From positions 10,044,001 to 10,108,000 of the forward strand of contig CATNEN010000007.1 in assembly GCA_950097015.1 (NCBI GenBank): a stretch of 64,000 bases of DNA, given 5' to 3'. Position numbers and translations under genes: made by a program. This DNA is from Macrostomum hystrix (taxonomy: Eukaryota; Animalia; Platyhelminthes). Under the pieces are notes generated by a model that was not told where the DNA came from, ran no database searches, and saw only the letters and a program-made list of their open reading frames with translations. Positions 1-64,000 of this stretch are shown here, one piece after another. Position 1 is the first letter of the stretch. Each line of letters starts with the position of its first letter.

Positions 1-456
1 AAACCGTTTATTTTAAATATGTATATGTAAATAAATGATTTCTATCAGAAATAGATTCGGCTATTCAAATCCGAACGTGTGTGAATTTCTGTTTGCATTC
101 CAGCCAGAGCAATTAGTGTCAGGACAGTGAGCATTTGAGACCCTTTGTCTGCTCACACCAGGCATGGGCCGCCGGCTCAAATTTCACAAAATGTTTTCTT
201 CGATTTGTGATCATAAATTGTAGAAGTGGCATCAAGTTACCGATCTTATCATGTCATGGCAGTGCAGCAATTGGGAGCTTTGCAGCTGATCAATTAATCA
301 TATATTATGCGATATAATAGGAAGATAGAGTGAAAGAAACTGCACAACTAGCTGGTACGCTAGTAGCTATTACTGAAGGAGAGATAAACTTAACTCCATG
401 GTACAACTAACAGTGTTTTGTGACCCTACAAAGTGATATTTGAATCTCACAAAAAC

Positions 457-705
457 CCCAGCTCACTCACACAAACCCTGCAGCTCACTCACACAAACCC
501 TAGCTCACTCACACAAATCCCAGCTCACCCACACAAATCCCAGCTCACTCACACAAATCCTAGCTCACTCACACAAATCCTAGCTCACTCACACAAATCC
601 CAGCTCACTCACACAAATCCCAGCTCACTCAGACAAACCCCAGCTCACTCACATAAATCACGATTCACAACTCTCTCACACAAATCCCAGCTCACTCACA
701 CAAAT
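457..705. repeat. Minisatellite, ~20-bp unit (CCCAGCTCACTCACACAAAT)
   Basis: About 11 tandem copies visible; explains the repetitive ORF 433..810. Confidence 0.9.
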
Positions 706-1803
706 CCGCACTTTTATCAAGCTCGATTGACTATCTTGCTTCTGAATATTTTACTTAGCGTTGTGAGCTCTTTCGTGGATCGATATAAAAAAATGCTTTC
801 TTTAGCGTGAAATCCAGGGTCTTTTTACTCTTAAATGATTGATTGATCGCGCGTCGCTTCATTCGAGTGCATTGTGGTCGGCTGACCGCGAGACCGCGCT
901 GCAGACCCTCCAGTGTGGACCCGGACAGGTGCTTTTCCCCTCCAGAAACGTATCTTTTGAGGTCAGCGCTTAGTTGACTCGCGTGAGTCACTAAAGCGAC
1001 TACTTCCATTGCTGGCGCGGGCTCTCCAATGATCTTGGCAGAAGCAAAATCAATACTAGGGCTGGCAGCCAGGCAGCACTCGGAATTTCAGGCGGAGTTA
1101 AGCTGAACAAGCTGAAATATTTCTGGAACAGGCAAGCCAGGCAAACGGCAATTCTAGCCAATTATTCATTATATCCTATAAAATCCCTTCATAATGTTGC
1201 TTGCAAGCAATCGGACACAGCTCAGCCAAGCGCTCCCTATTAAGTAAATGATACAACATATTATGTGTAGAGTCGAATGAACAGTAGACACTAATGTATA
1301 TTTATGTTTTCAGAGGAGTCTGCAGATCCCCGAGGAGTAAGAAACAGTGTACTTATTCGCATGCACATCGCATCGTCACTAATTGTGCCGCTTCAGCCTC
1401 AGAGTAACTGGAGCCTTAAAAAATATCGATTAAACCAGTTCGCTGGACCTAAGCTGAGAAGAGCCGGCCAAAAAACAGGATTTTATTGCACGCAGCGCTG
1501 ACTCAGATCAGACGCACATGAGCCTCGCCCCTGTCCCCGCACACAAACGCGCACACCCGAGCGATCCTTGAGGCTACTTCCCACCTCCTTTCATTCTCCA
1601 CTTTCCGTCCGCCTCGAGGGGCTCAAAGCCTGCACAGCCGAGCCTTTCTCTATCCTCTAGCCATAAAAATCAATATGCAGGGGGGGCGGTAAGGCCAACC
1701 TCCCCACTCCGCTTATCGAGCCCCGTTTGATCATGCGTCTGAGTGTCTCACCCCCCAAACCCTCACCCCCACCCTCACCCCCAAATTCTAACTTCGCACT
1801 CGC

Positions 1804-1818
1804 GTTGTCTATGGCAAC
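1804..1818. promoter_or_regulatory. RFX X-box-like palindrome upstream of alpha-tubulin
   Basis: GTTGTC-TAT-GGCAAC is a close match to the X-box consensus GTNRCC-N(0-3)-RGYAAC, ~220 bp upstream of the ATG. Confidence 0.6.
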
Positions 1819-2040
1819 GCATGGGGTGGGTTGCAGTGGGAGGATGGGGTTGGCAAATATCGGTTCCAGTCCAAGCATAAGAGGACCGCTCTTCGCCCCG
1901 CCTAAAGCCTTCGTCTCGGCAGCTTCGCGTCTCGTTAGACTATAGCGCTCTGCTTCAAAGCTAATCTACAGCTAAAAAGCTCTTTTAAATCTTCTGTTAT
2001 TTCGATTCTTTGTTGAAGTCCGACTTCTCTCTGCCTAACA

Positions 2041-3528
<1,488 letters not shown>

Positions 3529-4012
3529 TACTGAAGGCTGACTTGATCAACCTAAAAACTCCATCGAACAGTTGTATTGATTATACTGTTAGAATATGTC
3601 AGCAAATTTCACCTGAGAAAATGCGTAACCATCTGCTGGCCCCGTTGGGCTGAGCTTCAACCTATATTGAAAACGAGCTCTTTTGATCGTACTTTTTAAT
3701 CTCCCTCCTAATCCAATTCCAGTTACTCAGCAATTATTCGCAATCGTATGACAAAAATCTATCGTCTGTTTATTAAAATACGCCACTCGAACCCACGCTT
3801 AATTTACGCAAAAATAACTCCTATCTAATCTGAACTCGAAAACAACAATAAACAATGAACAGACAGCAAGTGCAGGGTGCCGTTCTTCGACCTTGATCCA
3901 TCCTAGTGACTAATTATTGCTTGGATTCAGTTTCTTTTAATAAACTTATCTGAATCCTAAAGCATCATTCACACTTCCCTTTCCATCCTGATCCCAGGCT
4001 CTCCTTTAAATT

Positions 4013-4320
4013 CCGATCCCTAAGTCTCCACTTTCAATCCCGATCCCAAGTCTCCGTTTAAAATCCAACCCCCAGTCTTTCCTTTTAACCCCGATCCCCA
4101 GTCTTCCCATTTTAACCCCGATCCCCAGTCTTCCCATTTTAACCCCGATCCCCAGTCTTCCCATTTTAACACCGATCCCCAGTCTCCCGTTTTAACCACA
4201 ATCCCCAGTCTTCCCATTTTAACCCCGATCCCCAGTCTTCCCATTTTAACCCCGATCCCCAGTCTTCCCATTTTAACCCCGATCCCCAGTCTTCCCTCTT
4301 AACCCCGATCCCCAGTCTCC
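4013..4320. repeat. Minisatellite, 27-bp unit (CCCCGATCCCCAGTCTTCCCATTTTAA)
   Basis: Direct tandem copies. Confidence 0.9.
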
Positions 4321-4365
4321 ACTTGCACAGTTTCGAGTTTAAATCCGATCCACAGTCTGTACTCT

Positions 4366-4662
4366 GATACACGGGAGAGATAAGACATGGGAGAGATTAG
4401 ACACGGGAGAGATAAGACAGGGGAGAGATTAGACACAGGAGAGATTAGACACGGGAGAGATAAGACAGGGGAGTTATTAGACACGGAAGAGATAAGACAG
4501 GGGAGACATTAGACACGGGAGAGATTAGACACGGGAGAGATAAGACAGGGGAGAGATTAGACACGGGAGAGATGAGACACAGGAGAGATTAGACACGGGA
4601 GAGATTAGACACAGGAGAGATGAGACACAGGAGAGATAAGACACAGGAGAGATGAAACAGGA
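4366..4662. repeat. Minisatellite, ~16-17-bp unit (AGACACGGGAGAGATT)
   Basis: Direct tandem copies. Confidence 0.9.
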
Positions 4663-4685
4663 CACTGTAGATGTCAGAAGGGGCA

Positions 4686-4750
4686 ACGGGCCGGATTTGG
4701 GAGCTTCGAGGGCCGCTTCTGGCCCGCGGGCCGGAGTTTACCGACCCCTG
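4686..4750. mobile_element. Probable terminal fragment of a hAT (Charlie-like) MITE
   Basis: GGCCCGCGGGCCGGAGTTTACCGACCCCTG followed by GTCTATAC resembles a hAT-Charlie end and target site. No partner end found. Confidence 0.4.
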
Positions 4751-5865
4751 GTCTATACGTATAAATCATACTGTCATCAAATCAAACAGAATGCTGCTAA
4801 GTGAAACAAATGCGACACGAAGCGACTGACATTTCCAGCCAAACACCGGCTGACCCAAGCCCAACTGAGAGCAGACTTTAGAAGAGTTAAGTCCTGCTTT
4901 CTAAAAATGGTTTATATTTTCTATCGTCATAAAATAGATAGCAGTCCTAAATTCTCGGCATAGTGGCAAGGCAAGCCTGCCGCAACAGGGCCGTGATACT
5001 CGAGAATATTCGAGTCTAAAACACGGAGACGGCAAAAACTGTCTGCCGAAAACACAAAAACACGGGGGGTAACACAAGAAAGTGGGAGGACGATGGGAAA
5101 TATAGCGAACGAAAACTACTGCAGCTAAACCGAATATCAGCAGATGAATTGGAAATAGTAGCTAGGCCAAAACCAGCAGATGTATGGCGCTCTGACACAA
5201 GACGCTTACGGATAATAGCAAACAGAAGAGTGAGTGAACTGTGCGCGGTGCATTGTGGGGAAGATAAATTAAAATAATTGATAGTAAAGTGCAGCACGAA
5301 ACACTCGGGTCCCTAGCAGTCAGTCTCGCTCATCTCTACTCAGCGTAATGTTAAATTCCTATTTCAGCCGCGGACAGAGGAACTCGCTGCTTCATAGCTC
5401 AATTTCTGCGCCTCATGATTTGCTCAACACTGAAGACTTAAACCGAGTGAATTGTTTAGAATGAGCTGAGAAACAGCGAGTTAAACACACACACACAGAC
5501 GGTGGTGCCTGCCTGCTAGAGATGCAAAATAATTGAAAGGCAAACCAATAACAAAAGCTGTATGGCCTGCAGTCTGCCAAGACGCATTCGTGTGATCAGA
5601 GAGACGAACACTCGGTTAGAACAATCCTAGAATATTAGTTTAGAATCTCAGTGAATTCCTCAGGTGTCACGGTGGCAAGTTGTTCAGAGTTCAAACAGGG
5701 CCACTCATCAAGTCTGTAGCGGGCTCTGGTCAGTCTAATGCATTTATCTAGACTAACCGATTTCGAAGGCCTACTTGAAGTAGGCCTCGACTAGTGCATG
5801 GCGCGGCAGGCTTGATGAGTGGCCGTTGAGAATAGCTATATTAGCTATATTAGTCAAACAGCGCC

Positions 5866-8800
5866 CTAGTAGCTGCGACCGAACAGCGTGTAGTACTGCG
5901 GCTTGCGGCCGCACTCCGGATGGACGCACTTGGTGTCCGGCCCGATCTCGTCCGGCTGGTTGAACGGAATGCACAAGCTCTTGGCGCCCATGGCCGGGGC
6001 GCCCTCTTCTACTACAGCGTTGCGCGCGCTGTCCTTCTTGATGAGGTCCTCGCAGGCGGCGTCGCCACAGAAGGGGGCCAGGATGAGGTGCTGCTTGTCC
6101 AGGGCGGCGCACAGAGCGGGCAGATCCGGACAGACGGACAGGTGGGCGTCACGCTCAGCCTTGGCGCGGGCGAACATGTCGGTCTGGATTTTTTCCAGCA
6201 GGGACTGCAGACTGGCGGCCAGGCCATCCTCCGACAGGGTCTGCTTCTCGCCCGAGTAGCGGACAGATGCCACCACCTGCGGGGGTAGGGCGGGTGGCGT
6301 TCGTGATTTCACTTAGTCTGCCTCCCCTATGAGTCCCACACACTCCTAATGAGTCTCACCCACTCCTTATGAGTCTCACCCACTCCTTATGAGTCTCACC
6401 CACTCCTTATGAGTCTCACCCACTCCTTATGAGTCTCACCCACTCCTTATGAGTCTCACCCACTCCTTATGAGTCTCACCCACTCCTTATGAGTCTCAAC
6501 CACTCCTTATGAGTCTCACCCACTCCTTATGAGTCTCACCCACTCCTTATGAGTCTCACCCACTCCTTATACCCACTCCTTATGAGTCCCACCCACTCCT
6601 AATGAGTCTCACCCACTCCTTATGAGTCTCACCCACTCCTTATACCCACTCCTTATGAGTCTCACCCACTCCTTATGAGTCTCACCCACTCCTTATACCC
6701 ACTCCTTATGAGTCTCACCCACTCCTTATGAGTCCCACCCACTCCTAATGAGTCTCACCCACTCCTTATGAGTCTCACCCACTCCTTATGAGTCTCACCC
6801 ACTCCTTATGAGTCTCACCCACTCCTTATGAGTCTCACCCACTCCTCATGAGTCCAACCCACCCCTTATGAGTCTCACCCAACCCATATGAGTCGCAGCA
6901 TCCTATTATGAGTCGCTCCCAGTCCAGTTTTATAATTTCTTGAAATACTGCTCGGAACTCACCTGCTTAGCCGCAATATCCCTCGGTCCGACCTCGATCC
7001 TCACTGGCACGCCCTTCAGCTCCCAATGGTTGAACTTCCAGCCGGGCGAGTAGTGTTCTCGCAGGTCGGCGTGCACCCGCAGGCCGCAGGCGCGCAGCTC
7101 TGCAGCCAGGGAGTTGCACTTGTCCAGCAGCGTCTGCTTCTCCTCCTCGGTGGTGCGCACCGTGAGGCCGCAGGGCACCAGCACCAGCTGGTACTGGGCC
7201 AGCCTGGGAGGCAGCACCAGGCCCTTGTCATCTCCATGCACCATCACCATGACACCGACGGACCGGGTGGTGATGGCCCAGGAGTTCTGGTGCACGTGGC
7301 GCTTCTCGCCAGTAGCCGGATCCTCGAACAGGATGTTGAACATGCGGGAGAAGTTCTGGCCCAGGTGGTGGCTGGTGGCGCCCTGGATTGCGCGGCCGCT
7401 GGCGCTAATGTACACCTCCACGGTGGTGGTGTAGTCGCCGCCGGCGAATTTCTCTTTTTCAGTTTTGCGGCCCTTGATGACCGGGATGGCCATCAGGTTC
7501 TCGTAAATATACTCGTACATGGACAGGATCTCTAGCACCTGAGTTTGGGATAAAAGGCGATGCGCAAATCTTAACGATGTTTCGATTCTGTGCACACAAC
7601 ACTAGCCTTCGGAGGTCGGCCTGAAAGTCTGGAAGAGTGCAGTGGCTGATGCAGCCTGAAGGTCTGGGAGGGTGGCTGATGCTGCCTAGGAGTAGAAGGC
7701 TAGGGTGCAGCCTGAGAGTAGAAGGCTAGGGTGCAGCCTGGGGGTAGAAGGCTAGGGTGCAGCCTGAGAGTAGAAGGCTAGGGTGCAGCCTGAGAGTAGA
7801 AGGCTAGGGTGCAGCCTGAGAGTAGAAGGCTAGGGTGCAGCCTGAGAGTAGAAGGCTAGGGTGCAGCCTGAGAGTAGAAGGCTTGGGTGCAGCCTGAGAG
7901 TAGAAGGCTTGGGTGCAGCCTGAGAGTAGAAGGCTAGGGTGCAGCCTGAGAGTAGAAGGCTAGGGTGCAGCCTGAGAGTAGAAGGCTAGGGTGCAGCCAG
8001 GGGGCAGAAGGCTAGGGTGCAGCCAGGGGGCAGAAGGCTAGGGTGCAGCCTGGGGGTAGAAGGCTAGGGTGCAGCCTGGGGGTAGAAGGCTAGGGTACAG
8101 CCTGGGGTAGAAGGCTAGGGTGCAGCCTGGGGTAGAAGGCTAGGGTGCAGCCTGAGAGTAGAAGGCTAGGGTGCAGCCTGGGGGTAGAAGGCTAGGGTGC
8201 AGCCTGGGGTTAGAAGGCTAGGGTGCAGCCTGGGGTTAGAAGGCTAGGGTGCAGCCTGGGGTTAGAAGGCTAGGGTGCAGCCTGGGGTTAGAAGGCTAGG
8301 GTGCAGCCTGGGGTTAGAAGGCTAAGCTAGGCGCAGGAAAAGCAGCTTACCTCAACCTCGGCCTCCTCCCTCGTGGCAAAGGCGGTGTGGCCCTCGTGCC
8401 AGAGGAACTCCCTGGTGCGCAGGAACGGCTGTGGGTGTTTGAACTCCCAGCGGACCACATTATTCCACTGGTTCACCTTGAGCGGCAGGTCTCGGTAGCT
8501 CTTGATCCACTTGGCGAAGGAGGGGTACATGACGGTCTCGGAGGTGGGCCGGATGGCGATGGGCTCAGCCAGGTCGGAGCGGCCGCTGCGCGTCACCCAG
8601 GCGACCTCGGGGGCGAAGTCGGCGATGTGGGTCTTCTCCTTTTCCAGCGCTGCATTGGACACGAACATGGGGAAGTAGACATTCTGCACTCCCATGCCCT
8701 TGATGCGGTCGTCAACGTAACGCTGGACCATCTCCCAGATGGAGTAGGCCCAGGGGCGCAGGATGTAGCAGCCAGAGATGTCGTAATACTCGATGAGCTC

Positions 8801-9330
8801 CGACTTTGTGATTACCTGAGGAAAACGATGGTATTTGGGGCATCGAATTCCCATGGAGATGAAATCTGAGGATTTGGGGAGTGCTGATTTTGCGATCTGG
8901 GTGATTGCCTTACTGTGGGATTTATGACCCGACTATTGGCGACACAGGCCTTTAAAATACACTGCTCAGCTGCATTGCTCAGCACACCAAAATATGCCAG
9001 GCTCACCTGTGAGTACCAGTCGGAAAAGTTGTCCGCCTTGGCGACCTCCATGCCCAGCCGTGTCTGATGCCGCCGGCCGGCCTCGTCCTGGTCATCGGCG
9101 CCAGCCTCTGCCGCTGCCGCCGGTGTGGGCTTAGCCGGCTTTGCCCCGCCGGCCTTCTTTTCGGGCCGGCCGCCAGCCAGGTCCACCCCCGTCAGGTCTT
9201 TGTAGCGCTTCTTCAGCTCCTTCAGGTTGGAGACTTCGGCGTCCACGACCGCTTTCTCAGCGCCACCGGACTTCAGCCCGCGGATCTTATCGCCCAGCTG
9301 ATCGATTTCACTCTTCAATGCGTCGGCCAT
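5866..9330 (-). CDS. PARS: Stand-alone cytosolic prolyl-tRNA synthetase with one N-terminal WHEP domain; complement(join(5866..6276,6963..7538,8351..8815,9007..9330)), 591 aa
   Basis: [48 protein letters not shown] is a WHEP domain. Also [19 protein letters not shown], motif 2 [32 protein letters not shown] and C-terminal LFGRSY. All introns are GT-AG, phase 0. An in-frame TAA lies two codons before the ATG. Confidence 0.95.
6325..6895. repeat. Intronic minisatellite, 20-bp unit (CACTCCTTATGAGTCTCACC)
   Basis: Tandem copies inside the last ProRS intron. Confidence 0.95.
7686..8325. repeat. Intronic minisatellite, ~25-bp unit (GAGAGTAGAAGGCTAGGGTGCAGCCT)
   Basis: Tandem copies inside ProRS intron 2. 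Confidence 0.95.
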
Positions 9331-9467
9331 TGCTTAAGAAATATCTGCTTCGCTGCGGGCCAGAATCCCAAAATCAGCGCGTCAGAGCTCTTGGCACCAG
9401 AAACCCACGGCTACTTAAACTTATCAGGGTTATAAACCTGATAGACCCAGGAATCTAATGTCGTTTT

Positions 9468-9970
9468 CTCAATAAACCCAGGAATACCACAAGCTTAATA
9501 AACCCAGGAATACCCTAAGCTCAATTAACCCAGGAATACCACAAGCTCAATAAACCCAGGAATACCACAAGCTCAATAAACCCAGGAATACCACCCGCTC
9601 AATAAACCCAGGAATACCACCAGTTCAATAAACCCAGGAATACCACCAGTTCAATAAACCCAGGAATACCACCAGTTCAATAAACCCAGGAATACCACCA
9701 GCTCAATAAACCCAGGAATACCACCAGCTCAATAAACCCTGGAATACCACCAGCTCAATAAACCCAGGAATACCACCAGCTCAATAAACCCAGGAATACC
9801 ACAAGCTCAATAAACCCAGGAATACCACCAGCTCAATAAACCCTGGAATACCACCAGCTCAATAAATCCAGGAATACCACAAGCTCAATAAACCCAGGAA
9901 TACCACCAGCTCAATAAACCCAGGAATACCACAAGCTCAATAAACCCAGGAATACCACAAGCTCAATAAA
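9468..9970. repeat. Minisatellite, 26-bp unit (GCTCAATAAACCCAGGAATACCACCA) between GluRS and ProRS
   Basis: About 19 tandem copies, nearly all containing AATAAA on the + strand. Confidence 0.95.
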
Positions 9971-10586
9971 CTATTAAAACTGTAAACTTATAAAGCAAAT
10001 AAAAGAAGCAAAGGAATTGCATTTAGAACAGGAAAAACTGGTTCCCAAAAACAAGAGCTGAGGGCAGCAGCGCATAATTGTTGCATCATTCGCAACTCAA
10101 TCCTTGGCTCTGTCTTTAAATAAATATCAAGACAGCTTGCTGCAGGTAAAATATGGGATAATGAGTAGCGAAGGGACCACAAACAGCTAAAAGGTACATA
10201 CTAGCTATAAAACTAGAATAAATACAATTTTAGCATTTCAATAACAGTTAAATCCACTCTCTATATATAGTTAAATACATAACCAAGATAGTACTAGATG
10301 TATTAATGCTATAGGGAAACACACAAGCACACACAGCAAGAAGGACTTAGTGATGGCAAAGGTTACAACCGCAGGACCAGTGAAGTTTAGTTAAAATTCG
10401 TTTTCTTCATTCAAAGCTAGGATAAACCAAGTGTTTATGACATGTCATGCAGTCCACAGTGTTGCTATCGGCTTAAAAACTGAAAACTGAAAAAGGTTTC
10501 ATTAATTTAGTCGATTAGTGAAAGCCGGTAGCAATACGCCCAAAGACGCACGCCCGAAGCCCATCTGTCAGGCCCCCATGCCGCCT

Positions 10587-13500
10587 TTATTCCAGGGCCT
10601 TCAGCATGTCCGGCTTGTAGGCCTGGCCAGTGGCCTGCTTGAACTGCTCCTTGGCCTGCATGAGCACTCCCAGAGCTGACTGCAGATCCGCCTTGCTGGC
10701 GCCGGCGTCCTTCATTGAGCGCACCTTGTCTCCAGCCTCTTTGATGAGGCGCAGCTGCTCCAGGCCCGATACAGCAGGGGCCTGCTGCTGCTGCTCCAGC
10801 TGCTTGAGCAGTTCTGGCTTATGCTCCAGGCCACTCTTGTCTTTAAACTCGGACTTTAGCGCCAGCAGCTGGTTGATGGCAGTTTTCACAGCGGCCTGAA
10901 CAGAGAAGACAAGTTTGTTAGCAGCGAGTCAAAGAGTCAGAGCCGATTTCTCCTTGAAGACTGGGATTAACTAAGACATGGAGGCAGTTGTCTGAAGACT
11001 GGGGATAGCTGAGGGAGATGGCGGCAGTTGTCTGAAGACTGGGGATAGCTGAGGGAGATGGCGGCAGTTGTCTGAAGACTGGGGATAGCTGAGGGAGATG
11101 GCGGCAGTTGTTTTCCGCGTCAGACCTGGATAGTAATTTAGACAGCGACACTGAGAAATCGACATCAGGTAGTTCGACAGATTTTTAACGACTGTCATCA
11201 TCAGTGCGACAGTGAGTCATCATTGTCTGACGAGACTGCTTAATAAAGTACATTGGACAGGACCTTAATAAAGGGTCCTAATGCTTAAAATCTAAACAAT
11301 GGACACCCAGCAGCTCAGAAAAAAATTAGAGTGCACACAGATTTTGACATCAGCGAACTAGTTTGAAGTCAGGGCGACTGTGTATTCATCACTGCAACTG
11401 AAGTCCAACTGCGAGCGTCCCATTGCCCTTCCCTCTTCTCAAATTCCTCTGAAGGTTACGGATCAGAAAAAAATTAGAGTGCACACAGATGACTTGCATC
11501 ACGGAATATTGCTAAGTCTCAGTGCGACTGTGAATTCATCATCTCTGGCCTTCATTGGGATAATTCCCAGACCCCGCAATCAACAAACCTGGTCTGCCTT
11601 CTTGGCCTTCAGATCCCTGACCAGGTCGCCCTGGGCTGCGATCTTCTCCAGCAGCGGCTTGAACTGCTGCATCCCGGAGCTCGCGGATGGCGCTGCGGCA
11701 GCTGGAGCTGCAGAATGGGGAGAGGTGGTCGCATTTGCTGCAGTCGCGGAGGCCTCAGCCTTCGTCAGCAGGTCGGCCTTCCAGTCCTGGCCAGATTCTT
11801 TCTTGAACTCTGCCTTCAGCTGCAGCAGCTGGTCAACGGCTGATTTCAAAGCGGCCTGAAAAATTCGAATCGCATTAATTGAAACTTATAAGTTTTTCAC
11901 AAAATAGGATATATTTTGAGATGGAAATTGAACCTAATACCCGACCTATGCAAATAAATAACGCGCTTACATGGCTTAGTCATCGAGTCAGAAAAAAATT
12001 AGAGTGCACACAGATGACTTGCATCACAGAATATTGCTAAGTCTCAGTGCGACAGTGAATTCATCATTTGAGACCAATTTATTGAATGCCTACGACTCGC
12101 ACACGACGTCCCGAGTTCGAATTCTTAACAAGCCCATATTAACCTTCGACTCGGTTGCAGAGATAAAGCTTAAGACCTCCGGTGCAAATGAAAGTCACTG
12201 TACTTCCACATTTCATGTGATAAACTAACCTGATCCGCCTTCTTGGCCTTCAGATCCCTGACCAGGTCGCCCTGGGCTGCGATCTTCTCGAGCAGCGGCT
12301 TGAACTGCTGCAGCCCGGAGCTCGCAGATGGCGCTGCAGCTGCGGGCGCTGCGGTTGCAGCTGCTGCAGGTGCGGAGGCTTTGGCCTTCTGCAATAATTC
12401 GGCCTTCCAGTCCTGGCCGGAGACTTTCTTGAACTCTGTCTTCAGCAGCAGCAGCTGGTCCACCGCTGACTTCACAGCGGCCTGAGGATCATGGTGGCAA
12501 TATATGCGCGAATTGTGACAAGTACTTGGCTAGTCTAAATGCAACTTGGCAATTTCTTTAATGAATTTGGTCGAACCCAATGCCGCCCTGACTCCCCACT
12601 AGATATCGTCACAATGACGTCTCAGGATCATTGCGTCAGAAAAAATGAGAGTGCACACAGAGATGACTCGCATCAAGGAAAACTGCAAAGCCTCAGTGCT
12701 ATAGCAAACTCATCACCAAAGACCAAACCATAACTACTCAAAGAAGGATCTATAGTTCCTACCCTTGTGACTGGTCACAAATCTCAATCGTTCACAGCGC
12801 TTAATATACAGATGCCTAAAATCTTAGCGATGGACACCCAGCGGCTCAGAAAAAAATTAGAGTGCAGACACATTTTGACATCAGCGAACTAAGTTAGAGT
12901 CAGTGCGACTGTGTATTCATCATAGCCACTGGAGTCCAACTGCCAGATGGACTGACAACACGTAAGCGCGGGGCGTAACCGGCTGCGGCATTTTTGAAAG
13001 GCGCCTTGGGTTCACTATGGGAAACATACGATAATTATGCAATACTATATTCAATACACTATTTTTATTATCAGCTATGATTTTTTTATCAGACATTCTC
13101 TCATTTTCCATTCTAATCGCTTCATAGGCCACGGATCAGAAAAAAATTAGAGTGCACACAGATGACTTGCATCACGGAATATTGCTAAGTCTCAGTGCGA
13201 CTGTGAATTCATCATCTCTGGCCTTCATTGGGATAACTCTGAGACACCGCGATTAACAAACCTGGTCCGCCTTCTTGGCCTTCAGATCCCTGACCAGGTC
13301 GCCCTGGGCTGCGATCTTCTCCAGCAGCGGCTTGAACTGCTGCATCCCAGAGCTCGCGGATGGCGCTGCAGCTTCTGGAGCTGCGCGCGCTGGAGCTGCA
13401 GGTGCGGGAGTTTTGCTCCCAGCCGCTGCAGGTGCGGAGGCCTCGGCCTTCTTTAGCAGTTCAGCCTTCCAGTCCTGGCCGGAGAGAGTTTTGAAGTCGG

Positions 13501-16500
13501 CCTTGAGCTGTAGCAGCTTCTTCACTTCGACCTGCACCGAGTTCTGATTAACGGTCAAGAATGTCAATAAACGATAGTTTGCGAATTTATATAAAGCCTA
13601 GAAATGTACGCCGATGTGCGCAGCATGAGTTAATGGCCCAGTCTCACATTGTCAGCCTTGGCAGCCTTCAAATCGCGCACTCGATTACCCTGCTCTTCAA
13701 TCTGCCGCAGCAGGTTGAGCCCACCAGCGTCTGAGGTGCCGCCATTGCCGACTGCCACGTTCGGAGGCGTCGAGGCTTTGGCCCCCCTGGCAGCCGATGC
13801 CTTCGAGGAGCTACCACCGCTGCTTCCCTTGACCGAAGTCGCAGCCGCTGATGTGACTATATGATTGACTTCCTTGTGCCGCGAGCCGGACTTCGGCATC
13901 TCTTTTTGATGACCGTCGGGCACAGCGATGAGGTAGCACGGCATGTTGGCGCCAGAGTGCGGACTCTGGCCGGCTGGCGAGTCGCAGATGAAGAAGCCGC
14001 GCCGCTGCAGCTGGATGATGTCGCCCTTGCGAAGGCTGGCCAGCCCGGCATCGCCCAGCATCAGCTCCTGCCGCTTGGAGTTGCGGTTCACAAACTGGCG
14101 GAAGTCCTCATCCTTGCCAACTAGCGGCTTGCTAATGATGTGATCGTAGTGAACGCACACGGCCTGCGCCAGATTGTCTGGCTGCTTGGACAGCCACGTG
14201 ACCTTCTGCGTCTTCTTGTAGTCGGTGTTGTCCAGCCGCAGCTCGGCCTCCACCTCGGTGACTCGGCCGTCGGCGCCGCGGATCAGTCGAGAGACAGACA
14301 AGTTGCCCCAGTTGATGAAGGTGACCAGCTCGCCTTCGCGCAGTGTCTCAGCGTCGGCGCCTTCAATAAGAAGCTCGCGCCAGTGCCAGAGGGTCTTGGT
14401 GCCGACGTCCGGGTTTTTCTGGTGCAGCGCAACCTGCAGGAGAACGAATGATATGAAAAAGCGAGCTGGGTAAGTTTTAAATGTTGAGAAGTCACCGACT
14501 CACCTCAGAGCTGTAGGGCTCAGCCCGGTCAAAGTTAGTCACGCGGACCAGCACGGCGTCCCGCTTCAGCAGCGCTGTGTACCTCGGCGCCACCGGATCG
14601 ATGACCTTCTTATTGAATGCCCAGATCTTGTCCCACTCCATCGTAGCGTTGGACTTGGCGAAGCCCTGCGCCAGTATGAACTGGCGAAGGCCCTCCAGAG
14701 TCATGCCGCGCCTCAGAATGCCTCTGACGGTGGGAAATCGCGGATCGTCCCAGCCGTCAACCAGGCCTTCATTAACAAACCAGGTTAGCTTGCGCTTGCT
14801 CAGCACCGTGTTTTGCAGGGCCAACCGGCTGAACTCCTCCAGTAAAGGCCGGCGCAAGCCTTCGAGTAGGTTATTATTGCGGAAGCACATGTTACAGATC
14901 ACCTACTGATAGTAACCCGTGTCAGATAAGGGCAGTGCAATCAGGGACTCACCAAGCGCATCAATAAACCAATTGTACTGAGCGTCGCGATCCTTGTACT
15001 CGAGAGTGCGCAGAGCGTGGGTCACGCCTTCGAGAGAGTCAACAATCGGGCAGGCGAAGTCGTAGGTTGGATAAACTCTAAACGGGAAAGTGGCGAGGTC
15101 ATTGCTAATAACGAGCACACCGATGCGGCATGGCATCATCGAATTAAGCAAACGCAACTCACTTGTACTTGCGACCTGTGCGCAGGTGCGGCTCGTCCTT
15201 GCACCTGTATATGGTGGGATCTCGCATGCAGCCATTGTCCGACTGCATGTCAATTTTGGCGCGCACGCAGCAGCGGCAGCCCAGCTGAGTGCCGGCTTTC
15301 ATCTCCTCCCACAGGCGAATGTTCTGCTCCACGGCTGCTCGCGAGTTGATGGGAGGTTGAGAAGTGAGAAGGCAGTGGAACTCGGTGCACGCAAGCAAAT
15401 CTACTCACAATTATTTCTATTCCGCGACACGACGCGCTTCTCCCGCTCGGCCTTCATGGTGTCGGGGTCCGTGTCGTCCACGAACGCTTTGCCTTCGCGC
15501 AGCATTCGCTCGCACAGCTGCAGCATGTGATCGAAGTGGTCCGAGGTGTGTGAGAAATGATCGTAGGTGATGCCCAGAGCGGCCACGTCCTCCAGGATGA
15601 CCTTGGCAAGGTAGTAATCAGTAAACAATGGATAGTATAGTTATGCTTTCATGTACATACGAGTATACACCAAGCGATTTCATGGACATCCGAGAATAAC
15701 TTGCTTTATTATAATCAGTCTCATCAGAAACCTCTAGAGTGGAAAGCTGAGCTACGTACATTAATCATCCGCAATTACCTGCTCAAACTCAGCAGTCTCT
15801 TTGGCCGGATTAGTGTCATCAAATCGCATGATGAGTCGGCCGCCGCAGCTGTTCCGATAATGCTGGTTTAAAAGCGCGGCTTTAGCATGGCCGATGTGCA
15901 GGTAGCCGCTGGCCTCTGGTGGGAATCTGACCACGACCTCGCCGTGCACGGCGCCGGCCAGTTCGCGGAATTTGCCGCCCTCCTCGAATTTTAACCCGCT
16001 GCCGCTACTGGTGCCATCGGCTTGCGTCGCCGGCGCCTTCAACGCGCCAACAGCTGCGCCAGCTTCGGCGCTGATGAGCTTGAAGTGGCGCTCGATGGCC
16101 GGCTGAGCAGCTCCGGCCTGCCTGGCCGCCTGCCAGCGCGGACAGCAGCTGAGCTGCGCCCACACGGCCAGGTCGGCCAGGCTGAGCTGGTCGCCAACTA
16201 GGTATGTCGTGTGAGTCAGTGCGGAGGCCAGCAGGTCGGGGCGCTGGCGCAGGTGCAGCAAGGAGTAGCGAACCCAATGGGTGACCTGCAGCTGCTGCTG
16301 GACATCCTGGGCCCGCAGCAGGGAGGCGCCCACCTGGCTGCCGGCCATCTGCTCGTACAGATCCGTGCTGTTTTGTAGAGGATTTGATCGTGGCGAAACT
16401 ATTAGTCATTTCACTTCATGGGTAGTTAATTATGAATGGATTCATATGAGGGGTGAATGGCATAGTGGGCCCCGATCTTGAATCCAAGGTGAGGCCTTTT

Positions 16501-19500
16501 AAATTTTGGGTGCAGTTTTGGAGAGGGACACAGTTGAGTGTGAACTGCCCGATATACATAGTCACAAAACATGTCAATTGTGCACAAGTGTGGTGTGTCT
16601 GAATACCCAGGTACCCATGCTGCAGGCCGTCTGTTGCCAAAAAAGCCTATGGCACCAGTGGAAAACAAAAATAAACATTTTTATCACGAGGTAGACATTG
16701 CATAGGAAATCAGAAACATACTTACATGGTGGCACATGGATCAGGCTTCTTAGCAGGAAGCTTACAATAATTTGTTACAGCTTGCTGAACTAAAAGTAAA
16801 AGTGAAATTTTTATTTACTTTTGTTCTTATCTGGCTATTGTTATCCACAAAATCTGAGACAAAGACCTAACACTTTATATATAATATATTTGATACCTAA
16901 AATTTTTAACAATGAGTCTTACTGATTCCACCTTTTTTGCTTAGCAGGATACACGTGTATATAGACACATACAAAAAAACAAAAAATTACCTGGCTCATT
17001 CAATTAGTTCATACATGCGCAACACCCGGCCGACCCAGCTGAACCGGCTGGATGAAACGAGGGCCAAGCAAGGTAAGTCGCAAAAACCAATTGACCAAGT
17101 TCAAAAAAATCAAAGGGGGACCAAGGGACAAAAAAGGAAGGCGTGAAGAAAAGGAAAAAGGGGAGAGAAAAAGAGAGCAAACTAAGTTGTAAATTTATCA
17201 ATGAAATGAACTAAGTCACAAATGAGAGCACTAAGTCATAAATAGAGCAAAAACTAAGTTGCACGGCCGGCTAAGATTTGGGAGGTTGCGCATGTATGAA
17301 TTAGTTATACAAAATAAGTGTGTAGAGTATATGTTGCTATAGGCTTAATCTGTGGTCATGTGATGTGTTTTTATTTGGTCAGACAGTTAAAAAAATTTAT
17401 GTTGTTGAATTTTGAGATTTGGCTTAAAATGTGGGCAAAATGATGTCTTTTGCATATCCTTACTATCTCAATACATAAACTTGCTTTAGGTGTTTCATTC
17501 ATAACATTCACTATTTAAATAGCTTTTGAACATATAGTTCATAGTATATAGATTATAGAATATATTTCTATTTTACATAGACTAGCTACACAAAATTGAC
17601 TCAAGTTACTACTATAGCCTAAGCCTTAGCTATAGAAACAGAATCTGGCTTGAATTATACCAATAAGTAGCCATATGAAATTTCTAATTGACCATAACAT
17701 TCTGATATAATAATTAAACACACTATAAGGCAATTATATATTTGTAGAGCCATTGTATTTGCACACTTGCTATGCCAATATTACCAATACCTAGATCAGG
17801 CTACAAATTACCTTTGTTAGCTTGGATAGCCAAACTTTAGCTACCTAAGAAACATTGGGCACAATAGAGAATAACAGAAGATGTAATGTGCAATGTACAA
17901 TTTTGCACTGAGCAAAAACCTGAATACAACCAGCACAAAGCTCTTAGATATTAGCCATTCCCCAGGTCTCTGCCTCTTTTGATCTAATTTTACTTGGTGG
18001 TGCCATCAACCATGAGGCCTAATTGGGCCCCAGATATACTAAGTGGACAGCTCAGCTCCCTAAACTGACAGACCCTGAAGGCACCATGGCATTGCACTAT
18101 TCTTGTCTAGCTGGCCTACAACCCACAGCTGGACATTATTTCACTAAAAGAGATATCAATCATGACAGAGACCAAGCCTAGTTAGACTAAGTACCTAGAC
18201 AACTAGATAAAGCCTTGTTTACACATTGGCAGATGGCTAGCCCTAGTATCTGTGAATACCTAGTTCCATAAGCCAACAACCCACGTGAATACCTAGTTCC
18301 ACAAGCCAGCAACCCATGTGAATACCTAGTTCCACAAGCCAACAACCCATGTGAATACCTAGTACCACAAGCCAACAACCCACCTGGTCTCTTTTGCAGG
18401 CTATAAGACTTGGGTGGTAAAAATACAAAAGACAACTAACACAAAAAATAATGTCCTTGTCCATGCTCATGAGTGCCCACATGTCATCCACTTTGACACC
18501 ATGGCATCTTGGATCCTAGTCACTTTGTCATACACTTTTTCATCAAATGACATTTTGCCAAAATATGGTTGCCCTTGGTCACTTTGTCATATACTAATGA
18601 AGGCACTGCCAAACATTAGTCACTTTGTCATCTGCAAATCAGCTCACTCCTCATATTTAGTCACTTCGTCATCTGCCAATCGGCTAGAGCCATAAAGTAA
18701 AATAATGAGACTAAAAAGTAAAGTAAAACAAGCAAAACATTTGAAAACTGTACGTAATTGTGCATTGTCAGATTAGAGCTCGGCGCGTAAATTAACCAGC
18801 ACTGGATCGCTCCACGAGCTTAGTGATGCTGCTGTTGCTGACAGCAACCCTAATATCAGCTCAAACAAATTGATGGGGTAAATGGTCAGCTGCCAGCTCA
18901 AATTGGAGGTCAGTGGGTGCTTTTGGATGCTGAGCTTCGTGGACACAGTTGGCGACATGGACTAGCTTACTCACACCTGGCATCACTGCTGGCTCAAGGT
19001 TTTCCCTGAGGTCCAGGAGCTTTGTTTCTATGATAGCTGCTGCTGATCAAAAGCAGTGGCATTGGGCCTTGTCCTTGGCAGCAGTGACGAGTTGAAGCTT
19101 CACAGCCTTGTTAACGGAAGGTTCACATAAGTGCGCAGCTCTGCCGGCACAAAATCCTTGAACAGGATCCTGAATAGCTGTTACTGGACACTTTAATCTC
19201 GCATTTCTGTGGGTGCATCTCCAGTGCTGTGTACCATTCCTGGTATAATTAAGCCCAAGCACGAACTCTGCACCACCAGTACACTGAATTGAAAGTGCTT
19301 TGCACTTCATTGTCCCCGACTCAATCATCTCAAATTCCTCGGCAGCATCGTCAAACTGTAATTGCTGTGGCTTAGGCCTCTCCATTGACTGCTCTGCAAG
19401 AGGCGGCCAGTCAAAAAAGAGACTCAGGTCTGCGGCATACAGTTCCACCAGCAAATCAATGGCAGGATCAACAGCAGTACCAGCAGGATCACCAGCAGCA

Positions 19501-20506
19501 GTTCGGCAATCAGTACAGAACCAGGTAAATGTCTCAAGGTGCATCAACTGTCTGTACGCCACAAGTGATATACCAGTCCTGCAGAAATGTTGTTGCCAGC
19601 CATTGCATGAATTTGGCCTTTTGGCCCTCTATTCTGGTCACTGACTGTTACTATGTGATCCTACATCTACAGCTTACTAGGCTACCTACAGCTTAATGAT
19701 CTTTACAAGGACTTCACCAACCAACAAAGCAATGACCATGGTGCCACTGTTGTGCTCTGTTAGACCCCACATGAGGTATCAGTTTGCAAATGCTGTTGCG
19801 CGCTTGAGGTGGAGCCGTTTTGAAAGCAGTAATGCTGACATCAGCACTACTATGAGAGCCGCTGCAGAAACAGATCCTAGACACTTCGTCATCTTACAAC
19901 TTTGTCATCCACTTGGAAGGTAGGACACTTCGTCATCCAGCCAATTGGCATGCTTTAAAGTTTGGTCAGTTCGTCATCTACTAATAACAAGCAATCAAGT
20001 TCGTCATCAATAAAGTGAGGGTGGGGTGGTGGGGCAGAGGTGTGAACACACTTCACACTCTAAATTGTCAAAAAGAGGTGTCAAAACTGATTTCATTATA
20101 AGTGTTGAAAGATAGGTGCTAACAAGATGTGAGGAGGGGTGGGGAGTGGTGGTTCTGTTCAAACTTTGAAAACTTTTGTTTTATAGATGACGAAGTGTCC
20201 TCAAGTCTAAGTCTCTTCGTCATCCACCCTTTAAGATATTGGATAGATCGTCATCTGGATGACGAAGTGTCCAGGTACCGCAGAAACAATGCTCCTGCTG
20301 CTGCAACTAGCAGATTAGGCCTAATTGATGCCAGTCTGGCAGAGATTCCTGACAATCAAGCAGGCATAGCGCGGCTCAGACGTTTGAATTTAAATGTTTA
20401 AATAATTTGACAAACAGAACAAAAAATGCCGATTATATATGGAATTGATCATTCATGATTCTAGCACAAGCAGTATATCAGTTTAAATATACTTACGAAC
20501 TTCCAT
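10587..20506 (-). CDS. EARS: Cytosolic glutamyl-tRNA synthetase with GST-like N-terminus and five C-terminal WHEP domains; complement(join(10587..10895,11589..11855,12230..12481,13262..13543,13648..14433,14504..14859,14953..15077,15163..15334,15409..15601,15779..16367,16726..16789,20497..20506)), ~1134 aa
   Basis: [20 protein letters not shown] (HIGH), [37 protein letters not shown] (KMSKS equivalent), [19 protein letters not shown]. The WHEP repeats end ...[13 protein letters not shown]. All exon phases are consistent. The two 5' micro-exons ([13 protein letters not shown]...) are inferred from phase fit and strong GTAAGT donors and are less certain. Confidence 0.92.
10955..11112. repeat. 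Intronic tandem repeat, 40-bp unit, ~3.5 copies
   Basis: GAAGACTGGGGATAGCTGAGGGAGATGGCGGCAGTTGTCT repeated. Confidence 0.85.
11120..11223 (-). ncRNA. Box C/D snoRNA candidate (divergent, longer member)
   Basis: On - strand: ATGATGA (C), CTCACTGTCGCA-CTGA (D'), TGATGT (C'), AATTACTATCCAGGT-CTGA (D). Flanks CGTCAGA/TCTGACG are complementary. Intronic and sense to the host. Confidence 0.7.
11315..11392 (-). ncRNA. Box C/D snoRNA candidate with 18S-complementary guide
   Basis: GTGATGA...CAGTCGCC-CTGA...TGATGT...GCACTCTAATTTTTTT-CTGA, with a partial terminal stem. Confidence 0.8.
11463..11542 (-). ncRNA. Box C/D snoRNA candidate with 18S-complementary guide
   Basis: ATGATGA-ATTCACAGTCGCA-CTGA...GTGATG...GCACTCTAATTTTTTT-CTGA. 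Confidence 0.82.
11988..12067 (-). ncRNA. Box C/D snoRNA candidate with 18S-complementary guide
   Basis: Same C, D', C', D architecture and guide as 11463..11542. Confidence 0.8.
12636..12716 (-). ncRNA. Degenerate box C/D snoRNA paralogue
   Basis: GTGATGA and both CTGA boxes are retained. The D guide has one substitution (CACTCTCATTTTTT) and the D' guide has diverged. Confidence 0.55.
12846..12923 (-). ncRNA. Box C/D snoRNA candidate with 18S-complementary guide
   Basis: ATGATGA...CTGA...TGATGT...GCACTCTAATTTTTTT-CTGA, closed by an 8-bp terminal stem CCAGTGGC/GCCGCTGG (one G-U pair). Confidence 0.85.
13136..13215 (-). ncRNA. Box C/D snoRNA candidate with 18S-complementary guide
   Basis: Core identical to 11463..11542; flanking AGGCCA/TGGCCT stem. 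Confidence 0.85.
17002..17306. mobile_element. MITE-like element in GluRS intron 1
   Basis: Perfect inverted repeat TTCATACATGCGCAAC (17008-17023) / GTTGCGCATGTATGAA (17285-17300) bracketing ~260 bp of non-coding DNA. Confidence 0.6.
18252..18382. repeat. Tandem repeat, 33-bp unit x4
   Basis: GTGAATACCTAGTTCCACAAGCCAACAACCCAT repeated. Confidence 0.85.
18511..19640 (-). mobile_element. Decayed Mutator-like (MULE) transposon remnant
   Basis: Terminus GGATCCTAGTCACTTTGTCAT with subterminal CACTT(C/T)GTCAT repeats. ORF 19047..19562 has a PHD-like end (WFCTDC) and a FLYWCH-like finger ([13 protein letters not shown]...HLC). Confidence 0.5.
19872..20279. mobile_element. ~408-bp MITE with TIRs and 8-bp TSD
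   Basis: TIRs (A)GATCCTAGACACTTCGTCATC / GATGACGAAGTGTCCAGGTACC; TSD GCAGAAAC at 19864-19871 and 20280-20287. A second copy lies at 38382-40130 in the opposite orientation. Confidence 0.9.
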
Positions 20507-21350
20507 TATCTGTAGAAATTAACCTTAAAATTTACACTGGCTTCTGTTTACGCAAGCGAGAAACAAAACTAACAATACACGAGATCAAAGACTTCAAATA
20601 AATTTAGACAATCAAAACGATTGTCTTCTAATTACTTTGCGCGTGAGGCAAGACAAGTGCAAGGTACTGTTTTAAAATTGATTGCAAAAAAATTTCGTCA
20701 TTTTTTAAAACCTATTCATGCACCTAAAATATGATTTTTTACTAACATTGGATATTCAACAATAACTTTTCTTTGATTGCGCGCATTTGATTCTTATTTT
20801 AGCACGTAAAGTTGTTTGTATAGCTAAGCTGAAACAGACAAACAAAAAAAATATTTTAAATAATAACATTTCGACACAAAATTTCAGGTTATTTAAGAAA
20901 CAACCATCCGATCGAGTTCCTGAACTTGATCTAACAATTCGGACTTAGCAAGCTTCATATAATTTAACTTAGTTTGAAAAACTGCTTACCACATTTTTCA
21001 CTTTACACAATATTTGCTTAAAGTCAAAGATATTTAATTATTTCAATCAGTATCGGTCTTTGGTATCGCCTGTATCAAATATCTTGGACCCCTGTGCATT
21101 AGGACAAATGTTATCATAGCATTATACTGCGCTTTTTACTAGGCCTATGTCTACGTTATATAATCAACTCAAACAAAAATGAGTAGAACATGAACTAACT
21201 AGCATATCTCTTAGCATTTTTCTTATTTTATTTTTTAGAAGCATACAAAAATATTAGGCCCTAAGTTTGTATTGTAGCTATGACTTATGTCATGCTTCTT
21301 GAACATTAATCCTATAAAATAGGTCTAGTTCCAGTTTTAGTTGGCTAATA

Positions 21351-24300
21351 CAGCAGCGTACCTAGGATTTTGGTTTGGGGGGGATATGGAAGGACAAAAA
21401 AGTAAAAAGGAAGTTAAACCAGTTAGCACTTAGCATACTGAATAAGCTGTCAACAAAAAGTGTTTCACTAGGCCTACTTTTACTTTTGTTTTATTGTATA
21501 CGGTAATACCTAATTAGCTAATTCCAAATTGTGCGACATGTAAATTATAGCAAGTTTGTGGGAATAACGCCCGCACAGTATTACGCAGTGCGAAAATTGC
21601 ACAAACGCACTACAATGTCTAAAAGTGGGACACAATATACATGTAAATGTAGTGCAGGTTAAAGATCTGACTCGACTTGCTCACTGTATTGAGGAGGCCA
21701 CGTGCAAAGCAGCAAATGTATAGTTGACCCACAGAATACGAGCGATCAAGAGGAGCAGAGCACTGTACTGCATGCGATGAAAATTTACATTGGCAAAAGT
21801 ACTTGATTTCATTGTTACAGTAAAAAGTATGTAATTAACGGATCTTAAAATGCATATACAGTTAAGCATGAAGAGGGTATAATGATGTTTAATAATGAAG
21901 AAAAACTATTCGACTCATCCAACCTAATTGTTACAAATCAATGTAATGTCAGCCAGTAGAGATTGACAAACTGCTGAAATGGATGCACATATGGAAACTA
22001 AACTTTAGCAGCAAAATATAGCCATCTGCATGTCCATCTTGACATTTGCAGCATGCACATGTATTGTACATATTGCAAACTATAAAGAATTAACAGCGAA
22101 TGAATGCTGCACAAGTTTGCATATTCGCATGAAGAGGGCCCTCCCCATACAAAGGGTTCCACCATAGCGCCTACAAGATATACATGGACTAACTTACATA
22201 ATATGCAAAGGAAAAACGGATGATGCATGTAAATGAACAACCACTGTGACACTTTTGTTATAGAAGTCAAATGCGTTTATATAAGTCGCAAGCGCCTGTC
22301 CTTCATGGCAAAAAGCCTGATCGTCTCATCAATGTCAATGTCCAAGGTCTTGTAAATCGACATTAAAGCCAATCCAGCAAGACGCTCCTCCCCTGTGGTC
22401 GCTCTCATATAGTTCTTTAGGTATTTCATCGTTGAAAAGGAGCGCTCGGCTGTGGCTGTTGAAACTGGCAATGTCGCGAAAATCTGCAGTGCCACATAAA
22501 TATTAGGAAAAAAGGCCTGCTTGCAACTGTCCAGTGCTTCAATTACACTATGTGGGCACTCAGCGATGCTCTTTGACCCCCAGAGGTGCTGCCAGGTGGC
22601 AAACTCATGCCGGAGGTCATTGATGGAAGTAGCTGGTAGTATTCGATGCTGTTGGTAGCATTCGAGAGGCACAGAAACGTCGTCAAACTGAATAGTGTCG
22701 GTGTTGCAGCTAAAAAATGGCAACAAGTTGCTAAGCTTAGCAATTGCCCGTGTTTGCTCATTGAATCACTCATCCAACGTTCTGATGAAACCAAGCACAA
22801 ATGGGCGGAAGACAGTTTCTTCGAAGTGCTTGATGACCTGTTCATCTGACAATGTTCTGCTTTCATGCGGTAGCGGAGCATTGCAGGCAAGAGGTAGCTG
22901 GTCTATTTCCAGCGATCCACGCAGTTCCTTTGCCTCTGAGCAGATGCCTGCAGAGCTGACTGCTCGTCCAGCTGACTCACTGCTGCCCTCTTCAGCAATC
23001 CAACTGTGGAAGATTTTCTTGACACACGCGATCTGCAGTGAATGTTTAAAATGTGTTCTCTAAATATGCATTGCAGAAATTATAGACATATGGGATCAAT
23101 TACAGTATACTGTAAGTTGTGTGTCTAAGGCACCGCTGTTGTTTGTTGCATTCATATATCTTAGGCATATTGTAGGAGTATGTGATTATTTGTAGTGTTA
23201 GTATTCATGTATATATGTATTTTTTTCGACTGCACATGTAAACTTGCCTGCATCCAACAGTCAGTCAAGGAAATTGAGCTTTGCTGTAGGCTCGCAGCAA
23301 CTGGAGCAGTCGCAATAAAGACGTGCTTCAGCATTGTCATGCAGATAACAAACTCGGAGCGTGAAATGGCCGCCAGAAACGATGTTGCTCTGGCACGTGT
23401 TTCCGCATCCTCTATCGTGGTCGTGGACAGTTCTTTCAATGCGACAGCAGTGGTGGGGTACAGTTCCGCAAATCGTTGACCAGCATCAAGATGCTCCATC
23501 CAGCTAGTATCAATCAGCTTCTGTAAGAAACGTTGTAAGCAACGTATTAATACATGTAAATATATACAAGCGTACGTATGTGCATATATATTTTTTTGCA
23601 GTGCCGTATCACAATTTCGAAACATTTTTTATTAACTTTTATCCTTGACACAACACAGATTCTTACATTACAATTCCAGTTAGCTAACCCCTATATGTAC
23701 AACAATTTTGTGATTAATACTAAATGTTGCAAACTTACCAAAAGTGTTTGCTTCCGTGCATCAGGAAAAATTGCAAGAACTGCTTGTTTATAGTGCTCTG
23801 TTCGCTTAGCCGATGCTCGAAAGAAGTTTGCGATTGAGCCCATTACGGCAAATGAGCTCTGTACAGCCGGAATCCTTGATGCATGGGTAATGGCCAAGTT
23901 GAGCCCATGGGACAGGCAGGGAAAGAAGTCTGCAACCGCAAACTGCTGACCAAACTGCGTGCGAATTATGTTTTGTACCCCTCGATTTGCTCCTGACATG
24001 TTAGGAGCTCCGTCATATGCTTGGCCAATGACAGCTGCCTTGAGACCAGCATTCTGCAGGAAGGTTGCAAGTGCTTCTGCAACAGCTGCACCTGTTGTCT
24101 GGCTCACCACAACAAATCCCAGAAATGACTCTTTGATTTTATGTTCACTTGAAGAGCCGATGCCTTTGCAAACGTACCGAAGGGAGATGGACAACTGCTC
24201 TTGTCGAGATATGTCCATTGTCTCATCAGCCATCACAGTAACAACTCCGGCATTGTTTGCCTCAGTGACAACATGTTGCTGGATCTGCTGTCCGATGCAA

Positions 24301-24503
24301 GCAATCAGCCGATTTTGAACCCGTGGGCTGACGTAAGTAGCACCTCGATGCTTTGGGTTGGTAAGATGTGCAGCTAACTCGTTGTCGCCTGATGCAGCCT
24401 TAAACTGCAGCAGAGCGCAAAAGTTGCCTTCAGTGCAGTCTATCACAGAGTCAGATGATGGGCAAACTAGCGGTTTCTCTTTGTTTGGCCGGGTGTTGCA
24501 CAT
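21351..24503 (-). mobile_element. Decayed intron-containing hAT transposon (Tip100/ZMYM1/THAP12-like transposase pseudogene)
   Basis: VMADETMDISRQEQLSISLRYV, GQAYDGAPNMSG, CxxH (CLSHGLNL) and the dimerisation motif LPVSTATAERSFSTMKYLKNYMR. The conserved TRW is eroded to TSW and there is an in-frame TGA at 22766-22768. TIR-like CAGCAGCGTACCTAGGATTTT at 21351; the other end was not found. Confidence 0.85.
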
Positions 24504-26554
24504 GTATGGGTAGGCCAGTCCTATTTTAATGATTTGTTTTTCTGCTAAATCAGAGTTGCAAAAATTCTTCTGAATTTATATCTGAGTATATATAATTAAT
24601 ATATGACATTTTTTATTTAGCAATAAATATACTTTCTTGAGTAGATTAGTTTCAGGGTATACCTGTTTCTATCAAAAATAGGCTTATATATATGAACATT
24701 AATGCACATTTAATATTTTAGCAGTGCTCTCACTTTTTAGTCTTATTCAAGCTTAGAAGAAAGCTATTCTTATTTTCTTTGCCTAAAATGTTACATTTAT
24801 AATGGTACTTATGAAGTTATATATATACATGTACATTTATGCATTATGATTATTCTGAGTTCTTGCACGCAAAATTTGGTGTGTTTTGTACACAACACAA
24901 ATTAGCTGAATATTTTATAAAACTGGGTGTGGACATTATAAAAGAGTGTTTATTTAAGAGCAAAGTAAAACTAGAAGTATATGTTACGCTTTTTATAGTT
25001 TTTGCTTTATAACTTTTCTTTAAGTGTATACATGCTTTAGCATGCTTCTTAAAGATAGACAGGTCTACAAATTAGTTAAAAGTTGGGTAGTATTTTGTAT
25101 TTTGAATTGATTAAAACAATATAAATGTAAAAAAGCATTCAGCTTTTCCATATATTTTTATTTTAGTATATTTGATATTCTTGCAATAGTGTAGTAAGAA
25201 ATTAAAACATTTTCCAGCAATATAAACATTAGCAAAAATTCCTAAAAACTAAGAAGCATTGCTCTTCTCTCATAAAAGCCCTTTTTCGATTGAACTTATT
25301 CATTCTTCTTCAGGAAAACCATTAGGCCTGTGCATATTCTATCAGTTTTAGCATTCCTACCTTCCTTGCCCTAGCCCATAGCATACAGTTGTTTCAGACT
25401 TTGCAATTTAAGCAGTTGACTTTTGGTACCTTTCCTATGCCAATACACAGATGGATTGTGTAAATGATCTTGTCTGTTCTGTTTTCAAATTGATTGATTG
25501 ATTACCAACTTGCACTGGGAGAAAATACACTAAATATATGGGCAATGGTTGCTAATACAACTATTTTATTTGTGTCACTCTAAACTAAGATGATTAAATA
25601 TGATTAGCAGATTAGCATAAAGTTTTTTTTAATACTTCAATCAATGTAAATTAAAGGGATTTCTTGTTTTATCAGAATGTATTTTTAGCTTTAAGGTATA
25701 ATTTAGTGATTTTCCGCAATAATTAATTTGCTGTTAAATAATTTATTGAATTTTTTTATTTAACAAAGCAAATAATTTTTTGATATTAGTGAAGCAAGGG
25801 GCAGTTAAATTTTTGTTTGGGGGACACAAGCTATATTTTTTATTCATACATTTGTAGATATTTTTACTCTATACCTAGGTTAATGGAGCTATAGCCCATT
25901 GTTCTCCAATGTCTCACAGTATAGTATTTGAGCACTTTTTGTGGAAATCAAGGAAGTGATTATTGCAAAATCCTATTTTATAGAGTGCAGAGTGTCACTT
26001 TGTAGCTGTATAAGCTCGTCGGGAGGTGTACACACCAATGTATGCAATGTATGTAGAAGATAGGGATGCTGTGCATGTTGCTTTAATATTAGCTCGATCG
26101 TATGTAGGCGATTGTCACTCATTGTGCTTATACATTTCAGCTCTGAATCACTGAACACCGTTGACCTGCATCCCCGACACAGAGCTGCAACAAGTCCAGT
26201 GGCTACTCACCAGTGATACAGGTTCACCAGTGCTGCCTAAATGTCTTCACACAAGGGTAAGGCGGAGTGGAGGCTGCCGAATGCAGCGGAGGCTGCTGCC
26301 ACTTAAAAACCAGTCTGAGCCCACGCTATCAGCCAGCCAATTGTTGCATTTGCCTTGGTCTTTGTTACTGATTTATCTCTTCCTCCGCAGTTCGCAATAC
26401 AAAAATTTAACTAAAACAAATATTTATTTCGAATTCGACTTTTTTCTTTCTCCGCTTTTTCCTTTCAATTGCCGCCTTAGAAAAGCTTAGTTGCGGCTAG
26501 CTATCTGCCTTAGAGGCAGCCTTTCACGTGGCATAAGGTTGAATATTAGGAAAC

Positions 26555-26630
26555 GGGCTTGTAGGCTACTGGTTAGAGCGTCGGACTCAATACTTAGAGG
26601 TCGGGGGTTCGATTCCCGACTCCACTGGAA
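26555..26630 (+). mobile_element. tRNA-derived SINE head / tRNA pseudogene
   Basis: A-box-like TAGGCTACTGGTTAGAGC and B box GGTTCGATTCC, but acceptor and anticodon stems do not pair properly. Confidence 0.6.
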
Positions 26631-27157
26631 CTATTTGTGACAGATGCTGTCGGTTGCAAATCATGTCCTATTGGAGCCAGTTGTGATTTATTATTTTTAC
26701 TTTTAGGAAATGTCTTATCGATAGGTAGTTTATTACTTTGGAGCATCTAAATTCGGAAGCAGAAATAGATAACTACTAGTTAGAGTCTCCAGCGCTGAAA
26801 AGTAACTGATGAGGTGTGTGTCGCAAATACATGAAGTCTTCCTAGCTCAGCAATTGGCCGCATTTCGCTGCCGACCGATGTTGATTTTCGTATCACACAG
26901 TGTGTATCCGGGCTTGTGCGAGTCTTTCTATTTCTTATAGCTGCGTTAGCCAATTAGAATGAATATAGTCCTTTGTAGCGGTGTTGCCATGTAACCTGTA
27001 CACAAATGACACACTACCCCCGTACTCCTGATTGTACTCTTGTTTTATTGATCGTGTATTTCTTTAATTTAAATTTCAGCCCTATTTTTGTAAAGCCTCT
27101 CTTAGCCAGTCACTGAATGGTTCAGAACCAGCGCCTTAAAATCCCGCCTAACTGCAG

Positions 27158-30100
27158 ATGAAGTATGCTATAGGTTTAGACATGAGATGTACTTTTCCTT
27201 GACTAGCCAGCAACAAGGGACTCAGTTCAATAACTTCACTTAGCTTCACATTAGCAGGGATCCTTTGATCAACTCTGGACAATAATCCTCTAACTTGTTC
27301 ATCCCGCCCCTGCCTCGCCTCTGCCCGCCTTGCAGAAGACCGCAAGCGCAGCAGCAGCAGCGGCCACAAGTCCGGCCACCACCAGCACCGGCACAGCAGC
27401 GGCAAGCGGGCCCGCACTGTGCAACAGCAGGACGCCTGCATTCAGACTGACACCAGAGACAGCGATACGCAGACTAAGCTGCGCTTCTCCAAGCACAAAA
27501 TCGAATTCAATGTGGACATCGGCTGGGAGCCGCATCCCTTATCCGGTTGTCCCCTGGTTGCTGGGAAGTACATTGTGCCAGAAACTGGATGGCCTCCACC
27601 GCAGCCGCAGTCCACCCTGACGGCGGTTAATTATGGCATCAGTGACTACTATTCAATGACAGCTGTCTCAGCTGCGGCAGTGACCAACCAATGGCAGCCG
27701 CACCAGCTGTATCAGCAGCAGCAGCACCAGACGTCTAGCGGAACATTGCTGCTCCCGCCCAGCCAGGTGTTCGGGCCAGACGGTGGCATGACCGGGACCC
27801 CAGTTTCCTCCTTCCCGCAAGTGTCCATGCTGCCCGAGCCGCAGCCTCTGCAGTCGGCGTCCGCGGTCTCCCTGCCGCCTGTCCAGCTGCAGCCGCAGAG
27901 CCTGCAGGAGCAGCAGGCGCAGTATCTCCATAGCAACGGCGAGCAGCGAATCGATAACAGACGGTGGGACAACACTGGCGCCGCTGCCGCGTGGCGGTCG
28001 GAGCAGCTGGCTCAACAGCATCAGTACGCTGAGGATGGAACCTTTGTGCCGTCGGAGAGTCTCTACAGTCAGGAGTCGGTGCAGATGCAGCAAAGCCTTA
28101 CTAGCAGCATGTCCGATGCGGCCGCTGCAGCCGCCGCGGCTGCTGCCGCCGCGGCTCCATCGACGACCGACATTAGCAGCCTGGCTGATCAGGCCTCGGC
28201 TGCTACTGCAGCAGCTGCGGCGGCTGCTGCTGCCGCTGGCGCTGCGCCCAGTGTGGAAGAGATGCAGAGATACTACAGCCAGTACTACGACGCGTACTAT
28301 CGCAATTGGTACACGCAGAACTTTAACAAAGTGATGACGGAGCAGCAGGTGCAACAGCAGGCGGCAGCTGTAGCCGTCGCTTCGCCTACTGAGACGCAGA
28401 TAAATTTGAGCAACCTCAACCCAGAAAGCCGCAGCGCCATTGACGAGGCGCTCAATAATCTCAAAATGTACTTTGGCTCCGCATCGAGTGAGGCGGTAGC
28501 GCAGCCGCCAATCATGCCAATGATGACCATCGATCCCTCCGTGACGGCCATTATAAACGAAGCCGAAGCCGCTGCTGCCGCCGCAGTACCTGCGGGCCCG
28601 TCCGGCACCGGTTCTGACTGGCGGCCCTACCCGGAGGAGCTGAAAGAGGCGTCAAAAAGACAGGTGCCCCTGATTGTGCCACCGCGGCGCGAGGATCTCG
28701 AGCTCCACAGCTCGAATCCACAACGTAAGCTCGCCTGGAAGCCACCGCCGCAGCCTCCGCCAGAAATTCTGTCTGAGAAACAGGACGCCATCAATCGCCT
28801 GTCTGAGGAGCTGCGCCGCAAGAAGGCCTCGGTCGAGGAGACGGAGAAGGACCCCATCCTGCGCCTGAAGCTGTCCTACGCCGAGCTGCTGAACAAAGCC
28901 GTCAGCAAGGTCCTGTCGCTAAATGTTCAGTACGTGTTTGGCAGCCTGGCAGACCTGAGCCCCGGCGAGCAGGCCTATTATGACAGGCCGCCCATTGACT
29001 ATCGCCTGCACCTGTGCGACATTCTTATTGGTGAGTGCCACTGCTTCTTTGATTTGATTCCGATCTCTATAGCCCCGTCTTCTCTATTTGGTCTGTGGTG
29101 TGACACAAAGTGCATAAACCAGTAGCTGTATATTAAGAACAATGCCTACGGAACAGTGCCTCCACCCTCTCCCTTCAGCCAACGTGTTCATAACCCAGGG
29201 CGGCGCTGACTGGAAAAACGGCGCCCAGGAGACGGCCGCCCGTCAGGCCTTTAAAATGCTGATGCGAGCCTGCCACGTGGTCGGCTCGTCCCGCCGCTGG
29301 CACGGCACCGACTACCTGGTGCTCTGCCTGAGCGAGAAAAACACCTTGATACCCGACCTACCGCCCTACCTCAGCGACCCCAACGAGCCGCTGTGGATGA
29401 AGAACAAGCCGCAGGCACGCAAAGACGCAGACAAGCGGCCGGATGCCGGCAACCGTGACGCTGCCTACATCGACGAGGAACGCTTCGAAAGTCGCAACGT
29501 GAAGCCGCTGCGCGAGCTCTGGCTGCTGACCGAAGGCGCGCCAGAGACTCCGCACCAGATCATGAACCCCGTGCGCTTCCTGTACAACTCCGGCTGCTTC
29601 TCCAACATGCTCATCAGCTTCGAGTTCGAGGTGCTCAGCAACGGCCTGTTCAACTGCGCCCTGTTTGTTGACCGGCAGTTCGCCGGCTACGGCTATGGCA
29701 GCACCATCGACAAGGCGCGCGGCTTCGCTGCTAGAAATGCCATGAACAATTTGTTCTATAGGCAGATGCGGGTCGGCGTCGACGTCAGCGGCAACCGGGA
29801 GCCGCTGGATCCTTCGGTGCTGTGGGACAAGGAGGTGGACGCCATTCACTACCTGCTGTACCTGAAGATGCAGCGGCTGCAGGAGTTCAGGGTATGTTTG
29901 CCTTGCTATCCTATAGGAACAGTCAAGGACTAGCAAATCAAGGTTTTTCTTAGTATTATACAATGCTTACAAATGGGTGGTTTCTGCTTTTTGAATATTT
30001 TAAACAAAAAACTAAGGTTGGCTGTCAATCTGAGATTTTGTTTTTAATTTTGTTTGCGCATTTATTTTCGCTTTCGCTCAGATTTCTAGATCTCATTGCT

Positions 30101-31054
30101 CTATGTATGTTTAGTAAAAACTTGATAGAATATGATTTTTAGATCCTTAAAATCTTAGTTACCAGAAACCAACGATCACGAAACACCTGGACCACTTAAT
30201 GAAGCGCCTTCAATCATTGCAATTCGCAGGAAAAGACCATGAAGCAGGACTTCATACAGCTCATCACGCACTACATTAAGAACACGCCCGAGTTCGAGGA
30301 GCCGCTGAAATTTCATCAGCGCGACTTTGAAGCCAAGTGGCCAATGTTTATCGAATGTGCCTGCGATATGGGCCTGTTCTACCGGATTGTTGGCAACACC
30401 GATAAGTTTCGCCAGCTGCTCATCTGCAAGCGGCTGCCGCTGATGCAGCTCCGCGAGGTCCTACTGACTGACGGTCGCTGCGGCCGTTATTGGGTGGTGA
30501 GCAAGGGCACGGAGGAGGCCGGCGATTCAGCCATGTTTGAGCAGCCGCCAGCTCTGGCTAGCGAGTACCACCCTCAGGCGGACCAGTCGCCCGGAGCGGC
30601 CATAGAGCCGTCTGCGGAGGACGCTCCCACGGCTGACGCCACGGCCGAGGCTGAGGCGAAAACTGAAGCTGCGTCACCGGCTGAGGCGAAGCCTGACAGC
30701 GCTGAGGCCAAGCCGGAGGAGCCTCCCAAACCTGTGCCTGCCTCGGCGAAGTACCGACCGCCGCAGCTCGTCGCAACCGCCCAGGAGGTCCCGTCGCAGA
30801 AGCCGCGGCCGCTCATGCCGCCCCTGAACAGCCGGATTCCGCAGCCACTGATGTCGCAGCAGAGCGCTCCGGCGACGTCACTGCAGCCGCAGTCACCTCG
30901 ATTCGGCCTGCCGCCCCGGATCGCCGCACGGCCCGGTCCAATGCCGTTCAACCGGTTCGCCGCGACGTCTGGCATCGGCAGCGTGGCACGACCGAGTCTG
31001 ACGGCAGCCGGAGCGCCCAGACCGCTGTTTCCCTTTATGCCGAGGCGGCCCTGA
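27158..31054 (+). CDS. NKRF/CARF-like protein (dsRBM-like folds plus degenerate R3H-like region); join(27158..27173,27336..29030,29179..29891,30230..31054)
   Basis: Phase-consistent GT-AG exons. NPVRFLYNSGCFSNM...CALFVDRQFAGYGYGSTIDKARGFAARNAMNNL is dsRBM-like as in NKRF. LITHYIK...LKFH...QLLICKR...LREVLLTDGRCGRYWVV resembles the NKRF R3H/C-terminus. Long Q/A/P-rich termini. Exon 1 is tentative. Confidence 0.65.
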
Positions 31055-34000
31055 ACTGTCCGGACTGTCACACATTTGCTGATTTAATCAATTTCCAATA
31101 GTGTTCTTTAATAAATTTGCCAGCAGAGCTAATAGTGCCCAGTTGCTTGATTTGGCCCGGCCTTGCTGACCATCAAAGCTCAAATCCCTTGTGCATCTAG
31201 GAGTCCATATTTTTTGCTTGTTATTATAAATATTTTTATTCAGAGTTAAACACTCCAGACCCCAGAGTGCATTGTGGGATGATTGCTGAGAGATGCCACT
31301 CAGTTTCCGATGGTTGGATCCGGTTTCCAAGTTGTAAATCATCAGTCTGTGCCATTCAACCCGCTGAGTCATTGTTCGCGTTGTCTCTAGCCTGTAATTT
31401 ATCAACATCCCGCCATGCCATGCCATCCGGTCTCCTTCCATAAATATACTCTCATATTTTGCTTTCCCAGCCTATCGGTGTCTGATTATTCTCCAATGTC
31501 GTCACTTCTTAGTGCCGAGTGTCTGGCAGATCTGCGGCCTATTCGGACTCGGTGTTTGCAGGCAATGAAAATTGTTTCTTATTTGTATGCACTATTCTGC
31601 AATTCTGCAGCTCTGCGTGTGCAGTGTCGCTTCGTTCAGCGATCGCCTATTGGCCTGCTGAATTCTAGCACAGTCGATTTTTTCAATTTCAAAACTTTAC
31701 TGCCCTAGTTAATGTAATCAGGCCCGCGGTTCCTTTGTGAACACAGATTCAATGCTCCGGCCCCCCTTAGTTTAGTGTTAAATCCGTTAGCTTCTGCTGT
31801 CCACCTGTTTGTGATTGACCTGCTACCCAACCTAATAATGCCACCTGCCAGCTGGTTGAGAGAAAAAGACAAACAGGCTTTTCGTGTTAATAAAAAACAT
31901 TCAAACTGCGTGCCGCCTTGCTTTTATCGTCTTTTCATTTCTTTTTTTTGTAGATTTGTGCAGAAAGCCAGAAAACGCCTGCCTGCTACTCACAGTAGGA
32001 TTGCTGTAAATGAAAGGATAACCGAGCTAGTTATTGTAAGACAAGTCGGATTGGATAGACAAATCAGTTTTTGTACTTGAAACAATTTGGAAGTATGGAT
32101 TAGTGAAAACGAAGGGTCGCGTGATTAGTGCTCGCATCACATGAGCGCTGTCCTCTGTTACGGACTCAGCGACAGTCTAGAGCCGCTCTAGGCACTGACG
32201 GATGTGGGAAGTAACGGTGGTCCGACGTCTATATTGGTCTGTTGACTCGTAGGGCTTGACAATTTGTGTTGTCATTGCTGCGGTGTTCGGAATGCAGTGC
32301 GTGAAAATATACTCTCAGACAGAAGCTGTCTCTTGGGCTTTCTTATTTTCATGAGACCTACGCCTTAGGAATTCGTATATAGTCAGTGGTAAACAATCGC
32401 TAATAAGTTATTCAACTGGCTGCCCGAGTTAAAATGCACTGTGTATATACTACTTGCAACTATAGTAGTATTTGTATATCTCAAAGCTCGACTTTGAAAA
32501 GGCTAGGCTAGCAGCTAATTTTGGTTTTGTTCGCTGTCGAGACAATAGTTAGCTCTTTGATTGTGCTTAACGGCATTCAAAGGTTTGTTAATCAACCCTA
32601 CGTCTTCATCGTACTTCATTGGTCTTTCAACTACCTCAGCATTACTAATACTTGCTGTCCATTCTTCATCAATATATCAATAATCCATCAATCACTCACT
32701 TTGTTGCTGATATTAGTAAGAGAGCAGATCTTCCAGTTCTTAAATACTATTGTATCATGTATTATAATGGGTCTCCGTAGCATTCAGATTAACTTTCTCA
32801 AAATCCTAACGACCTATGATTTGTGGCCTTAAATTAGTAAGCCGGTTAATGAGCACTCACCGCCTCAGTTTCACGCAATTGATGCAGTTACAGGTCGGCC
32901 GCAAGTGTTGTGGCCTTTTTGTTCTCAACTGGCTGTTCTCAACTTGGTCATCGGGATTTCTGCTTATCCGACCTGAAAAAGCCGTCCACTCTTAATGGAC
33001 GTTCAAGCAGAAGTGAAACTCACAATGTGCGCCCGGCAGGGCAACCAGCTAAGTTCGTTTATTTTCAGTGCGCCAAATGTGGATCCTTACCTCCTATATG
33101 GCTGCTGCGCTTCAGCAGAACACCTTCAGAATTGAGTCAGACTGCCGGTTGAACCTTTGAGTCAATTATGGTACGCTCGTAAAGAGAACGGTAAACATGA
33201 AGTCAGTCGATTTAAAGTAAAGTTCTGTCCTAGTAACTCTTGATGCTCCACTCCGACCACAGTGGCCAAGGAATTGGGAGTGTCAAATTGTGCATTATAG
33301 GGCACGGGCAAGTTCACCGACGTGATTCACGCTAGCCGCCTGCCTGCTAGCTCATAAATGACGGTCGATGAAACGCGCCGAGTGACCCTGTCAGCATGTG
33401 CGCAGTCCGTGCCAGACTGCGGCTGCCAGCGGTAGACGTCCTTGATGACGTGCCCGGCCAGCCACAGACGTCGCTAGCTAGCTGCACAGAAGGCCGCGCC
33501 AAACGCGCTTGCTTGGTTGTCGCTGCTTATTTCGATGGTTAATTCGCTGCTAGGGCCGCAGTGGCACAAAGTAAGTCTAATGCGCAGTGTTGAGTTCTCC
33601 CGTGCGTCTCGGTCAGCGTCCAGGTCTTAGCAATGCACCAACAGCGGCCTCCACATCTGCCCGCAACAGCTGGGACCTGGAGTTGTTTATCAGGGCCTCG
33701 GTGACTAGCACCGCCAGCACCGATAGAAGCTGGTGCAGGCTGGTTTGGGCCTTCTCGCTAGGTCTCGCCCACGTCTGACACACGACAGACGAACTGACTT
33801 CGGGAGCACAGTCCGGGGCCCGTCGTCTTCTCTTAGTCGGAATCACAGCAGACAGATCGTGAAGCGCTGTCTCAGTCTTACTTGCCTTTGATGACAAGGC
33901 CGACCCTCTTTGCCGATCCAGCCGTACAACAGCTGTTGGGTGTACAAGACAAAATAACAAGATCTTGTCTTCGAGATCTTCAAGGCCGTGGTCGGACATC

Positions 34001-34729
34001 TTCTCGGGGTGTTGCTGACTGGTGTGCCATAGGAGTAGAAAGCCGTCCACGGCGGTCGCAAGCGGGTGCTGAGCACTCAGTCCAGTATTACTCCCGAACA
34101 GGTTAGAACACAGGGTCAGGTTCCTGCGACTCTAGCAGCTTTTCCAGACGTGGCTGATGTGTGGTGCTGGGGTCAAGCACAAGATAGTGTGTAGCTGCTG
34201 CCCACGGACCAATCTTTGTTGGACACTCATCAATCTCCACCTTAAATGTGAAAAGAATCCGACAGTGCCAATAATTCATCGTTCGTCTTGCTTCTTGATA
34301 GTATTTCTGATTATTTCGGTCCTGTGTTAGTTTGCACGATTTCATTAACCTGTGCTGTTTGTCAGGTCACATCGCAATCACCATCGGAGTGCTCAATAGA
34401 TTCGCCACTAAGCATGTCAAATTTCTTTAGCTGTGTCATCGTATCACAGATTGTGATGTCACATGTGCTAGGTATAAGGCCGTCACTGTTCTCAGTAGTC
34501 TGTATGTTGAAATTTAATTTTGATATCGATATTTTTATTCATCGATTCGATATCGACTTTTTATATCGATCATCAACGGTGATAACTTGGGATTAGAATA
34601 AGGCCCCTCATTCCGCAGCTGCTGCCGTTTTCCTGCCTGTCACTCTCCTCTCAATGCTCCTCTCAATGAATTACAGCCTTGTTTGAGCTGGGAAAGAGAA
34701 TTTCGAGATTCTTTACTATCTGCTTTCAC

Positions 34730-34735
34730 TGTCTC

Positions 34736-34834
<99 letters not shown>

Positions 34835-34835
34835 T

Positions 34836-34870
<35 letters not shown>
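34730..34870. repeat. (TCTG)n microsatellite
   Basis: About 35 tetranucleotide units. Confidence 0.97.
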
Positions 34871-34966
34871 TCTCGGTTGTTAGGAGTTAATACTTTAATG
34901 TCATATATAGGATCGGATCATAAAAAATTTGATTGTAATTTATTCTAGCTAGATGGCCCGCACTAC

Positions 34967-35165
34967 CTAATAATGTAGTTCCGTTACTGCAGTATTAGCC
35001 TCACTAACTAATAATGTAGTTCCGTTACTGCAGTATTAGCCTCACTAACTAATAATGTAGTTCCGTTACTGCAGTATTAGCCTCACTAACTAATAATGTA
35101 GTTCCGTTACTGCAGTATTAGCCTCACTAACTAATAATGTAGTTCCGTTACTGCTGTATTCGCCT
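34967..35165. repeat. Tandem repeat, 41-bp imperfectly palindromic unit, ~4.8 copies
   Basis: CTAATAATGTAGTTCCGTTACTGCAGTATTAGCCTCACTAA repeated. Confidence 0.92.
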
Positions 35166-36007
35166 AATAGATTGGAATTAGAAATCGAAATTAGCCTATG
35201 AGATAAGATAGAATAACCTCGGTTAAGCTATTAGAAAGTACTTTTGTACAGAAGAATGAGACAAAGGCGGTGTTGCGCAGCAAAGCAGGCAGGCGTTAAT
35301 GTTTTTAATTAAGTGTGCATGTCCTAAAGAAAATGTTAGTATTTATTGTTGAGTAGAACAGTTTTATCTGTGACTAGTTATATTGTGCGATGTGCATTTT
35401 GTATTACTTCACAAGCAAACTCTTTTACAGCTTTTATGTACTGCGTCTGTATGTTTGCCCTTGGCTGGTGTTACCTGTCGTGCTGAAAGCATTTTATATA
35501 TATATTAAACAGACAATTTTATCCAAAGTTTCTGAGACTTTCAGTTAAATTGCATTTTCAATTCTGATAACGAAAAATCCAGGACTCAGTCGTGTTTTTG
35601 CTTTATATTTTCATCTATGAGCGCATTTTGCATAGCCTGGTTGCTGCAGTGCTGTCAATAGCAAAAAAGTAACTAAAATGGTTGCTGCCAAAAGTACCTT
35701 CCTTTTATATTGGGCTAGATCACTTGTTGAAAAACGAGGTACTAAATCACTTACTAGGTACAAAATAATTTTGTTAGTGCATGGCTATCATGTCGTCACT
35801 CAATAGTCCATTGTATTCTCATCTCGCTCGTACACTGCAACCACCATACGGTAGTTTTCTGCGTAAAATAAAACTACCTACTCGTACTTTAATAACTATT
35901 AGGAAGTACCTTAAAGACATTCCTTAAATGCTTGGGCTATACTCAAGTTTAAATGCTCTTCAAGCTTCTCTGTAGACAACAGTGATAGCAGCTCTTAGGG
36001 CTAGCTT

Positions 36008-36757
36008 ATGGATTCGCAGCCTGTACCGCGGCCTGACAGAGATCCCAGCCGGAGCAAAGCCGCCTTCCACTACGCCAGAACTGGCGAACAGGAGCCAGGG
36101 TTGTTGGAGAGCCACGCGTTTTCTCCTGAGCTGCTCGATGCCAAAGATTCGGAAGGCCACTGCGTGATCGGCGTTGCTCTAATCAACTCGAATCGAGAGG
36201 CAGTCAAGACGTTGACGAATTTCGCCGCCCAGCACAGGCCAAGTCTCTTCGACCACCGGTCCGTTGCTGGGGAGACTCTACTCATGCTGGCGATGGTCCA
36301 AGGTCCCGCGCATGAGCAGGTGATCAAGCTGCTTGTGCTGCACGACCCTGAGCAGGCTTACTGTAAATACGATAACAAAGGAAAGAATGTATTTCACCAT
36401 TGCGCCGAGAACGCTGGTTCAGAGGCGCTTGAGACGCTGTTGGTCAGCCTGGCGGAAGCGGCCCAGACGACGGGTTTCGTGCTCCGCTTCCTTCAGCGGG
36501 CCTTTGAAATGACTGACATTTCTGCTGGTTGGACCCCGTTGCACTACCTGGCCAAAGCAGACAAAATTGAAATGCTGCGACGGCTGCTCAGGTTCTGCTC
36601 AGACTTCCGAGTATGGCTGGACTTGGAGGTCAGGGAATCGAGGAGTCCGCGTCGGACCCCATTGGCCGTTGCTAACGCGCATGGCTCGGTGAGGGTTGGC
36701 GAGTTTCTTCTGGCCAGCCGCAGAGCCACTGCTGCCGAATTCGACGAGGATGCTTGA
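36008..36757 (+). CDS. Single-exon ankyrin-repeat protein (249 aa)
   Basis: Ankyrin-type motifs GETLLMLA, GKNVFHHCA, GWTPLHYLA and RTPLAVA. Confidence 0.75.
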   Translation: MDSQPVPRPDRDPSRSKAAFHYARTGEQEPGLLESHAFSPELLDAKDSEGHCVIGVALINSNREAVKTLTNFAAQHRPSLFDHRSVAGETLLMLAMVQGPAHEQVIKLLVLHDPEQAYCKYDNKGKNVFHHCAENAGSEALETLLVSLAEAAQTTGFVLRFLQRAFEMTDISAGWTPLHYLAKADKIEMLRRLLRFCSDFRVWLDLEVRESRSPRRTPLAVANAHGSVRVGEFLLASRRATAAEFDEDA

Positions 36758-37710
36758 GCTGAGGATGCGGAGAAGACAAGCCGGGTTTATTTGCAGATGT
36801 TGCACTTGTTCCTAAATGCATGTATCTATCGTGCATTCGCTTTCATGTACATGTTACCCACTCCCTTCCGTGATTTATCTCGAACCCTTTCGAGGTTATG
36901 AATTCGAGGATATGATTTCAGCTAGTCGACCAGCCATCCGGTGAGGCATAATTGTTAGTTAATTCAGCTTCTGGCACAAAGAAATTGGATCAGTTTTACT
37001 TCAAAATGCATTCCATTGCACTACATTATACAGTAGTAGTAGTTTGCCCAAAAGTAAAACTTTGGCAATGTTTTGTTTAAGTCTCTCACGTCACTCCGTA
37101 TACAATCAATGAGGCTAGAACACACTATTTTACATTATGAGCTACTATTCATTTTGAAAATCAAATAGATGTATGAAACGTTGACAGATTCGATAGCATA
37201 TTGTCAACGGGTCTTAAACGAACACCAATAGTACACCAAAGGGCAAGTATTTATAGTTGCTTTGCTAGCTATTGACTCAACTTAAAGCAGAAAAAATGCT
37301 GGAGTTTTTCAAGTAGGTCCGCGCACAGCTTGCCTCATATTACTGGATGTAACACCATAAAAAGCGACCGGCAGTGGAATCGCAAAAATAGAACTGCCCA
37401 AAAACTTAAAATTTACTTTATTAATCTTAAATTTAAATAAACTTTTAATTAACTTTAACTTAAAACTTTTGGTTGCTACTTTAAAAAGAAGTGATAATCG
37501 CACTAAATAAAATAACGGAACGTTGTTTTACCGCAAATACTGACTAAACGAACTGCTCTTCTAAGAAACTGAAATTGACAGCAATAATGTACGAGTATGT
37601 GCTTTAATTATATTGCACTGTCTAAATTGTAGCTTAAAAGTGTTTTCCTGTACTTAAGATTACATACAAAATGCTATAAATGAAGTTCTAAAGTTTTTTA
37701 TCGCGTTATC

Positions 37711-40700
37711 ATGGAGGAAGCGGCACCTTTCACAGCATTACCAATGGAAATCTACAATAAACAATCTGGTATGACTGCTGATGATGGAAATCCACTCAAT
37801 GAAGGGAACAGTGGAAAAGAGCCAGTGTACACAATGGCTGGTATTTTGCACTTTTTGCAAACAGAATGGACTAAATTTGAAATGGAGAGATCACAATGGG
37901 ATGTTGAACGTGCTGAGTTACAGGTAAGCTTTGTTGAAAATAAATATAACGTGTAGGTCTGCATAACTATAATATAGTATGCACTTTTATATATTGCATC
38001 TCTAAGTATCTTTTTTGTCTTAATATGCTGTTTTAAATATATTATTTGTATGTTTTTTAGATTTTTAGATAAATAATATAAAAACTAAGATTGCCATATT
38101 CAAAATTGGTTGTGGTGTCATTGTGGTACAAAAAGTAGGCCTATGGTTGTGGATGTGGTATACATCTGCAACATTTTTAGGATATTTGGCAGGTATGCAT
38201 GGCATTTGTAGATTTTTTCAATATGGACCTTATTGACACTCATGTAAATAAGGAAATTTATTATTGGCATGGCAAAATCAATTTTGAGTATTTTTTACCA
38301 ACTTGTTTATCATAAGATATACTTGGATTTGACCTAAGGTGTCAATAATGTCCCACAAGCTCCTCTATAACTAATAATAATGGTACCTGGACACTTCGTC
38401 ATCTTACAACTTTTCATCCAGATGACAATCTGTCCAATATCTTAGAGGATAGATGACAAACAGACTTAGACTTGTGGACACCTTGTCATCTATAAAACAA
38501 AAGTTTTCAAAGTTAGAACAGAACCACCCCTCCCCACCCCTCCTCACATTGTGTTGGCACCTATCTTTTAACTCTTATAATGAAATCAGTTTTGACACCT
38601 CTTTTTGACAATTTAGAGTGTGAAGTGTATTTACACCTCTGCCCCACTGGTACCACCCCACCCTCTTGACTTGACTTAGCTGCAGGGTGCTCTGTACCAG
38701 CAGACACAGTGAGGAGGTGGAGAGGACTGCCCATTCCGCTAACCCCTGGCAAACCAGACAACCTCAGGAAAGGTGGTGTTGCTCAGGGTAGCCTGTCAGA
38801 CTTGTCTGCAGCGTGGTCTCCGCACTGTTGATGGGGAAGGCATTGGCTCGCCCAGTATCCTAAAGGTACCGGGCAAGCTGAGGGATGCTCTCGGGCCTGC
38901 AAACATCAGTGAGAGTTGGGTTAGGCCCAAGATGTTTAAGCTTTTCCCTGGTGAAAACTGGGCAGTGGCAGATACAGTGCTCGGCATTTTTGCTGCCTGA
39001 GCTACAAAAGGTGCATTTGTCCTCTAGGAGCTGGCCCTGAAGATATCAATGCCGAGAAAAACAGCCATGCCCTGAGAGGGCCATGCTTACTACGTGGAGA
39101 TCACTGCAGTTCAGCTTTAAGAGAGCTTTGCGTAGGCAGTGAGATAGACATGGGACCGCTGCCCTGGACTGCTTGCAGTTCTGGGTCTTGGTCCATCTGT
39201 CCAGGTGCTGTGCCTCCATCCAGTGCTTCAGTTTGAGGTTGGTCACAGTGAAGGGGATAGGAGCGCCAGGCTCTGGCCCCGCCAGGGTGCTGGCTGCTCC
39301 AGCTTTTGCGAGCTGGTCCCCCATCTCATTCCCTAGGAAGCCAGCATGACCTGGGATCCATTTGAGCTTGACCTCATTGGCCCGCGCTAGCCAATTGAGC
39401 TGGGTGTTGCAGTCCAAGGTGGTTTTAAAGCAGGTGGTGCTGCGGTCGAGGGCCAGGAGGGTGGCTTGACTGTCAGAGTGGAAAATGATCTTCCGGTCAG
39501 TGAGCCCCCTCTGGCGCAACTCTGCTGCACATAAACTGATGGCAAGCATCAGATGGCAAGCAAACTGGGAACACTGGAGTTTTTCCCAGTGTGCTGGGAG
39601 TGAGTCCATGCGACCTCTTCTCCCTTGTAGATACAGGCTCCGAATCCCAAGATTCCGTTCATCAGTGAGCCATCAGTATAACAGTGGATTTCAGGGTCGG
39701 TCCAGCTGTTGTTTGCCTCCTGGCAAGACTGAATTTCGACCTTGTACCTGTGGCTCAGGATCAGAGTGGCAGGTATTGCATTCGGAGAGGATGTTGAGCC
39801 CTTCGCACTCGCCCAGAGTCTTCAGGCACAGATCAGAGTGGGGCGTGAGAGAGCGCTTTTTGAAGGCTCTCAAGAAATTGAAAGTCACACCGGCATCCAT
39901 AAGGTGCCTGGTGCTCTTCACAGCCTCTCCCTTGACAAAGATGTCCAAAGGAGTGGCTCCCAGGAAGGCATTCATGCCTTCAAAGGGACTACCCCACCCT
40001 CACTTTATTGATGTCGAACTAGATTGCTTGTTATTAGTAGATGACGAACTGACCAAACTTTGAAGCATGCCAATTGACTGTATGACAAAGTGTCCTACCT
40101 TCCAAGTGGATGACAAAGTGTCTAGGATCCATAATAATTATTATTGGAGGGCTTTGGGGAATGCCACATTTGATGTATTTAGGCAATATGGGCAACAGTG
40201 CTAAGAAAGTAACAACAATCTCAACAATAAAAATATTAAATCTATATTAAATGTACATATCTATATTAAATGTACAAGAAAATGTAAAGAAATTAATTTG
40301 AAAAAGTGAACTTAAAAAAAATACAATTGTTGTTTTCTTATCATATATTTTGTGGCAGGTACATTTGTGAATAATGCAAGTTTCTCACTAAAAGATTCAG
40401 TATCTTAAAAAGTATATTTGAGACAAAAATGGAGGTATGCCAAATAGACCACTATGTAGCTAGTTATTTTTTCTTCATGTGCCAAGTGTGCTGTGTATGC
40501 TGAAGAATCCAATGTGTGCACCAAAATGGCCAGCAAGGAGGCAATTATGTCTATTTAGCTGACCCCTGAGTCATACCAAATATATTATATATATCAAACA
40601 CTCACTGGTATGTCCATCTGCCCTGTCTTTCTATTTTTGAGGCAATTTACACCCCACTGTGCCTTGGAGGTTGACCCTCAATGGTATAAACTGCAAAACA

Positions 40701-43465
40701 AGTCCCCAAGCTTTCTTTCTGCAAGCAACTTAATGAATGTGGCCTTTTCTACAGAATTAAGCTGAGGGGCCTTGACATGAGGGACAAACATATTAACTGC
40801 CCACTGACCCCCTTCTCTATTCTAACTTTCATGTTTTGCTGCACACAAAGCACCATGCCGCAACACAAAATGCAGCATTCTTTACCAACTTGTAATTTCG
40901 AAAGCATGCTGTATGGTTTACAAGAAAGCTGTCTTTTTATTTTGAGTATTATCGAACAAAAATAATATATTTTAAAGTTATGTAAAGTTTCCTTCTACAA
41001 TATATTTTTCTCTTGCAATTTTTATGTAGAAAAATGTATAGTCAAACGATTTTCTAAGCACTTATTTTTAGTTTTTTAAACTAATTAACTTCATAGCTGT
41101 GATACTTTTACATACTGAAAGTTGTTTTTTAAGAAACTAAAATTATGATGCAATATAGCAGTGTAAGATATGCTTCATGTCATGTTCAATTCTAAAATTG
41201 TTCACCTTAAGACTTCCTTCAAATCATTAAATTTCGCTAAAATACTTAAATGAAAGTATACTAGCTGGCTCATTAGTATTTAACAATGGTTAATTTAAAA
41301 AAATTATCAGTAATCACAAGTGCTGTCTTGTGGGTTTGCTTGTATGCCAGAATGAGTTGTATTATTGTTTGTGTGAATCGGCATGCAGCTCACTCCAGTA
41401 ACCCGCCACTCGATCCTCCTAGGCTCGCATCGCCTTCCTCCAGGGCGAGCGCAAGGGCCAGGAGAATCTCAAGCACGACCTGGTGCGCCGCATCAAGATG
41501 CTGGAGTTCGCGCTCAAGCAGGAGCGGGCCAAGTTTCACCGGCTGAAGTTCGGCACGGAGCCGCCCGGCTTCACTGCCGCTGACTTGGCCAAGCCTGACC
41601 TGGGCGAGGCGCACGATGACGAAACCGCGGCATCCGCTGCGGCCGAGCTTGCCGACGAGCTTCAGCAGCAGCCGCAGTCGGCCAAGCGCAAGGATGGCCG
41701 CGAGGTGATTCGGCAATACCTGCAGGAGATGGGCTACAATGACGTCATCACCGATGTCAAGCAGGCGCGCGTTGAGCAGCTGCTTGGCTCCACGGCTGCT
41801 GTAGCGGCAACAGCAAGCGCGGCAGGTCCCGACGTCAAGGATGGCGGAGGCGGCAAAGGCAAGGGCCGGAAGACAATCGAGGAGCAGCTCAGCAGCATGG
41901 GCATCAATGTCGATGATGAGGGAAGCGACGAGGAGTCTGGAGGTGGCGGCTCGACCCGGCTCACCGAGGAGGAGCAGGTAGGGTTGGGCAGAAGCCTGCC
42001 AATACTAGTAGTTGATAAACTTATAAATATGTCGAATCGTTTTTGTGTTCAGGTGACTAACTGCGAACGAACTCGGTTAATTCTTGTCCAGGTGATTGCC
42101 GAGTTTGACTTCCTGGTGAACCAGCAGGAGCAGCCGGAGTGGGTGATGGACGAGAAGACCCTCTCCAAGATGGCCGACTTTCGCAAGGAGCGAGTCCGGG
42201 CGCCAAAGAAATCCGGCGGCAGCTCCGGCGTTTCCTCTGGCTTCATGGACGAACCTGACCGGGCGGGCTCTCCGCCGCCCGAGACGGAGCCGACCGGGCC
42301 CTACCCGACGCTCGACGATCCCGAGATCCGATTGGCCGTGTCCGGCGGCGGCGGCGGCTCCTCCAGCGGCGGCTCCGAAGAGGAGGGCTTCCGCTCGGCG
42401 CTAGGTCTGAACCTGGGCGACCTGCAGGACATCACCGTGGCCAACGAGAGCGACGCCGGCACAGCGGCCGAGTGCCGCCGCACTTGGGCTGTGAAGTTCA
42501 GCCTGAGGTCGCACTTCGACTCGGTCAGGTCGCTGGTGTTTCATCCAACCGAGCCGGCGCTAGTGACAGCCTCCGAGGACTGCACGCTGAAGCTGTGGAA
42601 CGTAAGCAAGGCACCCAGCGAGCAGCCGACAAAGAAGGGGATATCGGTCGACTTGGAGCCGATCCACACCTTCCGCGGCCACGCCGGGCCCGTCCTGTGC
42701 GCCTGCATTGCCGACCAGCTGCTGTTCTCCGGCGGTCTAGACGGCGCCGTGCGGGTCTGGGGCCTGCCGCCGCTCTCCATGGACCCCTACGACCCGTTTG
42801 ACGTCACCTTGGTCGGCCCGGTACTCTTAGGCCACGAGGACGCCGTCTGGGGCCTCGCCGTTTCCAAGTCGGCAGGCGGCGGCCCGACAACGCTGTTCTC
42901 CGTGGGCGCCGACCGGACTCTCCGAGCCTGGCGGCCCAGCCAGACGGCTGACCAGCGCCTGCTCAGCACCCGCCAGCTGCCGCATGCGCCAACAAGCATT
43001 GCGCTGCTAGCAACGGACCCTAGCAAGCTGGCTGTCTCGCTGCAGTCGGGTCACTGTCTGTTGATGGACGCCGAGACTGGCCAGGTCGTCACTCGCCTCA
43101 GCGACGAGGGTGCCGGTCCGGCCAACGCGGTGATCGCCCACCCGGCCCAGCCGCTCTGCATTGCGGCGCACGAGGACCGGCAGATTCGTTTCTACGACAT
43201 CAACTCGCGCTCCCTGGCGCACAGCATGGTGGCCCACCTGGACAGCGTCACTAGTCTGGCCATAGACAGCAACGGACTCTACATGCTTTCCGGCAGCCAC
43301 GACTGCTCCATCCGGCTGTGGAGCCTGGACGATCGCACCTGCGTGCAGGAAATCACGGCGCACCGGAAGAAGTTTGACGAGGCCATCCACGCCCTGGCGC
43401 TGCACCCGAGCAAGAGTTTCATGGCCAGCGCGGGCGCGGACGGCCTGGCCAAGGTGTTTGTCTAG
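37711..43465 (+). CDS. STRN: Striatin (STRIPAK scaffold); join(37711..37923,41423..41977,42092..43465), 713 aa
   Basis: YTMAGILHFLQTEWTKFEMERSQWDVERAELQ|ARIAFLQGERKGQENLKHDLVRRIKMLEFALKQERAK, then RQYLQEMGY, and WD40 repeats ending ASAGADGLAKVFV. Confidence 0.96.
38382..40130. mobile_element. MITE (same family as 19872..20279) interrupted by a LINE
   Basis: GGTACCTGGACACTTCGTCATC ... GATGACAAAGTGTCTAGGATCC; TSD ATAATAAT at 38374-38381 and 40131-40138. Confidence 0.9.
38666..39990 (-). mobile_element. 5'-truncated non-LTR retrotransposon with RNase H (I-group, LOA/Lian-like), decayed
   Basis: IIFHSDSQATLLAL...LKWIPGHAGFLGNEMGDQLAKAG (RNase H), SGHG and a C-terminal Cys/His knuckle, (AAGTC)n 3' tail, and an 11-bp TSD ACCCCACCCTC at 38655-38665 and 39991-40001. 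Confidence 0.9.
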
Positions 43466-46400
43466 TCTAGTCTTTGTTGACTCTGTTGTACCCTTATAAT
43501 CCTCCCATTTGGAGCTGCGTGTTAGCTGCACTTTTATTGCTCTACCTATCTCTCATTTCATGTCTGTGTGTGCTTTTGTGAAGCGGATAGGGTGACTGTA
43601 ATAGACAATTCTATTCTCGAACTTAAGCCAAGCCCCAGCCAGTTGCTAGTGGGAATCGCTCAATCATCAGATCGATGGGCTCCGAACAGCTTGGCTAGAA
43701 AGTTCTTATTCGTCTCTATAAAGCACTTGGCGATAGCATAGAGACCAACCGCAGTGCTATGCAGATCGGCAGCCTTAATTTTCTGGCATAAATTAGCAGC
43801 GGCACACCCGCCAGGCAATTTGTGTGCAGAGCCGCTGCTGCTGCTCCCTGCCTGCACTTTATGTTTATGTTTTTCCGCCTCACTTGTCCGCCAGCCTCTG
43901 TGCGATTCTAAGTTTGCAATCCGTTGCGGTAGAAACTGCGCGGCCAAGGCTGTTCGGCAAAGTGGGCGTTTCGCTCTATCCTGTATCAAGGCATGACCTG
44001 ATGCCTGAATTACAAAGTGCTCAAGCGAGTGACATTCTTTGCACCCTTATTTGTTCTAACCGATGCCAGCGGTTCAAGCTGAGACAGTTGGGGCTGCAAT
44101 CCATGCACTTGGCTCAGGCTTATATGTGAACATCTTTAGAGTATGTTAAATCAACAGTCTGAAAATCTAATCGGATATTTGCTACGTTTTACTTTTAGTA
44201 GTGTAGGTAGTGTATACATTATCTGCGATTTTTTTACAACGACTGGATTTTATATAGCTATAGACAAATCGCCGATATCCGACTCGCTCTGTGCTCTGAA
44301 CCTCTGATAGCCGTATGCCTTGCAACTCTGCTGCTGGCGAGCCTGCACTGTTCTTGACAATATTCCCCGACTGCTGTCCGCGATTTATCAGTTCTGCATG
44401 CCTGCGCAGCAAACTACGACGGTTTGAAGTCGCAAAACTATTGTTTTGTTGTTTTTTTGACGAGCCCTCTGTTGTCATTTTAAATAGTCTTTTTAACTTG
44501 TTGTTTTAATCTCACTTTCTGTCACTCGTTTCTAGAAAACGTTTTTCTATGCTTTTCTTTGTTTCCGCGTCTCGCTTGCCTGCTTCTCCTTGGTTTGCTG
44601 CTGCCACCACCGGCCCGTGTTACCTCCGCTACCACCCGCTTGTTGGCGGTCTCCAGACGCCCCTTCATCCAGCAGCGACTCCTGTGTAATCTGCGTTACT
44701 CCCAGCGTGCCCTCGACTCAGTCATCCTCCCAGCTGCTTCCTATTTTCCCAATGCCGAGCATCAAGTCGCTCCCAGTGTTCTTTTAGCTTGCTTGCGTCT
44801 GCTGTTATTGCTGCGAGTTCTGTTTACAGTGGTAAGGATCTCTTTCTTGACCGCTGCGCAGCTGCAACTTAAGCTGAGGCTCAGTGACAAATATGAATAT
44901 ATAAATATATTATTTATCTATCACTGCTATATATAATTACAACTTTTTAATACTGCTAGCATCATGCTACTACATTACGTGTAGTACTCCTAACAAAAAT
45001 CGCAGCGTTATTACAACATTTCGTTCTTTTAATTTTTCAACATTTGAAGAAACCAATCATGGAAGTCATCAAATTTATTACTTTAATTCTAAATACGTTT
45101 GGTTCCATGCATTCTATTAAAAAGTAGATATGTTAAAGCCTCTTTGCTTGAAATTTAGTGTCTTAATACATGCCGGACTAGGTTTCAAAAAAGGAAAATA
45201 GTTCGAGCCTTTTTGGTATTGGTGCGAGGACTTATGCAAGTATTCCAATCGCATATTTGTTTTACACCTAGCATGTTGTAAATACAATGATATTCCAATC
45301 AGGTTATAATGATAACTTAAATGTGCAAATTGAAATATAGTTTTTTTCACCTGTACTGCGATTTTGCATATCGAAAATTTATTAAGTTATCGAATTTCAA
45401 GTGTAGCGAGGCCCCTCGCAAAAGAATAACAAATAAGCAATCGTTTAGTAAAGATCGGTGTATAAAGGAAAAGAAATTTCATGGGCTTTCTTAATTTTTT
45501 ATATAAAGTTGCGATTGATTACTGATTAAATGTAACCATATTTGTATCTAGTGAACACATATACATGCAAATTCAGCGCAACACAGTGTGCGTATATGTT
45601 AAGTGCCACGCCCTAACTTTCATCGCATTGCCAGGTATAAGTTATAAAAAAGTTTCTTTGAATACAGTCTTTGAAATTGGGGATATGCTTGGATTATCTA
45701 TCTATTGTATTCAGCAATAAAGTACATGTAAATATAAAATAGCACAAAACTAGATTCATTCTATTGGTACTTCAAATTGTGACGTGATTAGGATTTGACA
45801 TACTTGTTTTATTATCCTAGAACTACAAGAAATACAAGAAATACAGCCTATAGCTAGCCAAAAGATGTAAAAATACTCAATGACCTAAACTTTCTATGGC
45901 ATTATGTTCCTAAAACAGAGGTTAAATAAAAGTTAGGCCTAAAATAAAAAAATAAATAAAAAAGACAATTTTTGTTTGCTAGTTTTAACCTAAAGTTTTG
46001 GTAACATTTTTAGATAAGTACGAGTACCTAACTCTAAGTGTCAAAGTGTAGCTATGCTAGGCCCTACTATATTTTACTAATGTCATAATCGAAGTCATAC
46101 TGAAATTTATGAATTTTATGTATGATGTGATGCAAAACTAGTTCCTAGTTGTGATTGCAATTAAAAATAGGCTACTGAAAAAGCTTTCAAGTTAAGTTTT
46201 TAATATAATATAGCCCCCATGCCCATAGTCGTAGTGCCAGAACTTAGAGGCATGGGTAGCCATATGTGCAAGATAAATTGTATTTGTGGGATCTATGACT
46301 AGGTATTCAAGTACAGTTACAGTAAGCTTCAAATTTGGACAAGCTGAAATTCCTAAGTAAGTTATCATATTTTATTCAATAGGCCTAAAAGTTTTCATCT

Positions 46401-46722
46401 GAAATGACCACTCTTACACCACTTTAAATTGTACAATTTCCTACCCATAGATCTCTAAGCAATAACAGTTACAACTCAATATTATACAACTACTGTGTCC
46501 ATGATAATAATCACTAATATAGGGTTTTGGCTCACTTTTGGACACAGTTGCCATGCCCCTAAGTTCCAGAATTGTAGACATGGCCACCATGGTCATCAGC
46601 AAGCCACGGCTCTATATTAGGGACACCAGAGCCATGTCCAAAAGTTAATTGCATAGGTATTATTAAGAAAATGCCTTTATGTTATTATGGTTTTATCATA
46701 TATATTAATGTAGTACTTTTTC

Positions 46723-47885
46723 GGCGATCATGAACTTTCCCACGTTTAATTATTTTTTTATCTTTTTCGTAACCTTTAAGAGCAGGGTGATGAAAATTCG
46801 TATTATTAAAGTTCAGGGGCATAAAAAACACTAGGTACCACAATTATTAGTTAATAAAGAGTCACAGTCAGCAGGGGTAGTAGTGGCAGATCCAGAATAG
46901 GATGTGTCCAAACTGCAGATTCGGGAACGTCCGGCGCCACATAAATTCCTGGAGATATGTCTCGAACAGGCCATCGGAGGTGCCGTGCATCGCTCGGAAC
47001 TTCGCCTTGCAGTTCCCCCACATGCCCTCGACGGTGTTTGTGTGGGCATCCGGATTGGCAGGGTCGCGGAAGTGGAGCGAGTGGTTGACGGTAATGTGGT
47101 TCTGTAGGGTATTGTATGCGGCCCACTGGTCCGTCACAATCCGTGTCCCTGGGAGCACATGCTGATTGATCACCGGTACCAGGGACGCAGCACATCGGCT
47201 CTGCACAGGTACCAGCATGCAGTGGTTGCTGCCCCGCTCCACCATGCCTAGCACCCAGTGGCCTTCTCGGTACTGGCCCTGGTGGTACTTCCTGTGCATG
47301 AATTTGGACTTGTCGATTTCCACGTCCACACCAGGTCCACCAAGCTGGGTTGGGTGATCGACTAGGTACTGCGCACAGATGTCGCGCAAGAAGTTAAACC
47401 AGTCTATCACCGTGTGCTCACTGACGCGTGTCTCATGGGCCACGTGAGACATCTTCATGTCGGTTGCCCAGAAATAGACAATGTCAATGAGCTGAACCAG
47501 GCTAAGGTGGCTGCCCTCAAAAAAACTGCCCTGCCGTATAGAACGATGGCGTCGGCATGTTTTGCAGGACCAGCACACGCTGTCAGCGTAGTCGCGGCCA
47601 GCCCGACGTTGAAAGGACATTGCGGTGGCACAGTTCGGGCAGTCGATGCTGTTCCGCAGAAGTCCGTGCCGTGCCAGCCACTGGACTGCTGTGTCATCCG
47701 TCAGCAGGGCCAGCTCACAGTGGTTGAGGTCCAACTTGGTCAGCTCAATGGCAGGAAGAACATCGGCTGGCTCGGCTATAGTTGTTGGTGCGGCAGGTCT
47801 TCCGGCCATGTCTTCAATGTCTTCAAAGCTGGAAATTTACGAACAAGATAAAAAATAATTAAACGCGGGAAAGTTCATGATCGCC
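46723..47885 (-). mobile_element. Full-length Merlin (IS1595/IS1016-family) DNA transposon, 1163 bp
   Basis: TIR GGCGATCATGAACTTTCCC(A/G)CGTTTAATTATTTTTT at both ends; 8-bp TSD ACTTTTTC at 46715-46722 and 47886-47893. Confidence 0.95.
46868..47809 (-). CDS. Merlin/IS1595-family transposase (313 aa)
   Basis: Zn ribbon CPNC...CKTC, SIRQGSFFE, VEID(K)SKF, WVLGMVER, IVTDQWAAY, VNHS, HTNTVEGMW, YLQEFMWR. Confidence 0.92.
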   Translation of the reverse strand: MAGRPAAPTTIAEPADVLPAIELTKLDLNHCELALLTDDTAVQWLARHGLLRNSIDCPNCATAMSFQRRAGRDYADSVCWSCKTCRRHRSIRQGSFFEGSHLSLVQLIDIVYFWATDMKMSHVAHETRVSEHTVIDWFNFLRDICAQYLVDHPTQLGGPGVDVEIDKSKFMHRKYHQGQYREGHWVLGMVERGSNHCMLVPVQSRCAASLVPVINQHVLPGTRIVTDQWAAYNTLQNHITVNHSLHFRDPANPDAHTNTVEGMWGNCKAKFRAMHGTSDGLFETYLQEFMWRRTFPNLQFGHILFWICHYYPC

Positions 47886-48498
47886 ACTTTTTCTTAGTTC
47901 ATTTTTAATATATTATAGTTGCCAAAGCATTAATAAATGAAGTAAGTAATATGAATGGTTTATAAGAAGGCTGAGGACATTGGTATTCTATTTGGTAATG
48001 GTTGCTAGAGATTCTGGAGTAGTATGAGCTGGGGCATCATTCTGGTAGAGCAACTGGCAATGAGTTTGTGATTGAATGCTTCTCCTTGATGGCTTGTAGC
48101 ACCTGGGGCATGCATTTGGTTGAATATCAACCAGTAGTCACTGTCAGTTGTATGAAAAGCTAGATCAGGGCTACAGAATGGCCACAAAAGCCAAAAAGCA
48201 GCAACCAGCTTGTTATTTTCATTCACTGATAAAGGTACTGTTGATCTTGATGTCTTGAAATTATATTTAAACAAAGCCTTACTTTCCTATTAACTTCTGA
48301 TAAATGTTTAGATCTCTAGTGCATTAGGTGATGCATTAGTTTGTATACATTCTGTTTCTTAGTCATACTGATTTATGGTCTAAGATGTTTTACTATTCAT
48401 TAGTAATAGATTTATTTTCTCTTTTAGTTTAACTGTACGTCTACTACTGTCTTATTCAAATGACATTCAGCCCATGCTAATTTGAATAATAATTTCAG

Positions 48499-49315
48499 GC
48501 GCGCCACTTCACTCAGGACCAGTTAGACAGTAAGTTGTTGATTGATTGCAATTTTTGCCTATACGCAATTTCATATCTTAGCTTGCAGTTGTCCTGGCTT
48601 GCAGAATGAAAGTTTAATAAAGGTTTTCGCTCTAAGAAAAATCCCATTCTCCCTTCCGCCAACCCGCAGCGTACCGCGAGTGCTTCTACCTGCACTGCAA
48701 GCAGGGCCGGGTCGGAACGGCGGAGCAGCTGCTGCTGGTCATGCGCAGCCTGGGCTTCGCGCCGCACATCGACGAGGCCAGGCGCTACCTCACCGAAGGC
48801 AAGGCCGCCGCCGGCGAGCTGGACTTTCCCCAGTTCCTGGACATTCTCCATCGTCACAGGCGGGCTGAGAACGCCGAGAGAGACATGCTGGAGGCGCTGA
48901 AGCTGTACGACCCGCAGGGCCGCGGCACCGTGCCAGTCACCGAGCTGCGCCGCGTCCTCTGCAACCAAGGCGAACGGCTCTCTGCCAGGGAGTGTAAGCA
49001 CCTGCTGGGACTGGGCTGCCAGGGACTGCAAGCACCTGCTGGGATATTGGTGAATCAGTGAGACCCAGAAGGGGTATTGTGGGATCAGTGAGACCTAGCA
49101 GTTATGCGATTGGATCGGAGAAAAGCGATAGGCAATGGGGGGCAGAATTTGTAGAAATTAAATTTAATTTTTAGCGCTTGGCAACTACCCGGCAATCAAT
49201 TTCCTCGCCCCCTACAGTCGAAGGCCTGCTTCGTGAGGCCGGCGTGGGCCAGACCGGAGCTGTGAACTACCGCCAGGTGGTGAAGACTCTGTTAACACCA
49301 CTGCCCGACTACTGA
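48499..49315 (+). CDS. CALML4: Calmodulin-like protein 4; join(48499..48529,48670..48993,49218..49315), upstream ATG-only exon not located
   Basis: (M)ARHFTQDQLDTYRECFYL...VMRSLG...GELDFPQFLDIL...GERLSAREFEGLLREA...VNYRQVVKTLLTPLPDY matches the CALML4 pattern with degenerate EF-hands. Confidence 0.85.
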
Positions 49316-49889
49316 GCTGGGCAGTACCTGTTGATTACAGTGCCGCAGTCTGCTGCCAATGTCCATTGCCAGGGCCTCCTTGAATCTACAATGCGGCTAT
49401 ATATTGATTGCTGCAGCTGGGCTGTCACTTTCTCTGTTCCCATGCGGAATATTTCACTGGGCATTCAGAAGCAGGACTGAAAAAATACTTGCTTGCTTTT
49501 AGTGAAAAATTGCCTTCTGGTTGGCTTTTGTCAGTTGCCTTGCTGCATGACGAATGTACTTTATGTGCTACTCACAGTTTATTATGATATTCGTCGTCTC
49601 GAATAACTCCCATGCAGCTGGCTAGTAGTATGGAGCGAAAAAATGTACTTTTCTCACTTTTTTCGATTCTGGCTGTGTGAAAATGACTTTTTATGGCACA
49701 CGCGCACCAACAAATGCTTAGCTTTTTCCCACAGTATTCACTAATCATTTTCTATTCTCACTGTTGGCGTTGGGCATGCCCATGTACTTTTGCTTCAAAC
49801 ACATTCCCAAATATTCAAGGGATACAGAACCCATTGACACCATAATTCACTTTTCGTCTTTTTTTCGTCTTAATTTTCTTTTGATTCTG

Positions 49890-51452
49890 TTACCCCACTG
49901 CCTCAGCCCTTATCTGCATCACTTACCCCACTGCCTCAGCCCTTCACTGCATCACTTACCCCACTGCCTTAGCCCTTATCTGCATCAGCTACCCCACTGC
50001 CTCAGCCCTTATCTGCATCACTTACCCCACTGCCTCAGCCCTTCACTGCATCACTTACCCCACTGCCTTAGCCCTTATCTGCATCAGCTACCCCACTGCC
50101 TCAGCCCTTATCTGCATCACTTACCCCACTGCCTCAGCCCTTCACTGCATCACTTACCCCACTGCCTCAGCCCTTATATGCATCACTTACCCCACTGCCT
50201 CAGCCCTTATCTGCATCAGCTACCCCACTGCCTCAGCCCTTCACTGCATCACTTACCCCACTGCCTCAGCCCTTCACTGCATCACTTACCCCACTGCCTC
50301 AGCCCTTCACTGCATCACTTACCCCACTGCCTCAGCCCTTCACTGCATCACTTACCCCACTGCCTCAGCCCTTCACTGCATCACTTACCCCACTGCCTCA
50401 GCCCTTCACTGCATCACTTACCCCACTGCCTCAGCCCTTCACTGCATCAGCTATCCCACTGCCTCAGCCCTTCACTGCATCAGCTATCCCACTGCCTCAG
50501 CCCTTCACTGCATCACTTACCCCACTGCCTCAGCCCTTATCTGCATCAGCTACCCCACTGCCTCAGCCCTTCACTGCATCACTTACCCCACTGCCTCAGC
50601 CCTTCACTGCATCAGCTACCCCACTGCCTCAGCCCTTATCTGCATCAGTTACCCCACTGCCCCACTGCCCCAGACTTCACTGCATCACTTATCCCACTGC
50701 CTCAGCCCTTATCTGCATCACTTACCCCACTGCCTTAGCCCTTATCTGCATCAGCTACCCCACTGCCTCAGCCCTTATCTGCATCACTTACCCCACTGCC
50801 TCAGCCCTTCACTGCATCACTTACCCCACTGCCTCAGCCCTTATATGCATCACTTACCCCACTGCCTCAGCCCTTATCTGCATCAGCTACCCCACTGCCT
50901 CAGCCCTTCACTGCATCACTTACCCCACTGCCTCAGCCCTTCACTGCATCACTTACCCCACTGCCTCAGCCCTTCACTGCATCACTTACCCCACTGCCTC
51001 AGCCCTTATCTGCATCAGCTACCCCACTGCCTCAGCCCTTCACTGCATCACTTACCCCACTGCCTCAGCCCTTCACTGCATCAGCTACCCCACTGCCTCA
51101 GCCCTTATCTGCATCAGTTACCCCACTGCCCCACTGCCCCAGACTTCACTGCATCAGTTACCCCACTGCCCCACTGCCCCAGACTTCACTGCATCAGTTA
51201 CCCCACTGCCTTAGCCCTTATCTGCATCAGTTACCCCACTGCCCCACTGCCCCAGACTTCACTGCATCAGTTACCCCACTGCCTTAGCCCTTATCTGCAT
51301 CAGCTACCCCACTGCCTCAGCCCTTATCTGCATCAGTTACCCCACTGCCCCACTGCCCCAGACTTCACTGCATCAGTTACCCCACTGCCTTAGCCCTTAT
51401 CTGCATCAGCTACCCCACTGCCCCAGCCCTTCACTGCATCCGTTATCCCACT
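49890..51452. repeat. Minisatellite, 33-bp unit (TTACCCCACTGCCTCAGCCCTTCACTGCATCAC)
   Basis: About 45 copies between convergent genes. Confidence 0.95.
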
Positions 51453-52050
51453 GCTGATTTATATTGTGCATCCATCGGAATCGGTAAGCCAATGCAGTTG
51501 CAGAAAGAGGCAATTCAATTAGCCCAATTGTTATTTATCCAGTGGATAATTTATCCAATAGACTGTTTGGCGCCCGGCTGATTTGACGGTATATTTAGCT
51601 GATCATATAAGCGCTACTGTCTACTGCGAGTAGCATTTGCTGCAAATTGTAACTCAACCAGTAAAGTACAAAACAAGAAGCAATTAAGCGACTAAAGTGG
51701 AGGGGGTTAGCTGTACTTCAGTTCGCGCTGTGCTGGTTAAACTCTTGACATGTGGGCCGCCTGTAAAAGGTGCCACACGGACCATCGCTGCCTAAAGCTT
51801 CACACAGACCGCGATCTGCTAATGTACATGCTAGGGTTAGGAAGTCAAAGTTAAGGCCTCGACCTGACAGTTTCAGTATAATTTTTCAAAATCGCACTGA
51901 CAAAAGGCGAAGTTTTAGTCAAAGTCAAGTAAGATTTTTTGGACAAACAGCGCTCTCCTACTTAGATCAGACAATAGACATAAATTCAGAAAACTAGTTA
52001 AACGATCAGTCATTAGCTACTACCAGTAGTGTCATAAAAGTGTTTTTCAG

Positions 52051-54263
52051 TTACTGCTCTCCGAAAGCCCGCTGAATGGTGGGACCCTGGGCCTTCAGGT
52101 AGGGCGAGTGCTCGTCCATTTTGCGATCCTTGTAGGAGGAAGGCGCCGGACCAGCTGCGGGTGCAGAGTGAGATAAAAGTACTCTTAGCTGCACTTTAAC
52201 ATCAGCCGAATCCGGAGAAGAACAAAGCGTAATAAAGTCACTCACCAGCCTCTGACTGAGGCAGCTGGCTTTCCAGGATCTGGTAGGTCTTGGGCACCAC
52301 ATTCTTGAAGGTGGGCCCGCCGTGGCGCCAGACGTGCTCCTCGGACACCTCGCTCTGGCGCTGCTGCTGCTGCTCGGAGGGCGCCGTCTGAGCGGAGTAG
52401 GCGGCCACGTTGAAGCCGCGCCTGTAGTAAAGGTTGAGATGGCTTGTAGGTTGGGTAGGGTTGCAGATTCGGTATTGTTGTAGATTGGGTAGGGTTGCAG
52501 ATTCGGTATTGTTGTAGATTGGGTAGGGTTGCAGATTCGGTATTGTTGTAGATTGGGTAGGGTTGCAGATTCGGTATTGTTGTAGATTGGGTAAGGGTTG
52601 CTGATTCGGTATTGTTGTAGATTGGGTAGGGTTGCAGATTCGGTATTGTTGTAGATTGGGTAGGGTTGCAGATTCGGTATTGTTGTAGATTGGGTAGGGT
52701 TGCAGATTCGGTATTATTGTAGATTGGGTAGGGTTGCAGATTCGGTATTGTTGTAGATTGGGTAGGGTTGCAGATTCGGTATTATTGTAGATTGGGTAGG
52801 GTTGCAGATTCGGTATTGTAGATTGGGTAGGGTTGCAGATTCGGTATTGTTGTAGATTGGGTAAGGGTTGCAGATTCGGTATTGTTGTAGATTGGGTAGG
52901 GTTGCAGATTCGGTATTGTTGTAGATTGGGTAGGGGTTGCAGATTCGGTATTGTTGTAGATTGGGTAGGGTTGCAGATTCGGTAGTGTAGTAGACTGGGT
53001 AGGGTTGCAGATTCGGTATTGTAGATTGGGTAGGGGTTGCAGATTCGGTATTGTTGTAGATTGGGTAGGGTTGCAGATTCGGTATCGTTGTAGATTGGGT
53101 AGGGGTTGCAGATTCGGTAATGTTGTAGATTGGGTAGGGGTTGCAGATTCGGTATTGTTGTAGATTGGGTAGGGGTTGCAGATTCGGTATTGTTGTAGAT
53201 TGGGTAGGGTTGCAGATTCGGTATTGTTGTAGATTGGGTAGGGTTGCAGATTCGGTATCGTTGTAGATTGGGTAGGGGTTGCAGATTCGGTATTGTTGTA
53301 GATTGGGTAGGGGTTGCAGATTCGGTATTGTTGTAGATTGGGTAGGGGTTGCAGATTCGGTATTGTTGTAGATTGGGTAGGGGTTGCAGATTCGGTATTG
53401 TTGTAGATTGGGTAGGGTTGCAGATTCGGTATTGTTGTAGATTGGGTAGGGGTTGCAGATTCGGAAGGGTTAAATATTGGGTAGTGTTGCAGATTCGGTA
53501 GTGTAGTAGACTGGGTAGGGTTGCAGATTCGGTATGGTTGTAGGTTGGGTGGGTTGCAGATTAGGCAAGCTCACGGACCATCAAAATTATATGGTTTATA
53601 ACTAATAAAATAAAGTTGCTCACTTTTTAACAGTGAAGTCGAGCTCGTTGCCAGCTCGTAGAATCTCCGCTTTCACCTGGCCGTGCGTGAACTCTGCGCA
53701 CCAGGTCTGGCAGATCTTCACGATCACGTCTCCGGGCTCAAGGCCCGACTTGTGCGCGATGCCGTTGCGAGTGATCTGCGATTGAGGGGCGGGTTGGTGT
53801 GAGTGATCTGCGATTGAGGGGCGGGTGGGTGCGAGTGATCTGCGATTGAGGGGCGGGTGGGTGCGAGTGATCTGCGATTGAGGGGCGGGTGGGTGCGAGT
53901 GATCTGCGATTGAGGGGCGGGTTGGTGTGAGTGATATGCGATTGAGGGGCGGGTGGATGCGAGTGATCTGCGATTGAGTGACAGGTGGATGCGAGTGATC
54001 TGCGATTGAGTGACAGGTGGATGCGAGTGATCTGCGATTGAGTGACAGGTGGATGCGAGTGATCTGCAATTGAGTGACAGGTGGATGCGAGTGATCTGCA
54101 ATTCAGTGACAGGTGGATGCGAGTGATCTGCGATCGATCTGTGACCCACCTTGTGCACGAACACCGGCAGTCCCATGTCCGAGCCGCCCTGCACAGCGAA
54201 GCCCCAGGACTTGTCGCTGGAGTGCCGCCTCAGGTTGATGACCACGTAGCCCTGCCCGTCCAT
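52051..54263 (-). CDS. Small PDZ-domain protein (PDLIM/Zasp-like, no LIM domain); complement(join(52051..52154,52246..52421,53624..53775,54150..54263)), 181 aa
   Basis: SWGFAVQGGSDMGLPVFVHK|ITRNGIAHKSGLEPGDVIVKI...THGQVKAEILRAGNELDFTVK is a PDZ domain. Exon phases are consistent and there is an in-frame stop upstream of the ATG. Confidence 0.85.
52445..53562. repeat. Intronic minisatellite, ~34-bp unit (GATTCGGTATTGTTGTAGATTGGGTAGGGTTGCA)
   Basis: Tandem copies. Confidence 0.95.
53767..54134. repeat. 32-bp tandem repeat containing the intron 3' splice site and exon start
   Basis: Minus-strand unit CAATCGCAG|ATCACTCGCA+13 nt, 12 occurrences. Confidence 0.95.
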
Positions 54264-54962
54264 CCTGTACGTGCTCTTGTGGCAGCCGTGCGCTGGTGGA
54301 ATCCTGGTTGCTGAATTGTCCAGAATTTACCTGAGAGTTAAGGTGGGCCAGCAGGCTAAATACTTATCTATGGGGATCAAGCCAGGCCTCCCCTCCCTCT
54401 GCTTCCCCTGCATCCATTGCGGGCTGCATACCTGGCGCGTACATCGCTTGCTGAAGCCTTCTTTGGCGCTCTTCAAGAACTCCCTGCCATTCCCACCCCC
54501 AAGGCCGCTCGCCTCTTCGGTGGGTACAAAATTATCGATCGCGGAACGGGAAGAATATAGGAAAATGAGAGGATCAGAAAACGCCCGGAAAAGCGAATTG
54601 GGAGGCGAACATGCGATTTCCGATCTCTGCTGGGTGGCTATCCGCCATACTTTGCCTGGCAGTGGCGCTCGGGGGGTTGAAGTAGCGATTTCAATGAGGG
54701 TTGGGAATTTAAGTAAGACGGATGGGATTAAAAGAGCGAAAGGGTCACGGAGGGAGAGGCAGGATGCGCAGCTGCAATGTACCCAGCGTTTTCCCCAGGC
54801 CGCACATTCTGCCACCCCGGGCCGCACTGGGACCAAAAAACGCTGCGGCTTGGAACAGCTCGCATGGAAAGCGGACAGCTTGTGCGGATTGCTACTGTTA
54901 GTAGGAGAAGCGCCGACGAAAAAAAACTTGCAAATATTTTTTCAGTCGAAACTCTTGTTTAA

Positions 54963-55272
54963 CAGCGACCCTACTTTTCTCCAAATCCCTCAGCGACCTA
55001 CCTTTCCCCAAATCCCTCAGCGACCTACCTTTCCCCAAATCCCTCAGCGACCTACCTTTCCTTAAATCCCTCAGCGACCTACCTTTCCCCAAATCCCTCA
55101 GCGACCTACCTTTCCCCAAATCCCTCAGCGACCTACCTTTCCTCAAATCCCTCAGCGACCTACCTTTCCCCAAATCCCTCAGCGACCTACCTTTCCCCAA
55201 ATCCCTCAGCGACCTACCCTTCCTCAAATCCCTCAGCGACCTACCTTTCCCCAAATCCCTCAGCGACCTGCC
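54963..55272. repeat. Minisatellite, 27-bp unit (CAAATCCCTCAGCGACCTACCTTTCCC)
   Basis: About 11 copies. Confidence 0.95.
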
Positions 55273-55672
55273 TCTAACTCTTTATGAACGTTTCTCAGAG
55301 GACCCTTCTTTAGGTTCGGTTCCCCAATGTGACGCAATGCATTTCCTATTTTTTTTTATTCGCCGGCTTCACATCGCGGATATGCAGAAGAAAAGTTTAC
55401 TAACGTACGCTCGTAATTAAAAACCAATTTCGGTTTCTTGTCACAGCTGTTAACAGGATTCAGGATATCCATTCTATTCTATTCTTTTGTATTTGGTTCG
55501 CATGACTAGCAAATAAAGACATTGTGCTCAATAAGTGTGAGTGCACAGGACAGACAGCGGACACGCTACCCTGGCTAGGGAAACACAATACGCAATTGAC
55601 AGTACGGACAGAAAAGCTGCGAGTCAGTTTGAGTAGCCCTGCAGAAATGCATCTCAGGCCGATGCCGATTGG

Positions 55673-58653
55673 TCACAGCTCATCGTGGCTGCTGGGGGCG
55701 AAGTCGCCGAAGTGGGTGGCCTGGTGCCCGACGAAGGTCTCCCAGTTCTTCATCACCTCCTCCTTGCTCAGCGCCTTGTCGCGGTCTTCGTCAGCCACCT
55801 CAAACAGGTGCTTGGCCTCCTGCGAATCGTGAGACAGGTCACGTGGTCAGGGTGTGCTTTAAGAAAGTGGTCACCCCAGCGGCCACCCCAGCTTGTCCTC
55901 CAGCAAGCGGCCACCCCAGCTTGTCCTCCAGCAAGCGGCCACCCCAGCTTGTCCTCCAGCAAGCGGCCACCCCAGCTTGTCCTCACCCGCTTGGTGTGGT
56001 CCATGTCCTCAGGCACGACCCACTTGTACACCTCGTCAGCGCTAAGGAAGCCGTCCTTGTTCTGGTCGAGGCTCATCTGCGGTGAAAGAAAGACATATAT
56101 TCTTGGAATTCTAAAAAACCAGCTCGTTTAGCTCCTCAGGTTTCAACGCTTTTACCATTTAGAACAATAATCAATTGTTTTTTAGTCCCTTCTTCCACCC
56201 TACTCTGCCGCTTTCCCATATCACTCCCTCACTCAATAACCCCCTCACCCACTTATTCCCTCACTCACTACCTCACTCTCTCACTCCCTACTGTCAAACC
56301 CTCACTTTCTCTTCTCATATTTCGGATCCCTCGACTCATCAAGTCCCTTCCTCTCACTGACTATTTCCCTTCGCTTTCATTGGATTATCATTTTGCTTTC
56401 CCCATTCTATTTCTTTCATCGCCGATTACCTGAGCAAACGAGTATGCCAGCATTCCCAGTTGCCAAGCGGCCTCACCTTGAAAAACTCCTCCTCCTTCAC
56501 CACCCACTTGGGCAGCTTCTTGCCCTCTCGCTTCTCCTTCTCGTACTCCGGGTACAGCTCGCGCATGTACTCGGCCAGGTCGATCTTGCCGTCCCGGTTC
56601 AGGTCCGACACGTTTAGCGTCTCCTGAACCACCACGTCCTTCATCCTCGGCGAGTGCTCGGCGAACATGAAGTCGGCGAACTCCGCCTTGTCGATCTTCT
56701 TGTCGCCATTGGCGTCGGCCTTGGCCCAGCGAGCCTCGTCCTTCGACATCTGCTGGGCGAAGCTGGCCTCCGTCTCTTTGTCTGCTGGCTCGTCGCCAAT
56801 CACCTCGTGATGCATCGCCTTCTTCCAGTCATCGCTGCAGTGGGTAGGATGATATTTCGATTGACAGGGTGAGATTTCCAATGACAAAGTGAAATTTCCA
56901 TTGACACTGGGTGAGATTTCAATTGACAGGTGAGATTTCGATTGACAGGGTGAGATTTCCATTGACAGGGTGAGATTTCCATTGACAGGGTGAGATGTCC
57001 ATTGACACTGGGTGAGATTTCTATGACAGGTGAGATTTCGATTGACAGGTTGAGATTTCCATTTTCAGGGTGAGATTTCGATTAAGAGGGTGACATTTCC
57101 GAAGCCCGTGAGAAACTTTCCTAGAGATCGGGTCCAGACGGACTCACAAGCTTAGCGAGGTGTTCATCTCCTTCTCTGGCGCGCTGATGGCCGCCTTGAT
57201 GCTGTGGAACCTGGCCTCCACCTGCTTCTCCCGCTCCTGCCGGGCCACCTCGGCCAGCCAGGCCTCCATCTCGGGCTCGGTCACCTTCGTGTCGTTGTTC
57301 GTGTCGATCTTGGCGAACAGTTCGGCCAGCTTCTTCTTGGACTCCTCGGCGGACATCTCTTCGAAGCGGCGAGATTCGTCGCGGCCTGTGTTGGAAGGCG
57401 AGAGGAAATCACAGCACCCATTGTGACACCAAGAACAGCAGCAAGCACAGCACCCATCGTGACACCAAGAACAGCAGCAAACACAGCACCCATCGTGACA
57501 CCAAGAACAGCAGCAAGCACAGCACCCATTGTGACACCAAGAACAGCAGCAAACACAGGACCCATTGTGACACCAAGAACAGCAGCAAACACAGCACCCA
57601 TCGTGACACCAAGAACAGCAGCAAGCACAGCACCCATTGTGACACCAAGAACAGCAGCAAACACAGCACCCATCGTGACACCAAGAACAGCAGCAAGCAC
57701 AGCACCCATTGTGACACCAAGAACAGCAGCAAACACAGGACCCATTGTGACACCAAGAACAGCAGCAAACACAGCACCCATCGTGACACCAAGAACAGCA
57801 GCAAGCACAGCACCCATTGTGACACCAAGAACAGCAGCAAGCCCAGGACCCATTGTGACACCAAGAACAGCAGCAAACACAGCACCCATTGTGACACCAA
57901 GAACAGCAGCAAACACAGGACCCATTGTGACACCAAGAACAGCAGCAAACACAGCACCCATTGTGACACCAAGAACAGCAGCAAGCACAGCACCCATTGT
58001 GACACCAAGAACAGCAGCAAACACAGCACCCATCGTGACACCAAGAACAGCAGCAAGCACAGCACCCATCGTGACACCAAGAACAGCAGCAAGCCCAGGA
58101 CCCATTGTGACACCAAGAACAGCAGCAAACACAGCACCCATCGTGACACCAAGAACAGCAGCAAGCCCAGGACCCATTGTGACACCAAGAACAGCAGCAA
58201 ACACAGCACCCATCGTGACACCAAGAACAGCAGCAAGCCCAGGACCCATTGTGACACCAAGAACAGCAGCAAACACAGGACCCATTGTGACACCAAGAAC
58301 AGCAGAAAGCACAGCACCCATTGTGACACCAAGAACAGCAGCAAACACAGGACCCATTGTGACACCAAGAACAGCCGCTCACCCAAGAATGACTCGTGGT
58401 CGTAGCGCGTTTCGTGCCTCCGTCCGCGCCGCCTACCGCCGTCGTGGTCTCCATCGTCATCGTCGTCGTCGCCATGTCCTCTATCATCGTCTCCATGGTC
58501 CGCTTCCGAAGGTGGTGAGTCGTGAACTCGCGAGTCGCGTCGCCGACCGTGCCGGCCTTCGCCGTCGCCTTCGCCAGCCGAGACAGACAGGGCCGTCAGC
58601 GCCAGCAACGCCAGCAGCAACACAGATGCTTGAAGCAGTCTATTGCCTGGCAT
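55673..58653 (-). CDS. Calumenin/reticulocalbin (CREC-family multi-EF-hand ER protein); complement(join(55673..55819,55987..56076,56477..56834,57148..57385,58383..58653)), 367 aa
   Basis: Signal peptide MPGNRLLQASVLLLALLALTALSVSA, YDHESFLG motif, EF-hands (DTNNDTKVTEPE, DANGDKKIDKAE, DLNRDGKIDLAE, DQNKDGFLSADE) and C-terminal HDEL. Confidence 0.93.
55877..55984. repeat. Intronic tandem repeat, 28-bp unit, ~4 copies
   Basis: CAGCAAGCGGCCACCCCAGCTTGTCCTC repeated. Confidence 0.85.
56853..57100. repeat. Intronic minisatellite, ~20-bp unit (ATTGACAGGGTGAGATTTCC)
   Basis: About 12 degenerate copies. Confidence 0.85.
57410..58374. repeat. Intronic minisatellite, 36-bp unit (ACAGCACCCATTGTGACACCAAGAACAGCAGCAAAC)
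   Basis: About 27 copies; the unit is a multiple of 3, producing spurious long ORFs on both strands. Confidence 0.95.
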
Positions 58654-58792
58654 TCTCTCTTTTTGGTTCGGGCAGCGCGATTCAACAGTCACAGAGGAAT
58701 TGTGGAAAGATGAAGAACTGGGGACCGACCCGTCTATTTAATATCCCGACTGTTCTCCTCCTAGAGGAGGTGGTCGGAGCCGCTGTGGAATC

Positions 58793-58818
58793 TGACGTGG
58801 CTCCGTGTCACTGATTGG
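58793..58818 (-). promoter_or_regulatory. UPRE (TGACGTGG) plus CCAAT box in the calumenin promoter
   Basis: TGACGTGG at 58793-58800 and ATTGG at 58814-58818, ~55-80 bp upstream of a TATA-like TATTAAATAG (~58734-58743, - strand). Confidence 0.5.
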
Positions 58819-60018
58819 CCGGGGTACCATGGCGGGCTGGGTCGATTTGTCGGAGAGTTCGAGCGCATCCGCTGTTTGCCAAGCCTTCAGCGAGTCACAG
58901 CGGGGGTCCGCGCGCTGCGCCGACTGTCTGCCCCGGCACAGATCCTCACTAATTGCACTCGCGTCCCTCCCAGCTCATTGTGCAGCTCTCGCACAAATTT
59001 TCTGCCACCAGCTCAGAGACAGGTGCTGCCTCCCAGCCATTGGCGATTGCTGTGTGAGCAAGTCCGCTTGAGAACTGCTCAGCTGAGCTGCCGTTGCCAC
59101 AGCTGAGCAGCCTAGCGCTGAGCGCTGACTTGAGAACAGTTTTAAACTTAGAAACAAAAGTCTTGAAATGATCGGTGCAAACAGAGCTGTGCTTGTTCTG
59201 TGCCGTCTGACAAACTCTTGTTTAGACCACAACTTCCAAAGCAACTTCACGCTTGACACGTCTTGTTTGCTGACGTCAGTCGACGGCTTTGGTTGGGCCC
59301 CGAATTCAGCAAATCAATCTTACCTAACTCAATAGCAGCGAGTGCATAGACCCGAGGAACATCTTTAACAGTGGAACTACCACGGGGAGTTTCAAATACT
59401 CGCATTTTGTTTTTCTGTATCGCCACAAATATTGAACCAATCGCCTTGAAAATGCAGAACACGGGCTAAAACATCCAGAATCATAAAACGTGGGCATTGT
59501 CGAGATATTCAACGCTTAAATGGTTCAACTTCGTCGCTTTGTCGTCTATTAATGTCGACTATATTGTACTGATTATATTTTTAATTGTATCATTGAACCA
59601 GTATGGATTCGCTATTGACGTGTCTACAAAGCGATGTTAGACGGCTTTTAAAGTTGGTTCATTGTAAATGGCGGAAAATTTTGATCCATATGGTGGACTT
59701 TCACGAAAGTCGGTCATTCGGTTTGCGAGCTATTGTGAATTAGGCAGTGGGTATTTGAAATGCTACCGTGGTCATTCCCAAGGGCAAATATTAGCGTGCT
59801 ATTTCTACAGTTAAGCAATTCTCGTAAGTTAATGTATTTTTTATTCCTAGTGTTATTTTTTATGCTAAAAATACTTTCAAAACCTATTTTCACATTCATT
59901 AATGTATAGCTAATCATCAAAGTATATCACATCCTTAGATATAAAACTCTGAGCAATGCTGCATTCTTGTTTTTGGAAATTATGGTGTGTGAATACCTAC
60001 ACCTGTCTAACAGGCGAA

Positions 60019-60648
60019 TACACACACCTGTATAACAGGTGAACACACACCCGTATAACAGGTGAACACACACTCATATAACAGGTGAATACACACCCGT
60101 ATAACAGGTGAACACACACCCGTATAACAGGTGAACACACACCCGTATAACAGGTGAACACACACCCGTATAACAGGTAAACACACACCCGTATAACAGG
60201 TGAACACACACCCGTATAACAGGTAAACACACACCCGTATAACAGGTGAACACACACCCGTATAACAGGTAAACACACACCCGTAGAACAGGTGAACACA
60301 CACCCGTATAACAGGTAAACACACACCCGTAGAACAGGTGAACACACACCCGTATAACAGGTAAACACACACCCGTAGAACAGGTGAACACACACCCGTA
60401 TAACAGGTAAACACACACCCGTAGAACAGGTGAACACACACCCGTATAACAGGTAAACACACACCCGTATAACAGGTGAACACACACCCGTATAACAGGT
60501 AAACACACACCCGTATAACAGGTGAACACACACCCGTATAACAGGTAAACACACACCCGTAGAACAGGTGAACACACACCCGTATAACAGTAAACACACA
60601 CCCGTAGAACAGGTGAACACACACCCGTATAACAGGTGAACACACACA
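60019..60648. repeat. Minisatellite, ~23-bp unit (ACACACACCCGTATAACAGGTGA)
   Basis: Tandem copies, followed by a 14-bp repeat (CATCAACTGAGTCC) at ~60654-60729. Confidence 0.95.
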
Positions 60649-60884
60649 TAACTCATCAACTGAGTCCCATCAACTGAGTCCCATCAACTGAGTCCCATCA
60701 ACTGAGTCCCATCAACTGAGTCCCATCAAGTAATAAGCTAATAAGGTATTCCTCAATTAAAGAATTGTTAATTGTGTACTTTTAGTCTAACTGGTATGGT
60801 GTCTGATACTCGTATATTTGTTTTGTCGATAAAAATTTATTTAGTACACGTGGCAGTCAGGGCACCCAGTTTTGCGTCTGTCCG

Positions 60885-61644
60885 TCACTCCGGCCGGTGC
60901 ACATGCCGCAAGACATTGTTCATGTCCATCTCCTTCCTGCGCTGGTCCATTGCCGCCTCCACCCGATCAGTCAGGGCGCTGTCCGTAAAGTACTCTGAGC
61001 GTGTTCAGATGAATTTACAAAAGTTTAACTAATGGTATCCAAGGGCGCTAAGCAACGCGCATGTCCAATTGTTATCAGCCACCCCACAATTCACAAATGG
61101 CTCACCAGCTGCAAATTCGCGGACATTGGCCGGCTTTCGAACAAATACCTCCCTGCGTGATGATATTGTTGTGGGTCAGGGAAGTTTTATAACGGATTTA
61201 TTAATTATGAGATGTGGCGCCTCTTTTGCTTCCGTATGACTTTACTTCTCAGTCACCCCGCAAAAAATCTACACTTTATAAATTCTGCTTTTTACAATCA
61301 ATACAGATTCAATAGCGACTTAATTTGGCTTAGTTCTCTCTTGTCATTAAACTTGTGGTCCCGAAATGTACTTTACCAAACTACTGAAAATTTTCTGGCC
61401 CTCCTTGTACCAAACTACTATTGACGAATGCTCACTGCAGGAAGCCCGAGATGAGACAGTCAACCTCGGGATGGGCCCGAAGGTAGGCCTCATTAGCAAG
61501 GCGCTTCTTTATCTTCACTTCATTTAGTTTGCGCTGCTGCTCTTCACTGAGAGCGCCGAGGTCGTCGCCACCGCCCAGGTCGTAGGGCTCCATGGAGTGC
61601 GGTGGGTCATGCTTGGGCTTGGCTGCTCTGTTCCCAGTAGACAT
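60885..61644 (-). CDS. RIIAD1: RIIa domain-containing protein 1-like; complement(join(60885..60994,61106..61152,61436..61644)), 121 aa
   Basis: DLGALSEEQQRKLNEVKIKKRLANEAYLRAHPEVDCLISGFLQEVFVRKPANVREFAAEYFTD is the RIIAD1 docking-domain pattern; phases are consistent. Confidence 0.88.
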
Positions 61645-63438
61645 CTCAAAACTCTGGCCTCAATTTGATAGTCGATTCTGAAAATCGTTCCGCAAAAAAT
61701 ATAATTTAAAAAATAATTATTGTATCTTTTTCTTTATATGGAATACACTTAAAATGTTTTAGTTCTTGACACCCAATTTTTTTAATGTCGAATTAAAAAC
61801 TTGCTTTTTTATTTGAAACGTAGCATGCCTGTAAAATAGGCATATCAATCGAAAGATAAATTGAAACCTGCTATATACTCGTAAATGATTTTTTGTATAA
61901 CAGAATGAGATACTTAAGATTGTAGTAGAATTAACTCGAGATTAGAGAATATTAGGCAAATATATAAATCAGTTATCGAAGAGTCAAATTAAAATTTGTG
62001 TTATAAAAAAGTAGCATTTTTGTGATAAATTATCTGGTGCTGAAATATGTATATTTAACTCTCATTTCTCAATCATATATTTCAATCAGAAAGTATTAAC
62101 ACGAGTCCATCTCTATCATAAACTATTTACAAAGAACTAATAAAATAAAATACCACACACGGCCTTACAATTGTTAACAAACGGTCTAGCTATCTACCTT
62201 AAAGTGGACTTCTTTTATTATCTTACCTTTTAAGTGCGATGAAAATGTGGAATATAAGCAAATTAGTTTCCTAAAAATATACTAAACAACCTCAATCAAA
62301 TTTTCTGAATTGACATTGACAATTTCTATATTTAAACAAAAGTTACGATATTTATAAGAAAGATGTGCATAACTTAACACATCGACCGCAATTTACTTCG
62401 AAAAGTTAACGAGTTATAGAAAAATTCTACATAATTACATTTATATTTCACAACATGCACTCTCACGAGGACGTTTGCACCGTTTGTTTGCGTATCATTT
62501 GCGTTTACATTCACCCTCATTCACTCAACACGCAGATGCACTGAATGTAAAAAATTTGAGATGATTCCTATATTTTTGCATGTTTCAGTTTTTCTGCTTG
62601 CTCTGATCAGATGTCTATTGATATTCCTATATTTGTTGACGTAGAGTAAGTCTAGGCCTATTTACTTGGAATGGATTTACAACAGTTAATTGAGCATGCA
62701 AGTGCTCAATGACAACAGAAATGAATAAATCATCGAAATATAACTTTACCTAATTTATCGAATTTTTATAAATCATTAAACAATAAACCACCTTTTGTCC
62801 ATACCAAGCAGAATTTAGGCCTATGATTTAATTAAAACTTCGATTTTTTGGTTTTTGTCGTAAGTTATGATATACTTGTATTGTATAAGAAAATAGAGCA
62901 AAACATCCATGAGTAAGCCTAGGGTATCAGAAAAGAGCGATGGCAATAAGCTAGGCTTATCACAATAATAACAAATTGCTAGGTAGCTAAAATTGAATAT
63001 ATCTACTCCTTTTTATTACCATCATTCATAACTGATTTTGTTTACTAAAGCAATTAAAACTAAATTAATATTTGTGATAAAAGACAACAAATTAGACTTT
63101 GTGAATTAACAAGCATATTTCAGAATTTAGATTTCAGATTTTATAATTCCTTGTTCCTTAGACAATTTTAAAGCTAGTCTTTGTATATTTAGTCTTACTT
63201 TCTAGATATGACAGTACTATCTGAATAAAGAAACAAAAAGCTGTTTATGACATTATTTTGTCATGAAATTTTAACTAAATAATACTTGGTTTCACTTACA
63301 ACTACTTTGGTACCATGCTAAAAATCTGAAAATATTAGCCAAAAAAATCAAACCAAATTCAGCTCCAGTGCCAGTAAATACAGAGGCTGATCCACTTATC
63401 TAACACAGTAGCTCAGTCAGTCAATTCTGAAAGCAGCC

Positions 63439-63882
63439 ATGGTGGAGCCAAGCAAGATTGTGCTGGCCCTAAAGGCCACACTGATCCCCAAGCAGCAGCG
63501 AGAGGCAGAGGCCTACCTGGACAGCATGAAGAAGATAATCTCCTTCTGCCCGACCCTGCTGGACATTGTGATGTGGCAGGAGGTGGACATCCCAGTCAGG
63601 CAGGCCGGAGCAGTCTACCTGAAGAACACGGTGAATCGATTCTGGCGCGAGCGTCAGCCGGACGCAGATCCGGGCGAGCCGCTGCCATTCAGCCTGCATG
63701 AGCAGGACAAGGCGCGCCTGAGGACCAGCCTGGTGCGGGCCATGCTGCTGGCGCCTGAGCCGCTGCGCCAGCAGCTGAAGGTCTGTGTGACGGTGGCGGC
63801 GCAGAACGACTTTCCCGGCCGCTGGTCCGAGGAGCTGCCGGAGCAACTGGCCGCCGCACTGTCCACAGATGCTGAGGACCAG
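63439..63882 (+). CDS. IPO7: Importin-7/8, first coding exon (gene continues beyond the window)
   Basis: MVEPSKIVLALKATL...REAEAYLD...VRQAGAVYLKNTVNRFW...FSLHEQDKARLR...APEPLRQQLKVCV...NDFPGRW (IBN_N domain), ending CAG|gtgcgg. Not present in the ORF track. Confidence 0.88.
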
Positions 63883-64000
63883 GTGCGGCTTCTGGGCGAA
63901 CTGTCCTTAGGCTTAGTCTCGTTTTCTTATTGTAGATATTCGCATAAAACTGTAGCATCCTTAGGGGCAGACGCAGCATTAGGTTGCGTGGAGATCGGAC

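What the first reader, a model, noticed from the sequence alone, without database searches (positions are those of the whole stretch)
5866..20506. EPRS split into two tandem genes: GluRS-(WHEP)5-stop and Met-WHEP-ProRS
Established: most animals encode one bifunctional GluRS-WHEPn-ProRS (EPRS); C. elegans is a known case of fission. Seen: the GluRS frame ends at TAA 10587-10589 after its fifth WHEP. ProRS starts ~1.25 kb downstream on the same strand at its own ATG (9330) with one WHEP, and an in-frame TAA (9334-9336) sits two codons upstream. All WHEP-exon donors are phase 0. The nearest acceptor before the ATG (TTCTTAAG|CA ATG) would need phase 1, and more distal ones include the TAA, so simple splicing cannot rebuild the fusion. 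Inference: an independent fission within the WHEP linker that kept the ancestral gene order, possibly now a dicistronic unit resolved by SL trans-splicing. ProRS would lose its GST tether to the multisynthetase complex.
Basis: partly seen in the sequence, partly recalled or inferred. Interest (0 to 1): 0.85.

Follow-up and report, generated by a model that had tools for sequence, protein, structure and literature searches.

The report
Flatworm EPRS gene split in two
In the flatworm Macrostomum hystrix the normally fused glutamyl-prolyl tRNA synthetase gene is split into two neighbouring genes that give separate mRNAs, the second one capped by spliced-leader trans-splicing. This is a second, independent fission after the one in nematodes, and here the two halves still lie side by side.

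Summary
On the minus strand, a GluRS gene with five WHEP domains ends at TAA 10589-10587. A WHEP-ProRS gene of 591 codons starts at ATG 9330, with an in-frame TAA at 9336-9334.

The genome is Macrostomum hystrix, identified by an exact match of assembly size and contig number. RNA-derived contigs from public runs decide the question:
- One contig runs colinear from the last WHEP exon through the stop and at least 645 nt of 3'UTR.
- The ProRS contig carries, at AG 9354/9353, the last 22-23 nt of the Macrostomum spliced leader (SL).
- No contig joins a WHEP exon to ProRS.
- Both enzymes are single-copy in the genome.

So there are two mature mRNAs, and the fission is real. The locus-specific minisatellite between the genes is transcribed. 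That leaves at most about 190 nt between the end of GluRS coverage and the SL acceptor, which looks like an operon, but co-transcription is not shown.

In the papers I searched, EPRS fission is reported only in rhabditine nematodes, and schistosomes keep a fused, WHEP-less EPRS. I rate this a new variant of a known kind.

The parts
15779..16367 (-). First verified-by-homology GluRS coding exon. It holds a GST_C-like part and the start of the class I catalytic domain with HIGH. ATG at 16348; candidate acceptor AG just before 16367.
   Evidence: Pfam GST_C and tRNA-synt_1c. tblastn colinearity with fused EPRS P0002 and P0008. Donor after 15779. The upstream end is not verified.
13648..15601 (-). 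GluRS catalytic and anticodon-binding exons 15601-15409, 15334-15163, 15077-14953, 14859-14504 and 14433-13648. The last one ends with the first half of WHEP1.
   Evidence: Pfam tRNA-synt_1c, tRNA-synt_1c_C2 and WHEP. Splice sites chosen by frame and homology.
11589..13543 (-). Three WHEP repeat exons: 13543-13262, 12481-12230 and 11855-11589. Each holds the second half of one WHEP, an Ala/Pro-rich linker and the first half of the next. All have phase-0 donors.
   Evidence: Pfam WHEP-TRS, two stretches per exon. RNA joints 12480/13261, 11854/12229 and 10894/11588. WHEP2-4 are 75-90% identical.
10587..10895 (-). Last GluRS exon: second half of WHEP4, all of WHEP5, and stop TAA at 10589-10587.
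   Evidence: X5 contig of 973 nt and X6 contig of 909 nt are colinear from 10898 through the stop (0 and 2 differing letters, none at the stop).
9972..10586 (-). GluRS 3'UTR, unique sequence.
   Evidence: RNA contigs are colinear down to 9942 (X5) and 10006 (X6). Single copy in the genome, so not a transposon. No canonical AATAAA.
9468..9971 (-). 26-bp minisatellite, 19.4 copies. It is transcribed and is probably the distal part of the GluRS 3'UTR.
   Evidence: TRF. The unit occurs only at this locus in the genome. RNA word depth is 25-41 (X5) and 10-15 (X6) across it.
9353..9467 (-). Outron or intercistronic spacer, ending in the trans-splice acceptor ...GGCCCGCAG (AG = 9354-9353).
   Evidence: Depth falls to 1.6 (X5) and 0.5 (X6) in bin 9362-9538. 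The SL joins here. Sequence.
9331..9352 (-). ProRS 5'UTR of 22 nt after the spliced leader. It contains the in-frame TAA at 9336-9334.
   Evidence: X5 contig (2761 nt) and X6 contig (2838 nt) end with 22 loose letters. Together with G 9353 these equal the last 23 nt of the SL.
5866..9330 (-). ProRS coding exons 9330-9007 (Met, WHEP, linker), 8815-8351, 7538-6963 and 6276-5866 (with stop). Total 591 codons.
   Evidence: Pfam WHEP-TRS, tRNA-synt_2b, HGTP_anticodon and ProRS-C_1. RNA joint 8813/9005. Splice sites. Length.
20496..20506 (-). Unverified.
   Evidence: The sequence is present and its phase fits the acceptor before 16367. There is no RNA or homology support. RNA contigs hold 82-203 nt more 5' sequence than exon 16367-15779, of unknown origin (arithmetic).

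Best explanation
In Macrostomum hystrix the ancestral bifunctional EPRS gene has undergone fission inside the WHEP linker. It now forms two adjacent genes on the same strand.

Gene 1 encodes GST_C-GluRS-(WHEP)5 and ends at its own stop. Its mRNA carries a 3'UTR of about 1.05-1.1 kb that runs through a locus-specific 26-bp minisatellite.

Gene 2 encodes Met-WHEP-ProRS (591 aa). Its mRNA acquires its 5' end by spliced-leader trans-splicing at AG 9354/9353, 22 nt upstream of the ATG.

Shown here:
- two separate ORFs;
- two separate mature mRNAs;
- the spliced leader on the ProRS mRNA;
- single-copy status of both genes.

Inferred:
- The pair is co-transcribed as a two-gene SL-resolved operon (about 0.6). 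This would keep the halves co-regulated without a new promoter for ProRS.
- ProRS, lacking the GST-like domain, is no longer tethered to the multisynthetase complex, as in C. elegans.
For: - Sequence and domains.
- RNA contigs:
  - X5 (973 nt) and X6 (909 nt) are colinear from 10898 down to 9942 and 10006, through the TAA.
  - X5 (2761 nt) and X6 (2838 nt) cover ProRS exons 2 and 1 up to 9353, then carry 22 loose letters.
  - In mRNA sense these letters plus G 9353 read GCGAAGACTCAATTTATTGCATG.
- This 23-mer occurs 29 times in the genome, in tandem arrays of about 11.6 kb.
- In the SL RNA gene it is followed by GTAAG and preceded by CGGTCTCTTACT. The exon is therefore identical to the published 35-nt M. 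lignano SL (PMC8629364).
- Only four joints were seen, all ordinary introns. None links GluRS to ProRS.
- Cis-splicing a phase-0 WHEP donor onto the SL acceptor gives a stop after 15 codons.
- There is one GluRS and one ProRS locus in the 220-Mb assembly.
- Operon-like spacing:
  - The minisatellite unit is unique to this locus but has RNA depth 25-41 in X5, against 50.8 in the 3'UTR.
  - Depth is 1.6 in bin 9362-9538.
  - So at most about 190 nt separate the end of GluRS coverage from the SL acceptor.
  - This meets the published M. lignano operon criterion: downstream gene SL-spliced and repeat-adjusted distance under 1 kb, with a mode near 100 bp.
- The contig depths of the two mRNAs are similar (62.8 vs 50.8 in X5; 26.3 vs 26.7 in X6). 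This is weak evidence, because the tool warns that depth is a poor measure.
Against: - All RNA evidence comes from assembled Logan contigs, which drop rare isoforms. A minor fused transcript cannot be excluded.
- The SL junction is seen in two runs of one study only.
- The GluRS poly(A) site was not mapped, and there is no AATAAA in the spacer.
- No read spans the spacer, so co-transcription is not shown.
- SL trans-splicing also occurs on monocistronic genes. Only about 40% of SL genes in M. lignano are in operons.
- The proteins were not observed.
- The GluRS 5' end is unresolved.
Confidence: 0.85

Rival explanations
1. The fission is real, but the two genes are independent transcription units. 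ProRS would have its own promoter in or just downstream of the minisatellite, and its short outron is simply SL trans-spliced, as happens for many monocistronic Macrostomum genes.
For: About 60% of SL-trans-spliced M. lignano genes are not assigned to operons. No contig or read bridges 9354-9540. The GluRS 3' end is unmapped.
Against: The locus-specific minisatellite is transcribed at a depth near that of the GluRS 3'UTR. That leaves at most about 190 nt for a terminator plus a promoter. Both mRNAs have near-equal contig depth in both runs. The pair meets the published operon criterion.
Confidence: 0.3
2. The fission is incomplete. Alongside the two separate mRNAs, a fused GluRS-WHEPn-ProRS is still made. 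This would need alternative splicing that skips the terminal GluRS exon and uses an in-frame acceptor inside ProRS exon 1.
For: Several AG dinucleotides inside ProRS exon 1 sit at codon boundaries and would be in frame for the phase-0 WHEP donors. Contigs cannot show that rare isoforms are absent. Nematostella EPRS is known to use alternative WHEP splicing (my recollection of Ray et al. 2011, not checked here).
Against: No such joint appears in four runs of two studies. Those internal AGs lack polypyrimidine tracts (contexts). The acceptor actually used carries an in-frame TAA and is out of frame for phase-0 donors.
Confidence: 0.07
3. Artefact: the stops or the 1.25-kb spacer are assembly errors or a strain-specific lesion, and the true gene is a fused EPRS.
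For: None found. This is only the general caveat that the assembly was built from long reads.
Against: Independent RNA contigs match both stop regions and the 3'UTR, with no differing letters at either stop codon. Runs of a second study also cover the 3'UTR. The SL is joined exactly at an AG.
Confidence: 0.01

Closest known systems
EPRS fission in rhabditine nematodes (C. elegans ERS with six WHEPs and PRS with one)
   Same: The break lies in the WHEP linker. It leaves the WHEP array on GluRS and exactly one WHEP at the N-terminus of ProRS (PMC4072531; PMC4394549). The host phylum also uses SL trans-splicing and operons.
   Different: This is a different phylum. Schistosoma keeps a fused EPRS, so the event is independent. 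The split is 5+1 WHEPs rather than 6+1. Here the two genes are still adjacent in the ancestral order, with the downstream one SL-trans-spliced. From memory, not checked here, the C. elegans genes lie on different chromosomes.
SL-resolved operons of Macrostomum lignano (Ustyantsev and Berezikov 2021, PMC8629364)
   Same: Same-strand neighbours, a downstream gene carrying the identical 35-nt SL, and a repeat-filled spacer with a short repeat-adjusted distance.
   Different: Here the two cistrons are the halves of what is a single gene in most animals. A polycistronic precursor has not been demonstrated for this pair.
Fused bifunctional EPRS of other animals (e.g. Struthio P0002, Pieris P0008, Schistosoma turkestanicum P0006)
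   Same: Same domains in the same order. These proteins align colinearly across both M. hystrix genes.
   Different: M. hystrix has a stop, a 3'UTR, a minisatellite, an SL acceptor and a new initiator Met between WHEP5 and WHEP6. The Schistosoma linker has no WHEP at all.

Membership tests
Split EPRS (separate GluRS-WHEPn and WHEP-ProRS genes) | The GluRS ORF terminates after its WHEP repeats, and the stop is present in RNA. | tested here: met
   TAA at 10589-10587. RNA contigs are colinear through it.
Split EPRS (separate GluRS-WHEPn and WHEP-ProRS genes) | The ProRS ORF has its own initiator codon and cannot be read from upstream. | tested here: met
   ATG at 9330 with an in-frame TAA at 9336-9334 inside the 22-nt 5'UTR of the mature mRNA.
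Split EPRS (separate GluRS-WHEPn and WHEP-ProRS genes) | Separate mature mRNAs, with no transcript joining the two. | tested here: met
   The SL sits at the 5' end of the ProRS contigs, and no GluRS-to-ProRS joint appears in four runs. Rare isoforms cannot be excluded with contigs.
Split EPRS (separate GluRS-WHEPn and WHEP-ProRS genes) | No fused copy elsewhere in the genome. | tested here: met
   A single strong GluRS locus and a single ProRS locus in G000.
Split EPRS (separate GluRS-WHEPn and WHEP-ProRS genes) | Two separate polypeptides. | not testable with these tools
   Needs a western blot or mass spectrometry.
Spliced-leader trans-spliced mRNA | A non-genomic 5' leader identical to the exon of an SL RNA gene, joined at an AG acceptor. 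| tested here: met
   The 22 loose letters plus G 9353 equal the last 23 nt of the SL. The SL RNA gene has a GTAAG donor and lies in tandem arrays. The SL is identical to the published one.
SL-resolved operon | A short distance between the upstream 3' end and the downstream trans-splice site. | tested here: inconclusive
   RNA depth persists through the locus-specific minisatellite and drops in bin 9362-9538. This implies at most about 190 nt. The poly(A) site is not mapped.
SL-resolved operon | A polycistronic precursor, with no independent promoter for the downstream gene. | not tested
This needs RT-PCR, long reads or TSS mapping.

The most novel reading that the evidence does not exclude
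SL trans-splicing is what made this fission possible, and the locus preserves the intermediate state.

On this reading, an intron in the WHEP5-WHEP6 linker lost its 5' splice site. The present stop context CTG GA|ATAAAG is one base away from a phase-2 donor GA|GTAAAG. The same G-to-A change would create GAA TAA. The orphaned acceptor at 9354/9353 is in the ProRS frame for exactly a phase-2 donor. It then became a trans-splice acceptor, the intron became 3'UTR plus outron, and the two halves stayed co-transcribed as an operon.

The parallel with nematodes fits this picture: they are also an SL-operon phylum, and their ProRS also keeps one WHEP. It would mean that operon-capable genomes are predisposed to split fused genes, and that ProRS needs one WHEP.
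Probability: 0.25. Interest if true: 0.75.

Novelty: new variant of a known kind. Interest (0 to 1): 0.6.

Why it matters
EPRS is the only fused aminoacyl-tRNA synthetase of animals. Why it stays fused is an open question, with proposed answers in stoichiometry, membership of the multisynthetase complex, and the regulatory functions of the WHEP linker.

In the papers I read, the only fission reported is in rhabditine nematodes, and from memory (not checked here) the C. elegans halves lie on different chromosomes. A second, independent fission in a flatworm gives a natural replicate, and the halves are still adjacent with the downstream one SL-trans-spliced. The same 'n + 1' partition of WHEPs recurs, which points to a constraint on where the fusion can be cut.

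The locus also offers a concrete, testable route for gene fission in eukaryotes with operons, in which no new promoter is needed. Macrostomum is a transgenic-capable laboratory model, so several experiments become possible:
- re-fusing or separating the halves;
- testing ProRS membership of the multisynthetase complex;
- testing co-transcription.

Tried and rejected
- **Relatives by protein search.** ProRS exon 1 and the last GluRS exon were searched alone with the search for homologous proteins. Both gave nothing, because the length window excludes full-length proteins.
- **Third protein search.** This used P0018. It returned mostly fungal and protist ProRS and no Macrostomum relative.
- **Representative search.** The search of protein representatives with ProRS exon 2 gave at most 81% identity and no named flatworm, apart from Schistosoma turkestanicum P0006, which was named later. 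The state of M. lignano, M. cliftonense and other free-living flatworms therefore stays unknown.
- **Odd loose ends in run X1.** The ones at 8783 and 10781 are not in this genome. I read them as divergent sequence of a related organism, not as isoforms.
- **Transposon in the spacer.** Rejected, because the 3'UTR and the minisatellite are unique to this locus.
- **GST-N exons.** A homology search between 16400 and 21500 gave only noise.
- **Rfam.** The scan of 5000-21000 gave no family at gathering score.
- **Literature.** Searches for a flatworm EPRS fission, or for gene fission via SL operons, found nothing.
- **Joined models.** Exons were searched by reference. Joined translations were made only inside scripts, to count codons and compare WHEPs.
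Full report
**What is there**

Everything lies on the minus strand. The frame of a class I GluRS ends ...[12 protein letters not shown] at 10589-10587. After 1256 nt, an ATG at 9330 opens a frame that starts with a complete WHEP domain and continues into a class II ProRS. One codon upstream of that ATG is an in-frame TAA at 9336-9334.

Pfam on the single exons gives the following for the upstream gene:
- GST_C;
- tRNA-synt_1c spread over five exons;
- the GluRS/GlnRS anticodon-binding domain;
- WHEP-TRS pieces that add up to five domains.

The first four WHEPs are each split by a phase-0 intron after ...KAD(N/Q). The fifth is whole and lies in the terminal exon.

The downstream gene has one whole WHEP, tRNA-synt_2b, HGTP_anticodon and ProRS-C_1. 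Fused EPRS proteins from a bird (P0002), a butterfly (P0008) and a schistosome (P0006) align colinearly across both genes.

I placed splice sites by frame plus homology and checked them against RNA joints where possible. The ProRS model is 9330-9007, 8815-8351, 7538-6963 and 6276-5866, which gives 591 codons. GluRS has 1103 codons counted from ATG 16348.

**Which organism**

The genome search reports the window's assembly as 220,453,370 bases in 42 contigs. These are exactly the figures given for Macrostomum hystrix in Table 1 of Wiberg et al. 2023 (PMC10468722).

**RNA evidence**

The runs found hold only the exonic part of the stretch. When laid, their contigs skip introns with GT..AG ends, so they derive from RNA. 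Four results matter.

1. A contig of 973 nt (X5) and one of 909 nt (X6) start with 16 nt of the preceding WHEP exon. They then run colinear with the genome from 10898 down to 9942 (X5) and 10006 (X6), with 0 and 2 differing letters and none at the stop. The stop codon is therefore in the mRNA, nothing is spliced out of the terminal exon, and the 3'UTR is at least 645 nt.
2. A contig of 2761 nt (X5) and one of 2838 nt (X6) cover ProRS exon 2, the 8816-9006 intron joint, and exon 1 up to 9353. They then carry 22 letters that do not match the locus. In mRNA sense these, plus G 9353, read GCGAAGACTCAATTTATTGCATG, and the join is at the acceptor GGCCCGCAG|CGAAG.
3. The only joints seen are four ordinary introns. 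None links a GluRS exon to ProRS.
4. No differing letters are reported at either TAA.

**The leader**

The 23-mer occurs 29 times in the genome, mostly in arrays with a period of about 11.6 kb. In one copy it is preceded by CGGTCTCTTACT and followed by GTAAG. The exon is therefore identical to the published 35-nt spliced leader of M. lignano, CGGTCTCTTACTGCGAAGACTCAATTTATTGCATG (PMC8629364).

The ProRS mRNA is thus SL trans-spliced 22 nt upstream of its ATG. The AUG that ends the leader is out of frame. It opens a 15-codon uORF ([15 protein letters not shown]) that overlaps the ProRS AUG.

**Can the fusion be rebuilt?**

All WHEP donors are phase 0. Joined to the acceptor actually used, they give that same 15-codon dead end. 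In the ProRS frame the 5'UTR contains the TAA.

AG dinucleotides at codon boundaries do exist inside ProRS exon 1. No contig uses them, and they have no pyrimidine tract. Contigs cannot exclude rare isoforms, so I leave 0.07 for a residual fused transcript.

GluRS and ProRS are each single-copy in the assembly. No fused paralogue makes up for the split.

**Operon or neighbours?**

The 615-nt proximal 3'UTR is unique in the genome, so it is not a transposon. The 26-bp minisatellite at 9468-9971 occurs only here. Even so, it has RNA word depth 25-41 in X5 and 10-15 in X6, compared with 50.8 and 26.7 in the 3'UTR. The bin 9362-9538 falls to 1.6 and 0.5.

The simplest reading is that the GluRS transcript runs through the array and ends within about 190 nt of the SL acceptor. 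In M. lignano, operons are defined by an SL-spliced downstream gene at under 1 kb repeat-adjusted distance, with a mode near 100 bp and repeat-filled spacers. This pair fits that definition.

I put co-transcription at about 0.6. It is not shown: no read spans the spacer, no poly(A) site is mapped, there is no AATAAA, and many SL genes are monocistronic.

**Comparison with what is known**

Ray and Fox 2014 found unlinked ERS and PRS only in C. elegans among 18 protostomes. There, ERS has six WHEPs and PRS has one. They found a linked, WHEP-less EPRS in Schistosoma mansoni (PMC4072531).

Havrylenko and Mirande 2015 extend the fission to other Rhabditina. They note that the C. elegans multisynthetase complex keeps GluRS, via its GST-like domain, but lacks ProRS (PMC4394549).

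My searches add two points:
- A Schistosoma turkestanicum protein (P0006) runs from the GluRS C-terminus through a WHEP-less linker into ProRS.
- A stand-alone WHEP-ProRS of 586 aa exists in Strongyloides stercoralis (P0234).

No paper on a flatworm EPRS fission, or on gene fission through SL operons, was found.

The M. hystrix split is therefore independent of the nematode one and is not general to flatworms. It repeats the same partition, with the WHEP array on GluRS and one WHEP on ProRS. WHEP2-4 are recent duplicates (75-90% identity). WHEP5 and the ProRS WHEP are only 30-40% identical to all the others and to each other. The cut therefore fell between two old, distinct WHEPs.

**A speculative mechanism**

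The SL acceptor is in the ProRS reading frame for a phase-2 donor: one base, then seven codons, then ATG. The GluRS stop context, CTG GA|ATAAAG, is one base away from a phase-2 donor GA|GTAAAG. The same G-to-A change would create GAA TAA.

An intron in the WHEP5-WHEP6 linker that lost its donor would become 3'UTR plus outron. Its orphaned acceptor would then be trans-spliced. Phase agreement has a one-in-three chance, and any TAA stop is one step from GTAA, so this is only a lead. Orthologous loci would decide it.

**Limits**

By arithmetic, the RNA contigs contain 82-203 nt of further 5' sequence of unknown origin.

**Verdict**

This is a new variant of a known kind, of moderate to good interest.

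Noticed in passing
window 9331-9355 plus the spliced leader: The AUG at the 3' end of the spliced leader is out of frame with ProRS. It opens a 15-codon uORF ([15 protein letters not shown]) that overlaps the ProRS start codon, so ProRS translation must rely on leaky scanning or reinitiation.
   Followed up: partly
P0234 (UniRef A0A0K0EAL6, Strongyloides stercoralis): This is a stand-alone Met-WHEP-ProRS of 586 aa in a non-rhabditine nematode (Strongyloides). The nematode EPRS fission may therefore be wider than the 'Caenorhabditis' or 'Rhabditina' stated in the papers read.
   Followed up: no
My Rfam scan of 5000-21000 at gathering threshold found no family. That neither supports nor refutes lineage-specific snoRNAs.
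   Followed up: partly
window 6328-6894, 7680-8324, 9468-9971, 10978-11111, 18252-18383: The introns and the spacer of this locus are packed with minisatellites of 20-40 bp units. The one at 9468-9971 is unique to this locus in the genome.
   Followed up: partly
It has no Pfam match. It could be a separate gene or a domesticated element inside a 4-kb intron.
   Followed up: partly
window 49890-54134: Three large minisatellite arrays (33-, 34- and 32-bp units, with 46, 33 and 11.5 copies) have opposite strand composition. They explain the sharp GC-skew swing seen in the composition profile.
   Followed up: partly
window 20496-20512, minus strand: The candidate GluRS start ATG 20506 is preceded by TTTCTACAG|ATA. 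If the spliced leader joined there, its AUG would be in frame (M-I-M-E-V...). There is no RNA evidence.
   Followed up: no

Follow-up and report, generated by a model that had tools for sequence, protein, structure and literature searches.

A probable cluster of paralogous box C/D snoRNA genes within EPRS introns of the flatworm Macrostomum hystrix

For box C/D snoRNAs, the nucleotide that fibrillarin methylates is the one opposite the fifth position counted upstream from box D or D'. Introns that hold several snoRNAs have been described in plants (rice and Arabidopsis) and in Drosophila, and imply cuts between the snoRNAs in addition to exonucleolytic trimming. The one published RNA whose guide resembles that of the present locus is fungal. 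Afu-298 of A. fumigatus (AM921940) was cloned three times and gives a 90-nt northern band, and was filed as an orphan with no predicted target (PMC2377427). In its treatment of this RNA, "The fungal snoRNAome" (PMC5824354) has Afu_298 as family CD_41, which is found across fungi but of which it reports "no trace" in Saccharomycotina. The Rfam family is RF01507, the consensus of which has the 3' end ...ACACUCUAAUUUUUUG(a/C)UGA.

The window analysed here is a 64,000-nt stretch of Macrostomum hystrix DNA, in which seven elements of box C/D type occupy three introns of a gene encoded on the minus strand. Introns 1, 2 and 3 hold three, one and three elements, respectively, all in the sense orientation of the host; the two introns with three elements each had been predicted. 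The host is identified as EPRS, a gene of the translation machinery, because its WHEP-TRS repeats are preceded on the same strand by GST-C and GluRS domains and followed by those for ProRS and anticodon binding. Host exons were matched to domains singly, and splice sites were read from the sequence; all three introns are of the GT-AG type, with boundaries of the form CAG/GTTTGT or GTTAGT ... TCAG/GCCGCT. A protein search with the WHEP exon gave no match above 45% identity, and a literature search found no report of snoRNAs in EPRS introns. Intron 3 additionally carries a 40-nt tandem repeat (11111-10975). The features are as follows, in the direction of host transcription and with positions given in window coordinates.

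12482..13261 (-): host intron 1, GTTTGT...CAG, holding T1a, T2a and T1d
13126..13224 (-): snoRNA T1a; C-to-D 13215-13136; box C 13215-13209, D' 13195-13192, C' 13175-13169, D 13139-13136; 6-bp terminal stem AGGCCA (13224-13219) / TGGCCT (13131-13126)
12837..12933 (-): snoRNA T2a, second subtype; C-to-D 12923-12846; box C 12923-12917, D' 12903-12900, C' 12884-12878 (CTGATGT), D 12849-12846; 9-bp terminal stem TCCAGTGGC/GCCGCTGGG (12933-12925 / 12845-12837)
12636..12716 (-): snoRNA T1d, a diverged paralogue; box C GTGATGA; D guide GCACTCTCATTTTTT
12230-12481 (-): second WHEP-repeat exon, with further WHEP exons on both sides
11856..12229 (-): host intron 2, GTTAGT...CAG, holding T1b
11988..12067 (-): snoRNA T1b, the sole element of intron 2; core 98% identical to that of T1a
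11589..11855 (-): WHEP-repeat exon of EPRS (Pfam PF00458 WHEP-TRS, E about 1e-14)
10896..11588 (-): host intron 3, GTTTGT...CAG, holding T1c, T2b and S
11451..11553 (-): snoRNA T1c; C-to-D 11542-11463; core the same as that of T1a; possible distal stem GAAGG (11553-11549) / CCTTC (11455-11451)
11306..11402 (-): snoRNA T2b; C-to-D 11392-11315; box C GTGATGA 11392-11386, D' 11372-11369, C' 11353-11347, D 11318-11315; 6-bp stem 11402-11397 / 11311-11306
11161..11227 (-): short paralogue S; C-to-D 11223-11165; box C 11223-11217, D' 11204-11201 abutting C' TGATGA 11200-11195, D 11168-11165; 4-bp stem GACA/TGTC

The original prediction, made from the letters of the window, described an element of about 80 nt that recurs at 11315, 11463, 11988, 12636, 12846 and 13136 and reads C-guide-D'-C'-guide-D on the host strand. 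These six positions are the exact low ends of the C-to-D spans, and the box order is seen in six elements. In each of them, box C (RTGATGA) is followed by a 13-nt guide, D' (CTGA), a spacer of 16-17 nt, C' (TGATGC or TGATGT), about 15 nt, GCACTCTAATTTTTTT and box D (CTGA), with a C-to-D length of 78-81 nt; that of S is 59 nt. The boxes are canonical in order and spacing in every copy. Each of the seven elements carries RUGAUGA (box C) close to its 5' end and CUGA (box D) close to its 3' end, and in an alignment of the copies the invariant columns are the boxes and the D guide. The D' box (CUGA) is constant across copies, and the C' box is degenerate (UGAUGC or UGAUGU), slight degeneracy of C' being usual in box C/D snoRNAs.

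Two subtypes can be distinguished. T1 comprises three near-identical copies (T1a, T1b and T1c) and the diverged T1d, whose core is 79% identical to that of T1a and whose D' guide differs. T2 comprises T2a and T2b, which are 90% identical. The original prediction had missed this division, as well as the second (D') guide and the damaged D guide of T1d (12716-12636). Terminal stems differ in sequence from copy to copy, as between T1a and T2a. The stem foreseen for T2a near 12846-12923 is present, with 8-9 bp including one G-U, and can also be written CCAGTGGC/GCCGCTGG (12932-12838). The minimum free energy folds of T1a and T2a are closed by their terminal stems, with z-scores of -2.9 and -2.7, respectively. 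A box-proximal stem is clear in T1a, T2a, T2b and S, and poor in T1b (weak, 3 bp), T1c (where the only pairing is distal) and T1d (where no terminal stem is convincing).

The seventh element had been expected to be a longer variant starting at 11120, and it is in this respect that the expectation and the locus part: S is better read as shorter than the other copies, not longer. A 104-nt version of S ending at the distal CTGA (11123-11120) was considered and rejected, as its guide gave nothing above shuffled controls among 18S, 28S, 5.8S, U2, U5 and U6 and the only possible terminal stem uses up box D. The 5' half of S is T1b-like, with the box C and D' guide common to that copy, and the D guide is different, with no significant target when the same six RNAs were compared with shuffled controls. 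Against Rfam, S scores 16.6 bits to sR1, a weak match of generic C/D type. It may be an orphan guide or a decaying copy.

As a whole, the locus probably represents a group of paralogous box C/D snoRNA genes lodged in EPRS introns, and their products would be expressed, processed and engaged in methylation. The pattern of conservation among the copies supports this reading. Between T1 and T2, identity is 93% in box C, 86% in the D' guide, 100% in the D' box, 83% in the C' box and 100% in both the D guide and box D, but 32% in the spacer and about 20% in the flanks. Copy-to-copy identity falls sharply at the edges of boxes C and D. Within T1, comparison of T1a with T1b, which lie in different introns, gives flanks of only 39% identity around their nearly invariant cores, which bears out the earlier remark that the surrounding intron diverges. 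A conserved core with diverged flanks and spacer requires selection, or else gene conversion limited to the snoRNA.

The copies also bear the marks of duplication. One duplicated block (D3) comprises the 3' part of an exon together with T1 and is 95% identical over 259 nt between the T1a region and T1c; another (D6) comprises T2 with its flanks, including T2b, and is 87% identical over 135 nt. These blocks indicate that the snoRNAs were amplified along with the WHEP exon-intron unit. It would therefore be possible to regard the elements as mostly dead snoRNA passengers of this duplication, with at most one or two functional copies. Part of their similarity would then be merely recent, as the presence of exon sequence in the duplicated blocks suggests, and the mismatched guide and missing stem of T1d, the weak stem of T1b and the targetless S are what such decay might be expected to leave. 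Passengers would not, however, be expected to keep a 98% core in T1b against flanks that have drifted so far, nor would T1 and T2 be expected to retain boxes and guides and not the spacer, and a perfect 16-nt D guide is kept in five copies. This explanation is considered improbable.

The case for a cluster of guide snoRNAs is strengthened by complementarity to rRNA from the same genome. It had been predicted that the guide is complementary to a conserved 18S segment and that, by the fifth-nucleotide rule, methylation falls on the fourth A in an A6 run. The genome's own 18S (1813 nt) does contain GAAAAAAUUAGAGUGC, within a surrounding segment that reads UUUACUUUGAAAAAAUUAGAGUGCUCAAAGC, and the D guide GCACUCUAAUUUUUUU pairs with it through 15 Watson-Crick base pairs and one terminal G-U. 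In this duplex, the fourth A in the run, 18S-A767, lies opposite the fifth nucleotide before box D. The score of this pairing was matched by none of 200 shuffled guides, and the duplex extends up to 19 bp with one mismatch. In T2a, the D guide likewise forms 16 bp with 18S and selects A767. Perfect CTGA-adjacent 11-mer matches to mature rRNA number nine on both strands of the 64-kb window, and seven of the nine lie in these elements. The claim that most copies carry the 18S guide is sound for the five with perfect guides; the guide is weakened in T1d and lacking in S. The D guide of T1d has one mismatch to 18S and one U fewer, so that the register is moved to A768; no variant 18S fitting it was found in the genome, and its targets were not significant, with nothing above shuffled controls among 18S, 28S, 5.8S, U2, U5 and U6.

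A second target is suggested by the D' guide. In T1a and T1c, UUCACAGUCGC forms 11 Watson-Crick base pairs with GCGACUGUGAA in the 28S of this genome (C15:12246-16002) and selects A2801, in the variable loop that immediately precedes GUGAAAUACCACUAC; 2 of 200 shuffled guides scored as high. In T1b, this pairing is broken by an A>T change in the D' guide, and T2 retains 9 bp (in T2a, only 9 bp, again at A2801), so that support for the second target comes from two copies, which are identical. Judged from the sequences, the 18S target is strongly supported and the 28S target moderately supported, and the methylations themselves are predicted.

By our own alignment, the human equivalent of 18S-A767 is A805, which neighbors the known Cm797 and Um799. 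We know of no methylation at the equivalent site in yeast or human, and literature searches for 'Am805' and '18S-A805' found no mention of one. Searches with the guide and target sequences returned primers and probes only, and searches on Macrostomum snoRNAs and on flatworm RiboMeth-seq found nothing.

That this site does not figure among familiar methylation sites might suggest that the RNAs serve mainly not to guide methylation but as pre-rRNA folding chaperones at ES6, close to where snR30/U17 binds, acting through the 16-19-bp duplex. The length of the duplex would suit such a role, as would the position of the target: the rm1 site of snR30, as placed from the constructs in PMC9176245, is about 50 nt further downstream. 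Methylation nevertheless needs exactly the register to box D that is seen here, and the D' and C' boxes with their second guide suit an ordinary modification guide. Methylation guides of 10-21 bp are normal. The same register recurs in the unrelated lineages described below, although the scan pattern itself imposed it. A role mainly in chaperoning is considered very unlikely.

Six to seven repeats within 2 kb could also bring to mind a transposon or other dispersed repeat that mimics snoRNA boxes, but the element has six matches in the 220-Mb genome, all at the EPRS locus and on one strand, and neither terminal repeats nor coding capacity, and its rRNA complementarity is in the correct register, so that this explanation is exceedingly improbable. 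The exact pattern of guide plus box D is similarly restricted to the EPRS locus within the 220 Mb. Genome-wide dispersal of the element had been named as an outcome that would speak against snoRNAs, and the lack of copies outside the locus, together with the single orientation, rules out a dispersed repeat.

Taking the locus as a paralogous cluster of snoRNA genes, the following course of events can be proposed. The RNAs would be transcribed within the EPRS pre-mRNA, and a box C/D snoRNP would form on the C/D and C'/D' motifs of each, after which exonucleases would trim the element to roughly 80-100 nt. In the introns with three elements, cuts between the elements would also be needed; a polycistron with endonucleolytic release can reasonably be inferred for these introns, and would not be new. 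The 16-nt guide upstream of box D would pair with GAAAAAAUUAGAGUGC in the 18S, where the ES6H2 (ES6 helix 2) segment begins, and would place fibrillarin on 18S-A767. In T1a and T1c, the 11-nt D' guide would also direct methylation of 28S-A2801, in the loop 5' of GUGAAAUACCACUAC. Copy number would have been raised by tandem duplication of the unit of WHEP exon plus intron, and in T1d and S the guides would have been lost or changed.

The suggestion that these RNAs represent an undescribed family is borne out only in part. An Rfam search of the whole window at gathering score gave no family match. The best sub-threshold score was to SNORD103 (RF00188, SNORD103/SNORD85), at 27.5 bits, where the cut-off is 45. 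SNORD103/SNORD85 has the same general C/D layout and length as the elements, and the alignment misses the guide; with a score under the cut-off and the guide not aligned, kinship to it was rejected as not meaningful. A search at E<=10 otherwise gave just generic sub-threshold C/D matches. Among 4227 Rfam families, a guide-centred local match was obtained to Afu_298 alone. It covers model positions 73-93 only of RF01507 and scores 16.5 bits against a cut-off of 40; in a search with 2.5 kb of the window, Afu_298 was absent from the matches.

Metagenome contigs were scanned with the pattern TGATGA-N45-75-CACTCTAATTTTTT-N-CTGA. This returned at least 80 loci, and the matches listed comprise 42 distinct sequences in about a dozen unrelated groups. 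Box C is well formed and a terminal stem is present in most of these same-guide sequences, the mean stem length being 5.2 bp as against 2.45 bp for mismatched flanks. One fungal-looking group matches RF01507 at 46-75 bits. In another group, the neighboring TPR protein is closest to those of Bathycoccus (45%) and Pyramimonas, so that the contig is assigned to a prasinophyte green alga. The guide and its register are thus not peculiar to the flatworm, being common to the 42 metagenome sequences, of which the fungal ones fall in RF01507; as first worded, the suggestion of an undescribed family is therefore not supported. The recurrence also lends the guide independent support. What the flatworm copies have in common with Afu_298 is limited to the guide and box D.

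It is possible, if somewhat doubtful, that the cluster is the first animal member of an ancient guide that directs 2'-O-methylation to the fourth A in the conserved 18S GAAAAAAUUAGAGUG in ES6. Such a guide might go back to the ancestor of fungi, animals and green plants, and the flatworm would have added amplification of the WHEP unit and a lineage-specific guide to 28S-A2801. Under this proposal, the guide would have been overlooked because it is absent in budding yeast and, as far as is known, in vertebrates, and because Afu-298, the sole member in print, was catalogued as an orphan. The absence of Afu_298 from Saccharomycotina would explain why budding yeast is without this site.

The cluster leaves the understanding of box C/D snoRNA function unchanged. 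What it offers is two predicted rRNA methylation sites and a well-defined, testable snoRNA family for a phylum without a known rRNA modification map, and a link between the orphan fungal Afu_298/CD_41, algal snoRNAs and one conserved 18S target. That shared target is missing, to our knowledge, from the standard yeast and human maps. The locus also presents a clean case in which snoRNA copy number appears to have grown as a by-product of WHEP exon duplication.

Comparison with the described systems can now be made more closely. Like the flatworm copies, Afu_298 has a 3' end of the form ACACUCUAAUUUUUU-N-(C/A)UGA, with an antisense element that matches theirs and sits in the same register relative to box D: its guide ACACUCUAAUUUUUU stands at a fixed distance from box D, and the window copies carry GCACUCUAAUUUUUUU-CUGA. 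With guide and register the same, the predicted target of Afu_298 is the same 18S adenosine. Afu_298 differs in having a conserved 5' element, UUUUUAACCCC, after box C, where the flatworm copies have AUUCACAGUCGCA instead. The fungal RNA is also mostly intergenic, whereas the flatworm copies are intronic, and the remainder of the RNA is unrelated. As the shared guide is dictated by the target, it fits common ancestry and convergence alike. On sequence grounds, the flatworm copies are Afu_298-like in the D guide, yet they are not members of RF01507 by the Rfam criterion.

The metagenome snoRNAs resemble the flatworm copies in having a box C, a terminal stem, a length of 62-92 nt and the guide CACUCUAAUUUUUU-N-CUGA, but differ in their bodies and 5' guides. 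None of them adjoins EPRS exons, which tblastn did not find in the 80 loci retrieved, and the EPRS location was not seen elsewhere. The intronic clusters of plants and Drosophila are alike in having several snoRNAs per host intron. The feature particular to the flatworm cluster is its protein-coding host, in which repeated WHEP exons have been duplicated together with the introns that bear the snoRNAs.

The host gene of the snoRNA cluster, EPRS, lies on the minus strand at window 5866-20506, where a domain search confirmed the domain order GluRS, WHEP, ProRS. A repeat comparison shows that a block comprising the 3' part of a WHEP exon and one snoRNA gene of each of the two subtypes, T1 and T2, has been duplicated within this gene (window 11281-11711 versus 12812-13384). 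The aligned segments of the two copies are 95% identical over 259 nt and 87% identical over 135 nt, and in the upstream copy only, an extra AT-rich spacer of about 140 nt separates T1a from T2a. Host intron 3 also contains a tandem repeat (repeat family D7; window 10975-11111) with about 3.4 copies of the 40-nt unit GAGATGGCGGCAGTTGTCTGAAGACTGGGGATAGCTGAGG, placed between the short snoRNA paralogue S and the 3' splice site.

The T1 subtype has a further internal feature. In the T1 copies (T1a at window 13215-13136), the D' guide CACAGUCGCAC is complementary to GUCAUCUGUGUGC, the stretch directly 5' of the D guide, and in predicted folds the two pair as an internal hairpin. An A>U change in T1b weakens this predicted hairpin.

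The rDNA units of Macrostomum hystrix, which contain an 18S of 1813 nt and a 28S of 3757 nt, repeat at about 11.6 kb on contigs C15, C17 and C42, with some units inverted in orientation on C17. Across the whole window and on both strands, only two CTGA-adjacent 11-mers besides those of the cluster are perfectly complementary to mature rRNA:

CTGA-adjacent 11-mers outside the snoRNA cluster (window positions)
14286, minus strand: 11-mer matching 18S G878
59083, plus strand: 11-mer matching 28S G3705

Because neither is preceded by a box C, and because the 11-mer at 14286 falls within a coding exon, both are probably chance matches.

Box C/D snoRNAs with the same guide as the cluster also occur as tandem copies on metagenome contigs, with two copies about 800 nt apart at locus L053 and about 1.6 kb apart at loci L092 and L102. 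The contigs of all three loci lack long ORFs, and an Rfam search returned no match for their snoRNAs. The tandem snoRNAs differ from each other, with one terminal stem, TTGCAACCT / AGGTTGCA, common to both. These pairs of two different snoRNAs sharing a guide resemble the pairing of T1 and T2 in the Macrostomum hystrix cluster.
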